A stretch of DNA of 52,048 nucleotides from Patescibacteria group bacterium (GTDB lineage Bacteria; Patescibacteriota; Gracilibacteria; Peribacterales; Peribacteraceae). Where the stretch lies: contig JAHISE010000123.1 in the NCBI GenBank assembly GCA_018818235.1, positions 1 through 52,048 of the forward strand, read 5' to 3'. Both the position numbers and the translations under genes were made by a program. The notes below the pieces were generated by a model, which saw only the letters and a list, made by a program, of their open reading frames with translations, ran no database searches and was not told the origin of the DNA. Positions 1-52,048 of the stretch are shown here, one piece after another (position 1 is the first letter of the stretch; the number at the start of each line of letters is the position of its first letter).

Positions 1-144
1 AAAATCTTCATATCATACGTGAGAAGAATCCATTTCAAATCAGCAGATGAGGGGTGGTAACATTCATTTGCCCCTACCTTTGGAGTATATTAGTGCCCTC
101 TAAACTGGTAACGTTTATTTGCCCCCCAACCACTACTCACTCGT

Positions 145-738
145 ATGTCCCTACTCCCCCCCCAAATCACCAAAACAATAGAAGAGTTCAGCAAACTTCC
201 AGGAATAGGGCCAAAGTCCGCCGAAAGGCTTACCTTCCATCTACTCAGAAGCTCAAAAGCGTCTCCTGAGGGGCTTGGAAAGGCGCTTGGTGAGCTTAAG
301 GTGGCTCTTGAGTACTGCAAGACCTGCCAAATGGTTTGTTTGCAGGAGGAGTGCAGTATCTGTAGCGATTCTTCGCGTGATCATTCTATGATTTTGGTGG
401 TTGAAAATCCTCTGGACGTGGTTGCGTTCGAAAACACTTCTTACAAGGGGGTGTATCACGTACTTCACGGAGTGCTCTCCCCTATCGATGGTATGGGGCC
501 GGAACAGCTTAAGCTGAAGGAGCTCATCGATCGATGTCAGTCAGGCGTAAGTGAAGTCATTGTTGCTACAAATCCGGACATAGAGGGTGAAGCGACAGCA
601 AGTTACATACATGATCAACTAAAGGACAAGGTAGAAGCGGTTACACGGCTTGCGCACGGGCTTCCGATGGGTGCGGATATAGAGTTTGCGGATCAGGTTA
701 CTCTTAGACAAGCAGTGGAGGGGCGGAGGAGAATTTGA
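145..738 (+). CDS. recR: Recombination protein RecR
   Basis: 197 aa. N-terminal helix-hairpin-helix (KLPGIGPKSAERL), C4 zinc finger (CKTC...CSIC) and Toprim-like core (ILVVENPLDV ... VIVATNPDIEGEATA). This is the canonical RecR layout. Confidence 0.93.
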   Translation: MSLLPPQITKTIEEFSKLPGIGPKSAERLTFHLLRSSKASPEGLGKALGELKVALEYCKTCQMVCLQEECSICSDSSRDHSMILVVENPLDVVAFENTSYKGVYHVLHGVLSPIDGMGPEQLKLKELIDRCQSGVSEVIVATNPDIEGEATASYIHDQLKDKVEAVTRLAHGLPMGADIEFADQVTLRQAVEGRRRI

Positions 739-814
739 ATTATAAATCGCAGCTGGGGTTCGGTTACCCCAGCCCCACAGAGATGTGATTCCAGAGATGT
801 TTTATGGAGATATA

Positions 815-864
815 CCAATTAATTGATTAATCAATATATCAATTAATTGATATATTGATATATC
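815..864. promoter_or_regulatory. Cluster of overlapping AT-rich perfect palindromes, a candidate operator upstream of the YerC/TrpR-like gene
   Basis: caattaattg at 816-825, ttgattaatcaa at 823-834, and an 18-nt perfect palindrome atatcaattaattgatat at 836-853. The cluster ends 11 nt before the ORF start at 875. Confidence 0.45.
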
Positions 865-874
865 TAGACATCAG

Positions 875-1198
875 GTGTACCCTCAAGTCATGGGTAAAAT
901 TGATTACAGACAGCTAAAAAAGAGCAGTTACGAGCTACTCGGAAGGGAATTTTGGACCACATGTAATTCTGCGAAGTCCACAGAACAACTGACGCGATTT
1001 ATAAACGGAGTACTGTCCCCTTCCGAAACCGTGATGGTTGCCAGGCGCATTCAGGCTGCAAAAAGGTTGCTAAACAAAGAGCCTCAAACAAAAGTAATGA
1101 AGGATCTGAATATTGGACAATCAACTGTGGACAAAGTAGAGCAATGGATATTACGTGCGGATAAGGGAACACTGGATATGCTTAAGAAAAAGAATTAG
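875..1198 (+). CDS. YerC/YecD (TrpR-like) family DNA-binding protein
   Basis: 107 aa. The pattern LTRFINGVLSPSETVMVARRIQAAKRLL...DLNIGQSTVDKV matches the Trp-repressor-like YerC/YecD fold (LTP-E...R..., then an HTH ending in ST-T/D-V). The track start is GTG 875; ATG at 890 is an alternative. Confidence 0.7.
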   Translation: MYPQVMGKIDYRQLKKSSYELLGREFWTTCNSAKSTEQLTRFINGVLSPSETVMVARRIQAAKRLLNKEPQTKVMKDLNIGQSTVDKVEQWILRADKGTLDMLKKKN

Positions 1199-1256
1199 GC
1201 AAGTCCCAATTTTTGCATTATTAAGCGAATATATTTGGTTGGTTTTAAGTTTAATC

Positions 1257-4200
1257 CTACTCAATCTTACACTTCGAGTCACACTCATCCCCATCAACAT
1301 TATTTCCGTCGTCGCAGCTTTCGCGGTTATATCTATCTACTATGCCGTCACCGCAGTAACCTGCATATATTTCGATATTTTTGCAGTCACTAGAACAATA
1401 AGTGCATTTATAATTATCCCTTATGGGATGAACCCCGCCATAATACGGCATATAAAAGGCTTTACACTTATTTCCATTTGCTATGCCTTTGTCACACTCC
1501 TCATCTACTTCCACCTTACTGTCACCACAAGTGGGTTCTGATACTTTATAGCATAAACAATCCCTGCATATTTTGCCCGGGATACATTGTTTCCAGCTTG
1601 CATCTCCACACTCTTCACCCGGATCAATTGTTTTGTTGCCGCAACACTGTTTTCCAAACCCCGCATCACAACTTGCTTCTATTCTGCAATTGGAATTGCA
1701 TCCATCATTGTTTTCCGTATTCCCGTCATCGCATTCCTCGCGTACGTCAACCATAATGCCATCTCCGCAGGCCACTTTGGGCATACATTCTCCTGTTTCA
1801 AAAACGCACCTGGCATATTTACCGTCACCCTCAACAATCGCACCAAATCTATTTGTGTCAGAACAGGCTTGCACGTCCGTACACTGCGGATTGTATATGG
1901 GATTCTTGCATATTCCACCAAGGCAACCGTCGGGGCAAAAAGCGAGTACTCTTTCGACTCCACCTTCGGTGCAATAGAATTCCTCGTGTAAGCAATTGCC
2001 TCCTGTACAATTATTTACAACTTTCCAGTTTCCTTGGTTTGCATTGCGAGAGATTAAGCCTGTAATACAGCGGTCAGGTAAGAAGGTTTGCAGATCATTA
2101 AGTACGAATGAAGTTTCTCCATACACATCAGTGCTTCGTCCGTTTTCGGTGTCTGAGCATATTTCCGGATCGATTTCCAGTTTGCAATCGGAATTACATC
2201 CATCTCCATTATCCTCATTACCATCGTCACACTCTTCGTTCCCTTCATGTTCTCCATCTCCACAAGCAGGCTCTTGGCATTCATTAGTGCAACTGTCAAA
2301 GTTATTATTATTCCCGTCATCACATTCTTCTCCTTCGTGCAGAATTCCGTCACCGCAAGCAGGTTCCGTACATAAGTTTGTGCATTCGTCAGTATTCACA
2401 TCATTACCATCATCGCACTCTTCATACTTGTTAGTTATTCCATCACCACATGAGTGTCTTCGTAGTATGCATTTGCCTTTTGCGCATCCATATTCACATG
2501 TTTTATTGGATGTGCTTAACTCTCCATTTTCACCGCACTCAACCTGCCGGAGGTTATTATCATCAATGCATTTATCGGTAACAAAAGATCGTATACCATC
2601 TTCGGAAATTTGCATCACTATGCCGGTTGTAAACATATAGTTCTCTGGTTTGGATGACGTTGCATTGGAAGTGCCTGCGTAGAGCACTTTCTCGGATGGA
2701 AGATCATTGCAGGAGACACTTAGTTCGGTTGAACCGGGGTAATCAGATATACAAATCAAAGCTTCATTGTTTTTGTCGCGGTCGACGGATCTAAATTGCA
2801 TTTTCTGTACATCGAAAATGTCATAACCGTCGTCAGTCATAAAAGTGATAACATCCGGATAAAGTTTCCTCGTGATACTTGCTATATATGCCTCAAAATC
2901 AGTGACGGACGGGGTTTTCCATTCAAGATCTTTGAATTGATTACCGTTCTTATTGCAGTCATTGTAACCTCCGACAGCCATTCCTTTGCCATAAAGGTTT
3001 ACAGTAATTGGTTTAGAAATAGTTGATTTTCCAACTTCTTCATCCAGAGGTGGCCATACAAGTACAGTATCGGCGCTCGCTCCCTTGCGACGCCCGACTA
3101 TCCAGATACTTTCATTTCTGCTAAGCAGACTGTATTTTTCCAGTTTTTCGAAATCAAGTCCTTCTACGAAAAGCGTTTCCCAGTTATCCAAATCAGATGA
3201 TCTGTATATGCGGCGTTGGTCGGAAGCAAACACGTAAAGCATATCATTATGCTCTACTGCGGCACTAACTCCGGGGCCTTGTGGCAAATCTTTATATGGG
3301 TCCCAAAAGTATTCTGTCTCCGTTACCTCTTCGGTTTTATATGTCGAAACTTTTACAAGCTTCTTTTTTCTTTCCTGTCTTTGTTTTTCAATTGCATTGT
3401 TTTTAAGTCTTAGATAATCGTTTTTGAATTTGAATGCAGGCAACCCACTACCGCCGTATGTTGCTTGCTTGGCAGGATCATCAATTTTCTGCCAATAGCA
3501 TCCGGAATCCAGTTTTTTATTTGAACAATTGAATGCTCTTCCGTAGTTTGCTTGGGTATTCGGTCTAAAGATACAATTTGTAATAACCGGTTCGCCGTCC
3601 AATGTGTGGAAGTCTGTAACATCTGCAATATCATGTTTGTTCCAGCTTTTGGAATACGGATTTTCGGCAATAGTTCTTGTACGTTTTCCGTATTCTAAAA
3701 AGAGCAATGAATTCTCTTTTTCCGAGAAAGTGTAAAAACCCGGCTGCCAGTATTTATTTCCAACTAAAGCAAATGTGTTGCTTTGCCACGGCATTTTGGA
3801 AATCACTTCCGTAAATTCAATATCGGTCTTGCGCTCACAGTTATATTTGCAATTATCTTCACCATCACATTCTTCGTCCGGACTTGTAACACCATCTCCA
3901 CATTCTGCAGGCTTCCACATACAATTGTTCATGCAAACATCGGTATTGTTCGTATTCCCGTCATCACATTCTTCGCTTTCCTCCAATTTTCCATTGCCAC
4001 AGACCAGATTTGTCATCTTCTCTTCCATATCCACAATCTCCAACACCCCCGTATTACAATCAAAAACCAAATCACGATCTGTTCTTACATAATAAACATT
4101 GTCTGCTGTTATGTTTTCAAGGGTGTTTTGCAGTGCCAACAGTGGTTGCCCCCTTAACATAGAAGAAGAGAAAGCAAAATCACCACCGAAAGGAGGTTCA

Positions 4201-4490
4201 TCTCCTGTGTACTCGTATACAAAAAAGTGAACGCCATCAGTTGCAGCTAATATTGGTCCTTCGACTAGCGGGTTTGTAGCAGCACATACAATTTGATTGT
4301 GATCATTAGTTTTAAAAATAACCGGATTTGCTGATTCTGCGGAAGTAAAACGTTTCTGTGCTCTTGCAACCGATGCAACAAAAAAATCATTATCAAATTT
4401 GGAGAATTGATTTTGTTGGATTTGGCCAATAGCAATTATTGCTATGGCAAGTGTTCCGATAAAGAAAAATGCTTTGGTTAACTTTAGCAT
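1257..4490 (-). CDS. Secreted cysteine-rich repeat surface protein, paralog 1 (shared N-module plus DUF4215-type repeats)
   Basis: 1077 aa. Signal anchor MLKLTKAFFFIGTLAIAIIAIG, followed by the conserved N-module (VIFKTNDHNQIVC...[24 protein letters not shown]...[16 protein letters not shown]). There are about 9 repeats of the CGDG..E.CDDGN...D.C...C type (Myxococcus cysteine-rich repeat / DUF4215 pattern). The central ~450 aa has no motif I recognise. Confidence 0.85.
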   Translation of the reverse strand: MLKLTKAFFFIGTLAIAIIAIGQIQQNQFSKFDNDFFVASVARAQKRFTSAESANPVIFKTNDHNQIVCAATNPLVEGPILAATDGVHFFVYEYTGDEPPFGGDFAFSSSMLRGQPLLALQNTLENITADNVYYVRTDRDLVFDCNTGVLEIVDMEEKMTNLVCGNGKLEESEECDDGNTNNTDVCMNNCMWKPAECGDGVTSPDEECDGEDNCKYNCERKTDIEFTEVISKMPWQSNTFALVGNKYWQPGFYTFSEKENSLLFLEYGKRTRTIAENPYSKSWNKHDIADVTDFHTLDGEPVITNCIFRPNTQANYGRAFNCSNKKLDSGCYWQKIDDPAKQATYGGSGLPAFKFKNDYLRLKNNAIEKQRQERKKKLVKVSTYKTEEVTETEYFWDPYKDLPQGPGVSAAVEHNDMLYVFASDQRRIYRSSDLDNWETLFVEGLDFEKLEKYSLLSRNESIWIVGRRKGASADTVLVWPPLDEEVGKSTISKPITVNLYGKGMAVGGYNDCNKNGNQFKDLEWKTPSVTDFEAYIASITRKLYPDVITFMTDDGYDIFDVQKMQFRSVDRDKNNEALICISDYPGSTELSVSCNDLPSEKVLYAGTSNATSSKPENYMFTTGIVMQISEDGIRSFVTDKCIDDNNLRQVECGENGELSTSNKTCEYGCAKGKCILRRHSCGDGITNKYEECDDGNDVNTDECTNLCTEPACGDGILHEGEECDDGNNNNFDSCTNECQEPACGDGEHEGNEECDDGNEDNGDGCNSDCKLEIDPEICSDTENGRSTDVYGETSFVLNDLQTFLPDRCITGLISRNANQGNWKVVNNCTGGNCLHEEFYCTEGGVERVLAFCPDGCLGGICKNPIYNPQCTDVQACSDTNRFGAIVEGDGKYARCVFETGECMPKVACGDGIMVDVREECDDGNTENNDGCNSNCRIEASCDAGFGKQCCGNKTIDPGEECGDASWKQCIPGKICRDCLCYKVSEPTCGDSKVEVDEECDKGIANGNKCKAFYMPYYGGVHPIRDNYKCTYCSSDCKNIEIYAGYCGDGIVDRYNRESCDDGNNVDGDECDSKCKIE

Positions 4491-4516
4491 TTGACGGTTT
4501 GGGTAGATTAAAAGGA

Positions 4517-4525
4517 ATTGTATCC
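4517..4525 (-). promoter_or_regulatory. Candidate -10 element (GGATACAAT) for paralog 1
   Basis: TACAAT hexamer 27-35 nt upstream of ATG 4490. It lies in a leader conserved with the leader of paralog 4 (aaattgtattta...gatacaat...ccaaac). Confidence 0.35.
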
Positions 4526-4596
4526 AATTGGCAACATAAATACAATTTCGTTAAAACGGGGATTAGGTGCAAATATTCTTTTCCAAAGGCCGATTA

Positions 4597-5994
4597 CTAT
4601 TCTCTCATTTTTGGCGTCACATTAATTGGTTCCTGGGTTTGAGTCCCTGCGCTTGGGATAAGCATCTCACAAACAGAAGGTTCTCCCTCACATTTCCATC
4701 CTATTTCTTTTTTACATTTATCATCACATCCATCGAAGACATCGGTATTCTTGTCATCACAAACCTCGCCAGTCGAAGGAGTAATTACACCGTCTCCGCA
4801 GGCGGGATCAAGCGGATCATCATCTGTTGGGGGAGATGAAGGACAGTCTGTGATACAGTTGCATTCGTTCTCCCATGCTTCACAAGTTCCATCTCCGCAA
4901 TTAGAACAAATACTAACATTTAACCCGGGAAGGCTGGATGGGGCTGTACACTCACCGTTAACTTTGCTTGCGATGATGATTGTATTTAATCCATCACAAC
5001 ATTGAGGCGCTCCGGAAAATGACATTTGTGTTTCTCCGGCTTCTAGACATTGTTCGGCATCACCTGTGCAATCTGCTGCACAATTGCATTTATCTTCGTC
5101 ATTACTTTTTTCACACTTGCCGTTACCACAAGTCTGTGCCCATTTGTCTTTACATACCCCTTTTACACCTTCGACATTAGGCGCAACACACAAGCCATCT
5201 TGTTCTGATGCCAAAGACTTAATGCCTGAGCTCTTGTTGCAGCACACAGTATGTCCGGATTGAGAATCCAAATAAACAAGTTCGCCATTTTGAGCGCATT
5301 CAGGTTCATCACATTGGATTGTTCCACAACTTGTATCACATCCATTTTCATCTTTTGGAGGAGGTACAAGCACGCATCCCTCGGCTAAATCCGGTTCAGC
5401 ACAGTGAAAAACCGGACATTCTGTGATTATTTCATCTTCATTTTTGCACTCGGAATCACATCCATCACCATCATCATTATTACCGTCATCGCACTCCTCT
5501 CCCGCATGATTCAAACTCAAGTGATCATAGATTTGTCCTCCTTCCACAACTCCATTTCCACATACATAAACAGTTTCCAGTTCTCCCGTATTACAATCAA
5601 AAATCAGATCACGGTCGGTTCTGATGTAATACATTTTTCCATTTGTGATGGTAGTTAAAGTATTTCTTGAAGCAAGCTTTGGTTGTCTTCTTAGCATTGA
5701 AGATGAAAAAATAAAGTCATTCAGAAATGGAGGCTCGTTTTCCGTTTTTTCGTATACAAAATAATTAGATATATCGGTGTTACTTAAAATTTCTCCTTCA
5801 CTAATGGGATTAGTAGAAGAGCATACGATTTGATTGTGATCATTAGTTCTAAATATAACTGCTTGAGCTGATTCTCCGAGCGTGAAGTTTTTCCGGTCAC
5901 CCTGAATTCTGGCAGTTAAAGAACCGTATGCAAAAATCGCAGTTAAAGAGAGGATTCCAACAAGGATAAGGGTTTTAAATGTGGGAAGTGGCAT
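4597..5994 (-). CDS. Secreted cysteine-rich surface protein, paralog 2
   Basis: 465 aa. Signal anchor MPLPTFKTLILVGILSLTAIFA, the shared N-module, and one DUF4215-type repeat ([18 protein letters not shown]). A Cys-rich module is shared with paralog 4. The C-terminal module is CGDG...CKKEIGWKCEGEPSVCEMLIP. Confidence 0.85.
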   Translation of the reverse strand: MPLPTFKTLILVGILSLTAIFAYGSLTARIQGDRKNFTLGESAQAVIFRTNDHNQIVCSSTNPISEGEILSNTDISNYFVYEKTENEPPFLNDFIFSSSMLRRQPKLASRNTLTTITNGKMYYIRTDRDLIFDCNTGELETVYVCGNGVVEGGQIYDHLSLNHAGEECDDGNNDDGDGCDSECKNEDEIITECPVFHCAEPDLAEGCVLVPPPKDENGCDTSCGTIQCDEPECAQNGELVYLDSQSGHTVCCNKSSGIKSLASEQDGLCVAPNVEGVKGVCKDKWAQTCGNGKCEKSNDEDKCNCAADCTGDAEQCLEAGETQMSFSGAPQCCDGLNTIIIASKVNGECTAPSSLPGLNVSICSNCGDGTCEAWENECNCITDCPSSPPTDDDPLDPACGDGVITPSTGEVCDDKNTDVFDGCDDKCKKEIGWKCEGEPSVCEMLIPSAGTQTQEPINVTPKMRE

Positions 5995-6021
5995 TGTTTG
6001 TTTGTGGATTTGTACGTATAT

Positions 6022-6030
6022 ATTGTATCA
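6022..6030 (-). promoter_or_regulatory. Candidate extended -10 (TGATACAAT) for paralog 2
   Basis: TGnTACAAT lies 28 nt upstream of ATG 5994. Confidence 0.4.
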
Positions 6031-6068
6031 CAAATGGGGATTTGAGACAATAAGTCTCATGCGCTTCA

Positions 6069-9000
6069 TTACTTAGTATTTGTGAAAAAGAATTCAAATA
6101 ATGATGCCCAGAAGGAGGAGAATCTGCCTTTGGATTGGGTGACTTCAGAAGCATCAGTTGATGGATAACATCCAAAATTTATGTTGTATACCGAGCCGTA
6201 TTGATTTACCCAGCCGTCATATCCATTGTGAGGTGCACTGACCAGAATGTTCAGATTACCATCTTTATCAAAGTCACCAATATGTGAGACCGACCAGCCA
6301 AAATCAATTCCCTTTCTAAATTCAACACCAATCCCACCGTCGTTTGTATCAGAAATTGTAGAACTCGATTTAACTGTTCCATCCACATTCAAAAGGAGTA
6401 TGTGTGCCTTTCCTACGATTCTATCTTCTTGATCATTAGAATAGTTACCAACCAACAGATCATTAATCCCATCCCCGTTTATATCACCAATATTACTGAC
6501 ATCAGCACCAAACATTGTTCTGTGAGTGGAGAAACCTAAATTCTTGGTCTTCGAATCAATCTTTTGTGATGATTTAACCGAACCGTCACTATTCAGAAAT
6601 TGAATCCACACACTATCCTGACTGCCCACAGCCAAGTCAGTTATACCGTCACCATCAATATCGCCTATTGCATCAATTGAACGACCATAGAAACCGCGAT
6701 CAGGCGTGAATTCGGTTTTGCTGTCAGAAGTTTGGCGGTACTTTTTAATGCTACCATCTTGGTTCATAAACAAAACTGAGACCGTAGGAATATCTTTTGA
6801 GTTTTTTATTGCATGACCTCCAATTGCAATATCTGTTATCCCATCACCATCCATATCTCCCATATTTGTAATACTACTTTCCTTTAATACCAATTCAGAG
6901 TCAGCAGAACTTTTATCTTGTAATCTCTGAGATGATTTAAGGGTTCCGTCAGTATTTAAGTATAATATGTGTGTATTGATGGGGTTAGTTACTCCGGAAG
7001 TATCCGATACTATTGCTATGTCCGGTGTTTGGTCTCCATCAAAATCACCGAGAGCTGCTACATCTACTACTTTTTCTTTCTGTTCGTATGCATACTGATC
7101 ACTCAAAATTGATTTGTATGATTTGATTGAACCGTCTTCGTTCATCAGCAAGATATAAATACCATATCCTTCCAATGATCCTTCTATTGCAACCGCAAGA
7201 TCGTTGATACCGTCTTTGTCCACATCGCCAATGTGTGCAATTGCTGATCCGAACCCTGTTATATACTGGCCGTCTTCAAAAACTTCTTTGTCTTTGACAG
7301 ATATTTCTTTGTAATCAATTACTCCATATATGTTTTTGGCACACATTGCAGGTGCCCCACAATCCCGGCTGCAGCTATCTTGTGTCTCTTTCTCGTTGCA
7401 AATCCCGTCACCGCACCAAGCAGTTGGCCCGTTGCTGCATGTCCCGGCTCCGTAACACTCTTTTCCTGCATCGCAGGTTCCCTTCTCTCCCCACTCCAGG
7501 CAATTATCATCGTCATAATCTCCGCATGTTCCATATTCTGATTTACTTAAACATTCTGTTGTATCTGATATGGTGCATTCATCTTCGCATTCAGCAAAAC
7601 AGCTAAGATTAACAAAGAAAATTGCACCCTTTCCCGTACCTCCGTGGTTATCTTTTGGTGCACCGATAAGGACATCGGGATTTCCATCGCCATCGAAATC
7701 TCCAAGTGAGCCGATAGATTCACCGGAGTACTTATTAAGCAATATATCTTCCTTAAGACCTCCATTCTTCTTGGAAAATGTTTTAGATGACATTACAGTC
7801 CCGTCACTATTCATAAATAGAATATAAAAACCGTTTTCATTCAGTGCTTCGACAACAAGGTCAGATACTCCGTTGGAATCCAGATCTCCAACACTTGCAA
7901 TACCACCATTCAGATACTGATTTCTAATTAGTCCGGCATCTTCACTTCGTGTTTTTACAGCATTTTTAACTGTTCCATTGTTATTCATGAATAAAATCCA
8001 TAATGCTCCGCCCATGTTATTTTGATTCTGATCCATAGATTCTCCAACGGCTATATCTATTACACCATCACCATCCATGTCTCCAATATTTGATACTGAT
8101 GATCCGAAGTCGTCCAAATCAGGACTGATATCTGATTCAGCCGGCTTCCAACCAGAATCAAGTAACTGTTGATTTGATATTTTAATATGGTCTTTTACAG
8201 CTCCGTCATTATCTAAAAATAGAATCCATGTTGCATTGGCTCCCGGCTCGCCGACAGCAACATCATTTATTCCATCACCGTCTAAATCTCCAAGTCCTGT
8301 AACACTTTGGCCAAACATTCCATCTTTAGTAAGATAACCTTCGAAGCCGCCCTCGCCGTCAGAAATTAAATTATATGACTTTACAGTTCTATCACTGTTT
8401 AAGAGTGCAATCCATATTGCGCCGGTAAAGGCATACTCAGATTTACTTTTACTGCCGGACCATGTCATAAATGTATAACGTTTATAATATTTTTCTCCAA
8501 TAGCTATATCTGTAACGCCATTTCCATCTATGTCTCCAATATTTGCTATTGAATTGCCAAATTGCTGATGAGCATTTTGGTTATCATCATAATAAAAGTC
8601 AGTTCCTTTAATTGTTTTATATGATTTAACTGTTTTGTTTGCATTCATGAAAAGTATAAATATAGAATTTTCTTTGTTGTTTGTATCTGCTCCTCCAATA
8701 GCAAGATCAGTCACGCCATCTCCGTTCATATCGCCAAGGGGGGTCATGCTGTGTCCAAAACCGCCTCCCACAATAAGTACATCTTCAAGGTTTCCTTCAA
8801 AATCGTTAATTGTTTTAACGTTTTTAACAACAATGTTTTGGTCTGCGCATGCTAATGCAGGACCGCAATCTTTCGAACAACTTTTCTGAGTTTCATCTCC
8901 GTTACAAAGGCCGTCGCCACATTTTGTAGCGGATTTGCTTGTGATGGTTTTCTTTACAGGTGATTTGGTTTCACCCTGACAGCCAAGATCCAAAATATAA

Positions 9001-12000
9001 ACTGCACCCTTGTTTGTGCCGCCGTCTTCGGATTCCATTGGGGTACCGACGGCAATCTCGGTACGTCCGTCTTTATCCAGATCACCAAGTGCACTGATAG
9101 AACCAAAACGGTGAGTATGCTCGTTTAAATCTGCAAAGAATCCACCCTGAGTTGACGAAATCACTTGTGATTCTTTAACTGTACCATCTTCATTCATCAA
9201 TAATAAATTGATGGAAAATTGAAGCTGATCTTCGCGCAAAGAACCAATAGCCAGATCAGAGATATGATCGCCGTTCAGATCTCCGATATTTGCAATGGTA
9301 TTATTGCCAGAAGGCTTGTCATTGATTTTGGATAATTCCTCAGTAATTTTGTAGGTATCTTTTACAGTGCCATCAGTGTTCAGGAACAAGATCCAGAATG
9401 CCTTGCGATTTGATCCGGATTCAGTTTTGTTGTTGGGCTCTCCAACTGCAATATCAATAATGCCGTCGTTATCCAAATCACCAATATTTACAACCGAATC
9501 TCCAAAACTATCCAAGCTATTGGAGTCCTTATTTGCAAAGTCAAACGTTGATTCGGATATTTCATTATGGGATTTTATTGTACCGTCTGAATTCATGAAT
9601 AAAATCCATACAGTATTGTTTCCATTCTGGCCAACAGCAATGTCATTAATACCGTCTCCATCCAGATCACCCAAGCCTGCAATATCCTTTCCAAAACCCC
9701 CATTTTTTAAGTCTCCAGTAAAACCACCTTCGTCCTTTGTAATTAATTTATAAGATTTAACACTTCCATCATTATTAAGCAGTGCAATCCAGACGGCGCC
9801 ATAAACTGTTTTTCCCATATAAAAGCCATGTTGTGTTTCGCCTATCGCTAGGTCGGACACGCCATTGTCGTCAATATCACCTATATTTGCTATCGATCTT
9901 CCAAAAAGCATATGATCACTGTTCATTGGGTTGTAAGTAATAAATTCTCTACTTGGCAGTTTTTTATGTGATTTGATCGTTTTGTCTTCATTCATAAATA
10001 AAATGAATACAGCTCCTGCCTGATGTATTACTCCGCCACCCAGACTTTTGTCTGCATCCGAACCAATAGCCAGATCTGTTACACCATCACCGTCAATGTC
10101 ACCCATCGCAACAATACTTGTGCCAAACATGTCTGAATTGGCAATTCCAAGTGTTGCATTTCCTAAAGCAGGAACCCTCTGATAGCTTTCTATATTATAT
10201 GGTTGATCTGCTGAACAAGTGAACGCACTGCCGCAATCTTTGGCACAATCCTCCTGGGTTTCATTTCCATTGCAAATCCCATCATCACAGGATTCGGTTC
10301 CTGCTAGTCTTTCAACTTCAGTTTTGCAATTATTACTGCACCCATCTCCGTTCTCATTATTTCCATCGTCACATTGTTCCTTCCCCTCTTTATTTCCATC
10401 ACCGCAGGTGGTTATGGCTTCTCCTGTGCAGTCCAATTCAAATATGTATATTGCACCGGACTCCCCCAAAAAGCCTTCATCTGCGGGGTTACCTGCATTG
10501 TCTTCCGGTGCTCCTACAATAATTTCCGGTTTACCGTTGCCGTCAAAATCTCCAACTAAAGATAAACTTTCTCCAAAACTGCGTGGTTTTGCACCAGCTT
10601 TTACAGGAGGGATAAAAATATTTTGAGATTTAACCGTACCATCTGAATTTGGCAATATTATCCACAAATCTCGTTTGTACAATGATGATGCGATTACGTC
10701 ATTTGTACCATCACCATCAATATCACCGGCATTTGCAACGCGGAGCCCAAAGCCATCACTGGTTGAAATATCACCCATAAATCCGCCAATATTTTTGGAG
10801 ATTTCTTGGCTTGTTTTTACTGTGCCGTCAGGGTTCAAAGATATTATCCAGAAAGCTCCATGCGTGTCTCCATCTTCCGAGAAGTTTCTTTCGCCAACTG
10901 CAATGTTAATGATGCCATTACCATTAAGGTCGCCAAGATTACTTATTGAGGATCCAAACATTGACCTGGTTTGCAGCTCCTCATTTAGATTTCCTTGTGT
11001 TGCAGAGATCTTTTTATTTGATTTTACAGTGCCATCAGAATTTAGAAATAGTATCCATACAGCACCTGCATCTTTGACGCCATCATCATCATTTCTTGAG
11101 CCGATTGCAATGTCTGTAATTCCATCACCATCCAAATCTCCCAATTCAGAAATTGCGTATCCAAAATTATCATATTCATCTAACCCATTTCCAGTACTAT
11201 CTTCTATTGATGATATTTTATGAGTTTTTTTAACGCTGGCATCAGCTTTAAGCAAAACTATATATACTGCCCCTTTTTCTTGGCCATGTTCATATTCCCC
11301 TGGTGCTCCTATTGCCAAATCAGTTACTCCATTACCATCTAAATCGCCAATATTTGTTATAGAAGTCCCAAGCCTGGCGTCATTATTGGTTTTAAAATTT
11401 GTTTCCAGGTTACTCTTTGTGGCTGAAAGTTTTCTAAATGATCTTACTGTTTTATCAGATTTCATAAAGAGCAGATAAACTACTCCTTGTCGTATGCCTC
11501 CATCATTCTCGCCCGGCGCACCAACTGCAAAATCTGTTATACCATCGCGATCAAAATCTCCAATTGATGTTATGCTAGCTCCAAAATTACTGCCCTGCAT
11601 AAGTATTCCAGAGAATGAGTCAGATGCATTGGATATCTTTGTGTAGTTATTGTAGCCATATTCCTGTCCTTTTAAACAAGTAATAGCACTCCCGCAATCT
11701 TTCGAACAACTTTTCTGAGTTTCATCTCCATTACAGAGCCCGTCGCCACAGGAAGGGGCTCCGCTTATTTGAGTTGAAGTTGGTGTTGTGGCAGGAGTTA
11801 CAGTAGGCGTAGGAGGCACAATAGGTGCGGGAGCAGTTTCGGGGGTTGGTGTAGTGGTGGTAACATCGGGTGTCAATTCAATAGTCAACACCCCATCAAA
11901 ATGAAAATCGCCTTCCTCTCCACCGTTCGGCATCACTTTACCGGCTTGCAAATCAAAAACAGAAATCCATTCTCCACCCGGTTGATACCCTGGACAATAT

Positions 12001-14081
12001 GCTTTGACGAGTCTGGCCATATTTGTTGAAGAGTGCGGTATTCCGATCCATGTATGAACGTAGCTCCCCTGATCGCCGATTTCAGGACTCTCAAGCAATT
12101 CTATTTTTTTTGAATTACTTGAGTTCAATTTAAATATTTTTAGTGAGCATCCGGGGATAGGTTTTTTTGTCTGATCGTCAACAACCTCTATCGGAACCTT
12201 TTCACCACTACTGACATTAAATGCTGAACAAGTCATATGTTGTGTTGCTCCTGGACACAATGATAGATCCGTATCATTTGCAGTTTTATTGATTATCGTG
12301 GAACCTAAAGGCGTAAATAGAGTATCTTCCATAAAAGTATCAAGTTTTGCAGTACCCAACATAGGATCAAGGAATAGATCTTTTCTGGATGCCCAATATT
12401 TATTGTTGGGATCTGTTGCTTTCATATCAATATACGGTTCGATCCCGGAGTCATCAGTAACATTCCCAATTGAATAGTATTCGCTCAAACCGAGACCATG
12501 ACCATGACCGAGTTCATGTATAAGTGATCTAAGTTGTCTTCTGTAGTAATCATCACGGGCTTCATCATCATTTGAAATATCATTTGAGTTCCAAATGTTT
12601 TCCAACTTATATCCAAAAGATGATATCGCATTGTTATTAAACATATTGCATCCGCCGTTACCACCGTGGCTTCTGTTAAGCTGGCTTTTTTCTATAATCA
12701 CATGATATTCGTAATCCGGTTTTAATGGATTGCACATACCGCCAGTTGGAAACGGCTTATCCCAGATTTCCACATGCTGATCAGGATCAAATACAAACTG
12801 CCTGACGGTACTTTTCGCATATATTTTATTTATATCTTCAACATAGCGTACAAGTCTATTGCTTACATCTGTAAGATCAGTATCAATAAGTTCAGGATCT
12901 AACAGAAAGCGTATTACAGCCGTTTTTGTCTGTTGCTCTTGCGGTGTAGGTTTAGAGTCTACAACTTTGTCCTGAACTTCTTCATGCTCCTTCTCCCGTT
13001 CAACTTCTTGAAGATCTGATTCTCTTTCTCCAAGCTCTCGTTCGATTTCACGCAAAACTTCATTTAATTGTTCATTCTCGCCACTCAGTTCATCAATAGA
13101 ATCTTTTGTATCAGTTTCCACTTTTGATGTAGTTGGTGTGTCCCTCTTTTTTGGGGCTATAACAGTTGGTGCGGAACTTTTTGCATCCTCTTTCTCCGGA
13201 GGCAAGTGTGCCTGCCCTAGTTCATTCGTAGTGTCGTCTACAGTTTCAGGTATATCAGATGATGGTTCAGCAGTTTTGGATGTTGCAGATACAGGCACAG
13301 CAGTCTCGGGTACAACTTGTTGGTCAGGCTCTATTATTGGATCGTTGCCTGTTGCAGTTTTCTCTATTGGTATAAGCATATCGCATACCGAAGGTTCACC
13401 TGAACACTTCCAGCCTATCTCTTTATTGCATTCATCGTCACATCCGTCGTTAATTTTTGTGTTGCCATCATCACATACTTCATCAGGATGTACCAATCCA
13501 TCACCGCATACTGCTGCAACTGCCTCAATTATACATGATGCACTACACCCATCCCCATCAATATTATTTCCATCATCACACTCTTCTGCACTGTGATTCA
13601 AACTTAAATTGGCATGTGTTTGTACTCCTTCCACTACACTATTTCCACATTCATAAACTGTATTTAGTACTCCTGTATTGCAATCAAAAACAAGATCACG
13701 ATCAGTTCGAATGTAATAAACGTTGCCTGCCGTAATTGTGTTCAGAGTGTTACGAATAGAAAGAATTGGTTGTTGTCTTAACATCGAGGATGAAAAGGCA
13801 AAGTCTCCCCCAAAAGGAGGTTCGTCTCCCGTGTATTCGTATACAAAAAAGTGAATGCCATCAGTTGCACTCAGGATATTGCTTTCGCTCAAAGTATTAG
13901 TGGAAGAACATGTGATTTGATTGTGATCGTTTGTCCGGAATATAACCGCCTGAGTTGCCTCTGCAATTGTAAAACGTTTTTGACCCCCCTGAACAGTTGC
14001 GGTCAATGAGTTGAATGTAAGGGTGGCAGTTGCGGATAAAACTCCAACAAGGAGAATAGTCTTAAAAATGGAACGTGACAT
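6069..14081 (-). CDS. Giant (2670 aa) secreted surface protein, paralog 3: N-module, Cys-rich repeats, zincin-like HExxH domain, four FG-GAP/VCBS-type repeat blocks
   Basis: Single uninterrupted 8-kb ORF. It contains a signal anchor, the shared N-module and DUF4215-type repeats, then an acidic coiled linker. The HELGH motif is encoded at 12504-12518 ([16 protein letters not shown]), followed by a PT-rich linker. Four blocks of Ca-binding FG-GAP-like repeats (GDxDGDGxxDxAxG) follow, and each block is preceded by CGDGxCNGxETQxxCxxDCG. Confidence 0.9.
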
Positions 14082-14110
14082 TGTTTGTGTTTGGGAATTT
14101 ATATATTGGT

Positions 14111-14119
14111 ATTATACCA
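14111..14119 (-). promoter_or_regulatory. Candidate extended -10 (TGGTATAAT) for paralog 3
   Basis: Perfect TGnTATAAT 30 nt upstream of ATG 14081. Confidence 0.45.
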
Positions 14120-14294
14120 TAAATATATTAAATGGTCGACTAGCAAAAAAGTAGGTAGAATCAATGCTTTTCAATGGAAAATAATTAGTTTGATCGAAGA
14201 ATTTTTACGAAGCGAGTGAACAATACTTACCACTCAATTTTGTCCACATTACCGCTAATTAGTATGAGTCGGTATCTGTATCAAGATTATTCTA

Positions 14295-17200
14295 TTATGG
14301 GTTTTTGCTACAATCGTTTCTGCAGTCATCCGTATCTACACTATTTCCATCATCACATTCTTCGTTGCCACCGACGTATCTGTCTCCACAAGTAATTTGT
14401 GAAAATTTTAAACAACTACTTGGTTCATATCCGCAAGAATATCCTGTTTCAATACTGCAAAAACTTGAACAGCCATCACCGGATATTGTATTTTTGTCGT
14501 CACATCTCTCATTACCTTCTATAAATCCGTTACCACATTCAATCTCTGCAGTTTCTGGAATTAATCCTTTGTACAACCTGTAAATTTCAACCGGTTCAAG
14601 TTCTTTCTTATAAATACGTACATCATCAATAAACAGATGCCCAAGTTGTGTACCGAGTCCGATTCCTGATTTTGTAATAACATCTGTATTGCTGCACTCG
14701 CCGGAATCAAAGTGATACTGTGGAGTTAATTTGTTGTTGTAGCAGCAAACAAGATTTCCATTAATATAAACCTTAGGAGAATAATTGTCCCGATTTGGCC
14801 AAACAATTGAAATATGATGCCAATTATTATTTGTAATCAATGATTGTTTTGTACGCATGTAACCACATCCCCATTTTTTCCATCTATTAAAGAGCAAAGT
14901 TCCATCTTTCATAATATATACCTGATAAGCAAAGGCATCGCTGGTTTTAAAGTTCTCACTAAACATTGTTCCCTGAACTACAGGTCTTTCTATTAGAGCA
15001 TCGGTTCCGTCAATCTGATCAGTTTTTACCCAGAATGACATTGTTACATCTGATCGTGTTTCAGGTAGTTTGTTTGGAATAATTACTCCGGCATCACTTG
15101 CAAGTGTCATTGCACTTGCACCGACTTCCAATGATTTTGAGTTGGTAAAACTCACACTAACCCTATTGGAAGACCATTTAATATCATTGCTATTATTAAT
15201 CATTGATCCTGTAAATTCAGAAGTCGATGAGTCTTTTATCGAGTTTCCCGAACCTTCATCTAATTTATAATATGCAATTAAATCATTATTATCATGACCA
15301 TCGGGCTTATTGTTAACCGGGCATTCCGATGTTCCTTTTCCAATCCCATCGCAATAATCATAATTAAATTCACAATTTGTTGTGCAACTGTCGTTCGTAT
15401 TATTCAAATTACTGTCGTCACAATCCTCTCCTTCATCTACCCTTCCATTCCCGCACTCCTCAAGCCAACATTTAGAATTACATCCATCACCATCAATTTT
15501 ATTATTATCATCACATTGCTCGAAATGTGAGAATCCGGTTGGATTATCAAGAGCTCCATTACCACATAAAATCAAGCTCTTACAAACATTTTTCTTAATA
15601 CACATGTTTTTGTTTTTATCATAATCATAAGTACATACACTGTTAGTATTCTCACACATTGTTCTGTTTGCTTTTTCGTGATCGGATGTTCTTTCGCCAC
15701 TTGGAATCATAATTTCTAAACATTCCTGACAAAGTGCAGTGATGTCTTCCATTTTACAATCTGCTGCACATCCATCTCCGTCTTTAGTTCTGCCATCATC
15801 ACATTCCTCTCCTAATTCCCGAACATAATTACCACATACAGGATCGGACTTAACACCTGCTTCATTAATAACACAATTATTGGTGCACGTATCTGAATCA
15901 TCTGCGTTGCCGTCATCACACTCTTCACCAACATCTAATCTGTAATTTCCACAAAATTCTTTCATACAATATTTGTCACATCCATCACCATCAATATTAT
16001 TTCCGTCATCACACTGTTCGTGGTTCCAGGCAGATAGAGAGCCATCGCCACACCTTCCGGGTGTCGGGCATAATTGCGGATCAGAGCTACATCGACCAAC
16101 CACTGAGGATCGCATATCTGCCTGATGAGTGGAATATACACAATATGATCCAATTTTTTTGCAGCTATTAATGTTGCATCTGGCTTGCATTGCAGAATAA
16201 CTATTGCTCATGCCGTATTGATAGCCGCAATATTGTCCACATTTATTACAGTCATCTAATGAGTATGCTCTGCTTTCCCACATACAATTATTGCTACATC
16301 CGTCTCTGTCATCTGAATTTCCATCATCGCATTCTTCTCCTATAGCAATATTCCCATCTCCACATTTTCTTTTGCATGAGTTATTACATGCATCGTCATT
16401 GTCTTGATTGCCATCATCACATTCTTCACCACCTTCTACTCTTCCATTTGTACATTCTGATATCAGACATGTTTCGTCGCATCCGTCACCATTTATGGTA
16501 TTGCCATCATCACATTCTTCATCGGATTTAAGTTTACCGTCTCCACAGAATTCTTTTTTGCATTCACTGTCACACCCATCTCCGTCAGTTAGATTTCCAT
16601 CATCACATTCTTCACTTTCATCTATTTCATCTACTATTCCATCCCCACATTCTACTATCATACATTTGGAGTTGCATCCGTCACCGCCATCTTTATTACC
16701 ATCATCACATTCTTCAGTTGCGAAAAGTTCCGGGAAGTATTCCAGCTTTCCGTTACCGCAATTTGAATTAATTGTTGAACAAATGGGATTTGCAACACAG
16801 CGTGAATAATCCGAATTAGGTGAACATATTTTACTGTCAACACTCTTGCATTGTGCTGTTATTTCATCTTTCCAATATGAACCAATATGCGTTATCTTTA
16901 AGCTGTTGCATTCATTACACAAATCGATAGCTTGTTTTAGTGATTTAGTACTGCCATCGACACATCCATTCTTGCCAATTTCACAACTGGATGAAAGACA
17001 TACACCATCTCTACAAATACTTGGGCAAGTAACTTGCTCATAGCTCACGATTCCTTTTTCGTCATCACAAAATGCTTCCGAAAGTACTCGATCGCCAAGT
17101 TGTGCAACACAATAGTCTTTGAATCCACCGTATCCTTCACGAATTATAAAGCCGAATTTATCGTAAGCTTTTCCACCGTCCGAATCAAAACATGCTACTT

Positions 17201-18581
17201 TTTTACATTTATTATCACATTGGTCAATATTGTTATCGTTACCATCATCACATTCTTCATTCCCTTCCTTCTTGCCGTTGCCACAAACAGCATCTTTTAC
17301 GATTGGTGAACATGGATCAACTAAATAAATAATAGGATCCCCATCCTCATCACATCTTGGGAAAATGTCTCCGTTGTCACAGATAAATGGAGGACAAGCT
17401 GGAGCCGATTTTACCGGAAAACATTGTGAGCTACTTTGGCATAGTGCACTGTTACATGGAGTTATGATTACCGGTGCCAGGCAACTCTGTTGATTATTTT
17501 GTTGAGATGGACATGGATCAAGAGCACACATTGCATCGTCATCATCATCGGCAATTACAGATGGAGGACAATCTTTTATACAGTTGCATTCGTTTTCCCA
17601 TACTTCACAAGTTCCATTCCCGCAGTTAGAACAAATACTAACACTTAATCCTGGAGGAGCGGGGGGAGTCGTACACTCACCGTTAACTTTGTTTGCGATG
17701 ATAATTGTATTTAATCCATCACAACATTGAGGCGCTCCGGCAAATGGCATTAATGTTTCTCCTGCATCCACACATTGCTCAGCGTCACCTGCGCAATCTG
17801 CTGCGCAGTTGCATCTATTCTCTCCTGTTTCACAATTATTGTTTCCGCAATTGATGCAGATCATAAGGTCATCAGGTATACATTCGCTATTTGTATCGTT
17901 TAGATCTGCCGGTATTGAGTTGCTTACAACAGACAGTCCGTTACAACAAGCCGGTCCCATGAATCCTCCTTGTGTGGTACATGGGGGATCAGTTTCTTGG
18001 CCTGTTGCAGAGCATCCGTCTCCATCGTCGGTATTGCCATCATCACACTGCTCTGCCATGTGATTCAGTCCTAAATGATTATGAATTTGTTCTCCTTCAA
18101 CAACTCCATTCCCATATTCATAAATAGTATTCAGAATCCCGGTGTTACAATCAAAAACCAAATCACGATCTGTGCGAATGTAATAAGTATAGCCTGCAGT
18201 AATATTGTCCAAGGTGTTTCTTATAGCAAGCAAGGGCTGATCTTTTAACATAGAAGAAGAAAATGCAAAGTCACCCAAAAAAGGAGGTTCATCTCCCGTA
18301 TATTCATATACAAAAAAGTGAATGCCATCAGTTGCGCTTAACACCGAGCCTTCACTAAGTGGATTAGTGGAAGAACATGTGATTTGATTATGATCATTTG
18401 TTTGGAATATGACTGCCGCAGTTGCTTCATTTATCGTAAATCGCTTTTGGTTTCCTGCAATTGAAGCAAGGAATAAGTTATTGGCAAGTTGGTCACTTTG
18501 ATTTTGTCTAACTTGACCGATTGCAACGATGGCTATGGTGAGTGCTCCTATTGTTAGAAAAGATTTGAATATGTGTGGCAT
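14295..18581 (-). CDS. Secreted cysteine-rich repeat surface protein, paralog 4, with a LamG/concanavalin-like domain
   Basis: 1428 aa. Signal anchor, shared N-module and more than 12 DUF4215-type repeats. A LamG-like segment is encoded at about 14575-15290 (LIAYYKLDEGSG ... MSFWVKTDQ ... WHHISIVW ... LFIDDVRIYKKEL). Confidence 0.88.
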   Translation of the reverse strand: MPHIFKSFLTIGALTIAIVAIGQVRQNQSDQLANNLFLASIAGNQKRFTINEATAAVIFQTNDHNQITCSSTNPLSEGSVLSATDGIHFFVYEYTGDEPPFLGDFAFSSSMLKDQPLLAIRNTLDNITAGYTYYIRTDRDLVFDCNTGILNTIYEYGNGVVEGEQIHNHLGLNHMAEQCDDGNTDDGDGCSATGQETDPPCTTQGGFMGPACCNGLSVVSNSIPADLNDTNSECIPDDLMICINCGNNNCETGENRCNCAADCAGDAEQCVDAGETLMPFAGAPQCCDGLNTIIIANKVNGECTTPPAPPGLSVSICSNCGNGTCEVWENECNCIKDCPPSVIADDDDDAMCALDPCPSQQNNQQSCLAPVIITPCNSALCQSSSQCFPVKSAPACPPFICDNGDIFPRCDEDGDPIIYLVDPCSPIVKDAVCGNGKKEGNEECDDGNDNNIDQCDNKCKKVACFDSDGGKAYDKFGFIIREGYGGFKDYCVAQLGDRVLSEAFCDDEKGIVSYEQVTCPSICRDGVCLSSSCEIGKNGCVDGSTKSLKQAIDLCNECNSLKITHIGSYWKDEITAQCKSVDSKICSPNSDYSRCVANPICSTINSNCGNGKLEYFPELFATEECDDGNKDGGDGCNSKCMIVECGDGIVDEIDESEECDDGNLTDGDGCDSECKKEFCGDGKLKSDEECDDGNTINGDGCDETCLISECTNGRVEGGEECDDGNQDNDDACNNSCKRKCGDGNIAIGEECDDGNSDDRDGCSNNCMWESRAYSLDDCNKCGQYCGYQYGMSNSYSAMQARCNINSCKKIGSYCVYSTHQADMRSSVVGRCSSDPQLCPTPGRCGDGSLSAWNHEQCDDGNNIDGDGCDKYCMKEFCGNYRLDVGEECDDGNADDSDTCTNNCVINEAGVKSDPVCGNYVRELGEECDDGRTKDGDGCAADCKMEDITALCQECLEIMIPSGERTSDHEKANRTMCENTNSVCTYDYDKNKNMCIKKNVCKSLILCGNGALDNPTGFSHFEQCDDNNKIDGDGCNSKCWLEECGNGRVDEGEDCDDSNLNNTNDSCTTNCEFNYDYCDGIGKGTSECPVNNKPDGHDNNDLIAYYKLDEGSGNSIKDSSTSEFTGSMINNSNDIKWSSNRVSVSFTNSKSLEVGASAMTLASDAGVIIPNKLPETRSDVTMSFWVKTDQIDGTDALIERPVVQGTMFSENFKTSDAFAYQVYIMKDGTLLFNRWKKWGCGYMRTKQSLITNNNWHHISIVWPNRDNYSPKVYINGNLVCCYNNKLTPQYHFDSGECSNTDVITKSGIGLGTQLGHLFIDDVRIYKKELEPVEIYRLYKGLIPETAEIECGNGFIEGNERCDDKNTISGDGCSSFCSIETGYSCGYEPSSCLKFSQITCGDRYVGGNEECDDGNSVDTDDCRNDCSKNP

Positions 18582-18607
18582 TAGGCAGTTTGGGGAAGCT
18601 AAAAGAT

Positions 18608-18616
18608 ATTGTATCT
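18608..18616 (-). promoter_or_regulatory. Candidate -10 element (AGATACAAT) for paralog 4
   Basis: TACAAT lies 27-35 nt upstream of ATG 18581, within the leader conserved with paralog 1. Confidence 0.35.
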
Positions 18617-18702
18617 AATTGATAAGGTAAATACAATTTTAGTAAAGATGGATTGGGATCAATGCCAAATATTGTGGAAAAAATAGTAAACCGAGTTATA
18701 AA

Positions 18703-18767
18703 CCCCAAAACCCAAATCACAAATCACAAATCACAAATCACAAAAAAAATCCCAAAACCCAAATCAC
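18703..18767. repeat. Short-period tandem repeat (aaatcac x4 perfect, plus a fifth copy) with a duplicated cccaaaacccaaatcac unit
   Basis: Perfect heptamer copies at 18714-18741, then an A8 run at 18742-18749, then a fifth copy at 18761-18767. The 14-nt atcccaaaacccaa (18749-18762) has an exact inverted partner ttgggttttgggat at 18917-18930. Confidence 0.8.
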
Positions 18768-18996
18768 AAAAGACAAAAATCCGTAGTAATTGTAATTTAC
18801 TAATACTGAATACAGTATAAAACCCATTATCCCTTCAGGTTCTATAAAAGATCAGGTGAATCAATTATTACGAATAGTAAGCTCAATAATCTTAAAACTT
18901 ACACAATAAATCACAGTTGGGTTTTGGGATTTAAAATATAGTCCCTGCACTTTGGCATTGATCCACTATTGCCATAATCCCACCAAAATCATCTAT

Positions 18997-19024
18997 TTGA
19001 AATATTTGATAAATAGTGTATAAT
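18997..19024 (+). promoter_or_regulatory. Sigma-70-like promoter for the 726-aa Cys-rich protein gene
   Basis: TTGAAA (18997-19002), 16-nt spacer, TATAAT (19019-19024). ATG at 19056. Confidence 0.5.
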
Positions 19025-19055
19025 ATTACTAGAAAACCAATAACAAATATCAGTT

Positions 19056-21236
19056 ATGAAAAAATTATCTTTAAAAAGACTGTCAGTTTACATTCTTGCA
19101 ATTGTGGCATTGATAATTGCGATTAATTCATTCGATTTGACAGGTGCTGTTATAAAACAAAAAAGATGCCGGGGGGATGAGTGTAAAAAAGGAAGTGCAA
19201 ACGTAAGGATTGTTGATATTGGAAGTATTACTATAACTGATGACCTAAAAAGAATCATGTTAAATCTGGACCGGTACCCCAGTGTTCCGGTTGCCGGACG
19301 TTGTCAGATAAAAGACAACGATGGAAATGTACTAAAGACTGTCGGGAGGAGTGCGATTCAGACTTCTACACTCTCCATCGATTGGGGGCTAAAAGATTTT
19401 ATAACAGGCAATGGTGTAAAAGCATACAAAGCCAGTTGTTATGTTTGCCCGCAGGATGCAAAAGACAAAGATGATTGCGGATCTCTTTACACGCATTCTT
19501 TCTCCTACGATTCGAACAGAGATTTATGGCAACCCAATTGTGGGGATAAGCGGCTAGATGAAAACGAGGAGTGTGACGATGGAGGCAACGAGAACGGAGA
19601 TGGGTGTAATGAGTATTGTGAGATAGAGCAGGGTGATAAGGATATAGACAAAGACAAAGATAAAGGTGCAGATTCAGACAGTGACTCGGATACCTATTTA
19701 GATACAGATTCAGATAGCTATACTGACATAGACAAAGATCCTGATTCAGATTTTGATAGCGATGATAACACACCATCTTCGATCTGTGGGGATGGCATTA
19801 TAACATCTTCGGTTGGAGAAAATTGTGACGATAAGAATACTCAAATTGATGACGGTTGTGACTCTGATTGCAAGAAAGAAATAGGTTGGAAGTGCAAAGG
19901 GGAACCTTCGGTATGCGAAATGCTTATACCTATGGGAGATGTTTCTACTTGGCTCAGCACAGGTGACGAAGATGGTATCCATGACGATCTTCCGTTGTCT
20001 TCACCAATATCCGGAGGTGATAGTGACTCAGATAGCGATTTAGATACTGACACTGATTTAGATACAGATGATCTTCCTGATGATCTTCCGCTACCCCCAC
20101 CGATAAAGAGTGCACAGTGTGATGAATGTACAAGTTGTGGAGGAGGATTGTTTGACCAATGTGAAGAGGACGAATGTTTAGCACTTGGCGATTGCATATT
20201 CTCAGATATTTTCTTTGGAGGATTTTGTGACCCGAATCCAAGTGTTTGTTCCGATGGAGGTGGCGCGACTCCTATTAGTACAGGTGATGACGATGACTTG
20301 CCCTTGGAAATACAGGACATAATACAAGGTTTGCCAACTATTAACACCAAAGGTACACAGACTCCGCTCAGTACAGATGATGACGATGACTTGCCTTTGG
20401 AAATACAGGATATAATACAAGGTTTGCCAACTATTGACACAACTACTTCTACTCCTACAACTTCTACAACCACAATCACAACTACTTCACCAACACAAAC
20501 AACAACTCCTACTTCCAACAGTTGCAATTTTGATTCATGTGATCAGTGCGGAGGAGGAACGCTTGATAATTGTACGGAGAGCGATTGCACAGGGCGTGGA
20601 GATTGTGTATTTATGGATATTTTCTTCGGAGGACTTTGTGGACCTGACCCCGATTGTACGGAAGATTCCGGAACCGGAGGTGGAGGTGGGACCGGTGGCG
20701 GAGCCACGGGAGGCGGAACTTCTGGTGGTGGAAGTACAGGTGGTGGAAGCACAAGCGGTGGAGACGGTGGACCAGATGATTTCAATTTTAATGATATATT
20801 CGGTCCCGAAGATGATTATAATCAGCAGCCATTCAATGGAGTTTCCCCTGCAGTAAGAAGTACCTCAGTTTCTCCTTCTTCGGCACCTTCGGCCACAAGG
20901 CGTAGTTCAGCTCCATCCGCATCTCCGGCGGGTCCGGTATGTGGAAATGGAATTAAAGAATCAGGTGAGGGTTGTGATGATGGAAACGCAAGAAGCGGAG
21001 ACGGATGCAATGTGGCATGCAAAAACGAAACCGCTATTGTCTCTTGCGGAGACAATATAATTTCCGTCGGTGAAGATTGTGATGACGGCAATCTTAAGAA
21101 CGGTGACGGATGCAGTTCCAAGTGTAAAAAAGAGGCAGTAGAATCTTCTTCCGCCTTGCCTCAAGGTGAAGGCGGGTTGTTCTTACCTCAGGATGTTGCT
21201 ATCCCGGAGGGGGCGGTTAGACCGCAGCAGCGATAA
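19056..21236 (+). CDS. Secreted Cys-rich / low-complexity surface protein (DUF4215-type repeats)
   Basis: 726 aa. N-terminal signal anchor, and repeats EECDDGGNENGDGC, CDDGNARSGDGC and CDDGNLKNGDGC. It has D/S-rich, T-rich and G-rich tracts. A Cys module is duplicated (C..C..CGGG..D.C.E.DC...GDC.F.DIFFGG.C.P.P.C). It also carries the CKKEIGWKCKGEPSVCEMLIP module shared with paralogs 2 and 3. Confidence 0.85.
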   Translation: MKKLSLKRLSVYILAIVALIIAINSFDLTGAVIKQKRCRGDECKKGSANVRIVDIGSITITDDLKRIMLNLDRYPSVPVAGRCQIKDNDGNVLKTVGRSAIQTSTLSIDWGLKDFITGNGVKAYKASCYVCPQDAKDKDDCGSLYTHSFSYDSNRDLWQPNCGDKRLDENEECDDGGNENGDGCNEYCEIEQGDKDIDKDKDKGADSDSDSDTYLDTDSDSYTDIDKDPDSDFDSDDNTPSSICGDGIITSSVGENCDDKNTQIDDGCDSDCKKEIGWKCKGEPSVCEMLIPMGDVSTWLSTGDEDGIHDDLPLSSPISGGDSDSDSDLDTDTDLDTDDLPDDLPLPPPIKSAQCDECTSCGGGLFDQCEEDECLALGDCIFSDIFFGGFCDPNPSVCSDGGGATPISTGDDDDLPLEIQDIIQGLPTINTKGTQTPLSTDDDDDLPLEIQDIIQGLPTIDTTTSTPTTSTTTITTTSPTQTTTPTSNSCNFDSCDQCGGGTLDNCTESDCTGRGDCVFMDIFFGGLCGPDPDCTEDSGTGGGGGTGGGATGGGTSGGGSTGGGSTSGGDGGPDDFNFNDIFGPEDDYNQQPFNGVSPAVRSTSVSPSSAPSATRRSSAPSASPAGPVCGNGIKESGEGCDDGNARSGDGCNVACKNETAIVSCGDNIISVGEDCDDGNLKNGDGCSSKCKKEAVESSSALPQGEGGLFLPQDVAIPEGAVRPQQR

Positions 21237-21269
21237 TTTTGGTTGATTGTGGTTTAACAGATGTAGTCG

Positions 21270-21350
21270 GAGATTCGTTGCTCGTTTACTCGTTATTCGT
21301 TTATCTGTGGCGAACCAGATTATTAACGAACAACTAGCAACGAGCAAACC
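21270..21350. repeat. Imperfect long hairpin between the convergent surface-protein and purH genes (terminator-like)
   Basis: The arms tcgttgctcgtttactcgttattcgtt and aacgaacaactagcaacgagcaaacc are imperfect reverse complements. The short-period style matches the palindromes at 30.7, 32.8 and 33.6 kb. Confidence 0.45.
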
Positions 21351-21361
21351 AGAAACGTATT

Positions 21362-22873
21362 TTAGTGTCTAAACCCCCTCACCCCAGTCATCACCATTCC
21401 AATCCCCAGCTCATTTGCTTTTGTGATTACTTCTTCATCTCTGATCGAACCTCCGGGTTGTATGATCGCTGCAATTCCATTCTTTGCGGCTTCTTCCACG
21501 CTGTCGGGGAATGGGAAGAACGCATCGCTTGCCATTACTGCTCCCTTTGCTCTCTCCCCTGCTCGCCGAGCTGCAATGATTGTTGAATCAACACGACTAG
21601 TTTGTCCGCATCCGATCCCCACACTCACCAAATCTTTTGCAAAAACAATCGCATTACTTTTCGCGTGCTTAACAACTTTCCATGCAAAGAGGAGATCTTC
21701 GATCTGTTCATCAGTTGGTTTGGTTTCGGTGGCTACAGTCAGATCATCTTTGGTTACAATTTTTGTGTCTTGATTCTGAACCAGCATTCCCCCAAGAGAA
21801 GATCTGAAAGTAACCGCATCTTCATCCGGACATTGGTGTTCTATTGCGCGGATATTCGGACGCTTTTCTGCGAGGAATTCAAGGACACCATCTTCATATC
21901 CCGGTGCGATTATTACTTCGGTAAAGATTTTCTGCTCAATAATCTTGTCAATGATATTCTTTGTACATGGCCTGTTTAAGGCAACAATTACTCCGAAGGC
22001 AGAAAGGCGATCGGCATCGTAACTTCTTTGGAAAGCTTCTGCAATATCATCATTGACCGCCACACCGCAAGGGCTTGCGTGTTTAATGCATGCGCAAGAC
22101 GGTCTTTCAAATTCGCAAACCAGATTAAGCGCACCATCGGCATCCAAAATATTCAGGTAACTCATTTCTTTCCCCTGATGTAATTTCCATCTGGGCTTAT
22201 CTGATCCGTAAATATCGTAATATGTTCCCCATTGATGAGGATTCTCACCGTACCTCAGAACAGTTTTATTTGTCAGAAGAACTCCGGTGTGTGTTCCACC
22301 CGAAAGCGTTTGAGTAATTGCGGTGTCGTAAGCTGCAGTTCGAAGGAAAACTTTTCGTGCCAACTCACCTCTAAGTTCCGTTGAAGTTTCTCCGTTGTCT
22401 TTCAACTCATAAACCACCCGATCGTAATCACCAATGTCACAAATCACGGTTACATGATCTGCATTCTTTGCAGCAGCCCTTAGTAAACTCGGACCTCCGA
22501 TATCAATCTGTTCTACAAGTTCTTCTTGGGATACTCCTTCCTTCCTTGCAGTCTCCTCAAATGGATACAGATTCACAACCACCAGATCAATAGATTCAAT
22601 TCCAAGTTCTTTAGCCTGGGCTTCATCTTCACTGTTTCCACGGCGGAATAACAGTCCTCCGAATATGAGTGGGTGTAGAGTTTTAAGTCTTCCTCCAAAA
22701 CATTCGGGAAACTTGGTAATTTCTTCCACGGGAGTTACGGCAATATTGGCTTCCTTAAGGGCTTTTTCTGTCCCTCCTGTTGAAATTATCTCGTAATCGA
22801 GGTCAACAAGAGATGCTGCAAATGTGGTTAAGTTGGTTTTATCGGAAACGGAAATAAGAGCGCGCTTTTTCAT
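21362..22873 (-). CDS. purH: Bifunctional AICAR transformylase / IMP cyclohydrolase
   Basis: 503 aa from ATG 22873 (the track start TTG 22879 is also possible). N-terminal MGS-like domain (ALISVSDKT...STGGT...LKTLHP) and C-terminal AICARFT domain, colinear with PurH over the full length. Confidence 0.93.
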   Translation of the reverse strand: MKKRALISVSDKTNLTTFAASLVDLDYEIISTGGTEKALKEANIAVTPVEEITKFPECFGGRLKTLHPLIFGGLLFRRGNSEDEAQAKELGIESIDLVVVNLYPFEETARKEGVSQEELVEQIDIGGPSLLRAAAKNADHVTVICDIGDYDRVVYELKDNGETSTELRGELARKVFLRTAAYDTAITQTLSGGTHTGVLLTNKTVLRYGENPHQWGTYYDIYGSDKPRWKLHQGKEMSYLNILDADGALNLVCEFERPSCACIKHASPCGVAVNDDIAEAFQRSYDADRLSAFGVIVALNRPCTKNIIDKIIEQKIFTEVIIAPGYEDGVLEFLAEKRPNIRAIEHQCPDEDAVTFRSSLGGMLVQNQDTKIVTKDDLTVATETKPTDEQIEDLLFAWKVVKHAKSNAIVFAKDLVSVGIGCGQTSRVDSTIIAARRAGERAKGAVMASDAFFPFPDSVEEAAKNGIAAIIQPGGSIRDEEVITKANELGIGMVMTGVRGFRH

Positions 22874-22959
22874 AGACAAGATTTAGTTTAGCGCAATTTT
22901 TGTGGATTGCGTGTGAAATCTTAGCTTTTTATCTGACCTCCGCGCATAGGCGTGCTGCC

Positions 22960-23203
22960 CTCTCAAAGTCCGATCTCACCCCTTGGCCAGCTCTTCAATT
23001 GACCTCTCCTCCCGCCCCCCTCTCCCGAGTCTTTCCCCCTGCGCATCTGGCACGCCGGCCCCTCTCCCGAGTCTCTCCCTCTCCCCCGGCCCCTCTCCCG
23101 ATGGGAGAGGGGAGCTCTGCTATTGGAGAAATCAAAGTTTGTTATCTCTTTTTGCAGAGTTCCCCTCTCCTCCTCAGAGGAGAGGGGCCGGGGGTGAGGT
23201 CGG
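22960..23203. repeat. GC-rich hairpin repeat element, copy A (left flank of the pilus block)
   Basis: Contains strong hairpins cccctctccc-gat-gggagagggg and cccctctcctc-ctca-gaggagagggg. Its reverse complement matches 34532-34760 nearly base for base over the core (ccgacctcaccc..cccctctcctctgaggaggagaggggaactctgc...caatagcagagctcccctctcccatcgggagaggggccggggg). Confidence 0.85.
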
Positions 23204-23285
23204 ATAAGGATTTGACTTACAAATACCGTTATTAGTGTTTCATTTATATATTTTCTCCAGCAAAGTATCGGATGAACCCTTTTAG

Positions 23286-23383
23286 GGAAGCTATGAAAAA
23301 CACATGAAACGTAGCAGCGATTCGAAAATCACTGTGCTGTACGGCGGTTTTCGAACCGCCGCTACGAGTTTTTCAGAGCTTCC
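23286..23383 (+). other. Nested stem-loop element upstream of the response-regulator/pilB operon (possible structured leader or small RNA)
   Basis: Outer 16-bp stem ggaagctatgaaaaac / gtttttcagagcttcc with 1 mismatch. Inner hairpin cggcggtt-ttcg-aaccgccg (23342-23361). An alternative pairing is possible between cgtagcagcg and cgccgctacg. Confidence 0.3.
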
Positions 23384-23458
23384 TTAGCTTATATGATTAT
23401 TAATCAATAATATGTAAATTTACACAAGCCCTCAGATCTATCAAAAATGCCACTTTTC

Positions 23459-23467
23459 TGCTAAAAT
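23459..23467 (+). promoter_or_regulatory. Candidate extended -10 (TGCTAAAAT) for the RR-pilB-pilC operon
   Basis: TGnTAAAAT lies 56 nt upstream of ATG 23523. There is no convincing -35. Confidence 0.3.
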
Positions 23468-23522
23468 TAGAGGATTAACCTGTAATGAGGTAATCGAATT
23501 ATTGAATCTCATATCAATACAA

Positions 23523-24074
23523 ATGCCCGAAGATAAGCCCATAAAAACAAAGGCAGATCCTACCACTCAGCAGCACCCGTCCCCGGGTGCGGGGAAAGAG
23601 GAATCAACCTCCGCCAAGGCTACGGTCGACAAGAAGGAGGTATCAGCCTCCGCTGAAGCTATGGTCGACAAGAAGGAGACCGCCGAACCGGAGAAATCAT
23701 CGGGTGGATCCTCGGGCAAAAAGAAGGTGTTGATTGTGGAAGACGAAAAGCCATTGGCACATGCTTTGGAACTTAAACTTTCACACGAAGGTTTCGAGAC
23801 TCAGATAGTAAGCGATGGTGCTCAGGCTTTGGAGAAGGCAAAAGAATTTAAACCGGATATTATCCTTTTAGATTTAATTATGCCTTGTATGGATGGTTTT
23901 ACATTTCTTGAAGAACTAAAAAAAGAAGGAGCAAAGACTGCGGTGATAGTACTATCAAATCTTGGTCAGGACGAAGATCGTAAGCGTGCGGAGGAATATG
24001 GGGTTAAGGGTTATTTTGTAAAAGCAAATACTCCCATTTCTGACATTGTTAAACAGGTAAAAGCTGCAATTTAG
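23523..24074 (+). CDS. Stand-alone receiver (CheY-like) response regulator with a low-complexity N-extension
   Basis: 183 aa from ATG 23523 (track start is TTG 23502). Receiver motifs are KKVLIVEDE, DIILLDLIMPCMDG, VLSNLG and KGYFVKA, with no output domain. The N-extension carries two copies of the STSAKATVDKKE / SASAEAMVDKKE repeat. Confidence 0.88.
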   Translation: MPEDKPIKTKADPTTQQHPSPGAGKEESTSAKATVDKKEVSASAEAMVDKKETAEPEKSSGGSSGKKKVLIVEDEKPLAHALELKLSHEGFETQIVSDGAQALEKAKEFKPDIILLDLIMPCMDGFTFLEELKKEGAKTAVIVLSNLGQDEDRKRAEEYGVKGYFVKANTPISDIVKQVKAAI

Positions 24075-24078
24075 ATCT

Positions 24079-26208
24079 ATGCCATTAACTGATGACGCCA
24101 TCGGCACAATACTTCTGGAGCAAAGCTATGTCTCTGAAGAAGAATTAAAAAAAGCTTTGGAGAGATCAAAGGAAACAAAAGCTTCTCTGCTAAATATCCT
24201 GATGGATCAGGGACTTCTGACTCAACAGCTGTTCGAAAGTGCGCTTGCGGAGCATTACAAACTTGCATTTTATGACGTTCAGACCAATCCCCCTCCTTCC
24301 AATACCATCACGCTATTACCGGAGGAAATTGCTCGTGCTTATTCAGTCATAGTTGTTAAGAAAGAAGGAAGCAATATAACTGTTGCAACGTCAGATCCAA
24401 GTAATGAAACTTTGGAAGAGGCTATTAGGTTGAATCTTGAGCAAGAGGAAGCGGTGATTCCAGAGGGGGAAGAATCAGAGCCTGTGGAAGACGAAGGGGC
24501 TATAGATAAGGACATCGGACAGCGGACAGCGGACAGCGGGGAGGAGGCATCAGCCTCCGCCAAGGCTACGACCGACAAGAAAGATGATACAGAAGGTCGG
24601 GAAGGTTCCACCTCCGCTCCTGATGGAGCTACGGCGGACAGGCAGGAAAGTCAGGAAGGTTCGAAGGAAAAGGATGAATCAGAGTCCGATAATAAGCCAA
24701 CAGCAACCAAAGCAGAACCAGAGCAGGGATACCTCCCTGTGGAAGACAAAAAAAAGAAATCAAAAGGTTTTAGTTTTAGTTTTGGAAAAAAGAAACCAGA
24801 AAAAGCCGAACGTAAAAAGTTTACTGGTGAAATCACGTTCGTGTATTGCCCAAAAGCCAGCATTGATTCAATCTTTAAACATTATCAGAAACCACTTGCA
24901 ACGCGGTTTCAGCAAATTATCGATCAGGAACAAAAAGTAGCACCGGAAATTCTGGAAGAAATCTTGGATGATGCGATTCAACTTCGTGCTTCCGATATTC
25001 ACTTCGAGCCACAGGAAAAAATTGTAATAGTACGTTTTCGTGTGGACGGAGTTATGCACGAGGCGGGTCGTATCCCAAAAGAACATTACGAAGGGGTATT
25101 AAATAGAATCAAAATTGACGGAAATATGAGGATTGATGAACATTTCTCAGCTCAGGATGGTGCGATACGTCATAAAACATCGGTTGGACCAATTGATATC
25201 CGTGTTTCTATTGTTCCGATTGTAGATGGAGAGAAAGTTGTAATGCGTATTCTGGCTGAGTATGTACGTCATTTGACAATGACTGATTTGGGATTCACTC
25301 AAACAAATCAGGAAATTCTTACAAGGGCATCCAACAAACCATTTGGGATGATACTTACTACCGGTCCAACAGGATCAGGGAAATCAACGACGTTGTATGC
25401 ATTGGTAAAAATTCGCAATGCTCCTGATGTAAACATATCAACAATCGAAGATCCGGTTGAATATAAAATTGCCGGAATCAATCATATTCAGGTTAACAAC
25501 AAAGCGGAACTTACATTTGCAAAAGGACTAAGGGCACTTGTTCGTCAGGATCCTGATATCTTGCTTGTTGGTGAAATACGTGATGGGGAAACTGCGGATA
25601 TTTCTGTCAATGCGGCTCTTACTGGCCATCTGCTATTTTCAACTCTTCACGCAAATGATGCGGCAACGGCAATTCCGCGTCTGCTTGACATGGATGTTGA
25701 GCCGTTTCTACTCGCTTCAACTTTGGAAGTAATTATCGGGCAGCGTCTTGTGCGTCGAATATGTCCTCAGTGCAGATACAGTTATTCGGTTCCGGCAGAG
25801 GAATCAAAAAAGCTGTTTCCCGGAGCCGATAAATTCTTCAATGATGCAAAACCTGCGACTCTTTATCGTGGGAAAGGTTGCGAGTCGTGTGGCGATACCG
25901 GTTACAAAGGACGAGTTGGTATCTATGAACTTCTGGAAGTGACTTCCGAAATAGAGGAATTGATAATTGCAAGAGCAAGGAGCACGGAAATCAATAATGT
26001 AGCTCGCAAAAACGGAATGCGATTAATGTTTGAGGATGGTTTTGAAAAAGTTATCACAGGTATGACGACGATCGAGGAACTTGTAAGGGTTGCAGCACCA
26101 CCAGCCGTCGCTTCAGCCTCCGCCAAGGCTACGGCCGACAAGGAAGCTATGGCCGGCAAGCCGGATGTTGTTTTGTCCGCAGTCCCCAAAGAGGAAGATG
26201 AAAAATAA
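24079..26208 (+). CDS. pilB: Type IV pilus / T2SS assembly ATPase (PilB/GspE family)
   Basis: 709 aa. GspE_N-like N-domain, then a ~170-aa low-complexity insert. Walker A GPTGSGKST, Asp box IEDPVE, Walker B DILLVGEIRD, His box TGHLLFSTLH, and tetracysteine CPQC...CESC. Confidence 0.93.
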   Translation: MPLTDDAIGTILLEQSYVSEEELKKALERSKETKASLLNILMDQGLLTQQLFESALAEHYKLAFYDVQTNPPPSNTITLLPEEIARAYSVIVVKKEGSNITVATSDPSNETLEEAIRLNLEQEEAVIPEGEESEPVEDEGAIDKDIGQRTADSGEEASASAKATTDKKDDTEGREGSTSAPDGATADRQESQEGSKEKDESESDNKPTATKAEPEQGYLPVEDKKKKSKGFSFSFGKKKPEKAERKKFTGEITFVYCPKASIDSIFKHYQKPLATRFQQIIDQEQKVAPEILEEILDDAIQLRASDIHFEPQEKIVIVRFRVDGVMHEAGRIPKEHYEGVLNRIKIDGNMRIDEHFSAQDGAIRHKTSVGPIDIRVSIVPIVDGEKVVMRILAEYVRHLTMTDLGFTQTNQEILTRASNKPFGMILTTGPTGSGKSTTLYALVKIRNAPDVNISTIEDPVEYKIAGINHIQVNNKAELTFAKGLRALVRQDPDILLVGEIRDGETADISVNAALTGHLLFSTLHANDAATAIPRLLDMDVEPFLLASTLEVIIGQRLVRRICPQCRYSYSVPAEESKKLFPGADKFFNDAKPATLYRGKGCESCGDTGYKGRVGIYELLEVTSEIEELIIARARSTEINNVARKNGMRLMFEDGFEKVITGMTTIEELVRVAAPPAVASASAKATADKEAMAGKPDVVLSAVPKEEDEK

Positions 26209-27673
26209 GGATGTTGATTTGTCGGCTGCAGTAGGGAAGGAAATGAAAGGCCTGGAGAGTTCGGAAGGAAAGGAAGGTCAGGAAGGTTCGGATAGTACGG
26301 AAGGTAGGGAAGGTTTGCAGGAAAAGAATGCATCTAAGCAGGTGGGAGATAAACTTACGGTATTTCCAAAGGGGGTTGGGGGGCGTGCTCAAGAAGAGGG
26401 AAATGAGGAAAAGGAATTTGCAGCAAAAGCCCCAGTTAACATGTCATCTGTCGAACCTTCCCAACCTAATAAGTCCGAAAACACATTGGCATCAAAAAAA
26501 ACAAAAAAGAACAAAGAGCCCTTCTGGAAAAAATTTGGTAAAAAGAAATCTGTAGATGAGTCAGATAAAAAGAAAAAAAAGCCTGAATCAAAACTAATGG
26601 CAGCTCTCTCTTCCATCAATAATATGGGAATGGGGAAGCAGGTGCACATGTTTGTACAAAGTACTGCAACCATGTTAAATGCGGGGCTACCTCTTCTGGA
26701 AGCTCTAAAGACATTTCAAATGGAAACAAGAAGCAAGCCGATGAAAAAAATGGTCAGTCGTATTATTACAGATGTCGGAAACGGATCTCCGTTTTGGCGT
26801 GCAATGGACAGTCAGCATCTGTTTACACAATATGATATTGCAATGGTGCGCATTGGTGAGGAGGCCGGGAGCCTGGCACAGAATATGGTTTATTTGTCAC
26901 AACAAAGGGAAAAAGACAGATCACTAAGACAACAAGTTAAAATGGCAATGGTGTATCCGACAATAGTAATGGTTATGATGTTTATAATTGTCATGGGGTT
27001 GGGTCTTTTTGTATTGCCCAACCTTGTTCAGGTTTTGTTCTCTTTAAATGTGGAGCTTCCTTTGATGACACGAATTGTAATTTACATAACAAACATATTC
27101 AGTGACTATGGAAAAATCTTTGTGCCTTTGCTTATCTTAGGTTTTATCTTTTTTATTCTTCTTGGAAAATTTACAAGATTCAAAGTTGTTTCGCAGTGGA
27201 TTGTTTTTCATATACCCGGCATTGGTCGGTTAGGGAAAGAAGCTTCCATTGCCAGATTCGGAGTTGTACTCGGTGGACTTCTCCAAGCCGGAGTACCGGT
27301 GGTGGAAGCTTTGACATCACTTGTAAATGTTACGCAAATTGTCGCGCAAAAAAAACTATATGTGGAAATACTTGAGCACATAAAGATCGGTGATTCATTT
27401 CAAGCCTCATTTGAAAAGTGTAATGAAAGCGAGAGAATTCTTTCTGTTTCTGTCCAGCAGTTAATTATCGCGGGTGAAAAGTCAGGATCATTGGCCGAGA
27501 GCTTGCTTCAAATAGCTACCATATATGAAAAAAAGGCATCCGAGACAGCGAAGGCTTTACCTGTAATTCTGGAACCAATTCTACTTCTTTTCATCGGCGG
27601 GCTAGTTGCCGCCATTGCTTTTGCTATTATTGTTCCAATCTATAGCGTCGTTGGAAACATTAGTGGAGCTTAA
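26198..27673 (+). CDS. pilC: Type IV pilus platform protein (PilC/GspF family)
   Basis: 491 aa from ATG 26198, which overlaps the pilB stop (ATGAAAAATAA). It has two GspF-type repeats with TM helices ([57 protein letters not shown]). The N-extension is ~170 aa and Lys/Glu-rich. The track start at 26090 lies inside pilB. Confidence 0.9.
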
Positions 27674-27702
27674 AGACGCGCATTTCTATCCCCATCTTAA
27701 TT

Positions 27703-30681
27703 ATGAAACGTGGTTTTACTCTCATCGAGACGGCGGTCACATTGGCAATAGTAGGAGTATCTGCGGGTTTGGCTGTACCCATGTATCGCAATTATCAAAT
27801 AAGCAGTGACTTGGATTTGGCAACAAATCAGGTTGTGCAGGCTTTGCGTGGCGCGCAAATCAGATCTCAGTCCGGTGAAAGCGATGCGCAATGGGGACTT
27901 TATGTGCCCGAAGGAACAATTTACCAAGGTGAATCTTATGTGCTTCGTGAACCGGGGGTCGATGAGAAGTATTCACTTTCTCCTTCGGTTTCCACTTCCG
28001 GACTTTCTGAAGTCGCTTATTCTCGGGTAGATGGATTGCCGCAGCAAACCGGAGATATAATTATTACGGCAGTTAATGGAAAAAGCCGAATAATTACAAT
28101 TTCAGCGGATGGAATTTTGTCTTCTACTGGAATACAAGAGGCTCCGGTTGAATATGGAGTAGATGATGATGACGAAGGAGACGATGACGACGACGATGTG
28201 GGCGGTGTTGATAGTGATAGTGATGGTATTAATGATATTGACGAAGGAAGTGATGACATTGACGGTGACGGAGTTCCAAATTATCTGGATGATGACAGTG
28301 ACGGAGATGGTATTCCTGATTCAGAGGAAGGAGGAGGCGACAATGACATGGATGGAGTTCCCGATTATCTGGATGACGACAGTGACGGAGATGGGGTTCC
28401 GGATGCAGATGAGGGGATTGTGGATTCTGATGAGGACGGTATCCCTGATTATTTGGATGATGACAGTGATAATGATGGTATCCCCGACGGAGAGGATGAC
28501 GATAGGGATGGCAACGGTATTATTGATATCGATGAAGTTACGGATAATGATGCAGAAGAAGAACCTGGAGAAGAATGCGAAGACAGATTTACTGTTTCGA
28601 ATGATGGGACAATCGAAACTACCGGCACAGTTGATGTTACATTCAACGGTTTGGGATCAGATATTTTGTACGGAAGCAGAGGTAGAGTATCTGTCAATGC
28701 ATGGGCAAGTGTAAACGGAGGTAAAACTTGGATCCCGCTTTTCGAAGGAAGAGATATAAAAGGAAGTGTTCAAGATGTGACCACTATTAGAAACGTTCCA
28801 TCAAATAGCAAAATAATGGTAAGAATAAGCGGACGATATAGCTGGTACTTCAATAAAAAATATGAATCTAATGATAATTCCGGGCATATTTTGGTTTTGC
28901 GAAGGGGAAATAACGCACCTGACTACAAGCCATTAAGAAATCGTGGAGCCCTAAAAAAGTATCTTAAAGATTTATTTGATGTCAGAGGTAAAATTAAAAT
29001 CGGGAAATACGATACTGTTATCTTGGCTGAACTGGAATCCCTTAACAAAAACAAATCAGATTTTCAGGATGCGGTTATTCACGTAAAATTCGATCAAAAT
29101 AATAACAGTTGCGCCAGAGAAGATGAACCAAGATTTAAAGTCGTATTCGATCGTATCGAAAATGTCGATCAGGGAAATGCTGCAAACGAAGTATATGTCG
29201 GCGAATCTGCAATGCACTATTCTGAATCACAATGGATACCGCTAACACTCAGTGGAGTTGCAATTCTCGATAGCGGTCTGGATGAAAATGTTGAAGGTTT
29301 ATCGATAGAAAGACGTGAAGGAAAGGTGCGTGTTCTGTTACATGGTTCACATACCGGTATTTCAAAAGAAATAGTAGATGCTCGTATTGTTTTTGATAAC
29401 GCAGTTGTAACGGGCATGGAAAATGATAGCGGTAACAATCAGTCAGAAACTCCTTTCGATGGTGTTGTTAATGATGGCCCCTTGGGGGACGAGGCCACAG
29501 CTGGCGCGACAGAAGTTCTTTTCCAGACCAGAGTAACCAACTCGGATGATGCCATTATTATCAATTGGGCACAGGAAGCCGAGGAAGATGAAGTAGAAGA
29601 GGAGGAATCTGAAACACAGGGAGAAGATCCGGACATAGATCCTTGCGAGGCAGCTTATACCATAGAGGACGGCAATATTATTCTTGGGGAAAACGCACAT
29701 GTAACTTTCAGTACTCTTGGATCATATGCAAGGCATGGTAAAAATGGACCCGAAATTCAGGTTCGATTAAGTGCGAGTGTTGATGGTGGACAAACTTGGA
29801 GGACTCTTTACAATTATCATGATATTGACGGAGGCGAATCTCAGTCATTCGCAAATGTGCCTACGGGTAATAAAATTATGTTAAAGGTTGAGGGGCGATA
29901 CGGATGGGTTTTCAAGAAAAATGTTCAACTTAAGGATGGATCCGGACGAATGAAAATATTCAGATCAGGGGATGATGTTCCTCAGTTGGTTAGTTTTTTG
30001 AATCCGCAAAGATTGCAAAAATTTATGAGAGACAAGATCAAAAATCATAAGTTCGATATTGGCAGTAGAAGGGTATTGATAGTCACGGAACTTCAGGATT
30101 TGGACAGCCAGTCTGATTACCAGGATTCGGTTGTGGAGGTGATTATGGAGAAAACTTCGTGCGGTAGCGTGGAGGAGGACACGGAAGAAGTGGAGGAAAG
30201 AGAAATGGAAAACAAAGTTACAATATGTCATTACCCTCCGGGGAATCGGGATAATCCTCAGGTTTTGGTGATAGATATTGCGGCCTGGCCAACTCATAAA
30301 TTAAGAGGAGACCGTCTTGGAGCGTGTGAAGAAGACAGGGATGGAGACGGTGTACCAAACGCAATGGATCTTTGTCCGAATACATATGTTCCGGAAGGAG
30401 TTCCAAAGGAAGATATGAAGTTCAATCGTTTTGCGTTAACAAACAATAGTACGGTGTTCAGCAAGGGGCCGCGTAAGAAGATTGGTGAATTTACAATCAA
30501 TGACACCAAGGGTTGTAGCTGCGAACAGTTATTGGATGTCGCGGAAAATATCAAGTCTTATTATTTTGATCAGTATCCTCTGCTTCATCGCAATTTAAGA
30601 GCCTTATTCCCTGCCTATACGCAAGGTGCGAGAAGGAATGGCTGTTATTATAGGTTGTTGAATGTGGTAAAGAGGGGATGA
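27703..30681 (+). CDS. Giant (992 aa) prepilin-type protein with thrombospondin-type-3-like Ca-binding repeats and a duplicated ~180-aa domain
   Basis: Canonical class III signal [25 protein letters not shown] (G/F cleavage site, E+5). DxDxDGxxDxxD repeats are encoded at about 28190-28570. Two paralogous domains start at about 28576 and 29644 (...[16 protein letters not shown]...ISGRYSWYF... versus ...[16 protein letters not shown]...VEGRYGWVF...). A C-terminal CHYPPGN...[11 protein letters not shown] module is present. Confidence 0.88.
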
Positions 30682-30683
30682 TT

Positions 30684-30845
30684 TAGTTTGCTAGTTGACT
30701 AGTTTCTGGTTTTTAGTTCGCAAGCCACGTCACTCGCCACTGTCATTCACGAATGACGTGGTTCGCGATTGATCGTGGCAGGCGAAAACTTGGATGTTCA
30801 TTATCAAAATAACTAGTCAACTAGAAACTAGTAAACTTGATAACT
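30684..30845. repeat. Intercistronic palindromic element (ctagt-rich arms plus GC-rich core)
   Basis: Arms are tagtttgctagttgactagtttctgg and aactagtcaactagaaactagtaaact. The core agccacgtcactcgccactgtcattcacgaatgacgtggttcgcgattgatcgtggcaggcga (30723-30786) is ~85% identical to 33624-33686. Confidence 0.75.
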
Positions 30846-30874
30846 AACCCGATGTTGCTACGCTTACCTGTGCA

Positions 30875-32329
30875 TTGTCTAAATATTATCATCATCATCG
30901 CCCCGCCTTCTTCCTTCTCGATGTCCTACTCGGCATCTCCGTCTTTGCAATATTTATCGGAATCGCAGGTTACGCACTCATCTCCACACAAAATATTTCC
31001 ATAGTGAGTGGCGACAGAATCAGGGGAGCTTCTTTATCCCAACAGGCGATCGAAGCGGTGCGCAGTCTTCGTGATGATGATTTTGATAATCTTTCCGAAG
31101 GAACTTTTGGTTTGGCCATTAATTCTGTTAGTGGAGAATGGGAATTGAGTGGAGCAGGAACAGTCAGTGAGGATGGATTTACAACACAAGTTCAAATTTC
31201 ATTGCCCGATGAAGATCATGCATTAGTTTCTGCAGAAACAACTTGGTCATTCGGTTCCAATCGATCAGGAACATCATCAATAACAACGCAACTGAGCAAT
31301 TGGCAGCAGGTTAAAATAATCGGGAACTGGGAAGTGCTTTCAGAATTAAGTAGCATCGCCGAAGACCCCGCTCCGCGATTCAATGATATCGCGATTACAG
31401 GAAATTATGTATTTGTTACGAGTGAAGTTGCAACCGGAGGAGCCGGGCTTTATGTGTTTGATACGACTAATCTTTCGTTTCCTTCCCGTATTGCAGACGG
31501 ATTTAATCTGGGTGCAGACGGATATCAATTAATTGTTTGCGGAGATACACTTTATGTTCTCAGCACTTCTTCTTCTGCGGAGGTGAGAGCTTATAGCATC
31601 ACATCTCCCGAAGCATTTGCCGATGACAAATTGATAGGTTCATACAATATTCCCGGCTCAGGCAGAGCCAGATCCTTGGCAATCTTTGGATCAACTTTAT
31701 TTGTTGGCACTATTACTGATGCCGTTGAAGACGAAATATATGCGCTTGATATCACAGATCCAACGGATATTCAGCTTCTGGATTCATTGGATGACGACGG
31801 AAGTTATCTGGATATGTATTTGCATAATGGATATGCATATGTGAGCAGTACGGAAGACGTTGCTGAGTTAACAGTTGTTGATATTTTTGATCCTGCGGAC
31901 ATCAAGTTTGCTCCCGGGGTTGGTTACAATCTGACAGATGTACCTGACGGACTTGCGGTAATTGCATTTGGGAATTCTGTTTTATTGGGACGTGCCTATG
32001 GAGATGTGATTCAGGAGCTTGTGCTTTTTGATGTCGAAGAAAATCCCGTGCCCACTCCCCCGCCGGGACCTTGGTATCACGGAATCGGAGCGGACTTAAG
32101 TGCTTTGGATATTGAACCGGCTGGAGAATATACTTTTGCTGCAACAGCGCACGATTCAGCGGAACTGCAGGTGATAGATTTGGAAAAATTCCGGTTGGGT
32201 CAGCTTCCGCGTGTTGCAAGTATCGACACAGACACGGGGGTTGGCAGAGGTATTAAATATGATATTCAAAGAGATCGGCTATTCTTTACAACAGATTCTG
32301 CGATTCACATTTTTGCTCCCGGCATATGA
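30875..32329 (+). CDS. Pilin-like N-terminal helix fused to an LVIVD-type beta-propeller repeat domain
   Basis: 484 aa with a TTG start. The N-terminus RPAFFLLDVLLGISVFAIFIGIAGYALI is pilin-like but atypical (A instead of G at -1, D at +5). There are six or more repeats of the LVIVD style (LYVFDTTNLSFP, VRAYSITSPEAF, IYALDITDPTDI, LTVVDIFDPADI, LVLFDVEENPVP, LQVIDLEKF). Confidence 0.75.
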   Translation: MSKYYHHHRPAFFLLDVLLGISVFAIFIGIAGYALISTQNISIVSGDRIRGASLSQQAIEAVRSLRDDDFDNLSEGTFGLAINSVSGEWELSGAGTVSEDGFTTQVQISLPDEDHALVSAETTWSFGSNRSGTSSITTQLSNWQQVKIIGNWEVLSELSSIAEDPAPRFNDIAITGNYVFVTSEVATGGAGLYVFDTTNLSFPSRIADGFNLGADGYQLIVCGDTLYVLSTSSSAEVRAYSITSPEAFADDKLIGSYNIPGSGRARSLAIFGSTLFVGTITDAVEDEIYALDITDPTDIQLLDSLDDDGSYLDMYLHNGYAYVSSTEDVAELTVVDIFDPADIKFAPGVGYNLTDVPDGLAVIAFGNSVLLGRAYGDVIQELVLFDVEENPVPTPPPGPWYHGIGADLSALDIEPAGEYTFAATAHDSAELQVIDLEKFRLGQLPRVASIDTDTGVGRGIKYDIQRDRLFFTTDSAIHIFAPGI

Positions 32330-32745
32330 TCTATCACTCTTTCAAAAACGGCTACACCTTTCTGTTAAGCACTTTGTTTGTCGGGGCAATTGCAATTGCT
32401 GTCACGGGCACGATGCTGATGATGAGTTGGCTAACGCTGCGAAATGGACAGATTCTGGAGCAATCCGGCAGAGCTTACGAAATGGCAGCCACATGCGCAG
32501 AACACGGTCTTCTGGAATTATTTGAAGACAATGTTTACATAGGTAATGAAGATTTAGCCATTGGTGATGGAACCTGTTCTATTCTGACGGTTGGTGGATC
32601 GGGAAACGAAAGCAGAACATTGTGTACGGAAGGAGTGAGTGGTGGAACAACCAGAAGGCTGGAAATTATAATTGAAAAAATTCTTCCAACTATTGAAATA
32701 TTTGCATGGCAGGAGGTCGAAATGTTCTCTTCGTGTGAGTATTGA
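32326..32745 (+). CDS. Small pilus-associated protein with a hydrophobic N-terminal helix (PilX-like minor pilin candidate)
   Basis: 139 aa. The start ATG overlaps the upstream stop (ATGA). The N-terminus is NGYTFLLSTLFVGAIAIAVTGTMLMM. Confidence 0.65.
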   Translation: MIYHSFKNGYTFLLSTLFVGAIAIAVTGTMLMMSWLTLRNGQILEQSGRAYEMAATCAEHGLLELFEDNVYIGNEDLAIGDGTCSILTVGGSGNESRTLCTEGVSGGTTRRLEIIIEKILPTIEIFAWQEVEMFSSCEY

Positions 32746-32772
32746 TGAAGTTTTTACACTACTTAAGTGTAA

Positions 32773-32876
32773 GTTAACTAGTTTACTGGTTTACTAGTTT
32801 CTAGTTATGTAAACAATTGATAAGTCGAATCTGAAATTTGCTAAACTAGTTAACTAAAAACTAGTAAACTAGCAAC
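32773..32876. repeat. Intercistronic imperfect palindrome (arms only)
   Basis: gttaactagtttactggtttactagtttctagtt (32773-32806) pairs with aaactagttaactaaaaactagtaaactagcaac (32843-32876). The arms are about 34 nt and are imperfect reverse complements. Confidence 0.7.
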
Positions 32877-32891
32877 TGAACAGCATCCAAT

Positions 32892-33518
32892 ATGATTACA
32901 TCTAACAAACAAGGCACGTCCCTCGTAGAACTATTAATGTTCCTCGGCTTCTTCGCTCTTTGCAGTGGCGTACTGATCGGAGTGCTTGCAATGTCAAATG
33001 AACAGCGTGTTCGGCAACAAACTATTACAGATGTGGAACAAGAAGGAATGCAATTTCTTCAGATGTTAACCAGAAGAATGCGCAGTGCCGAAAGAATTAT
33101 TTTACCTGTAGCAGGTTCAACCGGCTCTGTGCTTGTTTTACAGATGTCTGATCAATCGCAAGATCCAACAATTATTGCATTGCAAACGGGATCTGTAAAA
33201 GTTGCTGAATCAAGTACGGTGCGCGTACTAAGTTCGAGCGGCATAGTTATTTCCAATATTGTTTTCAGAAACACCTCCGTATCCGCCAATCGTCAAAGTG
33301 GTCAGATTAATTTTGTTGTTACCCGCAGCGTTCCTATCCCAACCGGTGGAACATACACCCGTCCTTTTGGAACATCTGTAGTTCTGTTTTCCGATGATGA
33401 TCCTGGTGGAAATTCTTGCGGATGCGCTGTTCCTGTTTGTTCAAATGGATGGTTGAGTTGGGGGTATTGTGAGGGGGAGGTGTGTGAGGATGTGGGGGAG
33501 GTGGTGCCGTGTGATTGA
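32892..33518 (+). CDS. Prepilin-type minor pilin candidate
   Basis: 208 aa. N-terminus NKQGTSLVELLMFLGFFALCSGVLIGVL (G at -1, E at +5). The C-terminus is Cys-rich (CGCAVPVCSNGWLSWGYCEGEVCEDVGEVVPC). Confidence 0.75.
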   Translation: MITSNKQGTSLVELLMFLGFFALCSGVLIGVLAMSNEQRVRQQTITDVEQEGMQFLQMLTRRMRSAERIILPVAGSTGSVLVLQMSDQSQDPTIIALQTGSVKVAESSTVRVLSSSGIVISNIVFRNTSVSANRQSGQINFVVTRSVPIPTGGTYTRPFGTSVVLFSDDDPGGNSCGCAVPVCSNGWLSWGYCEGEVCEDVGEVVPCD

Positions 33519-33531
33519 TAGTTCTTATGTG

Positions 33532-33712
33532 TCACTAGTCACTGGTCGCTTGTCACTGGTCTTTTGTGTATTGATTGACTAGTGACCCTTCTTCGTTCGC
33601 TGCGGCGAACTCCGGACGGGTAGGCCACGTCACTCGCCACTGTTATTCGTGAATGACGTGGCTCGTGAGTGACCGTGGCAGGCGAGTGACTAGAGACCAG
33701 GGACCTTTCAGT
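33532..33712. repeat. Intercistronic palindromic element (gtcact-rich arms plus GC-rich core)
   Basis: The core ggccacgtcactcgccactgttattcgtgaatgacgtggctcgtgagtgaccgtggcaggcga (33624-33686) is homologous to 30723-30786 and partly to 49268-49310. The arms are cactagtcactggtc and gtgactagagaccag. Confidence 0.75.
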
Positions 33713-33843
33713 GATCAATTTATACATTTACATACTATTCACCACCCCCGTCAATCCAAACATAATTATTGAACAAAAAATTTGTTATACTTCTCAAAAG
33801 TCGTATTGCAACGACTCTTTACAATTCTTCCCCCCCTATCTTT

Positions 33844-34302
33844 ATGAAAATCCGTTTCCACAAAGGATTTACGCTCATCGAGCTCCTGCTGGTGATCGGT
33901 ATTATTGCTATTTTGGCATCCATTGTCATTGTGGCTATTAATCCGACCAAACAGCTAGGTGATGCACGTAATGCTCAGCGCCGCAGCGATGTGAACACAA
34001 TTCTAAATGCGGTTTATCAGTATGCCATTGATAACAATGGTACTTTGCCAGGTGCAATTCCAACCGGAACTGCAAAACAGATTTGTGAAGCTGCTACAAC
34101 AGGCACAGCTTGCACAGACGCTCCGGTAAGCGGTGTTGATCTTGCCAGTCTTGTTGGAACCTACATTGTAGGTATTCCCGAGGATCCTCAGGATACAACA
34201 GATGATACTGTCGGATACACTATTATTCAGGACGCCAATGGTCGTGTAACTGTTGCAGCACCGGGTGCTGAGCAGAGTGCGACGATCTCGGTGACTAGAT
34301 AA
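33844..34302 (+). CDS. Type IV pilin (major pilin candidate)
   Basis: 152 aa from ATG 33844. Canonical MKIRFHKGFTLIELLLVIGIIAILASIVIVAI (G/F cleavage site, E+5). It is small and is the last gene of the block. The track start at 33769 adds an implausible 25-aa extension. Confidence 0.9.
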   Translation: MKIRFHKGFTLIELLLVIGIIAILASIVIVAINPTKQLGDARNAQRRSDVNTILNAVYQYAIDNNGTLPGAIPTGTAKQICEAATTGTACTDAPVSGVDLASLVGTYIVGIPEDPQDTTDDTVGYTIIQDANGRVTVAAPGAEQSATISVTR

Positions 34303-34315
34303 TTAGTTTGAATTA

Positions 34316-34358
34316 GAAAGAAGCCCTTTTTTGCTTAGGCGGGAGGGGCTTCTTTTGG
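34316..34358 (+). terminator. Candidate intrinsic terminator after the pilin gene
   Basis: Stem aagaagccc / gggcttctt followed by ttgg. The loop is unusually large at about 20 nt. Confidence 0.4.
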
Positions 34359-34384
34359 TTATCGATTTGATCTCCGTGCATTGG

Positions 34385-34760
34385 CGCGCCGGCCCTTCTC
34401 CAACCGACCTCACCCCCGGCCCCTCTCCTCTGAGGAGGAGAGGGGAGCTCTACAAAAGGAGAGAACGAACTTTGATTATTCTATTTTTTGAGAGAGCAAA
34501 CTATGAATTCTCCAATAGCAGAGCTCCTAAACCGACCTCACCCCTAGCCCCTCTCCTCTGAGGAGGAGAGGGGAACTCTGCTAAAGGAGAGAACAAACTT
34601 TGAATTCATCAATAGCAGAGCTCCCCTCTCCCATCGGGAGAGGGGCCGGGGGAGAGGGGCGCAAGGGGGTGGGCCGGGGGAGAGGGAGACTCGGGAGTGG
34701 GCCGGGGGTGAGGTCGATTGCTGGGCATCTTCGAGGGGCTAGGGGGAGAGGGAAGACAAG
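34385..34760. repeat. GC-rich hairpin repeat element, copy B (right flank of the pilus block), about 1.5 tandem units, inverted relative to copy A
   Basis: Unit 1 spans 34404-34527 and unit 2 spans 34532-34760. Both start ccgacctcaccc...cccctctcctctgaggaggagagggg. Unit 2 continues through cccctctcccatcgggagaggggccggggg. It is the reverse complement of 22960-23203. Confidence 0.85.
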
Positions 34761-34866
34761 TGGAGCAGTGCCAGAGGCAAAGGGAGATTAAGGCAGTTAA
34801 GAAGAGTTTAGGTCAAAGAAAGCTAAAAACGGCAAGGATTAGCCAATAGACTAAAATCTAGAATCA

Positions 34867-34875
34867 TGCTATAAT
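34867..34875 (+). promoter_or_regulatory. Candidate extended -10 (TGCTATAAT) for the histidine kinase gene
   Basis: Perfect TGnTATAAT 17 nt upstream of ATG 34892, which implies a very short leader. Confidence 0.4.
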
Positions 34876-34891
34876 ATCTTATATACAAACA

Positions 34892-37099
34892 ATGACTACA
34901 GAAAGCGAAAAAACGAGGCTCTCCTCGCCGCGCACGTCCATACGCAAGCGTGCCGTTCGGTTGTATGTTCTCTTTGCAGCATGCATTGTTCTGGTGCTAA
35001 CTCTAAGTTCATTTTTTATGGCACGTGGGTTTCTGGAACAGAGAGTTCTCTCTCAGCTTTCTTCCATTGTTGCAGCCAAGGAAGATCTGGTTGAGCATGT
35101 TCTTAGGAACGACAGAGCACGAGTAGCGCTTCTTGCTACAAGGACAGAAGTTAAAGAAGTGATTCAAGGCAATAATACTCGTACCATTCTTAATGAGTTA
35201 ATAGAACGTATGAGAGAAGAGCATGTTCCGGTACTTGGTGTTGCAGTTTTTGATCTGTCCGGTCAAGAAGTATCCGGTGCCGGATTATCTGCAAGATCAA
35301 AACCTCCTGAACAAGAAAGCACAATACTGTATGCCATTACCGATGATTTCGGGTGGCAGGAATATGAAATCTTTTCGCCGGTGTATTTGGAAGGAAAGCA
35401 TATTGGAGTTATAGGAGTGCGTTATGATGCCCGTCCGCTTTTGGATACTCTTTTGTCGGTTGCATCCGTTGGTGAGACAGGAGAAGTTCTTTTGGGTGCA
35501 GAGCAAGATGGTAAGTTGGTTATATTACATCACAGATTTCAGCCGGACGGAGGAAAGACCCTGCTTCTTGGAGATATTGATGAGCAATATAGTTATGGTT
35601 CACCTCTTGCCAAAGCTGTAAAGGGTGAAGAAAGCCTTCGGCGCAGCGAAGATTATTCGGGGCAGGATGTATATGCCGCATATAGGACATTGCCAAGTTT
35701 GGGATGGGGATTGGTGGTTAAAATTAATCGTTATGAAGCACTGGCAGGTACCGTCAGACTGGCTTGGTTTATGGCAATTCTTGGGATAGTGCTTATATTC
35801 GGAGCAGGTTTAATAGCGGTTATACTTGCGAAGTATTTAACTGATCCAATTATGAGGCTCAGTAGAAAGATGCAAAAACTTGGTCCCGAGAATTGGGGCT
35901 TTAGGCGCAGTGTTTATACGGGGGATGAAGTGGAATTTCTCGATCAGGTGGCTACAGATATGGCAAGCAGACTTAAAGAAATCTACGGGCATTTGGAAGA
36001 GAAGGTTGCGGAAAGAACGCAAGAACTGAAAGCACAATATGCAAAAGATCGTGCGATTTTGGAGAGCATACAACACGGAATAATCACAGTGGGAAAAACC
36101 GGAGTCATTCTGAGTGTGAACCCTGCAGCCAGCTTACTTCTTGATATGGATATTACGGATCTAATTGGAACAAAAGCAGAAGAAACAATCAGATTTTGCA
36201 AAGAAGGCAAAACGCAGGAAGCTCAGAACAATCCAATAGTCAGATCTCTTGTAACCAGAAAAGTAGCTCGTATTGATAGCAATCAACACGTTAGTGTTCT
36301 GCAAAAAGACGAATCATTTCTTCCTGTCACGGCAATATCAGCTCCACTTTTGGACAAGGGGCAATTGCTGGGTGCGGTAATTGTATTTCAGGATGTTACG
36401 GAAGAAAGAAGGGTGGATTATATTAAGTCCGAATTTATTTCTCTGGCTTCACATCAGCTTCGCACTCCCCTTTCGACAATGAACTGGTATCTGGAACTAT
36501 TTTCTGATGAAAAAGAAGGACTTTCACAAATGCAAAAGGAATCAGTGAGAGAAATGGATAGAGCAAGCAAAAGAATGTCTGATCTTTTGGATACACTTTT
36601 GCATGCTGCAAGGCTTGAAGGAGGCAATATTATGCCAAATATTCGTAAGATAGATATTATTGCTTTTATGAATGATGTTGTTGCCGAATGTAGGTCGGTT
36701 GCAAAGATAGAGGGTGTAAATTGTAAGTCCGATATTTCGCAGGAGCCGATTACTATTAATACGGATCCCGTGTTGCTTAATGTGATTATTCAAAATCTTT
36801 TCAGCAATGCGGTAAAGTACTCGCCAAAAGGGGGCGACGTGAAAATCACGTTAAAGAGTGACGGAAAATATATCGATATTACGGTCAAAGATAGTGGAAT
36901 GGGGATTCCGGCGAACGAACAACACAGAGTTTTTGAGCGCTTATTCCGTGCCCGCAATGTCAAATCCATTGATACCGAAGGGAGTGGATTGGGTCTATAT
37001 ATTTCTAAAATGATTTCCGGAGTTATTGGTGGCGAGCTGACATTTGTAAGTGACGAGAAAAATGGAACGGTGTTTACGTTGAGGTTGCTTGTTGTCTGA
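34892..37099 (+). CDS. Sensor histidine kinase (extracytoplasmic sensor, HAMP, PAS-like, HisKA, HATPase_c)
   Basis: 735 aa. TM1 is LYVLFAACIVLVLTLSSFF and TM2 is AWFMAILGIVLIFGAGLIAVILA, flanking a ~250-aa outside domain. H-box SHQLRTPL, N box NAVKYSP, and G boxes DSGMGI and GSGLGL. Confidence 0.9.
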   Translation: MTTESEKTRLSSPRTSIRKRAVRLYVLFAACIVLVLTLSSFFMARGFLEQRVLSQLSSIVAAKEDLVEHVLRNDRARVALLATRTEVKEVIQGNNTRTILNELIERMREEHVPVLGVAVFDLSGQEVSGAGLSARSKPPEQESTILYAITDDFGWQEYEIFSPVYLEGKHIGVIGVRYDARPLLDTLLSVASVGETGEVLLGAEQDGKLVILHHRFQPDGGKTLLLGDIDEQYSYGSPLAKAVKGEESLRRSEDYSGQDVYAAYRTLPSLGWGLVVKINRYEALAGTVRLAWFMAILGIVLIFGAGLIAVILAKYLTDPIMRLSRKMQKLGPENWGFRRSVYTGDEVEFLDQVATDMASRLKEIYGHLEEKVAERTQELKAQYAKDRAILESIQHGIITVGKTGVILSVNPAASLLLDMDITDLIGTKAEETIRFCKEGKTQEAQNNPIVRSLVTRKVARIDSNQHVSVLQKDESFLPVTAISAPLLDKGQLLGAVIVFQDVTEERRVDYIKSEFISLASHQLRTPLSTMNWYLELFSDEKEGLSQMQKESVREMDRASKRMSDLLDTLLHAARLEGGNIMPNIRKIDIIAFMNDVVAECRSVAKIEGVNCKSDISQEPITINTDPVLLNVIIQNLFSNAVKYSPKGGDVKITLKSDGKYIDITVKDSGMGIPANEQHRVFERLFRARNVKSIDTEGSGLGLYISKMISGVIGGELTFVSDEKNGTVFTLRLLVV

Positions 37100-37221
37100 A
37101 CCATGATTAAAAGGATTATAGGATTATCATGATTTATAAATCTTAATTTTTCTATAAATATCAGGAGCTCTTGATTAGTAATCAAGATAATCCTTTAATC
37201 ATGAAAATCATGGTTCAGACA
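37093..37221. terminator. Long imperfect inverted repeat between the convergent kinase gene and rnpB (bidirectional terminator candidate)
   Basis: tgtctgaaccatgatt...aaaggattat (37093-37119) pairs with ataatccttt...aatcatggttcagaca (37187-37221). An inner 7-bp hairpin is cttgatt-agt-aatcaag. The kinase stop codon lies in the left arm. Confidence 0.45.
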
Positions 37222-37263
37222 ATGAAGCTATCAAAAACCAGAAGCCTTTCGGATTCATGGTTT

Positions 37264-37650
37264 TTGATCTGCTCTTTCTATACTCCGGGTTTTGTCCTCC
37301 CGCGTGAGCGAGATGGGTGATCATCTATCTGTGATCATGATTGCTCAATGACCTCAACTCATAATGAGTATGCGGAGGGGTAATCGGTATGACGGAATCA
37401 TCAAATGTTCCGATCACCCAAATCCTCCTTACACCACCTAGAGTTTACCGCCCTCGCCTATGGTGGCGGGGTCCTCGGTGCTCCGAGGCGTTTCACGCCC
37501 CACCAAAGGGGCTCGTCTCTGTGGCACTATTCCTACTACGTCTTTACCTTATATCTGACGCAGCGACGGGTGTTACCCGCTAGGCATTCCGTTGGTGCCC
37601 GGATGTTCCTCTCCCGCATACGCGGGAGCGATCACCTGAAAGAGCAGACC
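37264..37650 (-). ncRNA. rnpB: RNase P RNA, bacterial type A
   Basis: The minus strand carries GAGGAACAUCCGGGC (CR-I, encoded at about 37597-37611), GUGCCACAGAGAC, GGGGCGUGAAACGCC, GGUAAACUCUAGGUGG and ACAAAACCCGGAGUA (CR-V). P1 pairing GGUCUGCUCUUUC / GAAAGAGCAGAUC joins the two ends. Length is about 385 nt. Confidence 0.88.
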
Positions 37651-37698
37651 ACTATTATATGTCATTTCAAAGAAATCTTCAATATATTTGATGTTTTT

Positions 37699-37714
37699 CA
37701 TCAATTAATTGATA
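37699..37714. promoter_or_regulatory. Second copy of the 14-nt palindrome atcaattaattgat, in the divergent rnpB / tRNA-Thr spacer
   Basis: atcaattaattgat at 37700-37713 is identical to 838-851, upstream of the YerC/TrpR-like gene. Confidence 0.35.
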
Positions 37715-37763
37715 ATTGAGAACGGATAATTAATACTGGTATTTACTAATTCTCAATTACCAA

Positions 37764-37840
37764 GCCACCTTAGCTCAGTTGGTCAGAGCAACTCACTTGT
37801 AATGAGTATGTCCGGGGTTCGAATCCCCGAGGTGGCTCCA
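37764..37840 (+). tRNA. tRNA-Thr (anticodon UGU), CCA encoded
   Basis: Full cloverleaf. Acceptor GCCACCU/AGGUGGC, D arm GCUC..GAGC, anticodon stem ACUCA/UGAGU with loop CU-UGU-AA, and T arm CGGGG-UUCGAAU-CCCCG. Discriminator U followed by CCA. Confidence 0.95.
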
Positions 37841-39418
37841 TTCTGGAATGACTTTCTCCAAAATGGATTTCCTTACAGAATTAAGGGGTTTATCTAGGGT
37901 TTTGTTCAGTTCTAGCGGGCTTATTACCGATGCCATGTGCTCTTTACCCGTAGCAAGGGTGGAAAATGGCTGTGTTAAGCGCAAACTTACCACTTTATCT
38001 TTCAGTTCTAGCGACTGCCCTATTCTGTGAAGAATAATCAGACGTTCTTTACAGGTTGCAACTGCGTATCGTTCGCAAAGTTTCTCCAAAAATATCAGAC
38101 TGCTTATAAGTTCATCGCGCCATGTCTTTGTCGCGCTTCCGTAATCATCAATACGTTGTTTGCAATTTTTTAAATCATTTTCAAGGCTTTGCATTTTTCT
38201 GTCGAAGGTTTCCGTTGTAAGGGCATTGGGATTTACCAAGCGCATATCAATAAGAGTATCTATTTTCTTTTCGATTTCACTGTGTTCTTTATTAAGATTT
38301 TTAAGCTCTCTTTCTCTGCGCTTCTTTTTATCCGACTGCGACAATTTTAATTCATTAAGACCCCAGTCAATAAAAGACTGCGGTATATGAACTTTTTCAA
38401 TGAAGGCATTTAATTGCTTGTTTACTTCATCTTCCGTCAATCGGCTTCCTTTGTGGCAATTGCGTGAGCAACGAAAGTAATAATAAATGCGTGAACAGTT
38501 TTCACTCTTGATGATTTTCTCCTTAACTTCAAAAACAATACTTCTTCCACATTCCCCGCATTTAATAAGTCCTGGATACGGATTTTCATGTTGATGGCTT
38601 CTCGGCCTCCCTCTGTCACCCAGAATAATCTGAGCTCGATCAAATTCATCTTTTGTAATCATTGGCTCATGTGCCCCCTGCCAAATCTGTTTATCCCACT
38701 CAAACTCTCCATAATAAAACATTGAAGAAAACATGTTATATAGAGTATTAAGCGCGATTGGTTTAATTGTTCCTTTCCTCCCGACCCTAACAGTAAGCCC
38801 CCACTTATTAAGAGCAATCTCGTGTATCTGCTTAACGGTATATGCTTTTGTAAGAAGCAAGTCCCAACACTCACGTGCTTTATCAAAACGCTCAAGGTCT
38901 TTATAAATCTGCTTCTCACCTTTTATGCCTCCGTAATCATTTAGATATCCAAAAGGCGCTGTGGTTGGTCGCCATCCCTGTTTTACTTTCTGCACCATTC
39001 CCCGTTTTACATCTTTGGCAAGGTCGAGTGAGAACTGGGTTGCCATTCCAAACTCAACACTCATCTGTATAACATTATCAGAAGGAATATACGTTTTTTC
39101 AGAAGTAATAATCGCTTTAATGATTTCCTGTTGGAGCATCCACTGTATGCGTCCTCCATCAATAGGATTTCGCGCAAGTCGGTTAAGCCTCCAGCATACT
39201 ATTGCTTCCGCTTTTCCATCTTCAATAAGAGCAATTACTTCATTGAAGGACGAACGTCCAGGTTGCTTTGCCGATCTTTCCTCATCGTATTCTGCAACAA
39301 TTTCATGCCCCTCACGCTCGGCACGTTTTCTGTTTTCATCTCGTTGTCCTTTAATTGAAAGTACCTGTTGGTCTTCTTTGTCTTTGGTACTTTTGCGGTT
39401 ATAGATGATTACTTTCAT
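37793..39418 (-). CDS. Large serine recombinase (integrase)
   Basis: 541 aa from ATG 39418. Resolvase catalytic domain (IIYNRKSTKDKEDQQ ... CWRLNRLARN), recombinase domain, zinc ribbon (CGECGRS ... FRCSRNCH) and coiled-coil tail. The last 15 codons plus the stop (WSHLGDSNPGHTHYK*) are antisense to tRNA-Thr positions 37793-37840. Confidence 0.88.
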   Translation of the reverse strand: MKVIIYNRKSTKDKEDQQVLSIKGQRDENRKRAEREGHEIVAEYDEERSAKQPGRSSFNEVIALIEDGKAEAIVCWRLNRLARNPIDGGRIQWMLQQEIIKAIITSEKTYIPSDNVIQMSVEFGMATQFSLDLAKDVKRGMVQKVKQGWRPTTAPFGYLNDYGGIKGEKQIYKDLERFDKARECWDLLLTKAYTVKQIHEIALNKWGLTVRVGRKGTIKPIALNTLYNMFSSMFYYGEFEWDKQIWQGAHEPMITKDEFDRAQIILGDRGRPRSHQHENPYPGLIKCGECGRSIVFEVKEKIIKSENCSRIYYYFRCSRNCHKGSRLTEDEVNKQLNAFIEKVHIPQSFIDWGLNELKLSQSDKKKRRERELKNLNKEHSEIEKKIDTLIDMRLVNPNALTTETFDRKMQSLENDLKNCKQRIDDYGSATKTWRDELISSLIFLEKLCERYAVATCKERLIILHRIGQSLELKDKVVSLRLTQPFSTLATGKEHMASVISPLELNKTLDKPLNSVRKSILEKVIPEWSHLGDSNPGHTHYK

Positions 39419-39550
39419 AGTTAAGGTGGTTAAAAACCCAAAAGGGCGACCCTGGAACCCCAACATCGGTCGTAGGACTTAGTCGGCAGGATCGCCCTCT
39501 TGGGCGACTACATGAAAGACCTACGAGCTGTGATGTGGGGTTCGATATAA

Positions 39551-40819
39551 TTATAGCACAGGTACAGGTAGGACAAGTGTGCTGAATTTAGGATTCGGTT
39601 CATATATCCATGTTTTACCATCGACATCCTTTTCACGGTGAAGAACCCCAAGATGTACCAGTTGATCAAGGTGGCGCTTCACAGTCTTGTAATTCTTCTT
39701 AAGAATGTCAGAGCCTTCCTTTGCTGTGATCTTTGACTCCTCATGGAAAACTGCAAGTGCTTCTGCTCTCTGTACTGGCATGGATGAGAGGGCTACACGT
39801 TTGATGGTAAGAAACTCCGGTTCACCTACTTCCTCTTTGCCACGCACTATTGCAAGCGATCTGCATAATGCTTTAAGTTGATGCAATGCTCGGAAGGGTT
39901 CTTCTTTTTGTATCTCTTCAATTTCTTCAAATGTTTTTATTTCTCCTTCCTCTGTTTCAAACTGCTGTGTTTTGGAGCGCACTTCACCTCTGGCACGTGC
40001 AACCAATTCGGCAAGAAGGTTAAGTTGTTTACGGATTACAGGATCAACGGGGCTTATATTTACGCCATTTTTTTTAATACCATCACATAGAGCCATAACA
40101 TAGCCGGTTGCTATTTCAGATGCTTTTGTTACGCGTGTTTTAAAGTCGTCAGACCAAGCTATACCAAAACAATGTTCGCGTTGTTCATCTGTAAGCTCTG
40201 GAACTCTAATAGTAAGAAACCTTGCACCAACCATATTCATATATCGTTGTCGCAGATTTAGACCCATTGGAGTAACGCACCCAATATGTGAAAAGGTGGC
40301 TTCGTAGCGAATTGTACCTCTGGCACCACTATGTTTACTGAACGAGCCATCATAGATGCTTACAAGGTCACTTAGCAGTTGTTTTACAGTCTCCTCGGAG
40401 CGCCCAAAGAAGCTTGTGTAATCTTTGCATATAAAACAGCTACCATTGAGTTTCGGTAACAGGTCTTGTGGTTTCTCTTTCTTCCCTAATCCGCTTATAA
40501 ATGGATTGGCAGTTAACACATCAATCATAACTGTATCAGGTGCTTTGGAGAGCAATGACACAAGTTGTGTTTTGTTTGATGAAGGATTGCCTACGAGCAT
40601 TAACCATATCGGGTTTGTGCGTTCAATTTCTTTACTGATATAAACAGCAAGGATAACTTCTACTATGTCGTTATCAAGAAGCCCTATTGATTTGGTATGC
40701 TCCAATAAATCTTCCAGGAGGAGGGGTGGCTTTTTGCCACCCCCCATAGGAGTTTTTGTCCGAACGTCAGCCACTGGCGGGCTGTGTTTTTCGGGATCTT
40801 TTATTTGTGATTCAGACAT
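39551..40819 (-). CDS. P-loop NTPase-like protein with a C-terminal winged-helix domain (putative element replication/partition protein)
   Basis: 422 aa. Deviant Walker A LVGNPSSNKTQL, Walker-B-like CFICKD, and a C-terminal wHTH-like segment KKNYKTVKRHLDQLVHLGVLHRE. The family assignment is uncertain. Confidence 0.6.
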   Translation of the reverse strand: MSESQIKDPEKHSPPVADVRTKTPMGGGKKPPLLLEDLLEHTKSIGLLDNDIVEVILAVYISKEIERTNPIWLMLVGNPSSNKTQLVSLLSKAPDTVMIDVLTANPFISGLGKKEKPQDLLPKLNGSCFICKDYTSFFGRSEETVKQLLSDLVSIYDGSFSKHSGARGTIRYEATFSHIGCVTPMGLNLRQRYMNMVGARFLTIRVPELTDEQREHCFGIAWSDDFKTRVTKASEIATGYVMALCDGIKKNGVNISPVDPVIRKQLNLLAELVARARGEVRSKTQQFETEEGEIKTFEEIEEIQKEEPFRALHQLKALCRSLAIVRGKEEVGEPEFLTIKRVALSSMPVQRAEALAVFHEESKITAKEGSDILKKNYKTVKRHLDQLVHLGVLHREKDVDGKTWIYEPNPKFSTLVLPVPVL

Positions 40820-40959
40820 TTTCTAAGTTCGTTAAGAGATAAAGTCTTATAGCGCTTAAAACGCGGTTTGGTGTATCCGCAATACGAATCTGTCCATGTG
40901 AGCTCTTTGTCGAGCACTAAAATTTCAAATTTATTGTCATAAGAGTTATAATTAGACAT
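40801..40959 (-). CDS. Small hypothetical protein (52 aa)
   Basis: This ORF is below the track cut-off: MSNYNSYDNKFEILVLDKELTWTDSYCGYTKPRFKRYKTLSLNELRKCLNHK. It overlaps the start of the downstream gene by 19 nt and fills an otherwise empty gap in a co-directional gene string. Confidence 0.35.
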   Translation of the reverse strand: MSNYNSYDNKFEILVLDKELTWTDSYCGYTKPRFKRYKTLSLNELRKCLNHK

Positions 40960-41019
40960 GATTTAACAGGGGAATAAGTAAAATTGAGTGTCTAGCTCGG
41001 TTCGCTTGTTTCCCCTACG

Positions 41020-41181
41020 TTAAGGAGGTTTTTCTGGGTCTAAAACGAATTGCATTACATCAAGTAGGCTCTCTCCATATTCCCTGGCCTGTTCATTTGT
41101 GAGCTTTTGCCCGAACTCCTTTTCCCAAAGTTCACCAAATGTGCCGGCAGATTTATCTGTCAGTCTTATCTTTGATTCCAT
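41020..41181 (-). CDS. Small hypothetical protein (53 aa)
   Basis: This ORF is below the track cut-off: MESKIRLTDKSAGTFGELWEKEFGQKLTNEQAREYGESLLDVMQFVLDPEKPP. Its start overlaps the stop of the upstream gene (41166-41411). Confidence 0.35.
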   Translation of the reverse strand: MESKIRLTDKSAGTFGELWEKEFGQKLTNEQAREYGESLLDVMQFVLDPEKPP

Positions 41182-41411
41182 AATAGAGATTTAAGGTGCT
41201 TATAGGAGGAGAGCAATTGTGAAGGAACTATGAGAATTTCTCTTCCACTTGCAAATGACATCAGGAGCTCTTCTGTTCCGTCTGTCCTTTCAAAACAAAA
41301 TGCTTTCCTGTTTTCATTAATCTTTTCGATCCCAACAAGAGGAACGCCTGAGGCATATAAAAATGTCGCCTGAGGGAGATCTGATATTTGTAGAGTTTCA
41401 TAAGTATGCAT
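41166..41411 (-). CDS. Small hypothetical protein (possibly DUF5659-like)
   Basis: 81 aa. The pattern LQISDLPQATFLYASGVPLVG...KAFCFER...LLSSYKHLKSLL resembles small phage/plasmid DUF5659-type proteins as I recall them. This is not verified. Confidence 0.55.
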   Translation of the reverse strand: MHTYETLQISDLPQATFLYASGVPLVGIEKINENRKAFCFERTDGTEELLMSFASGREILIVPSQLLSSYKHLKSLLWNQR

Positions 41412-41484
41412 AAATTAATTGGGAATGTTGGCACGCCCAATTTTATTTATAAAAAGCAGAAACAAGTCCTGACTCAGACCTGAC

Positions 41485-42186
41485 TCAGACCTGACCTACG
41501 GTAATATTGGCCATCTCATTAAGATATTCCTCATTAACTCTGCAACCCCCGCTTGTGGTGGGCTCTAGGAACTCACGCCCCTTCGGGCTCTTTCCAACCT
41601 TATTGTTAATTGTTCGCAATGCTTGTTTAAATGGATCAGCCTTGCCTCCAATTTGTATCTTTTGCTCCTTTAATCTGATGATTAGCTCTTCTTTTAGAAC
41701 TATTCCCTCACGGTCAGGCAAGCTTATTAAGTCAATTAAATGTATTCCAAAGTTTTTTCTACGTTGTTTGGGATCAGTTAGCTGAACCCATTTACCACAC
41801 ACATGAATTCCAGCATTTTGACCATCGGCATAATATGCCCATGCTGGTTTAATGTTTTTTTGACAGTTATTTGACGGTATAGGATTATTGAATCTACTTT
41901 GAATCCAGTCCCTTAGCAACAAGAGGCCATTTTTAAAATTATGTGACATTGCTTCCCATTCATAAATTCTTTTCTCTTCTTCATGCCCAATTATCATTTC
42001 GTATTTTCTTGTATATTCATCATTAATATATCCAGGAATTTTACCTAAATTTGCACAAATTAAGGATTCCATCTCAAGAAGTTTAGCCATCCATCTTCTC
42101 CACTCAATATCTTTGTCAGATGGCATAGGCATCTGTCCCTCCAGAGTTTCTATCATTTTAAGATAATCATTTTCATTCATGCTCAT
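41485..42186 (-). CDS. Hypothetical protein
   Basis: 233-aa ORF in the co-directional string with no recognisable motif. Confidence 0.6.
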   Translation of the reverse strand: MSMNENDYLKMIETLEGQMPMPSDKDIEWRRWMAKLLEMESLICANLGKIPGYINDEYTRKYEMIIGHEEEKRIYEWEAMSHNFKNGLLLLRDWIQSRFNNPIPSNNCQKNIKPAWAYYADGQNAGIHVCGKWVQLTDPKQRRKNFGIHLIDLISLPDREGIVLKEELIIRLKEQKIQIGGKADPFKQALRTINNKVGKSPKGREFLEPTTSGGCRVNEEYLNEMANITVGQV

Positions 42187-42475
42187 AATGCCTCGATTCT
42201 ACACTCTTTTTGCGCGTTGAGGCATAAACTCCCCCTAAACATTTTCTACACGTGTATGGGGCAAAATTGACGCTATACAGGGCTTCGTACGGCTTACCAC
42301 AGTAGCTACAGAGGAAATAGTACCTGTATCCGTTTTTGAGGTTGGTTAGCTTGCCTATAACTCGCAATATTTGTGATCCGGCTCCCAGAGTCACCTCCAG
42401 TGAATTCTTTGGAATTGCCACTTTTACATCACGAATATGCAATTTCTCACACTGTTCAATTAGAGGCTTTCTCAT
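42173..42475 (-). CDS. Hypothetical zinc-ribbon protein
   Basis: 100 aa from ATG 42475 (track start is TTG 42523). It has a CSYC...CRKC pair. Confidence 0.55.
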   Translation of the reverse strand: MRKPLIEQCEKLHIRDVKVAIPKNSLEVTLGAGSQILRVIGKLTNLKNGYRYYFLCSYCGKPYEALYSVNFAPYTCRKCLGGVYASTRKKSVESRHYEHE

Positions 42476-43073
42476 TTTTTTTAGATAGAATGGAATCCTG
42501 ATTAATCTGCATGTTCTGAGCAACTATGGCATTCTTTGCTTTAACATGGATTGGTGGAGACGAGAGATTACGAAGTGCTTGTGAGAGACGGATTATTTGA
42601 TCATTAGCCATCTCAATTCCTTTACGTGTTTCCTGCATCAACTTGATGGATTTTTCGTCGTGAGAGTAGGAGAGGTGCGTATCTTCACCGCTCATATCAA
42701 TCTTGTATTTCGTAAATTGAAACATCCTTTCGTAGGATGCGACCATACTCCAAGCTGATACTAAGCGATCAATCAGTAAGCGTTTGATGGGTGTAGAATT
42801 ACCAAACTCAGTAGTGAGATCGCCTTGCAATCGTATTGTTGCGAGTCGCAAATCAGCATCAGTGTTTATGGGAGCAAGACCCCACTTCTTCACAACGTAG
42901 AAAGCAACAAATTTGTCTTTGATTGAATGATATTCCTCCTCTTCCAGCTTCGTACGCTTCTTATCACGAAGTTTCCAATAAGCCTCCTCCACCATCCGAT
43001 CCTGATAGTCCCCATCAGACTCTTTGAGTTTCTTTGGTTGTTCTTTTTTGATGATTTCGAGCATTTTAGTCAT
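42456..43073 (-). CDS. Hypothetical protein
   Basis: 205 aa from ATG 43073 (track start is TTG 43079). It is the first gene of the leftward module and is divergent from the rightward array. Confidence 0.6.
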   Translation of the reverse strand: MTKMLEIIKKEQPKKLKESDGDYQDRMVEEAYWKLRDKKRTKLEEEEYHSIKDKFVAFYVVKKWGLAPINTDADLRLATIRLQGDLTTEFGNSTPIKRLLIDRLVSAWSMVASYERMFQFTKYKIDMSGEDTHLSYSHDEKSIKLMQETRKGIEMANDQIIRLSQALRNLSSPPIHVKAKNAIVAQNMQINQDSILSKKNEKASN

Positions 43074-43105
43074 GCTCAAATTTTATCTAAATCCTTAGGA
43101 GTAGG

Positions 43106-43128
43106 TTGTCATGGACATAAAGTCCTAG
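43106..43128 (+). repeat. Junction motif copy a: TTGTCATGGACATAAAGTCCTAG
   Basis: Ends 8 nt before ATG 43137. Confidence 0.85.
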
Positions 43129-43136
43129 TTAAAGAT

Positions 43137-43763
43137 ATGATTGTCCCTATGAAAGAAGAAGAACATTCTACCAAGGCTGGAATAGTATCCGAACTTCTCG
43201 ATGGAATTATAGGGTGGATTCTAATTATTGCCATAATATGGGTAGAATTCGGTGGGATTTATCATTCTTTTAGTAAACACGGTATTACGAACGGGATAAT
43301 TGCAACTGCTGTGCCTCCTGTGTCTTGGTATAGATCAATCGAATTTTTCTTTCATAAAGACAAATTACCTCTTCCAATTGAGTATACTGAAGATAGAGAT
43401 AATTTCCTTGAATCACTCAAATTATTAAGGGAAGCAGCAGAACTATCTCAGCCACCCAACAAATCTGATATTGCCTTTGGTATTCCAATAGATCAAGAAC
43501 AACAAATATTCTCAATGATTGAAGAGGGCATAGAGCTAAGCAATAATGTAGGCGATGATTTTCTTGTTTTTGCTCATCCTGAACTAAAGAGATATTACAA
43601 AGATATTTTAATACGTGGTAATGAATTGTACTTTGAAGGAGCCCAAAATTCTTACAAGGACACCGGAGTATTAAAACAGATCACAGGAAATAAACTTGTA
43701 ATTGAGTGGATAGATTGGTGGAATGCAAACAATAGAAAAATCGGAAATAGAATTTTTGATTAA
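43137..43763 (+). CDS. Hypothetical membrane protein
   Basis: 208 aa from ATG 43137. TM segments are IIGWILIIAIIWVEFGGIY and GIIATAVPPVSWY. The track start at 42927 lies inside the opposite-strand gene. Confidence 0.6.
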   Translation: MIVPMKEEEHSTKAGIVSELLDGIIGWILIIAIIWVEFGGIYHSFSKHGITNGIIATAVPPVSWYRSIEFFFHKDKLPLPIEYTEDRDNFLESLKLLREAAELSQPPNKSDIAFGIPIDQEQQIFSMIEEGIELSNNVGDDFLVFAHPELKRYYKDILIRGNELYFEGAQNSYKDTGVLKQITGNKLVIEWIDWWNANNRKIGNRIFD

Positions 43764-43787
43764 TTTGCATTGCATTGGATTGGTTTA

Positions 43788-43810
43788 CTGTCATGGACAT
43801 AAAGTCCTAG
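43788..43810 (+). repeat. Junction motif copy b: CTGTCATGGACATAAAGTCCTAG
   Basis: Ends 18 nt before ATG 43829 and is followed by gagga. Confidence 0.85.
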
Positions 43811-43828
43811 GAGGAATAGGATTGTCTT

Positions 43829-44110
43829 ATGAGCCTAGAAGGATTACCAGTTGTATTTGTATCTGCTTTTGTTGTCGTATCTTTTGTATATGCATTTTTA
43901 TCTGCATTTACCACTGTATTTTATCGAAATAAATATCCCGAAAATTTAAGTAGAATAGAATCCGAAATACTGCAAGGAAGAGCAGGTATTGGAAAGAGGT
44001 TCGCATACTTCTTCTTCGGATTACTTTGTTCCTTCATGGCTCCACCAATTTATATTATTGCTGGATTGGTGACATTAATTGCATATCTAGCACATATAGT
44101 AATCGTATAA
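43829..44110 (+). CDS. Small hypothetical membrane protein
   Basis: 93 aa with 2-3 predicted TM helices (PVVFVSAFVVVSFVYAFLSAF, FFFGLLCSFMAPPIYIIAGLVTLIAYLA). Confidence 0.55.
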   Translation: MSLEGLPVVFVSAFVVVSFVYAFLSAFTTVFYRNKYPENLSRIESEILQGRAGIGKRFAYFFFGLLCSFMAPPIYIIAGLVTLIAYLAHIVIV

Positions 44111-44165
44111 TTTAGAAGCCACATTCCATCCAGTTTAAAATTCTCACACGTAGCATACGATAACG

Positions 44166-44188
44166 TTGTCATGGACATAAAGTTCTAG
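44166..44188 (+). repeat. Junction motif copy c: TTGTCATGGACATAAAGTTCTAG
   Basis: Ends 1 nt before the stop codon of the minus-strand gene 44190-44510. Confidence 0.85.
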
Positions 44189-44189
44189 G

Positions 44190-44510
44190 TCAACCATCCC
44201 AGAATTCCCGAAAGAATTGCTCATTTCTTTCTTTTACCATTGGATTAAACTTCCTGTTATTTTCTCTTATTTTCCACAAATACGACTCTTTATAATTTGA
44301 AGCAATATAATCTGAAAGATCATCTATGTTTTGGCATTCAAACAATATTGATTCAATAATCTTTTCACTACAGTAATCAAAAGGTGGTTTAGTAATTAAT
44401 ATGAGTTTCAAGTAGTCAGCAGTCGGCTTATCTGGCCTTTGCTTTTTTGCTTTATTGTAAAGACTCATACATGTCTTCTTAGGATCGAAAATTTTGGAGA
44501 ATAGTCCCAT
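44190..44510 (-). CDS. Hypothetical cytosolic protein
   Basis: 106-aa ORF on the strand opposite its neighbours. Confidence 0.5.
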   Translation of the reverse strand: MGLFSKIFDPKKTCMSLYNKAKKQRPDKPTADYLKLILITKPPFDYCSEKIIESILFECQNIDDLSDYIASNYKESYLWKIRENNRKFNPMVKERNEQFFREFWDG

Positions 44511-44541
44511 TCAATACAAGTATATCTACACATAGGAGTTC

Positions 44542-44566
44542 TTGTCTAATGGACACAAAGTCCTAT
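44542..44566 (+). repeat. Junction motif copy d: TTGTCTAATGGACACAAAGTCCTAT
   Basis: Variant with a 2-nt insertion. Ends 10 nt before ATG 44577. Confidence 0.75.
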
Positions 44567-44576
44567 AAGATAAATA

Positions 44577-44912
44577 ATGTTTACCAAGATGTTGAAATTA
44601 GGGATTAGTAAACGGCTACTAACCTATGCTGGAAGCAATACAAGTCTGATTGTTGCCATTTGCACTATTGTAACTATGTTTGTTGTTACTGCACATATGA
44701 GAAGTAATTTTAATTCTAGGGATGGCGCGCTAAATACAGCATTAAGCAAAAATGGAGGTGTCCCTGTAGAAAATGCTGAGCTATATCATAAAATTGATGT
44801 GGATAGGGGGAATTCCTTATACAGAAAAATATGGACTTACGATGCATTGATTCTTGTGAGCGGAGTATTACTTATTAGTGTGGCAAGAAGGCGGGAGACA
44901 AAAATAGATTAA
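44577..44912 (+). CDS. Small hypothetical membrane protein
   Basis: 111 aa with two TM helices (SLIVAICTIVTMFVVTA, ALILVSGVLLISVA). Confidence 0.55.
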   Translation: MFTKMLKLGISKRLLTYAGSNTSLIVAICTIVTMFVVTAHMRSNFNSRDGALNTALSKNGGVPVENAELYHKIDVDRGNSLYRKIWTYDALILVSGVLLISVARRRETKID

Positions 44913-44935
44913 TAATTGCAACAAGCCTATCTGTC

Positions 44936-45181
44936 TTAATACTCATAAATTCCACTACCACGTGTATTTCCTTCGTTATACATATCAATATAATCTTCTT
45001 CGGTATATTTAATGTTGCTTTTAGGTGGCACGACATAAGTATTTACACTTTTTTCTGGACGACCAACGAGGCCAAAAATATTTAAGAGCGTCCCAATAAC
45101 TATCACAACAATAAGCCAAACCAATAAGCCTTTGCCTATACTTTTCTCCATGTGAGACAGTATATCAAAATAATATCTCAT
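44936..45181 (-). CDS. Small hypothetical membrane protein
   Basis: 81 aa with one TM helix (GLLVWLIVVIVIGTLLNIFGLV). It lies on the minus strand. Confidence 0.5.
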   Translation of the reverse strand: MRYYFDILSHMEKSIGKGLLVWLIVVIVIGTLLNIFGLVGRPEKSVNTYVVPPKSNIKYTEEDYIDMYNEGNTRGSGIYEY

Positions 45182-45197
45182 AGACAGAAAGCACTAG
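45176..45197 (+). repeat. Junction motif copy e (degenerate): TCTCATAGACAGAAAGCACTAG
   Basis: Overlaps the start codon of the minus-strand gene and ends 20 nt before ATG 45218. Confidence 0.55.
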
Positions 45198-45217
45198 GAA
45201 CGAATAGAATACATTGC

Positions 45218-45451
45218 ATGAAAAAACTGGTAACAATCTTGAGCTTATTGATCTTAACTGCTTGCGGAAGCAGTGGCGGTTATTCTGATAATGAGTACGA
45301 GGAAGATGGCTACACTGGAAATCCTTATTCAGAAGGCACTGGGCATTATGCAGGATTTGAATGGGCAGAAAGAACCGGTGGTAACTGTAATGGAAATTCG
45401 CAATCCTTTAATGAAGGATGTGAGGAATATTATCAACAAATTGGAGAATGA
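45218..45451 (+). CDS. Small lipoprotein
   Basis: 77 aa from ATG 45218. Lipobox LILTAC in MKKLVTILSLLILTACGSSGG. Confidence 0.65.
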   Translation: MKKLVTILSLLILTACGSSGGYSDNEYEEDGYTGNPYSEGTGHYAGFEWAERTGGNCNGNSQSFNEGCEEYYQQIGE

Positions 45452-45714
45452 AAAAAATGATCGCATGCCTGGCTTTGGTTGTTCTTCTAAGTGGTTGTTA
45501 CAGCGAAGAAGATATTACTGATGCAGAAGATTCAATTTTAGATCAAGTTAGGGATCTTGTGTATAACTGCGAACAAGATCTTAGCTATGACGGCGTGTTA
45601 ATGGATGAAGGATGCCTAGAAGACGAATTCTACTATGATGGCGATATTTCCAATTGTGAAACCACACCAAGCTTTATGATAGTAGATGGTGACTGCATTT
45701 TAGGTGGACTATAG
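45448..45714 (+). CDS. Small lipoprotein
   Basis: 88 aa. Lipobox LLSGC in MKKMIACLALVVLLSGCYSEED. The start overlaps the upstream stop (ATGA). Confidence 0.65.
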   Translation: MKKMIACLALVVLLSGCYSEEDITDAEDSILDQVRDLVYNCEQDLSYDGVLMDEGCLEDEFYYDGDISNCETTPSFMIVDGDCILGGL

Positions 45715-45777
45715 GACACTCTATTTATGTGTAGAACGCTTTACGTGGCTAATACAAGGGAGTATAAATTATGCAAT

Positions 45778-46578
45778 ATGAGTAAGTTTTTCATTGCCAC
45801 ATTTGCAGTCGCTACAATTTTGGCAGGGAATATGGTACTTCCTAACAATTTGCAGCCAATTGAATTTGTTCAAAAAGTAGAAGCGGCAGTAAGAGTAAAA
45901 GGATATTACCGCAAGAATGGAACATATGTAGCTCCTCACTATCGTTCAAGTCCTGACAGTAGCCCGTACAACAACTATAATTATCCTGGTAATACAAATC
46001 CGTACACTGGTAAAACAGCCACAGGAAACCCTGACACTTATCTAAAGAATTACATAAAGAGTACTTATACTATTCCCTCTTACAATTATACTTTGCCATC
46101 TTCTAGGACTACTACATCCTCTTACAGCTTACCTTCATATTTATTATCTCCATCATCTACTAACAATACTAATGTTTCAGTCCCAGCAAATGCCCGTCTA
46201 AATATTTTTGGCGATGGTTATATCTGCAATCATGGTTACAAAAAAAACTACTCGAATGGTAAATGTGAGAAAGTATTTGTTCCTCTAAATGCTAGATTAA
46301 GTGTCTTTGGGGATGATTATATATGCAATAGTGGCTATAAGAAGAATTATTCGACAAGTGTTTGTGAAAAGGTATATATCCCAGCAAATGCTCATCTTAG
46401 TGTTTTCGGAGATGATTATTGGTGTGACAGCGGATTCAAAAAAAATTACTCGACTGGCAAATGTGAAAAAATCTATATACCACCTAATGCACATTTCAGT
46501 ATATTTGGAGATGATTTCTTTTGTAACATTGGATATCAAAAGAATTACTCAACAAACACATGTTCGCCAATCAAATAG
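45778..46578 (+). CDS. Secreted protein with four tandem 33-aa Cys-containing repeats
   Basis: 266 aa from ATG 45778 with a signal peptide. The repeats follow VPANARLNIFGDGYICNHGYKKNYSNGKCEKVF and occur 4 times. Confidence 0.7.
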   Translation: MSKFFIATFAVATILAGNMVLPNNLQPIEFVQKVEAAVRVKGYYRKNGTYVAPHYRSSPDSSPYNNYNYPGNTNPYTGKTATGNPDTYLKNYIKSTYTIPSYNYTLPSSRTTTSSYSLPSYLLSPSSTNNTNVSVPANARLNIFGDGYICNHGYKKNYSNGKCEKVFVPLNARLSVFGDDYICNSGYKKNYSTSVCEKVYIPANAHLSVFGDDYWCDSGFKKNYSTGKCEKIYIPPNAHFSIFGDDFFCNIGYQKNYSTNTCSPIK

Positions 46579-47210
46579 GAATATATAGGCCAATAGAAAC
46601 TTTTGCACTTTTTGTGATATTGGTAAGCATTCCGTCAATAACTTTAGCCCACCCAGGACGTACAGATAGCTCCGGTTGCCATACTTGTAGAACCAATTGT
46701 GAGCAATGGGGTCTGAGTTATGGCGAATATCATTGTCACAGAGCAAAAAGTGTACCACAGCCTGAGCCTCCAATACGCAGTCACAGAGGTTTCCCAACAG
46801 GATACACAGAGCCTGCTCCTGATTATGCAAATTCTAAGCCACAATGCCCTGCAAATTCATCCTTGGTTGGTGCAACATGCTTTTGTAACACAGGATATGC
46901 CAAATTTAATAGTTCTTGTATTAAGATACCAACCAATGCTCACGCAGTCACAAGTGGGGCAGATGCATGGGAATGTGACGGTGGCTATACAGAAAAAGGC
47001 AATAACTGTGTACCAGAGCCCGTCCTAGTCGTAAGCCCATCAACATCATCAAGTTCCTCCTCACAGTCTTCATCTGCAAGTATTATGAAACAAACTTCTG
47101 TTTCAGAAGATAATGTAACCAGTCAATCACCTCTTCCGAATTCTATCCCATTATCCGAATCAAAAAGAGGTTTATGGAATCGTATTTGGTCATTTCTCTT
47201 CGGCTCATGA
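46560..47210 (+). CDS. Secreted YHYH-like domain protein with a Cys-rich module and conserved C-terminal tail
   Basis: 216 aa with a signal peptide ending SITLA. The motif HPGRTDSSGCHTCRTNCEQWGLSYGEYHCH resembles the YHYH motif. The module CPANSSLVGATCFCNTGY...IPTNAHAVTSGADAWECDGGY...CVPEP and the tail KRGLWNRIWSFLFGS are paralogous to the C-terminus of the next gene. Confidence 0.65.
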   Translation: MFANQIGIYRPIETFALFVILVSIPSITLAHPGRTDSSGCHTCRTNCEQWGLSYGEYHCHRAKSVPQPEPPIRSHRGFPTGYTEPAPDYANSKPQCPANSSLVGATCFCNTGYAKFNSSCIKIPTNAHAVTSGADAWECDGGYTEKGNNCVPEPVLVVSPSTSSSSSSQSSSASIMKQTSVSEDNVTSQSPLPNSIPLSESKRGLWNRIWSFLFGS

Positions 47211-48571
47211 AGTATCTATATATTGCTATTATCGGTTTACTTACTAGCTTCTATATAAATAATATTCCACAAACTTTAGCATTTGGCGAATGTGATCAGT
47301 ACGGAGTGATGGCTAAATATAATTACGATGGTACTTGTAGCTGTACATATGGTTGGAAATTTGACAATACACCTTTTGGCAAACGATGCGTAAGCACTTA
47401 TGATTATTGCAGAAATAGAATGGGAGTAATGGCTACATATGATAGTTTATATGACAAATGTGAATGCTTGGCTGGATATGTTTTAAAAAGAGATATGTTT
47501 GGTGATTTGTCGTGTATGAGCGGCGAAGGCGCATGTCATGATCAATTGGGTATACATTCCAGTTATCAATCGTTCAATGACAAATGTGTCTGTGATTACG
47601 GTTATTCCATTGTAAATGGGAAATGCGTTGATCTCGATCAGCAATGTTGGAATCAATTGGGGTATGATTCAAGTTATAATGTGCTTTATGACACATGTGA
47701 GTGCAACTCTGGTTATATTATTGATGGAGGTCAATGTAAAAATGCGGATATAGTATGCAGAAATGAGCATGGATATTATTCATCTTATAATTCTTTAATC
47801 AAAAAATGTGAATGTGATGATGACTACACTCTAGATGAGTATGGGGAATGCGTTGAAAAACAACATAATGTTTATTTTCGAGTGATTGAACTGGATGATG
47901 ATAACAACGAAGCAATTATAAAAAGTGACTATGATGGTTCTTATTATCACGTAAGTTATGGTTTAGGTTGCCTTTCATTCTGGAGATACGAGGACAAACA
48001 AATTGTTGTAAATCTGGGAACGGATTATTCATTGGATACCTGGGATAAGATTGTCCTTCAAGATAATAATCAGACGTGCAACATTGTCACAAAAGAAAGA
48101 GTGTACTCAGGCTTTTCTTTAAAAGAAGAAGATGAAGAATTGGCAGAAGAAGAGGAGGAAGAGGAAATCATAAACAATTATTATGTTCCGACTCCCACAC
48201 AAAATTTTGAGGAAGTAACAGTCCCTGCTCCTATACCAAGTTGCCCACCAAATTCCACTCTCATTGGAGACACTTGTACATGCAATGAGGATTATACTTC
48301 CTTCAATGATGCTTGTTTCAAGATGCCGGCTAATGCCCACGCAGTCATAAGTACAACAGATGCTTGGGAATGTGATGATGGGTTCATCGAAGAGGAAAAC
48401 GGTTGTATCCCCGAGCCAGTCAGTGCTCCAACTGTTACAAGCTCTTCCTCTAAATCAGAATCATCAATACACTCATTAGAAAATGAATCGGATTCATTGA
48501 TTGTAAAAGCTAGTCCTAAACCTGAGAAAAAATGGGGCTGGGATCGTTTTTGGTCGTTGTTCTTTAAATAG
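47207..48571 (+). CDS. Secreted Cys-rich repeat protein
   Basis: 454 aa from ATG 47207, which overlaps the upstream stop. It has a signal peptide and about 6 repeats of C..(Q/N)LG..S.Y....D.CEC..GY. The C-terminal module and the tail KKWGWDRFWSLFFK are shared with the previous gene. Confidence 0.7.
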   Translation: MKYLYIAIIGLLTSFYINNIPQTLAFGECDQYGVMAKYNYDGTCSCTYGWKFDNTPFGKRCVSTYDYCRNRMGVMATYDSLYDKCECLAGYVLKRDMFGDLSCMSGEGACHDQLGIHSSYQSFNDKCVCDYGYSIVNGKCVDLDQQCWNQLGYDSSYNVLYDTCECNSGYIIDGGQCKNADIVCRNEHGYYSSYNSLIKKCECDDDYTLDEYGECVEKQHNVYFRVIELDDDNNEAIIKSDYDGSYYHVSYGLGCLSFWRYEDKQIVVNLGTDYSLDTWDKIVLQDNNQTCNIVTKERVYSGFSLKEEDEELAEEEEEEEIINNYYVPTPTQNFEEVTVPAPIPSCPPNSTLIGDTCTCNEDYTSFNDACFKMPANAHAVISTTDAWECDDGFIEEENGCIPEPVSAPTVTSSSSKSESSIHSLENESDSLIVKASPKPEKKWGWDRFWSLFFK

Positions 48572-48585
48572 ACATAAACTCCTAG
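48566..48585 (+). repeat. Junction motif copy g (5'-truncated): AAATAGACATAAACTCCTAG
   Basis: Overlaps the stop at 48569-48571 and ends 19 nt before ATG 48605. Confidence 0.65.
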
Positions 48586-48604
48586 AAGATAGTAAACTAG
48601 ACGC

Positions 48605-48802
48605 ATGGCAACATTGCTTCTTAAAAGTTTGGTAACAGGCTACATATTGGTTTATGGCTTTTTATTTGTAGTATTTGCAAGAGATGTCGATAGTGGTAAT
48701 TTTATCTTTTCCTTTTTAATGCCTATAGTTGTATGGCCAGCTACTCTAATTGTTTCGGCTCTAGCTCTTTTAGTTTTTTTGGCAATTAAAGAAAACAAAT
48801 AG
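48605..48802 (+). CDS. Small hypothetical membrane protein
   Basis: 65 aa with two TM helices. Confidence 0.5.
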   Translation: MATLLLKSLVTGYILVYGFLFVVFARDVDSGNFIFSFLMPIVVWPATLIVSALALLVFLAIKENK

Positions 48803-48810
48803 AACCATTG

Positions 48811-48834
48811 TTTCTCATGGACACAAACTCCTAG
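48811..48834 (+). repeat. Junction motif copy h: TTTCTCATGGACACAAACTCCTAG
   Basis: Ends 28 nt before ATG 48863. Confidence 0.8.
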
Positions 48835-48862
48835 CATAGTTAAACTCACATGCTTTGAACAT

Positions 48863-49099
48863 ATGGACAATAGCTCCCAGAGAGACGATACTTGTCAGTG
48901 CATGCAAAAGAATCCATGGATTATTATTGGCTTAGTCGTAATTGGTTTTGTTTACATTATATTGACCTCAAGTAATAGTGGCTATAAATCAGGTCTTGAT
49001 GAGGGATACGCAGATGGATATGACGATGGGTATAATGAATGCTATATAATGATTGATGATATTTGTGGTGGTGGTGCTACATGTGCTGATTACTACTAA
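48863..49099 (+). CDS. Small hypothetical membrane protein
   Basis: 78 aa with one TM helix (PWIIIGLVVIGFVYIILT). Confidence 0.5.
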   Translation: MDNSSQRDDTCQCMQKNPWIIIGLVVIGFVYIILTSSNSGYKSGLDEGYADGYDDGYNECYIMIDDICGGGATCADYY

Positions 49100-49145
49100 G
49101 AAATATAAAAGCAACAATAACCATTGTGTTGCTCTTCTCTATTAA

Positions 49146-49168
49146 TTTCTATGGACACAAACTCCTAG
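49146..49168 (+). repeat. Junction motif copy i: TTTCTATGGACACAAACTCCTAG
   Basis: Followed by a GC-rich repeat and then the minus-strand TA genes. No plus-strand gene lies downstream of it. Confidence 0.8.
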
Positions 49169-49193
49169 CAACACCCCGCCATCACAGTCCTAG

Positions 49194-49315
49194 CTTCCTC
49201 CAGTAGGGAGCTCCAACCTGCGCAGCAGGTTGGCTCTTTGGTCGAGTCCTGTTGCTTCGGTTGGCAGGCCACGTCACTTGCGAGCATCACTATTGAGTGA
49301 TTGTGGCAGGTCACT
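49194..49315. repeat. GC-rich repeat R1
   Basis: cttcctccagtagggagctccaacctgcgcagcaggttgg...gtcctgttgcttcggttggcaggcca is homologous to 51338-51450. Its 3' part (ggccacgtcac...gtggcagg) resembles the cores at 30723 and 33624. Confidence 0.75.
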
Positions 49316-49338
49316 TCAAAATAGATTAATTTATTACA

Positions 49339-49623
49339 TTACCCAAACAAATTCTCATGATTATTCGTTGCATGAAATGTGATAGTTTCATTGTTATTGT
49401 TATCAACTCCAAGTTCATATAAAAGAATCCAGTCCCCTTCCACATGACAATCACGCAAATATTTCCATTTGCCATGTAATTGATGATCATTGAATTCAGA
49501 TGGAAGAGTTTTCTTTTGGATTAGTCTCAGCATTATCGCTTTAAGCTTTTCAATATCTTTTCCGGATTTTTTAATTCTTTTGTAATCTCTTCTGAATCTT
49601 TTTGTACTCTTTGGGATTCTCAT
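49339..49623 (-). CDS. Type II toxin, YafQ/RelE family
   Basis: 94 aa. The segment FNDHQLHGKWKYLRDCHVEGDWILLYE matches the YafQ signature (H..G.W.g.ReCHi.pD.LLiY). It lies 2 nt downstream of the antitoxin gene. Confidence 0.8.
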   Translation of the reverse strand: MRIPKSTKRFRRDYKRIKKSGKDIEKLKAIMLRLIQKKTLPSEFNDHQLHGKWKYLRDCHVEGDWILLYELGVDNNNNETITFHATNNHENLFG

Positions 49624-49625
49624 AA

Positions 49626-49904
49626 TCAGAGTTTATCCAGATGATCGAAAAATTCATCCTTATTTTTAGAGATTTTTACACCTTTCCCCTTCGAGGCATC
49701 TTCCAAGTCCTTTTGAAGTTTAATATTCGGAACTTCATCCAACCTGACCGGAGAAGGAGAAAAAGGCAAACCGCGGGATCTTTTAATCTCCATATAAAAC
49801 AGAATGATTGCCTGCGATGGTTTGATTCCTTGCGTCTTTAGGATTGTTTCAGCATCCTTTTGCAACTTTGGATCTATACGTTGCTGGATTCGACCTGATG
49901 ACAT
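49626..49904 (-). CDS. Type II antitoxin, RelB/DinJ family
   Basis: 92 aa. The ribbon-helix-helix-like N-terminus (IQQRIDPKLQKDAETILKTQGIKPSQAIILFY) resembles DinJ. Confidence 0.75.
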   Translation of the reverse strand: MSSGRIQQRIDPKLQKDAETILKTQGIKPSQAIILFYMEIKRSRGLPFSPSPVRLDEVPNIKLQKDLEDASKGKGVKISKNKDEFFDHLDKL

Positions 49905-49988
49905 AGCTAATATTGGGATAAGGCAAATGTACTACTATAGTACTATCTTTGTCATTTGAAATCAATAGTATTTTCACAGGGCTATTAT

Positions 49989-50234
49989 ATGTGTGATTTC
50001 CAATAAGCCATTCAAAGTAGTAAGTAAGGAGCTTAAATTCTATCGAAAAAAAGGCATTCCTATTCCTCATGTTCACGCGGATGATAGATTTACGGAAAGA
50101 GTTAAGATGAGCAATAAACAAAAACTTTTTATCGTAATTGTGACAAATGTGGTAAGGATATGGAGACAACATATGCTCCCAACCGCCCTGAAAAAGTTTA
50201 CTGCGAAGACTGCTACCTCAAAGAGGTCTATTAA
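49989..50234 (+). pseudogene. Decayed zinc-ribbon protein gene (frameshifted)
   Basis: Frame A reads KPFKVVSKELKFYRKKGIPIPHVHADDRFTERVKMSNKQKLF. After a 1-nt shift at the a5-c-t5 run, frame B reads YRNCDKCGKDMETTYAPNRPEKVYCEDCYLKEVY*. A third frame at the 5' end reads MCDFQ*. Together these resemble one conserved Cys-rich protein broken by indels, and the first CxxC is lost (HVHADD). Confidence 0.5.
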
Positions 50235-50256
50235 ACTCATGTATACAAACTCCTAG
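50235..50256 (+). repeat. Junction motif copy j (variant): ACTCATGTATACAAACTCCTAG
   Basis: Lies directly after the pseudogene and 125 nt upstream of the Fic gene ATG. Confidence 0.6.
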
Positions 50257-50380
50257 CAGGACATAGTCATCCCAGTCCGATCCTGCTCACTGTAATCAGT
50301 TCTTGCTTCCCCCATAATGCAAAAATAAAGCTTTATAAAGCTTGCATATTTTGCTATACTATATAAAGTTACAATTATTC

Positions 50381-51304
50381 ATGAATATCCCCCAAAAACT
50401 TCGGCTTCTTATGCAGATCACCGGGCTTACGCAAACTAAACTTGCTCAGGAGCTTGGGGTGTCATTCGTGTCTCTAAACAGATGGCTTAATAATAAAGCA
50501 GTCCCGCGTGCCGGGATGCAGAAGCGCATCGATGCCTTATGCTTAAAATATGCAGAAATCAAAGATATCCCCGATAAACCGCTTGATGCCAAGATGGCAA
50601 TTCTTTGGTTGAAGAAAAAACAGAATAAAAATTTACTAAATATGATACTCAAATATCCGGATATTCATGATCAATTTGTTCTGGTTCTAACATATACTTC
50701 CAATACTATTGAGGGCAGCACTCTTACCAAAGAAGAAACCGCCGCAGTACTTTTTGATAACGTCACGCTTCCAAACAGAACACTTGTTGAACAAATGGAA
50801 GCAAAAAATCACCAGGCAGCGCTACGTTTTTTGTTTAAATATTTGCAGAACAACAGAAAGATTAATGAAGGTCTAATACTTAAATTACATAGTATCCTCA
50901 TGAACGGGATTCGGGATGATGCAGGAATATATCGGTCTCATGCAGTGAGAATCGTAGGAGCCAATGTGCCGACTGCAAATTATTTAAAAGTACCGACTCT
51001 TATGAAGAAGTTTGTGAACGAAGCATGCCGCTCCAAGAAAAAGACCATGGAATATATTGCAAAAACACATGCCCAATTTGAACAGATCCATCCTTTTTCC
51101 GATGGCAACGGTCGCATTGGACGTCTGATAATGCATGCAATGCTTCTGTGTGCAGGGCTTCCTCCTGCTGTAATCGACCTTAAAAAGAAACGCAGATATT
51201 ATGCCGCATTACAGAAAGCCCAGCTTGAAAGTGATATACCTCCTTTGGAGGAATTCCTATGTGATAGCGTACTGGAAGGGTTTAAGATTTTAGAAAGATC
51301 ATAA
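50381..51304 (+). CDS. Fic family protein with an N-terminal XRE-type HTH
   Basis: 307 aa from ATG 50381 (track start is TTG 50342). HTH segment LRLLMQITGLTQTKLAQELGVSFVSLNRWLNNK and canonical Fic motif HPFSDGNGRIGR. Confidence 0.9.
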   Translation: MNIPQKLRLLMQITGLTQTKLAQELGVSFVSLNRWLNNKAVPRAGMQKRIDALCLKYAEIKDIPDKPLDAKMAILWLKKKQNKNLLNMILKYPDIHDQFVLVLTYTSNTIEGSTLTKEETAAVLFDNVTLPNRTLVEQMEAKNHQAALRFLFKYLQNNRKINEGLILKLHSILMNGIRDDAGIYRSHAVRIVGANVPTANYLKVPTLMKKFVNEACRSKKKTMEYIAKTHAQFEQIHPFSDGNGRIGRLIMHAMLLCAGLPPAVIDLKKKRRYYAALQKAQLESDIPPLEEFLCDSVLEGFKILERS

Positions 51305-51337
51305 AGCTTCAACTTCGCTCACCGCAGGCAGTCATAA

Positions 51338-51450
51338 CTTCCTCCACGAGGGAGCTCCAACCTTCGCAGCAGGTTGCCGACCGAAGCTAGCTCGCAGGTG
51401 AGCTTAGGTTGGCTTTTCGACGAAGTCCTGCTGCTTCGGTTGGCAGGCCA
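51338..51450. repeat. GC-rich repeat R2 (direct copy of R1 with a ~35-nt insertion)
   Basis: cttcctccacgagggagctccaaccttcgcagcaggttg[insert]gcttttcgacgaagtcctgctgcttcggttggcaggcca. Confidence 0.75.
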
Positions 51451-51631
51451 TTTTAAGATTCCAGAGGCCAGATTCGCAAACAGATTATAAGATTTTAAGA
51501 TTCCAAATATCGCCATTTGTGGGAATTGGAACCTGAGATCTTGGAATCCCCCTGTGAATCTGGAATTTGTGAATCCGGAATCTTTTTGTGAATCTCTCTG
51601 TGAATCTGGCCCCTGGAATCTGGAATCTTTT
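51451..51631. repeat. Long imperfect palindrome built from short-period ggaatc/gtgaatc units, between the convergent Fic and TPR genes
   Basis: aagattccagaggccagattc (51455-51475) pairs with gaatctggcccctggaatctg (51602-51622) at 19 of 21 positions. tgtgaatc occurs 4 times and tggaatc at least 4 times in between. Confidence 0.7.
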
Positions 51632-52048
51632 ATCTGTTTTCCCTAAGCAGTTCATCCATCTCCCCTCTTTTCCCCCTATACCCCTCATCCAACTCCAGCA
51701 CCTTCGCATAAGTCTCCCGTGCCTTATCTTCATCACCTGATTGTAAATATGCTCTTGCCATCTGCCAAAGAGCCGGAACGTAATACGGATCAATATCAAT
51801 CACATCTTGATACTTCTCTATTGCCTTTCCCATATCCCCTTTCATGAACAGAATTCCGGCAAGATTAAAATGTGCGTCCGGCAAATTGGGATTTGCTTCA
51901 ATTGCCTTGGAAGAATATTCCCACGCCAGATCATAGTCTCCGGTTCTGCCATACACTGCCCCCAAGCTTGCAAGTGCGTCCGGGAAGTTGGGATCAATTT
52001 TAAGTGCTTGTTCAAAAAGATCACGAGCGAGGTCCAGTTCACCATTTC
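51630..52048 (-). CDS. TPR repeat protein (partial; the 5' end lies beyond the window)
   Basis: The reading frame is open to the window edge (NGELDLARDLFEQALKIDPNFPDALASLGAVYGRTGDYDLAWEYSSKAIEANPNLPDAHFNLAGI...), with typical 34-aa TPR periodicity. The track's M at 51965 is an internal TTG codon. Confidence 0.8.
   Translation of the reverse strand, partial: NGELDLARDLFEQALKIDPNFPDALASLGAVYGRTGDYDLAWEYSSKAIEANPNLPDAHFNLAGILFMKGDMGKAIEKYQDVIDIDPYYVPALWQMARAYLQSGDEDKARETYAKVLELDEGYRGKRGEMDELLRENR

What the first reader, a model, noticed from the sequence alone, without database searches (positions are those of the whole stretch)
1257..18581. Tandem array of four secreted proteins (465-2670 aa) with one constant N-terminal module and unrelated payloads
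All four minus-strand genes (1257-4490, 4597-5994, 6069-14081, 14295-18581) begin with a signal anchor. A ~140-aa block follows that aligns by eye at high identity: (F)T..E...[57 protein letters not shown]....YY.RTDRDL.FDCNTG.L. After that the architectures diverge completely.

- Paralog 1 has Cys repeats plus an unknown 450-aa core.
- Paralog 2 has short Cys modules.
- Paralog 3 has an HExxH domain and four FG-GAP blocks.
- Paralog 4 has more than 12 Cys repeats and a LamG domain.

I do not recognise the N-module as a named family. The constant-head, variable-body logic resembles polymorphic surface or toxin systems. In a putative episymbiont this could be a dedicated export, anchoring or processing handle for host-contact proteins. 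The array occupies one third of the window.
Basis: partly seen in the sequence, partly recalled or inferred. Interest (0 to 1): 0.72.

Follow-up and report, generated by a model that had tools for sequence, protein, structure and literature searches.

The report
Shared unnamed head domain, four surface proteins
Four neighbouring giant cysteine-rich surface-protein genes of an uncultured ultra-small (CPR, Peregrinibacteria-like) bacterium all start with the same membrane segment plus a roughly 110-residue domain that matches no Pfam, NCBIfam or PDB entry; the domain heads about 65 other protein clusters in related bacteria and most likely holds these variable adhesin-like proteins at the cell surface.

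Summary
Four minus-strand genes lie at exactly the stated coordinates. Each begins with a hydrophobic segment followed by a ~110-aa module (65-84% identical between paralogs; tblastn E 1e-45 to 1e-63), and the bodies differ.

- **No named match.** The module has no Pfam, NCBIfam or PDB sequence match.
- **Wider family.** A full HMMER scan of 1.84 billion representatives found 69 hits, of which I count 68 as real. Those with a source name are from Peribacter/Peribacteraceae, one 'Saccharibacteria'-labelled MAG and a 'Patescibacteria group bacterium'. The module almost always sits 3-40 aa after an N-terminal hydrophobic segment.
- **Structure.** AlphaFold2 with a 57-sequence alignment gives pLDDT 96. 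Foldseek finds nothing significant in PDB or BFVD. Two cysteines co-vary perfectly (66 both, 5 neither), which suggests a disulfide.
- **Age.** The paralogs are old (dS at least 1.2) and under purifying selection (dN/dS about 0.1), with mosaic exchange between them.
- **Variable island.** A groundwater relative has a syntenic three-gene array. The closest relatives have none between RecR and PurH.
- **Not a toxin system.** There are no toxin domains, no immunity genes and no conserved secretion or sortase partner.

Best reading: a retained signal anchor plus a juxtamembrane base domain for variable adhesin-like proteins. Large Cys-rich surface proteins in Peribacteria were already published (PMC4736985). 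The new element is the head domain.

The parts
1257..4490 (-). W1, 1077-aa paralog: signal anchor, N-module, 5-6 DUF4215/TIGR02232 Cys repeats, ~465-aa unassigned core
   Evidence: Identical protein in GCA_043811675.1, named 'DUF4215 domain-containing protein [Patescibacteria group bacterium]'
4026..4361 (-). N-module of W1 (aa 44-155)
4425..4472 (-). N-terminal hydrophobic segment of W1 (aa 7-22)
4597..5994 (-). W2, 465-aa paralog: anchor, N-module, Cys modules; C-terminus ends in the 'KKEIGWKC.GEPSVCEMLIP' repeat end
5563..5898 (-). N-module of W2 (aa 33-144)
5911..5973 (-). N-terminal hydrophobic segment of W2 (aa 8-28)
6069..14081 (-). W3, 2670-aa paralog: anchor, N-module, Cys repeats, acidic/Pro-rich linker, HExxH motif (aa 522), FG-GAP repeats with a repeated CGDGxCNGxETQ...DCG module at aa 778, 1265, 1721 and 2223
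   Evidence: D5, D8, D9
13650..13985 (-). N-module of W3 (aa 33-144); this is the sequence modelled by AlphaFold2
14013..14060 (-). N-terminal hydrophobic segment of W3 (aa 8-23)
14295..18581 (-). W4, 1428-aa paralog: anchor, N-module, 14 TIGR02232 repeats, Laminin_G_3 domain
18117..18452 (-). N-module of W4 (aa 44-155)
18516..18563 (-). N-terminal hydrophobic segment of W4 (aa 7-22)
4834..5093 (-). Body block shared by W2 and W4 (partner copy at 17559-17818): 85% nt and 75% aa identity, higher than the 66% nt identity of their N-modules. Evidence of domain exchange between paralogs
   Evidence: D7
17559..17818 (-). Partner copy in W4 of the shared W2/W4 block
   Evidence: D7
19056..21236 (+). 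W5, divergently transcribed 726-aa Cys-repeat protein with its own signal anchor but no N-module. It shares the 'EIGWKC.GEPSVCEMLIP' block with W2 and W3. A module-less, divergently oriented 364-aa DUF4215 gene occupies the same position in the Rifle relative
   Evidence: I1
18582..19055 (.). 474-bp divergent intergenic region between W4 and W5, with an (AAATCAC)x4 repeat at 18714-18741 followed by an A8 run, and a promoter-like site at 18997-19024
739..21361 (.). ~20.6-kb variable island between RecR (145-738, +) and PurH (21362-22879, -). In the three closest relatives these two genes are less than 1 kb apart, with no module or Cys-repeat genes

Best explanation
The four genes belong to a lineage-specific family of modular cell-surface proteins found in CPR MAGs. 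Those carrying a source name are Peribacter/Peribacteraceae/Peribacteria/Peregrinibacteria, plus a few labelled Gracilibacteria, Saccharibacteria, 'Patescibacteria group bacterium' or just 'bacterium'.

The constant head consists of:
1. a short basic n-region;
2. a ~16-21-aa hydrophobic helix;
3. a short linker;
4. a ~110-aa, mostly beta, disulfide-stabilised domain with no match in Pfam, NCBIfam or PDB;
5. one DUF4215/TIGR02232 cysteine-rich repeat.

**Proposed mechanism.** The hydrophobic helix takes the protein through Sec and is kept as an N-in/C-out signal anchor. The module folds just outside the membrane, locked by the Cys26-Cys102 disulfide. It acts as a constant base or docking piece, and its invariant loop YE(Y/F)TGxEPPFxG is the candidate contact for a constant envelope partner. 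The cysteine-rich repeats form a stiff stalk. The variable distal bodies (FG-GAP repeats, LamG, Cys modules, an HExxH region) carry out ligand or partner-cell binding.

**Evolution.** The array evolves by duplication, exchange of segments between paralogs, and gain or loss of the whole island between relatives.

**Shown.** The family exists; the module's position is fixed; the cysteines co-vary; selection is purifying; the paralogs are mosaic; the island is variable; there is no match to known families or folds.

**Inferred.** Retention of the anchor, the docking function, and the adhesive role of the bodies.
For: **Family and position.**
- 69 representative proteins match at E<=1e-3; I count 68 as real, excluding P0004.
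- In 70 proteins (66 of the 69 hits plus W1-W4, R2 and R3, with two duplicate entries) the module starts 3-40 aa (median 17) after a hydrophobic segment of median 18 aa. Two further proteins, P0013 and P0032, fell below the segment threshold.
- The one protein whose module is internal (P0058) also has a hydrophobic segment directly before it.
- W1-W4 have no C-terminal TM or sorting signal, no lipobox and no prepilin (N_methyl) match. The head is therefore the only candidate for retention.

**The anchor is under constraint.** In 12 Peribacter-type paralogs the hydrophobic segment is 56% identical, the module 48%, and the region 200-400 aa downstream 13%. That is atypical for a disposable signal peptide.

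**A folded extracytoplasmic domain.**
- AlphaFold2 gives pLDDT 96.4 and pTM 0.89.
- The two cysteines are both present in 66 sequences, both absent in 5, and never present singly.
- The Peribacteria paper reports one disulfide-bond formation protein (PMC4736985).

**A constant function.** dN/dS is about 0.10-0.14 with dS at least 1.2 or saturated. C26, Y49, G53, E55, P56, G60, S65, Y90, Y91, C102 and G105 are near-invariant across 57 sequences.

**Variable adhesin-like bodies.**

**Mosaic evolution.**

**Island behaviour.** A syntenic three-gene array lies beside PurH and the pilus genes in a Rifle groundwater relative. The array is absent between PurH and RecR in the closest relatives.

**Literature.** Peribacteria encode large, Cys-rich, strain-variable extracellular proteins proposed to act in attachment (PMC4736985).
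Against: - No signal-peptide or topology predictor was available, so cleavage of the hydrophobic segment is not excluded. W2 and W3 have a possible L-T-A cleavage motif just after it.
- The restricted alphabet of hydrophobic segments inflates their identity.
- No binding partner is identified, and there is no conserved neighbouring gene.
The Cys-Cys distance and the surface exposure of the conserved loop were therefore not checked.
- About half of the Peribacter-type homologs also carry a conserved ~190-aa C-terminal domain (32 of 69). That domain could be the real envelope-docking element in those proteins. It is absent from this window.
Confidence: 0.5

Rival explanations
1. Cleaved secretory proteins. 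The hydrophobic segment is an ordinary Sec signal peptide that is removed, and the module is the mature N-terminal cap. It would act as a pro-domain, an intramolecular chaperone, or a non-covalent wall or S-layer binding domain of released proteins.
For: The n-region and h-region layout is compatible with a signal peptide, and W2/W3 have L-T-A after the h-region. The Peribacteria paper predicts signal peptides for most Cys-rich proteins.
Against: The h-segments are long (median 18 aa, up to 27). Their sequence is conserved as strongly as the module itself. No consistent AxA motif lies at a fixed distance; in W1/W4 the only A-x-A is 20 aa after the segment.
Confidence: 0.22
2. Export or assembly handle. 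The module is recognised by a dedicated machine, for example the adjacent type IV pilus/T2SS-like apparatus, which moves or mounts these large proteins across the envelope.
For: The array lies 2-5 kb from a PilB/PilC/pilin cluster in this window. The same adjacency is kept in the Rifle relative.
Against: - In seven Peribacter-type loci the module gene sits elsewhere, and no pilus or secretion gene was seen in L004, the one locus annotated in full; RNase Y also precedes the gene in L009.
- The closest relatives keep PurH, the response regulator and the pilus genes but lack the array.
- W1-W4 have no prepilin motif.
Confidence: 0.1
3. The module is itself a ligand-binding or host-binding (lectin-like) domain shared by all family members.
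For: It is a small, mostly beta domain. Weak, non-significant Foldseek neighbours include CBM, PliG and galectin-like beta-sandwiches. It has a conserved exposed-looking loop.
Against: All structural matches are at noise level (best E 0.036, TM 0.36). A membrane-proximal position behind bodies of up to 2500 aa is a poor place for a distal receptor-binding site. Strong purifying selection contrasts with the variable bodies.
Confidence: 0.1
4. Polymorphic toxin or effector system: a constant trafficking head with variable C-terminal toxins and cognate immunity genes.
For: The layout has a constant head, variable remainder and tandem arrangement.
Against: - No toxin, Rhs, haemagglutinin, LXG or PT-type domains are found in W1-W4 or in 64 homologs.
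- The intergenic gaps are 74-213 bp with no small ORFs.
- The whole body varies, not just a C-terminal tip.
Confidence: 0.03
5. Trivial recent local duplication or assembly artefact with no wider meaning.
For: Paralogs are more similar within a genome (65-84%) than between genomes (52-62%).
Against: - Synonymous sites are near saturation (dS 1.2 to above 2).
- The same proteins are assembled independently in several samples and assemblies.
- The family occurs in about 65 other clusters.
Confidence: 0.01

Closest known systems
Large cysteine-rich extracellular proteins of Candidatus Peribacter riflensis (Anantharaman et al. 2016, PeerJ, PMC4736985)
   Same: A related CPR lineage. The proteins are large, Cys-rich and carry predicted signal peptides. 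[quoted passage not shown] Genes are clustered (a 14-gene cluster), vary between strains, and have a proposed attachment role.
   Different: The text I read does not describe a shared N-terminal domain. The window organism is a different lineage (PurH about 70% identical to a Peribacteria contig). Its proteins lack the ~190-aa C-terminal domain common in Peribacter-type homologs.
Gram-positive surface-protein families built on a constant wall-docking module: Clostridioides difficile CWP family (CWB2 repeats) and SLH-domain proteins (comparison from my own knowledge)
   Same: The logic is the same: one constant envelope-retention module fused to many unrelated functional domains, with paralogs often clustered in one locus.
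   Different: There is no sequence or Pfam similarity. Here the module is single-copy, follows a hydrophobic helix, and its binding to wall polymers is untested.
DUF4215 (PF13948) / TIGR02232 'Myxococcus cysteine-rich acidic repeat' proteins, including pappalysin-type architectures
   Same: All five window proteins (W1-W5) carry these repeats. W4 also has a LamG-type domain and W3 an HExxH motif, reminiscent of the pappalysin domain set.
   Different: The N-module is not part of that repeat family. No metzincin family matches, and the motif is [11 protein letters not shown] rather than HExxHxxGxxH.
Polymorphic toxin systems (CDI/Rhs/MafB type; from my own knowledge)
   Same: Constant N-terminal region, variable remainder, tandem paralogs.
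   Different: No toxin tips, no immunity genes, and no known trafficking domain.

Membership tests
DUF4215 / TIGR02232 cysteine-rich repeat proteins | One or more repeats matching PF13948 / TIGR02232 above the curated cut-off | tested here: met
   TIGR02232 scores: W1 148 bits, W2 43.5, W3 77.4, W4 291.6, W5 117.4 (cut-off 20.8). PF13948 is above its cut-off in W1, W3, W4 and W5, and just below in W2 (25.5 against 27).
FG-GAP / integrin-alpha-like repeat proteins (W3 only) | Multiple FG-GAP repeats (PF01839 / PF13517) | tested here: met
   PF01839 at 338.7 bits in 13 stretches; PF13517 at 186 bits. A repeated Cys module at four positions suggests four blocks.
Any named domain family for the N-module (Pfam-A, NCBIfam) | Significant HMM match of the ~110-aa module | tested here: not met
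   No match in the module region of W1-W4. Across 57 module sequences at E<=5, no Pfam family is hit by more than one member.
Any solved structure or fold for the N-module | Sequence-profile or structural match to PDB | tested here: not met
   Profile against PDB sequences: best E 0.058. Foldseek with the pLDDT-96 model: best PDB E 0.036 at TM 0.36, best BFVD E 0.046 at TM 0.38. AFDB and ESM Atlas were not available.
Polymorphic toxin systems | Variable C-terminal toxin domain | tested here: not met
   No toxin family in W1-W4 or in 64 homologs. One homolog has a weak TcdB_toxin_midN match at E 8e-5.
Polymorphic toxin systems | Immunity gene immediately downstream of each toxin gene | tested here: not met
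   Gaps between array genes are 106, 74 and 213 bp.
Sortase-anchored (LPXTG) surface proteins | C-terminal LPXTG-like motif followed by a hydrophobic segment and a basic tail | tested here: not met
   The C-terminal 40 aa of W1-W4 show none. No sortase appears among the window ORFs scanned.
Type IV pilins / pseudopilins | Class III signal peptide (N_methyl motif, G/F-T-L-x-E) | tested here: not met
   PF07963 matches two neighbouring pilin genes (27703-30681 and 33769-34302) but none of W1-W4.
SLH / CWB2 / LysM wall-binding module proteins | Presence of the respective Pfam domains | tested here: not met
   No such match in W1-W5 or the homologs. The similarity is of logic only.
Metzincin / pappalysin-type protease (W3) | HExxHxxGxxH zinc motif and a match to a peptidase family | tested here: not met
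   Only [11 protein letters not shown] at aa 522. No Pfam, NCBIfam or PDB sequence match to aa 380-760.
N-terminally anchored (type II, signal-anchor) membrane proteins | Uncleaved N-terminal TM helix with N-in orientation | not testable with these tools
   Only indirect evidence: segment length of median 18 aa, sequence conservation of 56%, and basic n-region. No SignalP, DeepTMHMM or proteomics were available.

The most novel reading that the evidence does not exclude
The module is a new-fold envelope-docking domain that defines a surface-display system specific to Peregrinibacteria-like CPR bacteria. It would be the functional counterpart of SLH, CWB2 or LPXTG anchoring. If so, an HMM of this one domain would enumerate the partner-contact surface proteome of these uncultured bacteria, and its invariant YE(Y/F)TGxEPPFxG loop would point to an unknown envelope receptor.
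Probability: 0.3. Interest if true: 0.62.

Novelty: new variant of a known kind. Interest (0 to 1): 0.45.

Why it matters
How CPR/Patescibacteria hold proteins on their unusual envelope and contact partner cells is largely unknown outside type IV pili. This head domain gives a concrete and searchable marker:
- an HMM with about 70 sequences;
- a confident structural model;
- a candidate binding loop;
- a probable disulfide.

It marks one family of large, variable surface proteins in Peregrinibacteria-like lineages. The loci behave as variable islands with exchange of segments between paralogs, which fits diversification of surface proteins. It would let specialists list candidate attachment proteins per genome and design binding or localisation experiments.

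It does not overturn anything. The class of proteins was already reported, and unnamed lineage-specific domains are common in CPR genomes.

Tried and rejected
- **Word-indexed protein search** with the 4-sequence and 57-sequence module alignments returned nothing. This is a limitation of the index, because the full HMMER scan found the family.
- **Genome-collection scan** with the window-type patterns found nothing. The 57-sequence alignment was too diverse to make patterns. A 10-sequence Peribacter-type alignment worked.
- **Metagenome scan** found only two more loci. A viral-contig scan found none.
- **First AlphaFold run** with four sequences was poor (pLDDT 53) and I did not use it.
- **P0004** (nine weak stretches in a repeat protein) is treated as a spurious hit.
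- **Weak Ig-VH hits** (E 0.2-0.9) and a single Lipocalin_5 hit (1 of 57 members) are treated as noise.
- **DGR idea.** It was prompted by a bAvd/23S_rRNA_IVP-like gene beside the array in the Rifle relative. No reverse transcriptase was seen there or in the window ORFs I scanned, and that gene has no room in the window (125-bp gap). I dropped it.
- **Phase-variation idea** for the (AAATCAC)x4 repeat. The copy number is identical in four independent assemblies plus the window; a fifth assembly breaks inside the repeat. No support.
- **Protease assignment of W3 and function of the W1 core.** Neither has a PDB sequence match.

Full report
**1. Observation**

The window holds four consecutive minus-strand ORFs at exactly the coordinates given: 1257-4490 (W1), 4597-5994 (W2), 6069-14081 (W3) and 14295-18581 (W4) (translations).

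Their first ~200 residues align at 56-61% identity. The core module of 112 residues aligns with 83% mean column identity and 61 invariant columns. tblastn of each module against the window finds exactly the four copies (E 1e-45 to 1e-63) and nothing else below E=0.2. The repeat finder recovers the same four DNA copies at 67-75% identity (family D1).

Each protein starts with a Lys-containing n-region and an uncharged hydrophobic segment of 16-21 residues.
- **W1:** DUF4215/TIGR02232 cysteine repeats plus a ~465-aa stretch with no Pfam or PDB sequence match.
- **W2:** short Cys modules.
- **W3:** FG-GAP matches in 13 stretches, a repeated CGDGxCNGxETQ...DCG module at four positions that suggests four blocks, and a single HExxH motif with no protease-family match.
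- **W4:** 14 cysteine repeats plus Laminin_G_3.

One correction. The conserved module is ~110 aa, not ~140. With the first Cys repeat, the shared head reaches ~180-190 aa in W2/W3/W4.

**2. Source organism and context**

W1 is identical to a protein on contig JBDRMY010000034.1 of GCA_043811675.1. NCBI names it 'DUF4215 domain-containing protein [Patescibacteria group bacterium]'. The same proteins are assembled independently in several samples, so the array is not an assembly artefact.

The gene order in the window is:
- RecR;
- a TrpR-like gene;
- the array;
- W5, a divergent fifth Cys-repeat gene without the module;
- PurH;
- a response regulator;
- PilB, PilC and pilin genes;
- a histidine kinase;
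- RNase P RNA and tRNA-Thr;
- a serine recombinase.

PurH is about 70% identical to that of a Peribacteria contig (contig of L009).

**3. The module is a real family that matches no named family**

No Pfam or NCBIfam model matches the module in W1-W4. When 57 family members were scanned at E<=5, no Pfam family was hit by more than one member. Profile searches against PDB sequences give only noise (best E 0.058).

A full HMMER scan of 1.84 billion representative proteins with the four-module profile found 69 proteins at E<=1e-3, 11 of them at E<=1e-10. One, P0004, is a spurious repeat hit. Two are W1 and W4 themselves.

Named members come from Candidatus Peribacter or Peribacteraceae, plus one record labelled Saccharibacteria from the Rifle aquifer. 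Seven genome loci are from MAGs labelled Peribacter, Peribacteria or Peregrinibacteria, one labelled Gracilibacteria and one labelled only 'bacterium'.

Position is fixed. In 70 proteins the module begins a median of 17 residues (range 3-40) after a hydrophobic segment of median 18 residues. These are 66 of the 69 hits plus W1-W4, R2 and R3, with two duplicate entries. Two further proteins fell below my hydrophobicity threshold. The single case with an internal module (P0058) also has a hydrophobic segment just before it.

Bodies are very diverse. They include DUF4215 in 36 of 64 homologs, DUF11, dockerin, Kelch, CARDB, LVIVD, CHRD and FG-GAP. About half (32 of 69) end in a conserved ~190-aa C-terminal domain that also has no Pfam match and that no ORF of this window contains.

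**4. Structure and constraints**

- With four sequences AlphaFold2 was uninformative (pLDDT 53).
- With the 57-sequence alignment it gave pLDDT 96.4 and pTM 0.89. The model is mostly beta, with about eight strands and three short helices.
- Foldseek found no significant neighbour in PDB (best E 0.036, TM 0.36) or in BFVD (best E 0.046, TM 0.38). AFDB was not available, so I can call this only a possibly new fold.
- Near-invariant positions are C26, Y49, G53, E55, P56, G60, S65, Y90, Y91, C102 and G105, centred on the loop YE(Y/F)TGxEPPFxG.
- The two cysteines are both present in 66 sequences, both absent in 5, and never present alone. That is the pattern of a disulfide pair and fits an extracytoplasmic domain.
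- Between the window paralogs dS is 1.2 to saturation, dN is 0.13-0.28 and dN/dS is about 0.10-0.14. The copies are old and under strong purifying selection.

**5. Evolution of the array**

Modules are more alike within a genome (65-84% here; 75% for R2-R3 in the Rifle relative, though R1 is only 55-58% identical to R2 and R3) than between genomes (52-62%). This points to lineage-specific duplication or some concerted evolution.

The heads are mosaic:
- the pre-module segment pairs W1 with W4 and W2 with W3;
- the module pairs W3 with W4 (84%);
- the post-module repeat groups W2, W3 and W4 against W1.

Body blocks have also moved. W2 and W4 share a 260-nt block at 85% nt identity, higher than the 66% of their modules (D7). 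W2, W3 and W5 share the '...EIGWKC.GEPSVC.MLIP' repeat end (I1).

A Rifle groundwater relative (PurH 75% identical) has the same neighbourhood: PilB, response regulator, PurH, a divergent module-less DUF4215 gene, and then three tandem module genes of 515, 1263 and 1839 aa.

The three closest relatives (PurH 85-86% and RecR 80-83% identical) have PurH and RecR less than 1 kb apart, with no module or Cys-repeat gene. The ~20.6-kb segment between RecR and PurH is therefore a variable island.

Tandem pairs also occur in two Peribacter-type loci.

**6. Mechanism**

No dedicated partner gene is conserved. In the one Peribacter locus annotated in full (L004), the module gene lies between RNase Y and EF-Tu; RNase Y also precedes it in L009. 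Here it lies beside PurH and pilus genes. W1-W4 lack prepilin motifs, lipoboxes and C-terminal sorting signals. The head is thus the only constant element that could retain them.

In 12 Peribacter-type paralogs the hydrophobic segment is as conserved (56%) as the module (48%), while the downstream sequence is 13%. This argues that the helix is kept and functional rather than cleaved.

My preferred model (confidence about 0.5) has three steps:
1. Sec insertion.
2. A retained N-in/C-out anchor.
3. A disulfide-locked juxtamembrane base domain with a conserved docking loop, carrying a Cys-repeat stalk and variable adhesin-like bodies.

Anchor retention, docking and adhesion are inferences.

Rivals are set out in the rival-explanations section:
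- a cleaved signal with the module as mature cap, pro-domain or non-covalent wall binder (0.22);
- an export or assembly handle for the pilus-like machinery (0.10);
- a ligand-binding domain (0.10);
- a polymorphic toxin system (0.03; no toxin domains, no immunity genes);
- a trivial duplication or artefact (0.01; refuted).

**7. Comparison with what is known**

Anantharaman et al. 2016 (PMC4736985) already reported that Peribacteria encode large, strain-variable, cysteine-rich extracellular proteins. Their account includes a 14-gene cluster, FG-GAP annotations, and weak similarity to Myxococcus repeats and pappalysin, with a proposed role in attachment. A 2024 survey notes that huge proteins of Peregrinibacteria were assigned no COG functions (PMC11573180).

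New here are the shared head domain, its fixed juxtamembrane position, its confident model without a PDB neighbour, the covarying cysteines, and the island and mosaic behaviour.

In logic the system resembles Gram-positive surface-protein families built on a constant wall-docking module (CWB2, SLH; from my own knowledge). It is not a member of those families, because no domain matches.

**8. Verdict**

I rate it a new variant of a known kind: a family of modular surface proteins with an undescribed constant head domain. It is of moderate interest, mainly to CPR and cell-envelope specialists.

Noticed in passing
window 18714-18749 (within the 18582-19055 intergenic region): A heptamer tandem repeat (AAATCAC)x4 followed by A8 lies in the divergent promoter region between W4 and W5. 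It looked like a possible contingency or phase-variation repeat, but the copy number is identical in the window and four independent assemblies. A fifth assembly breaks inside the repeat.
   Followed up: yes
window 37265-39466: RNase P RNA (37265-37647, -) is followed by tRNA-Thr (37764-37840, +). The 3' end of the tRNA is overlapped by a large serine recombinase ORF (37793-39466, -). Downstream lies a low-GC stretch (0.36-0.38 at 42-50 kb) of ORFs with no Pfam match, then a Fic/DOC gene (50342-51304). This is probably an integrated mobile element at tRNA-Thr.
   Followed up: no
window 23502-34302: A type IV pilus-like cluster: response regulator, PilB (T2SSE), PilC (T2SSF), a 992-aa protein with a prepilin N-methylation motif and a thrombospondin type-3 repeat (27703-30681), an LVIVD-repeat protein, and a further pilin (33769-34302). 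The same cluster sits beside the array in the Rifle relative.
   Followed up: partly
L011 8383-8769 (Rifle groundwater relative): A 128-aa gene matching 23S_rRNA_IVP and bAvd (the accessory protein of diversity-generating retroelements) lies between PurH and the Cys-repeat genes. No reverse transcriptase is annotated within 10 kb, and the window has no room for an equivalent gene (125-bp gap).
   Followed up: partly
Peribacter-type homologs, e.g. L004 9812-13273 (aa 968-1154), L008 2263-4998 (aa 718-912): A second conserved domain with no Pfam match, ~190 aa, lies at the extreme C-terminus ('...ITSITNANPDANGT.VP.G...IGQFKF...W.EYP.T.V.STSY.S'). It occurs in 32 of 69 family members, sometimes twice, and is absent from every ORF of the window.
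   Followed up: partly
Family-wide; window examples W2 aa ~445-450, W3 aa ~236-240, W5 aa ~287-292: A short motif '(L/V)IP.L(P)G' recurs in Peribacter-type proteins, both in the linker between the hydrophobic segment and the module and directly after the first Cys repeat ('C..LIPTLPGG', then a Ser-rich linker). The window proteins keep only 'C(E/D)MLIP'. It may be a processing, glycosylation or docking motif. Unexplained.
   Followed up: no
window 8863-8921 and 11692-11750 (inside W3): Two of the four [20 protein letters not shown]-encoding modules are 95% identical in DNA, against 61-75% for the others. This suggests a recent internal duplication or conversion within W3 (D9).
   Followed up: no
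window 20267-20440 (inside W5): A 93-nt tandem duplication (81 nt aligned at 91% identity) encodes 'DDDDDLPLEIQDIIQGLPTI(N/D)T', within a long Asp/Ser/Thr/Gly-rich low-complexity body (D10).
   Followed up: no

Follow-up and report, generated by a model that had tools for sequence, protein, structure and literature searches.

Why should a type IV pilus operon lie between inverted copies of one GC-rich, hairpin-forming repeat? The case comes from a Peribacteraceae (CPR) genome of 1.58 Mb in 164 contigs, in which a 52,048-nucleotide stretch of DNA (the window) carries an 11-kb block of pilus genes with one repeat copy, here called A and B, at each boundary. An initial annotation offered three roles for these copies: MITE-like insertions, insulating terminators, or substrates for inversion or excision of the whole block. 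Our analysis favors the first. We conclude, with a probability of roughly 0.8, that copy A and copy B were inserted independently and have since decayed, that both belong to a genome-wide, selfish family of mosaic palindromic repeats, and that their inverted bracketing of the operon is a coincidence.

The gene layout (Table 1) places purH divergent from the pilus operon, and the coordinates bear out the earlier observation that the response regulator (RR) lies on the inner side of copy A and the histidine kinase (HK) beyond copy B. Of the five pilin genes proposed previously, two match the Pfam N_methyl model, while the remaining three are pilin-like by their N-termini only. Copy A is placed in the divergent promoter region, between two gene starts, and copy B between the operon terminator and the promoter-like site 5′ of the HK gene. 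Both copies occupy slack intergenic DNA at the operon boundaries.

Table 1. Repeat modules, genes and signals at the pilus locus (positions in the window; a dot marks features given no strand).
Feature	Position	Strand	Basis or remark
purH (AICARFT/IMPCHase), left neighbor	21362..22879	-	Pfam PF01808, E = 1.7e-103
Composite copy A	22907..23279	.	Module homologies to composite MITE alignment
Outer C/T-rich tract of copy A, little conserved, with short direct repeats of CCCTCTCCC type	22960..23076	.	Weak match in copy B
134-nt palindromic unit, arm A	23077..23210	+	112 genome matches; fold; relaxed TM motif match at 23077-23111
25-nt terminal inverted repeat (TIR) GAGGAGAGGGGCCGGGGGTGAGGTC	23177..23201	+	53 genome copies
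'Y' end module of outer classical MITE	23205..23278	+	At least 12 copies; outer TIR CAGCAAAGTATCGGATGAACC at 23258-23278
~105-nt hairpin repeat from an unrelated dispersed family, stacked in the purH-RR gap	23282..23387	+	~8 further copies on other contigs
Type IV pilus operon, RR-PilB-PilC-pilins	23502..34302	+	Pfam, N-termini, gene order in 10 relatives
Response regulator (RR)	23502-24074	+	First gene of pilus operon
PilB/T2SSE	24079-26208	+	Pfam
PilC/T2SSF	between PilB and 992-aa prepilin	+	Pfam
992-aa prepilin	27703-30681	+	
Three small proteins with pilin-like hydrophobic N-termini	between 992-aa and canonical prepilin	+	
Canonical prepilin	33769-34302	+	Last operon gene
Intrinsic terminator-like hairpin and T-run of pilus operon	34325..34352	+	Upstream of copy B
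Composite copy B	34378..34760	.	Sequence; relaxed TM motif match at 34624-34658
Promoter-like site for HK gene, TAGACT-17-TATAAT with TG	34847..34875	+	Consensus match only; downstream of copy B
Cache-PAS histidine kinase (HK), right neighbor, outside copy B	34892..37099	+	Pfam

A repeat search of the window pairs 23077-23210 with 34525-34658 as inverted arms of 134 nt that are 93% complementary and 11.3 kb apart. The extra half unit of copy B pairs with copy A as well, in two segments (23130-23203 with 34404-34477, 74 nt, 93%; 23111-23148 with 34490-34527, 38 nt, 89%). Over the full spans proposed earlier, global alignment of 22960-23203 with the reverse complement of 34532-34760 gives 76% identity. 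The inverted copies had been described as ~230 bp long; their inner 134 nt are indeed near-perfect, but the outer ~100 nt match only weakly.

From left to right, copy A comprises a degenerate 'X' end remnant, whose condition makes the left boundary approximate, a GACCTCCGCGCATAGGCG hairpin module, a C-rich tract, the 134-nt palindrome and a 'Y' end module. Arm A starts with a triplex-type motif, CCCTCTCCCCC-GG-CCCCTCTCCC-GATG-GGGAGAGGGG, and runs through an AT-rich core into a second hairpin with CCG and the terminus GGGGTGAGGTCGG. Copy B consists of a GATCTCCGTGCATTGGCGCGCCGG hairpin, unit 1 (34404-34527; TIR, hairpin and long core), unit 2 (34525-34658), which is arm B, and a G-rich tail that runs to the terminus GGGGTGAGGTCG at ~34718. 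When folded, the 134-nt unit of copy A forms one long hairpin (-47.1 kcal/mol, z = -7.7) and unit 2 of copy B reaches -39.6 kcal/mol (z = -7.0); no structure is predicted for the C-rich stretch at the left of copy A, 22960-23080 (z = +2.05). The elements are GC-rich in an AT-richer genome, as had been noted, although the 65-70% against less than 40% first given was slightly too high: copy A has 62% GC and copy B 58-64%, compared with a genome mean of 41.2%. GC-rich 9-bp hairpins number 137 in this genome and none in a shuffled version of it, placing the repeat far above chance.

Very stable hairpins, one copy at each operon boundary, might be read as cis-regulatory or insulating elements of the pilus operon, acting as terminators, attenuators, mRNA-stabilising hairpins or supercoiling barriers in the manner of REP/BIME. 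Such roles have been hypothesised for REP elements (PMC3733652). We nevertheless consider this reading very unlikely at the pilus locus. A terminator scan found no hairpin followed by a T-run within copy A or copy B, and the operon has a separate terminator of its own at 34325-34348, with copy B lying 3′ of it. Since copy A sits between two divergent gene starts, there is nothing there to terminate. The operon is found in ten relatives that lack the elements, the family shows no preference for orientation or context and also occurs in ORFs, and E. coli PIT/TM elements showed neither promoter nor terminator activity (PMC4666352).

The distribution of the family across the genome points instead to dispersed insertion. 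BLAST returned 112 matches, which resolve into 84 loci and at least 72 clusters on 50 of the 164 contigs. The initial annotation had named a scatter over dozens of unrelated sites, lacking any orientation pattern, together with the failure of any read to support inversion or excision, as evidence against a special pair, and the first of these, the scatter, is what we find: 27 clusters lie between tandem genes, 15 between divergent and 7 between convergent ones, 16 at contig ends and 7 within ORFs, and the tail of the element points toward a gene start 20 times and toward a gene stop 23 times. The two clusters observed in the window compare with an expectation of ~2.4 per 52 kb. Two or more clusters, spaced from a few hundred bp to 30 kb apart, also occur on at least 10 other contigs, and the family brackets many other, unrelated gene blocks.

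The basic module of the family is a C-stem, a loop, a G-stem, CCG and a mirror G-stem. Two such modules, inverted around an AT-rich core, form a long hairpin of ~130-230 bp with the 25-nt TIRs at its ends; 13 outward-facing TIR pairs lie less than 500 nt apart, mostly at 150-230 nt, and about 75 canonical hairpins are present in the genome. In-frame copies were found in conserved genes, namely those for Tgt, RsmG, RibE, a glycosyltransferase and a FemAB-like protein. The term 'MITE-like insertions' holds for elements that are bounded by TIRs, form at least 72 clusters and have same-order relatives lacking the full element at both pilus sites. No target site duplication (TSD) is visible for the inner TM palindrome among the TIR pairs, and the analysis defined neither a TSD nor an empty site for these palindromes or for the degenerate copies A and B.

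Could the inverted pair nonetheless serve programmed inversion or excision of the 11-kb block, as a device for phase variation or mobilisation? Its geometry, with long and nearly identical inverted arms, invites the idea, and TM-type repeats have been linked to local genome variability in E. coli (PMC4666352). Moreover, in one contig recovered from another sample, the side of copy B that faces HK is connected to a locus elsewhere. However, the sequence beyond this aberrant junction is the end of contig C138 and not the inner side of copy A. Assemblies from other samples break within copy B, and independent assemblies of the same population show the same block orientation across copy A. A synteny comparison, as had been suggested, revealed a single orientation: the order purH(-) / RR-pilB-pilC-pilins / HK is kept in 10 relatives, with purH next to the operon in nine (the tenth contig begins inside the RR gene) and HK adjoining it in all seven whose contigs extend that far. 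No recombinase was found next to either arm; the nearest serine recombinase (37793-39466) belongs to a separate 11.4-kb element that is missing from another sample. Inversion would also switch nothing, because the promoter-like sites 5′ of the RR gene fall within the 23.2-34.5 kb segment and move with it. Together with the many unrelated blocks that the family brackets, these observations leave the inversion and excision roles unsupported, and we judge them extremely improbable as a programmed process; rare, RecA-mediated inversion between the two 134-nt arms may nevertheless occur at low frequency.

None of the 10 relatives has the full element at either operon boundary, and one species carries a 49-nt hairpin in the purH-RR gap. 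By this comparison, the insertions at the pilus locus are lineage-specific. For copy A, the route of arrival may be partly legible. The most similar repeat copies in the genome (93-97%), copy A among them, all lie inside a classical MITE of 313-368 bp, which has 21-nt TIRs in seven pairs and 8-bp TSDs. These TSDs are perfect in four of the six evaluable copies (C4, C10, C38 and C104) and match at seven of eight positions in C138. 'Y' modules adjoin the TM element in every copy examined, and copy A itself terminates in the outer MITE TIR. Copy A was thus probably brought to the locus by the outer MITE. The search for a transposase partner of this MITE found none; a pair on contig C107 encloses glycosyltransferases, without a TSD.

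The inner TIR element does have a gene partner, although it encodes a DUF559 protein and not a transposase. The repeat ends match the ends of cassettes of ~510-580 bp that enclose a gene for DUF559, a Vsr-like PD-(D/E)xK nuclease. DUF559 ORFs lie inside three of the TIR pairs, with Pfam E-values of 1e-31 to 1e-36, and the PF04480 scores of 107-123 bits compare with a curated cut-off of 20.6 bits; the nearest structure is 3hrl (E = 6e-13). Both ends of the cassette have counterparts in the window copies, with matches of 86-98% that continue to a few nt from the stop codon and ~40 nt from the start codon, which suggests that these ORF-less copies are miniature versions of the cassette. Each of the seven DUF559 paralogs in the genome has the motif on either side, an arrangement shared by 1.2% of 1112 genes.

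The association extends beyond this genome. The 200 nt around DUF559 genes of other genomes show a 25-fold enrichment of the motif (p = 7e-40), and inverted repeats of 19-35 nt bracket 13 of 29 such genes; in relatives, the motif flanks 38% of DUF559 genes on both sides and 66% on one side or more. Among 41 genomes, hairpin number correlates with DUF559 copy number (rho = 0.67, with phylogeny ignored), and all 20 hairpin-bearing genomes contain DUF559, which is also present in 12 of the 21 related genomes that lack the exact hairpin. The exact 25-nt TIR was found in 66 metagenome contigs, and in five of these, chosen solely by that TIR, a DUF559 gene lies within 300 nt.

Based upon this association, the DUF559 nuclease might recognise the motif and drive, or once have driven, the spread of the cassettes, a mechanism to which we give somewhat less than an even chance. 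The motif E-x-D-G-x-x-H...D-x-x-R is conserved in all seven paralogs. One paralog-bearing site is informative in related genomes: the RibE linker contains an in-frame DUF559 copy in G000, G001 and G002 and is empty in G004-G007, and the one pair that was compared, G001 and G002, gives a dN/dS of 0.10, indicative of purifying selection. A site that is filled or empty among close lineages is a pattern by which homing endonucleases are recognised, and the RibE site conforms to it. Alternatively, the recent spread of the repeat may owe nothing to DUF559, because the paralogs are old (37-73% amino acid identity) and the most similar repeat copies reside in the outer MITE. In that case the nuclease could simply have been carried along, or could have invaded a palindrome that was already there.

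A different interpretation of the same association is that DUF559 and the repeats form a nuclease-motif system that serves the host, in which a site-specific nuclease would recognise the dispersed hairpins and modulate how incoming or single-stranded DNA is processed or taken up, much like Ssn and its NTS in Neisseria, and that the copies beside DNA-uptake-type pilus genes belong to this network. The proportions of motif-flanked DUF559 genes, in relatives and here, are close to those of Ssn genes, which have the motif on both sides in 42% of cases and on at least one side in 71% (PMC11893778). The hairpin stem is conserved across genera, and in some other families of the class, while the intact nuclease motif in every paralog and the purifying selection on the RibE pair would also suit a host function. 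However, in-frame insertions in housekeeping genes and a ride within a TSD-making MITE look selfish, hairpin copy number varies over a 75-fold range inside one genus, relatives keep the pilus locus without the repeats, and the DUF559 fold is PD-(D/E)xK and not GIY-YIG. We therefore regard a host-serving system as improbable, though less so than a regulatory role at the operon.

It is similarly conceivable that the elements are REP/REPIN sequences moved by a RAYT (HUH Y1 transposase), as the long hairpin built from two inverted hairpins is REPIN-like, GTAG stands beside the stem in some copies, and the genome has two RAYT-like genes (PF01797), on contigs C90 and C106. Yet the hairpins beside these genes are unrelated to the family (GCGGGGAGGTATCCCCGC / GCAGGGATACTTCCCTGC for one gene, CAGCAGCACCCGCCCTCGGGTGCGG for the other, on both flanks), their contigs lack any copy of the family in an assembly that misses ~5% of the genome, and the gene that the family motif does flank is DUF559. 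This origin seems to us about as remote as programmed inversion.

If copies A and B are independent insertions, the message for the pilus locus is a deflationary one, since it has neither a switch nor a cassette, only two repeat insertions in slack DNA, which also break short-read assemblies there. The wider interest lies in the enzyme. To our knowledge, neither an enzyme nor a mechanism of spreading has been assigned to the BoxC/PIT/TM_ECO repeats, which were already known in the 1990s, and we know of almost no role assigned to the very large DUF559 protein family. Several independent lines now link the two, namely shared ends, the flanking of all seven paralogs, cross-genome enrichment, the copy-number correlation and the metagenome sample drawn by the repeat first. 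As a tentative proposal, with the odds against it, DUF559 could be the missing partner enzyme of BoxC/PIT/triplex-motif repeats. The two would constitute an undescribed class of selfish element in which a gene for a minimal Vsr-fold nuclease lies between structured, G/C-rich palindromic ends, and which sheds ORF-less miniatures into intergenic DNA, survives in essential genes by in-frame translation and is carried by ordinary MITEs. Were this so, the Peribacteraceae genome, with its seven paralogs, some 75 hairpins and a RibE site that some congeners have filled and others empty, would stand out as unusually active. In any case, this reduced CPR genome shows that the elements can survive in frame within housekeeping genes.

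Among known repeats, those of the BoxC/PIT/TM_ECO group in E. coli and other Proteobacteria are closest, sharing the module architecture and almost all of its letters. Their consensus has been published as CCCTCNCCC N3-6 GGGNGAGGG N3 GGGNGAGGG, with CCG as the second loop in type B (Holder et al. 2015, PMC4666352, in which the papers by Bachellier and by Hoyne and Maher on these repeats are cited); the form found here is CCCCTCTCCC-ATC-GGGAGAGGGG-CCG-GGGGAGAGGG. Searches with the consensus from PMC4666352 gave six matches in the genome to its strict version (9-nt stem, 3-nt loop) and 30 to a relaxed one, compared with none in a reversed-genome control; the strict version misses both window copies because stems here are 10 nt long. 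Both groups are dispersed, intergenic and without strand bias, form frequent inverted pairs, vary strongly in copy number among close relatives and are tied to locally variable DNA. For the triplex of BoxC/PIT/TM_ECO, the counterpart computed here is duplex hairpin folding alone. The present family differs in its CPR host, in its seven clusters within ORFs, some of them in frame, and in that its motifs end DUF559 cassettes, whereas, according to the 2015 paper, no mobility gene has ever been found near TM_ECO (PMC4666352).

Other systems share parts of this organization. MITEs with a classical transposon parent (Correia/NEMIS, Nezha) are likewise short, ORF-less and TIR-bounded, with tens of copies, and have a longer form with the same ends that carries a gene, but the long inner form here encodes a PD-(D/E)xK nuclease and not a DDE or HUH transposase. 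In REP/REPIN-RAYT systems, too, dispersed GC-rich palindromes pair into long hairpins, a small nuclease-type gene lies between its own repeats and repeat sequence follows gene lineage, although the gene encodes a Y1 HUH transposase where ours encodes DUF559. Ssn (GIY-YIG) with NTS/SRM (Chenal et al. 2025, PMC11893778) offers a small nuclease gene amid tens to hundreds of hairpin copies, but with another nuclease fold and another motif, and is an analogue of the present family, not a fellow member; in-frame insertion and MITE hitch-hiking, both present here, are not described for SRM. Rickettsia palindromic elements are also read through in frame in conserved genes, although they have no sequence relation to our repeats, most of which are intergenic. 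Finally, DUF559 falls in the same PD-(D/E)xK clade as Vsr and I-Bth0305I (EDxHD/Vsr-like homing endonucleases; PMC3424549, PMC9403480), but unlike those homing endonucleases this nuclease comes without an intron or intein and is translated as part of RibE.

The GC-rich elements that flank the type IV pilus operon, copy A between purH and the response regulator (RR) gene and copy B between the last pilin and the histidine kinase (HK) gene, are, with a probability of about 0.8, members of a dispersed selfish palindromic repeat family and not a pilus switch. The inverted repeat described in the initial annotation is confirmed: a repeat search of the window recovered arms of 134 nt that are 93% complementary and 11,314 nt apart, and the extra half unit of copy B forms two further pairings with copy A. 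Over the full spans first assigned to them the copies are 76% identical, with most of the similarity held in the inner 134 nt, and their GC content is 58–64% versus a genome mean of 41.2%. The 134-nt unit of copy A folds as a single long hairpin (−47.1 kcal/mol, z = −7.7 versus shuffles), and copy B has a comparable fold (−39.6 kcal/mol, z = −7.0). Pfam also supports the gene content, namely purH on the minus strand, a receiver-only RR, PilB, PilC and a 992-aa prepilin, followed by three proteins with pilin-like N-termini, a canonical prepilin and, outside copy B, a Cache-PAS HK. The window is contig C19 of a genome of 1.58 Mb in 164 contigs, and relatives of PilB place the source in Peregrinibacteria/Candidatus Peribacteraceae, a CPR lineage. 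An Rfam search of 22700-35000 returned only sub-threshold matches, to hairpin-shaped miRNA precursor models; at 25–37 bits, against gathering scores of 57–230, these were taken as chance resemblance in hairpin shape.

Copies of the family are found throughout the genome. The 134-nt unit has 112 BLAST matches genome-wide, and with both full copies as queries 84 loci were recovered; merged, these give 72 clusters, spread over 50 contigs. These clusters lie between tandem (27), divergent (15) or convergent (7) genes, at contig ends (16) or inside ORFs (7). The asymmetric 25-nt marker GAGGAGAGGGGCCGGGGGTGAGGTC, which is the terminal inverted repeat (TIR) of the family, has 30 occurrences on one strand and 23 on the other; 20 of them face a gene start and 23 a gene stop. 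Such scatter over dozens of unrelated sites with no orientation pattern is the distribution that the initial annotation had itself set against a special role for the pair. At 13 loci the marker forms outward-facing pairs less than 500 nt apart, mostly 150–230 nt, which indicates that each element has its own TIRs. Because both ends of a complete element bear the marker, its strand reveals only the better-preserved end, and the "tails facing in" arrangement at three of four long-range pairs was therefore dismissed as an orientation signal. Perfect GC-rich 9-bp hairpins number 137 in the genome and zero in a shuffled genome, and 68 of the 137 have the two stems of the family. Two copies around a gene block are commonplace, since two or more clusters, from a few hundred bp to 30 kb apart, are found on each of at least 10 other contigs; the density predicts about 2.4 clusters per 52 kb, versus the 2 present in the window. 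That two copies enclose the pilus block is a coincidence.

Comparison with related loci leads to the same reading. Ten of these, among them those of three congeners and of Peribacteria further removed, some of 49–54% GC, share the order and orientation of the window: purH(-), RR, pilB, pilC, big pilin, p484, p139, p208, pilin, HK. The repeat is absent from both boundaries in all ten, the one exception being a 49-nt hairpin that a single species has between purH and RR. Hence the orientation in the window is ancestral and both copies are later insertions, and among the roles first suggested, MITE-like insertion proved right. An inversion or excision substrate is unsupported, because a single orientation is seen in the ten relatives and in independent assemblies of the same population (L187), which agree with the window base for base across copy A. 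Look-ups of the exact protein gave matches for HK and PilB and none for the last pilin or purH, probably because different start codons had been called. Several short contigs terminate inside copy A or copy B, as is expected of a repeat. In L117, a contig from another sample, the match to the HK side of copy B breaks off at 34551 and gives way to sequence from the end of contig C138 (L117 1-102 corresponds to C138:1-102). Either the repeat has caused a chimeric join or copy B has recombined with a third copy; an inversion junction is ruled out, since the 5′ end of L117 matches the C138 end and not the junction that inversion would create. The proposal of insulating terminators is likewise unsupported: neither copy A nor copy B contains a hairpin plus T-run, and the operon has a terminator-like site of its own.

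Other repeats and elements were observed in the window. An 11.4-kb segment starting with a serine recombinase gene (Resolvase/Recombinase Pfam) is precisely missing in L117, which runs straight from 37840 to 49210 at 100% identity; the segment resembles an integrated mobile element for which the population also contains an empty-site variant. Within the purH-RR spacer there is, in addition, a hairpin-rich repeat of about 105 nt (...GTAGCAGCGATTCGAAAATCACTGTGCTGTACGGCGGTTTTCGAACCGCCGCTACGAG...), with about eight more copies on other contigs. It is a third family there, unrelated to the GC-rich one, so several repeat families have accumulated in this spacer. A 47-nt repeat that codes for ...ASASAKAT(T/V)DKK... 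is found at two places in the N-terminal extension of RR, which is not conserved, at one in the inter-domain linker of PilB and at one in its C-terminal tail, and has only three copies elsewhere in the genome (C44, C98, C103).

Three wider-spaced TIR pairs each enclose one ORF of about 120–140 aa, and these ORFs are DUF559 (PF04480, E = 1e-31 to 1e-36), a family of small Vsr-like nucleases. The genome has seven DUF559 paralogs, and family-type hairpins lie on both sides of all seven, against a background of 1.2% of 1112 crude gene calls. The window copies are 86–98% identical to both ends of these cassettes, the match reaching to a few nt from the stop codon and about 40 nt from the start codon. 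Miniature elements commonly relate to their full-length forms in this way. DUF559 genes in other genomes have a 25-fold excess of the motif within 200 nt (5.5 versus 0.22 per kb, p = 7e-40); it flanks both sides of 11 of 29 such genes, and 13 of the 29 are bracketed by inverted repeats of 19–35 nt (at most 14 in shuffled controls). Across 41 genomes, canonical hairpin count correlates with DUF559 copy number (rho = 0.67, p = 2e-6, a statistic that ignores phylogeny), and DUF559 is present in all 20 hairpin-bearing genomes. When metagenome contigs were picked solely by an exact match to the 25-nt TIR, 5 of the 66 had DUF559 no more than 300 nt away; three of these five belong to other organisms, with DUF559 proteins of only about 40% identity. 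The E-x-D-G-x-x-H...D-x-x-R motif is intact in all seven paralogs, and among solved structures the Neisseria endonuclease-like protein 3hrl is nearest to them. Published work groups DUF559, Vsr and the homing endonuclease I-Bth0305I together (PMC3424549; PMC9403480), and reports that DUF559 genes are 14-fold enriched among the predicted targets of programmed inversion, genes that inverted repeats flank (PMC9881135). That DUF559 is the enzyme spreading these repeats is a tentative proposal, which we consider rather doubtful.

The main caveat on the nuclease as mobiliser is a second layer of mobility, given that recent amplification need not involve DUF559. When the most similar copies are aligned, a palindrome of about 200 bp is nested in a composite of 313–368 bp with 21-nt TIRs of its own, GGATCAG[T/G]AGATAATTTACTG. 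Of six copies that could be evaluated, four have perfect 8-bp target duplications and a fifth has one that matches at 7/8 positions; the composite is a classical MITE. The palindrome is nested in all seven complete composites, and most copies that are 93–97% identical to the window unit sit in them. Copy A ends with an outer TIR, and was thus probably delivered by this outer MITE. No transposase partner of the outer MITE was found in the genome. The sole distant pair of left- and right-type outer TIRs, in an element-like orientation, encloses an 8.3-kb glycosyltransferase cluster on C107; without a target duplication, it was rejected as the autonomous partner and is one more gene block bracketed by repeats.

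Some copies have entered genes. Hairpin-only copies are translated as part of the reading frames of conserved housekeeping genes, namely those for Tgt, RsmG, a glycosyltransferase and a FemAB-like protein, adding 12–20 residues rich in P/S/G. The Tgt insert is peculiar to this genome, and the same loop in a congener (G004) contains a different perfect palindrome (GTTGTAGGGTCACAGCGCGCTGTGACCCTACAAC). Riboflavin synthase, RibE, is a single frame of 434–437 aa that includes two insertions: a translated hairpin of 37 aa and, in the inter-domain linker, a complete DUF559 with translated repeats on either side. The site holds an orthologous in-frame DUF559 in two congeners and is empty in four; between the two, dN/dS of the inserted domain is 0.10, similar to RibE itself.

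Features of the repeat family and of the window. Plain positions are in the window; C numbers are contigs of the same genome (G000) unless another genome is named.
Feature	Position	Remarks
Inverted-repeat arms	23077-23210 / 34525-34658	
Half-unit pairings	23130-23203 / 34404-34477; 23111-23148 / 34490-34527	
Outer TIR	23258-23278	End of copy A
105-nt repeat	23282-23387	
Promoter-like sites upstream of RR	23370-23448	Copy A upstream of them, between two divergent gene starts
47-nt repeat	23592-23677; 24538-24584; 26101-26147	
Terminator-like site of operon	34325-34348	Upstream of copy B
HK promoter-like site	34847-34875	Good; downstream of copy B
Serine recombinase gene	37793-39466	Minus strand
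11.4-kb segment	37841-49209	
DUF559 cassettes (wider TIR pairs)	C76:3903-4411; C128:34217-34753; C137:11032-11613	
Outer MITE copies	C4, C10, C16, C33, C38, C104, C138	Example C104:4227-4548
Distant outer-TIR pair	C107:6099-14413	
In-frame hairpin, Tgt	C46:2720-2757	
In-frame hairpin, RsmG	C75:4877-4912	
In-frame hairpin, glycosyltransferase	C156:5335-5394	
In-frame hairpin, FemAB-like	C32:8825-8873	
RibE with inserts	C16:2374-3675; G001:C7; G002:C45	First is locus L111; G001 and G002 are congeners
RAYT-like genes	C90:9725-10162; C106:5134-5646	L069 1225-1662; L070 1135-1647

The subject worth following up is the repeat family, in which palindromes of BoxC/TM type are linked with DUF559 nuclease cassettes in the genome of a CPR bacterium. 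RAYT was rejected as the mobiliser: the two RAYT-like (PF01797) genes of this genome are each flanked on both sides by their own hairpin repeats, unlike the family studied, and the genome seems to harbour separate REP/RAYT-type systems as well. We found nothing relevant in the literature on Peregrinibacteria repeats. The end module of the element runs C-stem, loop, G-stem, CCG, mirror G-stem, in copy B CCCCTCTCCC-ATC-GGGAGAGGGG-CCG-GGGGAGAGGG. This is the architecture of the BoxC/PIT/TM_ECO "intrastrand triplex" repeats, with consensus CCCTCNCCC N3-6 GGGNGAGGG N3 GGGNGAGGG and, in type B, CCG as the second loop (PMC4666352). The strict TM_ECO consensus has 6 matches in the genome and a relaxed form 30, with none for either in the reversed genome; the window copies match the relaxed form, their stems being one base longer than the consensus. 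The TM_ECO study reported that a mobility function was never found near these repeats, and it does not mention ycjD, fabI or sapF, so that it offers no test of a DUF559 link in E. coli (PMC4666352). Finally, the in-frame insertions resemble the Rickettsia palindromic elements, and the filled and empty RibE sites resemble the site polymorphism of homing endonucleases.

Follow-up and report, generated by a model that had tools for sequence, protein, structure and literature searches.

We conclude that the short motif recurring through this stretch of DNA is probably the signature transcription-control (promoter/operator) site of a group of serine-integrase mobile elements in Peribacteria, and no integron-like site, as judged from sequence comparison. 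The window (the whole 52-kb stretch that was analysed) is Peribacteria chromosome, and an integrative element of about 11.5 kb sits in it at a tRNA-Thr gene (Table 1). This element contains a large serine integrase, a primase-helicase-type replication protein and small backbone genes. Members of the family are integrative and probably self-replicating, and are inserted at tRNA 3' ends by the large serine integrase, the insertion sites of relatives being the 3' ends of tRNA-Thr, Gly or Leu. Core comparison shows that the tRNA-Thr 3' end (core GCTCCA, 37835-37840) is common to the far junction, and a boundary of the attR type was confirmed in one relative by strain comparison.

Table 1. Features of the element and copies of the motif, in window coordinates. 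Promoters are given as -35-type hexamer, spacer (bp), -10-type hexamer and distance to the start codon.
Feature	Position	Strand	23-mer	Details
tRNA-Thr(TGT), integration site (attL)	37764..37840	+		ARAGORN, Rfam
Large serine recombinase (integrase)	37793..39466	-		Pfam Resolvase, Recombinase, Zn_ribbon_recom; PHROG integrase 3e-57; ORF reaches 48 nt into tRNA-Thr
422-aa replication-type protein	39551..40819	-		C-terminal winged-helix-like region (weak signal)
Perfect GC-rich inverted repeat	40723-40743	-		GGGGTGGC-AAAAA-GCCACCCC; after intragenic motif core
Intragenic motif core	40746-40762	-		CGGACAAAAACTCCTAT; in 5' part of 422-aa gene
Backbone operon	41020..43079	-		207-aa, 116-aa (zinc ribbon), 233-aa, DUF5659 and 53-aa genes
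Backbone operon promoter	43074..43105	-		CTCCTAAGGATTTAGA-TAAAAT (-10 at 43080-43085), 6 nt, ATG 43073
Copy a, control	43106..43141	+	43106	TGGACA-18-TATGAT, 7 nt, ATG 43149 of 208/204-aa gene
Copy b	43788..43822	+	43788	TGGACA-17-TAGGAT, 6 nt, ATG 43829 of 93-aa membrane protein
Copy c, orphan	44166..44188	+	44166	No -10 box; convergent junction before stop of 106-aa minus-strand gene, whose terminator-like hairpin overlaps the copy
Inverted copy	44519..44554	-	44532-44554	TAGACA-18-TATACT, 8 nt, ATG 44510 of 106-aa gene
Copy d	44544..44578	+	44544	TGGACA-17-AATAAT; 111-aa gene downstream (ATG 44577 or 44589)
Copy e	45175..45210	+	45175	TAGACA-18-TAGAAT, 7 nt, ATG 45218 of 77-aa lipoprotein, first gene of the 45218-48571 operon
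Copy f	48563..48598	+	48563	TAGACA-18-TAAACT, 6 nt, ATG 48605 of 65-aa membrane protein
Copy g	48812..48846	+	48812	TGGACA-17-TAAACT, upstream of ATG 48863
Copy g', degenerate	48858..48892	+	48858-48880	TGGACA-17-GATACT, 9 nt, ATG 48902 of 78-aa gene
Copy h, terminal copy of the element	49146..49168	+	49146	No -10 box
attR	49169..49233	+		P arm (CATCACAGT..TCCAGTA..), common core GCTCCA 49210-49215, hairpin (49213-49233, read as displaced tRNA terminator)
Copy i, terminal-type	50234..50256	+	50234	Directly 3' of zinc-ribbon pseudogene stop, likewise in L010; between toxin-antitoxin pair and Fic gene
Second attR-type repeat copy	51329..51450	+		84-90% identical to 49185-49271

The nine plus-strand copies reported in the earlier note between 43.1 and 50.3 kb are all present, and share the consensus AT[G/A]GACA-N-AAA[C/G]TCCTAG (copy d reads ACAAAGTCC and copy f ATAAACTCC). 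Eight of the nine fit the 20-mer consensus with at most three mismatches, where shuffled sequences predict 0.01; a weight matrix applied to the 52 kb scores the nine at 24.7-34.5 and all other sites at 12.6 or below, and a repeat search groups the same nine into one family. Three extra copies lie at 48858 (plus strand), 44532 (minus) and 40747 (minus). A proposed split into left and right subtypes is not a clean one: positions 13 (Y/R) and 17 (S) vary semi-independently.

Copies that precede cargo genes resemble sigma70-type promoters of leaderless genes. Eight copies have a -10-type hexamer, TAnnnT in six of them, 17-18 bp downstream of T[G/A]GACA, and in seven of these eight the start codon follows 6-9 nt 3' of that hexamer. 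TAnnnT occurs 16-19 bp 3' of the GACA hexamer in six of the nine window copies, against a background of 4.5%, and in five of the six an ORF of 65 aa or more starts 6-8 nt farther on. The distances of 8-28 nt from motif to start codon given earlier are likewise correct. An independent sigma70 scan picks copies a, b, d, e, f, g and g' together with the minus-strand copy of the 106-aa gene; sigma70-like sites in the region number 37 against 33.5 in shuffles, which is no excess, and significance attaches only to their coinciding with the motif. Related elements show like geometry (L047 4861; L037 5873, with TACAAT; L034 4214 and 5827; L009 688), and orthologous units retain both boxes despite differing flanks: the copy e unit is conserved whole in L034, and ATG 48902 is the start conserved in the L047 homolog. 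Promoters of window host genes are of the ordinary TTGnnn-17-TAyAAT kind, with 25-30-nt leaders and no motif. With a -35 box, a -10 box and a start codon 6-9 nt on, each small gene or operon would form its own leaderless transcription unit, akin to a phage 'moron', and the motif would switch on these small add-on genes.

Orientation had been described as fixed regardless of the genes. This is only partly true, because the 106-aa gene, the only minus-strand cargo gene with a copy, has an inverted one in its own orientation, back to back with copy d. On either strand, gene-fronting copies point the way that local transcription runs. Copy c does end 1 nt before the stop of the 106-aa gene, as stated. 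The overlap of copy e with a minus-strand start codon holds for an 81-aa ORF and fails with the gene-caller start at 45151 (71 aa), a start preceded at 6 nt by a TATACT box of its own. Copies h and i had been interchanged: the GC-rich repeat and the toxin-antitoxin pair come after copy h. Copy i is the terminal-type copy of an older, decayed unit. Two attR-type repeats flank the segment containing YafQ/RelB, the pseudogene and the Fic gene, a decayed motif within the 3' end of the Fic gene precedes the second repeat, and L047 has a single copy of this repeat.

The reading of the motif as a plain strong promoter, in which a host-sigma70 -35 box and a favoured spacer were spread by duplication with cargo genes, with no dedicated regulator and with promoter-less copies as decayed promoters, is in our judgement unlikely. 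Although the -35/-10 geometry and leaderless starts agree with it, and orphan copies c and i and the g/g' tandem resemble leftovers of module insertion, the 11 bases 3' of the -35 box are conserved as strongly as the box itself, and among 25 copies chosen without use of a DNA pattern all positions but one are conserved. Copies c, h and i and the control copies of L037, L054 and L056 lack a -10 box or face a converging gene, so 'promoter' alone is not a sufficient explanation. Furthermore, every related element has the motif, without a -10 box, at three fixed sites: 30-35 nt upstream of the backbone operon, where equivalents of copy a are found in all of them; just outside the attP arm, at the end of the integrase gene in the excised form (terminal copies occur also in L035, L037, L047, L054, L056 and L058); and 55-75 nt into the replication gene. 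These control, terminal and intragenic copies are kept across elements that range from 42% to 53% GC and have differing tRNA targets, and promoter-less copies conserved in every element would not be the product of decay. In elements of the common tRNA-Gly type, the final integrase codons (..RSLCP*) are read from the reverse strand of the terminal copy, and part of the conservation of that copy could therefore be coding-driven.

A spacer as conserved as the -35 box, together with conserved copies that lack a -10 box, implies a bound protein and suggests that the motif is an operator. The binder would most likely be a single sequence-specific protein, probably one encoded by the element and of asymmetric or monomeric form. 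When bound, it would block or gate initiation at cargo promoters and at the backbone promoter, which is a degenerate inverted motif copy that adjoins copy a and whose -10 box is conserved in the window, L037 and L038 (TAAAAT or TACAAT). At promoter-less copies the bound protein might halt read-through, by analogy with mycobacteriophage 'stoperators'.

The distribution of the motif is that of an element-specific site. Of 33 exact genome hits, 24 are in Peribacteria or Peregrinibacteria, with at most three per genome; in the examined loci the hits are confined to elements, and about 91 kb of flanking chromosome contains none. The motif does not stand genome-wide before housekeeping genes, as a generic promoter might. 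An element-specific promoter or operator, which the earlier note had listed as an alternative, is the reading that the results favour.

If the motif is an operator, the 422-aa replication protein could itself be its binder, which would make the motif iteron- or origin-like, with the intragenic copy and GC palindrome forming the origin and the remaining copies serving autoregulation or the coupling of replication to transcription. We consider this quite improbable. Searches for a DNA-binding regulator identified none: among the backbone proteins, Pfam and PHROG gave no hits beyond the weak winged-helix signal of the 422-aa protein, the only one of its kind in the backbone, and the 207-aa protein has a helical structure model with no fold match. 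The longer homologs of the 422-aa protein are primase fusions with N-terminal Toprim or Prim-Pol domains. The segment with the motif core and perfect palindrome (40723..40762) is conserved at the DNA level in eight relatives inside a variable stretch of the protein, and a copy is present in the promoter region of the operon encoding the 422-aa protein. In contrast to iterons, the copies are single, 250-3400 bp apart and neither phased nor clustered, and most window copies show exact promoter geometry before unrelated cargo genes. It amounts to a particular form of the operator reading in which only the identity of the binder changes.

Cargo content and order differ wholly or partly between related elements, so unit content is not invariant, and the backbone is conserved (its operon has identical gene order in L037, L038, L047 and L054-L058), with homology ending exactly at the 3' end of copy a. 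Two promoter-gene(-terminator) modules, of which the 78-aa one carries a terminator hairpin, recur elsewhere (the 77-aa and 78-aa genes), with homology running from the motif and ending before the next motif. These observations, and the motif copy that always adjoins the attP arm, would suit a site-specific recombination site in an integron-like cassette array run by the serine recombinase or another enzyme. Such a role is very improbable. The motif is asymmetric, with no dyad half-sites about a central dinucleotide, and resembles neither P nor B arms; its place 33-41 nt beyond the crossover core is not that of an att half-site. Pfam and folding searches bore out the reported lack of a tyrosine IntI and of attC-like structure in the 20-nt motif, and the units bear their own -10 boxes. 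Relatives that have long cargo operons, L058 among them, carry just two copies, neither of which lies between genes, just as the overlapping genes 45218-48571 contain none, as had been noted. The g/g' insertion lies 23 nt 3' of a motif and not inside it, no rearrangement was seen between identical strains, and we found no sign of site-specific recombination at the motif. As a mechanism, then, the cassette array proposed earlier fails; as a description of cargo turnover and motif-bounded modules it is partly apt.

A function in RNA, as a processing site, leader or anti-Shine-Dalgarno (CUCCU) in polycistronic transcripts, had also been raised in part, as RNA processing, and is the least credible of the readings. 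The motif does include CUCCU and often lies 0-50 nt 3' of a same-strand stop codon, its TAG sometimes being that stop. Nevertheless, it folds no better than shuffles (z scores of -0.4 to -1.5) and has no Rfam match even at E=1, and window host genes show no Shine-Dalgarno to sequester. Transcription is predicted to begin downstream of the motif, which would therefore be absent from cargo mRNAs.

Several known systems resemble parts of the promoter/operator arrangement that we favour. In PhoB/OmpR-type 'box' promoters and at the MotA box of phage T4, as in the Peribacteria case, a conserved stretch of some 18-20 bp takes the place of the -35 region or overlaps it, at a set distance upstream of a normal -10 box. 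The Peribacteria motif, by contrast, is no tandem direct repeat and has promoter-less copies, and no such activator was identified. The integration system resembles that of elements whose large serine integrases, of the phiC31, Bxb1 or A118 type known from phages and ICEs, act at the 3' ends of tRNAs or other genes, with Resolvase, Recombinase and Zn-ribbon domains, a common core of 6-10 bp, no long direct repeats and a P arm similar to the B arm. It differs in that the integrase ORF spans attP, so that its last 15-25 codons change upon integration, and in that a conserved non-att motif stands immediately outside the P arm; to our knowledge, neither feature has been described for that family. 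With integron attC arrays the element shares co-oriented, repeat-punctuated small genes, a nearby toxin-antitoxin pair and variable content, whereas it has neither IntI nor a 57-141-bp imperfect palindrome with R/L boxes, its units have their own promoters, and its repeat is 5' of the gene where attC is at the 3' end. Phage morons, which are autonomous promoter-gene-terminator units of prophages, offer a likeness in their small accessory genes with their own promoters and, here, at least one terminator hairpin (78-aa), placed between or after backbone genes and variable among relatives. The promoters of classical morons are unrelated to one another, whereas the Peribacteria units are leaderless and share one family-specific 20-bp promoter/operator.

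The closest analogy is the operator or 'stoperator' of Cluster A mycobacteriophages, bound by the L5 gp71-type repressor. We found no gp71-like repressor in the Peribacteria element, whose host is a CPR bacterium and which is small, non-phage and integrative; its motif is 18-20 bp where stoperators are 13 bp, and most window copies are complete promoters and not bare roadblocks, with binding and arrest putative here. The Cluster A sites, like the Peribacteria motif, are short and asymmetric, occur in many copies per element in promoter regions (with -35 overlap) and short intergenic gaps, and are oriented in the direction of transcription (PMC9283540). In the Peribacteria element, orientation tracks transcription in cargo copies of either strand and in the copy within the replication gene.

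The repeated motif of the small-gene array is genuine. A mismatch search with the 20-mer TCATGGACAYAAASTCCTAG returned eight matches at <=3 mismatches, all on the plus strand between 43109 and 50256, against 0.01 in shuffles. A weight matrix built from the nine plus-strand copies scored them at 24.7-34.5, with a best other score in the 52 kb of <=12.6, and a repeat search of the window grouped the same nine copies into one family. Three sub-threshold matches also carry meaning: g' at 48858(+), a match at 44532(-) that lies back-to-back with copy d, and a motif core at 40747-40761(-) inside the gene for a 422-aa protein. Twelve copies fall within about 10 kb of the element, and none in the flanking DNA. 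When 25 copies were chosen without use of the DNA pattern, 17 of 18 positions were constrained and one was free, giving AT[G/A]GACA-N-AAA[C/G]TCCTAG. The copy details recorded in the earlier note mostly hold, with three exceptions: the identities of copies h and i had been exchanged; copy e overlaps a start codon under a longest-ORF reading only, and not with the gene callers' start at 45151; and the two 'subtypes' are really two variable positions, semi-independent of each other.

Positions 1-37.7 kb of the window are ordinary chromosome, with type IV pilus genes, PurH and a histidine kinase, and GC content drops from the tRNA-Thr gene onward. Annotated homologs of the 422-aa protein come from Peribacteraceae, Peregrinibacteria and Patescibacteria, and because longer homologs bear Toprim or Prim-Pol primase domains, we regard it as a replication protein. 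Across their overlap, the window is identical to contig JBDRMY010000034.1 of NCBI GCA_043811675.1; no strain-level rearrangements of the element were found among the other contigs that encode its 93-aa protein, which differ from it by 0-1 mismatch over the shared stretch. The largest cargo genes, of 283, 216 and 465 aa (45727-48571), encode repeat proteins that are rich in cysteine, begin with a signal or transmembrane segment and are likely surface-located or secreted. These genes contain internal 99-nt tandem repeats (repeats at 46181-46555), and the proteins have in common a C-terminal module that also occurs in one cargo gene of L047, a related locus from another genome. Separately, secondary BLAST matches revealed repeats of 74-134 nt, 92-93% identical, at 23077-23210, 34402-34475 and 34530-34603; these are intergenic, near pilin-like (N_methyl) genes, and have no relation to the motif.

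Features of the window, with the -35 and -10 boxes of promoter-type motif copies (positions of plus-strand motif copies are their starts)
Feature	Position	Strand	-35	Spacer	-10	Remarks
RNase P RNA	37265-37647
tRNA-Thr	37764-37840					element begins here
Large serine recombinase	37793-39466	minus				Pfam Resolvase/Recombinase/Zn_ribbon_recom; PHROG integrase
422-aa protein gene	after recombinase	minus				weak C-terminal winged-helix signal
53-aa, DUF5659, 233-aa, 116-aa, 207-aa genes	in this order after 422-aa gene	minus
Small-gene array bearing motif copies	after 207-aa gene	plus
Copy a	43106	plus	TGGACA	18 bp	TATGAT	7 nt to ATG 43149
Copy b	43788	plus	TGGACA	17 bp	TAGGAT	6 nt to ATG 43829
Copy d	44544	plus	TGGACA	17 bp	AATAAT	before 111-aa gene
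Copy 44548(-), the inverted copy matched at 44532(-)	44548	minus	TAGACA	18 bp	TATACT	8 nt to ATG of 106-aa gene
Copy e	45175	plus	TAGACA	18 bp	TAGAAT	7 nt to ATG 45218
Copy f	48563	plus	TAGACA	18 bp	TAAACT	6 nt to ATG 48605
Copy g	48812	plus	TGGACA	17 bp	TAAACT	upstream of ATG 48863
Copy g'	48858	plus	TGGACA	17 bp	GATACT	9 nt to ATG 48902
YafQ/RelB, then zinc-ribbon pseudogene, then Fic gene	after small-gene array
Frameshifted zinc-ribbon gene remnant (pseudogene)	49993-50233					directly before copy i

The motif belongs to one lineage and one element family. A scan with ATGGACAYAAASTCCTAG over one genome per species (185,579 species) yielded 33 loci, 24 of them in Peribacteria or Peregrinibacteria MAGs, with <=3 matches per genome, and the motif is therefore neither a generic promoter nor a chance motif. 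Related elements were retrieved via the 422-aa and 207-aa proteins (loci L035, L037/L057, L038, L039, L047, L053, L054, L056 and L058-L067). Those whose contigs extend far enough have the backbone order 207-116-(233)-DUF5659-53-422-integrase in common, and the 3' ends of the integrase gene and of a tRNA-Thr, tRNA-Gly(TCC) or tRNA-Leu gene overlap. In the examined loci, matrix matches lie inside elements only, with none in about 91 kb of flanking chromosome at a lenient threshold. Three distant relatives, L040-L042, whose 422-aa proteins are 38-41% identical, showed no repeated motif of another kind. One motif-scan match in a viral contig looks like chance, and a viral-contig search using the 422-aa protein found no relatives. 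Literature searches on the motif sequence, DUF5659 and Peribacteria integrases found nothing useful.

A sigma70-type promoter consists of a -35-like hexamer, a 16-19 bp spacer and a -10 box TAnnnT, with transcription starting about 7 nt past the -10 box. TAnnnT stands at promoter spacing in six of the nine listed copies, against a background of 4.5%, and a sigma70 scan finds near-consensus boxes in two further copies; copies c, h and i do not qualify as sigma70-type promoters. In all, seven to eight units of the array have their own -35/-10 pair with a start codon 6-9 nt past the -10 box. The independent sigma70 scan flags exactly the tabulated motif promoters, yet its total regional count is not above that of shuffles. 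The same anatomy recurs in other genomes, as in TAGACA-18-TAGGCT-6-ATG of a lipoprotein gene (L047, 4861), TAGACA-18-TACAAT-9-ATG (L037, 5873), TGGACA-18-TAGCAT (L034, 5827) and TGGACA-17-TAGGAT-9-ATG (L009, 688). In L034, conservation of the 77-aa lipoprotein unit sets in with the first base of the motif core, continues past TAGAAT and ends with the stop codon, and the flanks lack homology. The element-specific promoter or operator that the earlier note offered as an alternative is supported.

A -10 box 6-9 nt ahead of the start codon is the signature of leaderless mRNAs, and the cargo genes are predicted to be leaderless, with transcription starting at the A of the ATG. The host genes that we inspected (upstream of 1257-4490(-), 4597-5994(-), 6069-14081(-), 14295-18581(-), 19056 and 34892) have (GA)TAyAAT -10 boxes within TTGnnn-17-(GA)TAyAAT promoters, followed by 25-30-nt A/C-rich leaders that end in ..CAAACA before the ATG and contain no Shine-Dalgarno sequence. 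Leaderless element genes beside leadered host genes would give one genome two translation-initiation styles.

Two other kinds of promoter were considered and rejected. A sigma54-type reading would take TGG-N-TCC, spaced by one helical turn, as its elements; sigma54 promoters have GG at -24 and GC at -12 (TGGCAC-N5-TTGC). The motif reads TGGACA-N5-TCCT instead, the GC dinucleotide is missing from all copies, and the conserved downstream TAnnnT would be left unexplained. A single-subunit (T7-like) phage system pairs an element-encoded RNA polymerase with a promoter of about 20 bp that includes the start site. The element has no RNA polymerase-like gene, and the fixed -10 boxes favour the host enzyme. 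Action at the RNA level, also raised in the earlier note, is unlikely, given no Rfam match at E <=1 and folding z-scores of -0.4 to -1.5.

The earlier note had read the motif copies as cassette junctions resembling integron attC sites. Integrons have an adjacent tyrosine recombinase IntI, an attI site and a Pc promoter, and their cassettes are mostly promoterless and depend on that common promoter. At its 3' end each cassette carries an attC site, which spans about 57-141 bp and, as single-stranded DNA, folds on its imperfect inverted repeat. In contrast, the motif is 18-20 nt long, asymmetric and located 5' of genes, the folding of motif regions is no better than that of shuffles, and the units bear their own promoters. 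In agreement with that note, there is no tyrosine IntI and no attC-like long palindrome, and the sole recombinase is of the serine type; it is a large serine recombinase. The integron analogy is therefore not supported as a mechanism, and the cargo genes are moron-like units with a common family promoter.

Cargo nevertheless differs between close relatives. Among elements whose 422-aa proteins are 78-92% identical, the cargo is unrelated in L037 and L038 and partly shared but reordered in L047, and backbone homology stops exactly at the 3' end of copy a. A 78-aa module of the window, made up of motif core, -10 box, gene and terminator hairpin, recurs in L047 at about 90% identity (86% by BLAST). 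Homology runs from the motif core to just before copy h, and the module has different neighbours in the two elements. The common 20 bp may favour homologous exchange of modules. A bolder proposal is that the motif doubles as an exchange point, at which the serine recombinase or another element protein captures, swaps or reorders promoter-gene-terminator modules between co-resident elements; the coincidence of module boundaries with motif copies and the invariant copy beside attP would fit, and the result would be a cassette system in CPR bacteria unrelated to IntI/attC. We think this very improbable. Besides the missing IntI and attC-like fold and the self-sufficient promoters, the site is asymmetric, unlike the P and B arms of the integrase; relatives with a long cargo operon (L058) have only the two copies at the element's control region and terminus; and in the g/g' tandem the module has gone in 23 nt past a motif, not inside it.

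The sequence of a promoter spacer normally drifts, so conservation at 17 of 18 positions makes the motif more than a -35 box. Three classes of copy that lack a -10 box are conserved in every element: control, terminal and intragenic. The control copy lies on the strand opposite to the 207-aa gene, starts 30-35 nt ahead of that gene and is always preceded by ATCTAAATCCTTAGGAG, whose other strand is the backbone promoter. This promoter, CTCCTAAGGATTTAGA-TA(A/C)AAT followed after 6-7 nt by a start codon, is predicted to be leaderless and is a degenerate inverted motif copy with the central CATG in common. Because the control copy faces a converging gene in L037, L054 and L056, it cannot be that gene's promoter there.

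The intragenic core lies 55-75 nt into the 422-aa gene, on the gene's strand and amid a variable stretch of protein. Next to it comes a perfect inverted repeat rich in GC, GGGGTGGC-AAAAA-GCCACCCC. Core and repeat together occupy 40723-40762(-) in the window, 55-95 nt into the gene, and both stand at the same position in L035, L037, L038, L039, L047, L053 and L054. The repeat arms show T/C covariation between elements, and conservation is at the DNA level, against a variable encoded protein. Judged from sequence, core and palindrome could be an origin or a roadblock operator. Iterons are direct repeats that lie clustered and in phase at a replication origin. Start-to-start spacings of 249-3388 bp form no such array here. 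The single copy in the replication gene, beside a palindrome, is the only one that looks origin-like; there the 422-aa protein may act on an iteron or origin, a role that would leave the dispersed promoter copies unexplained. In L053, ARAGORN reports an 89-nt 'tRNA-Val' at 1087-1175 in the replication gene, about 80 nt past the intragenic motif and palindrome; it is located in the same structured region and is probably a false positive.

The terminal copy sits just outside the P arm of the attachment site and is separated from the core by 33-41 nt; the integrase gene ends there, and the copy converges with it. In the att site of a large serine recombinase, a central crossover dinucleotide is flanked by two half-sites of about 20-25 bp with imperfect symmetry. 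We rejected the motif as such a half-site: it is asymmetric, the terminal copy is 33-41 nt off the core, and neither a core nor a partner arm accompanies the internal copies. In other genomes, the motif copies closest to perfect are followed by recurrent GC-rich sequences ('fam1/2/3' of other Peribacteria), and the window has such a sequence at 49169-49330; the idea that these are motif-driven non-coding RNA genes was likewise rejected. Their last 20 nt equal or mimic the local tRNA 3' end (GATTCCnGTnACCCGCTCCA for a resident tRNA-Gly), their reverse strand encodes a conserved integrase tail, strains diverge exactly after the core, and Rfam gives no match; they are therefore attR junctions. 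Downstream of tRNA-Gly, L031 and L022 have motif-plus-remnant units in tandem, and L015 has a similar tandem pair with a tRNA-like remnant. Comparison of the two element ends gives a common core of 6-10 nt (GCTCCA for Thr, ACCCGCTCCA for Gly), and strain comparison of L058, L060 and L064, which are identical through ACCCGCTCCA and diverge directly after it, settles the att boundary. A search of the window for the tRNA-Thr 3' end found no second copy where the element ends, which fits a serine integrase with a 6-bp core.

The flank of L058 is a second element, in which the integrase ORF reads through core, P arm and motif, ending in WSGLLETITTMMGGSRSLCL with a TGA stop that is the reverse complement of the motif's TCA. 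This boundary between tandem elements is a natural attP-type junction. Reconstructed excised forms have the same conserved tail, with the ORF stopping at the motif's TAG in the window and L047. The integrated ORF crosses the core and ends inside the tRNA gene with IPEWSHLGDSNPGHTHYK and a stop, and in the excised or attP form the integrase would end in the tail WS[S/G]LLE..T[V/A/M]M.., with its stop in the terminal motif. The alternative tail is encoded on the reverse strand of the P arm. Since the ORF crosses the attachment core and the tails differ (window 37793-37840 and 49169-49215; L058 1-1624; L035, L037, L047), integration would swap the C-terminus of the integrase.

An attR-type repeat occurs twice in the window (49185-49271 and 51329-51450, 84-90% identical), flanking a 2.1-kb segment with YafQ/RelB, the zinc-ribbon remnant with copy i, and an HTH-Fic gene. 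In L047, a close relative, the repeat is single and the bracketed genes are missing. It appears that elements accreted in tandem at this one site and decayed, so that the right-hand part of the interval described in the earlier note is material accreted earlier. A decayed unit has left copy i as its terminal copy, with the gene-end-plus-motif arrangement seen in L010.

On both strands, motif orientation tracks local transcription, and the orphan copies c, h and i stand where plus-strand transcription would meet converging genes or leave the element. The simplest single account is that the motif is a predicted asymmetric protein-binding operator that includes the -35 box. Searches of the backbone proteins against Pfam, PHROG and PDB sequences gave no match that would point to a cognate binding protein, and an AlphaFold model of the 207-aa protein (pLDDT 84, helical) had no significant PDB fold match. 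At copy c, a terminator-like hairpin of the minus-strand 106-aa gene (44183-44204(-)) overlaps the motif, and its T-rich tail is the reverse complement of the motif's GGACATAAAG.

To our knowledge, almost nothing is known about the regulation of genes or mobile elements in Peribacteria and other CPR bacteria, which are uncultivated. The motif is a concrete candidate promoter/operator for these bacteria, with predicted leaderless starts unlike the host's leadered genes, and a simple sequence tag for finding the element family and tRNA-side islands in metagenomes. CPR genomes gain small secreted, membrane and lipoprotein genes as self-contained units, and such cargo likely has host-interaction or surface functions. 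The attP-crossing integrase gene with its tail change suggests how the element senses its integrated or excised state, and the motif and palindrome within the replication gene suggest a second lead on the element's own control. The outcome corrects an attractive integron analogy and introduces no new class of recombination system.

In stoperator systems, an element-encoded repressor with an HTH and a second DNA-binding domain blocks elongation in an orientation-dependent manner. The operators and stoperators of Cluster A mycobacteriophages are 13-bp asymmetric sites, present in more than 20 copies per genome, that lie in promoters and short intergenic gaps with an orientation tied to transcription and are bound by a monomeric two-domain repressor (PMC9283540). 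The motif resembles them in being an asymmetric, multi-copy site confined to one element, oriented with transcription and with orphan copies at convergent junctions. Our observations support a promoter/operator that is specific to a mobile element of a poorly known lineage and distributed in the manner of stoperators; the Cluster A sites are its best-described parallel.
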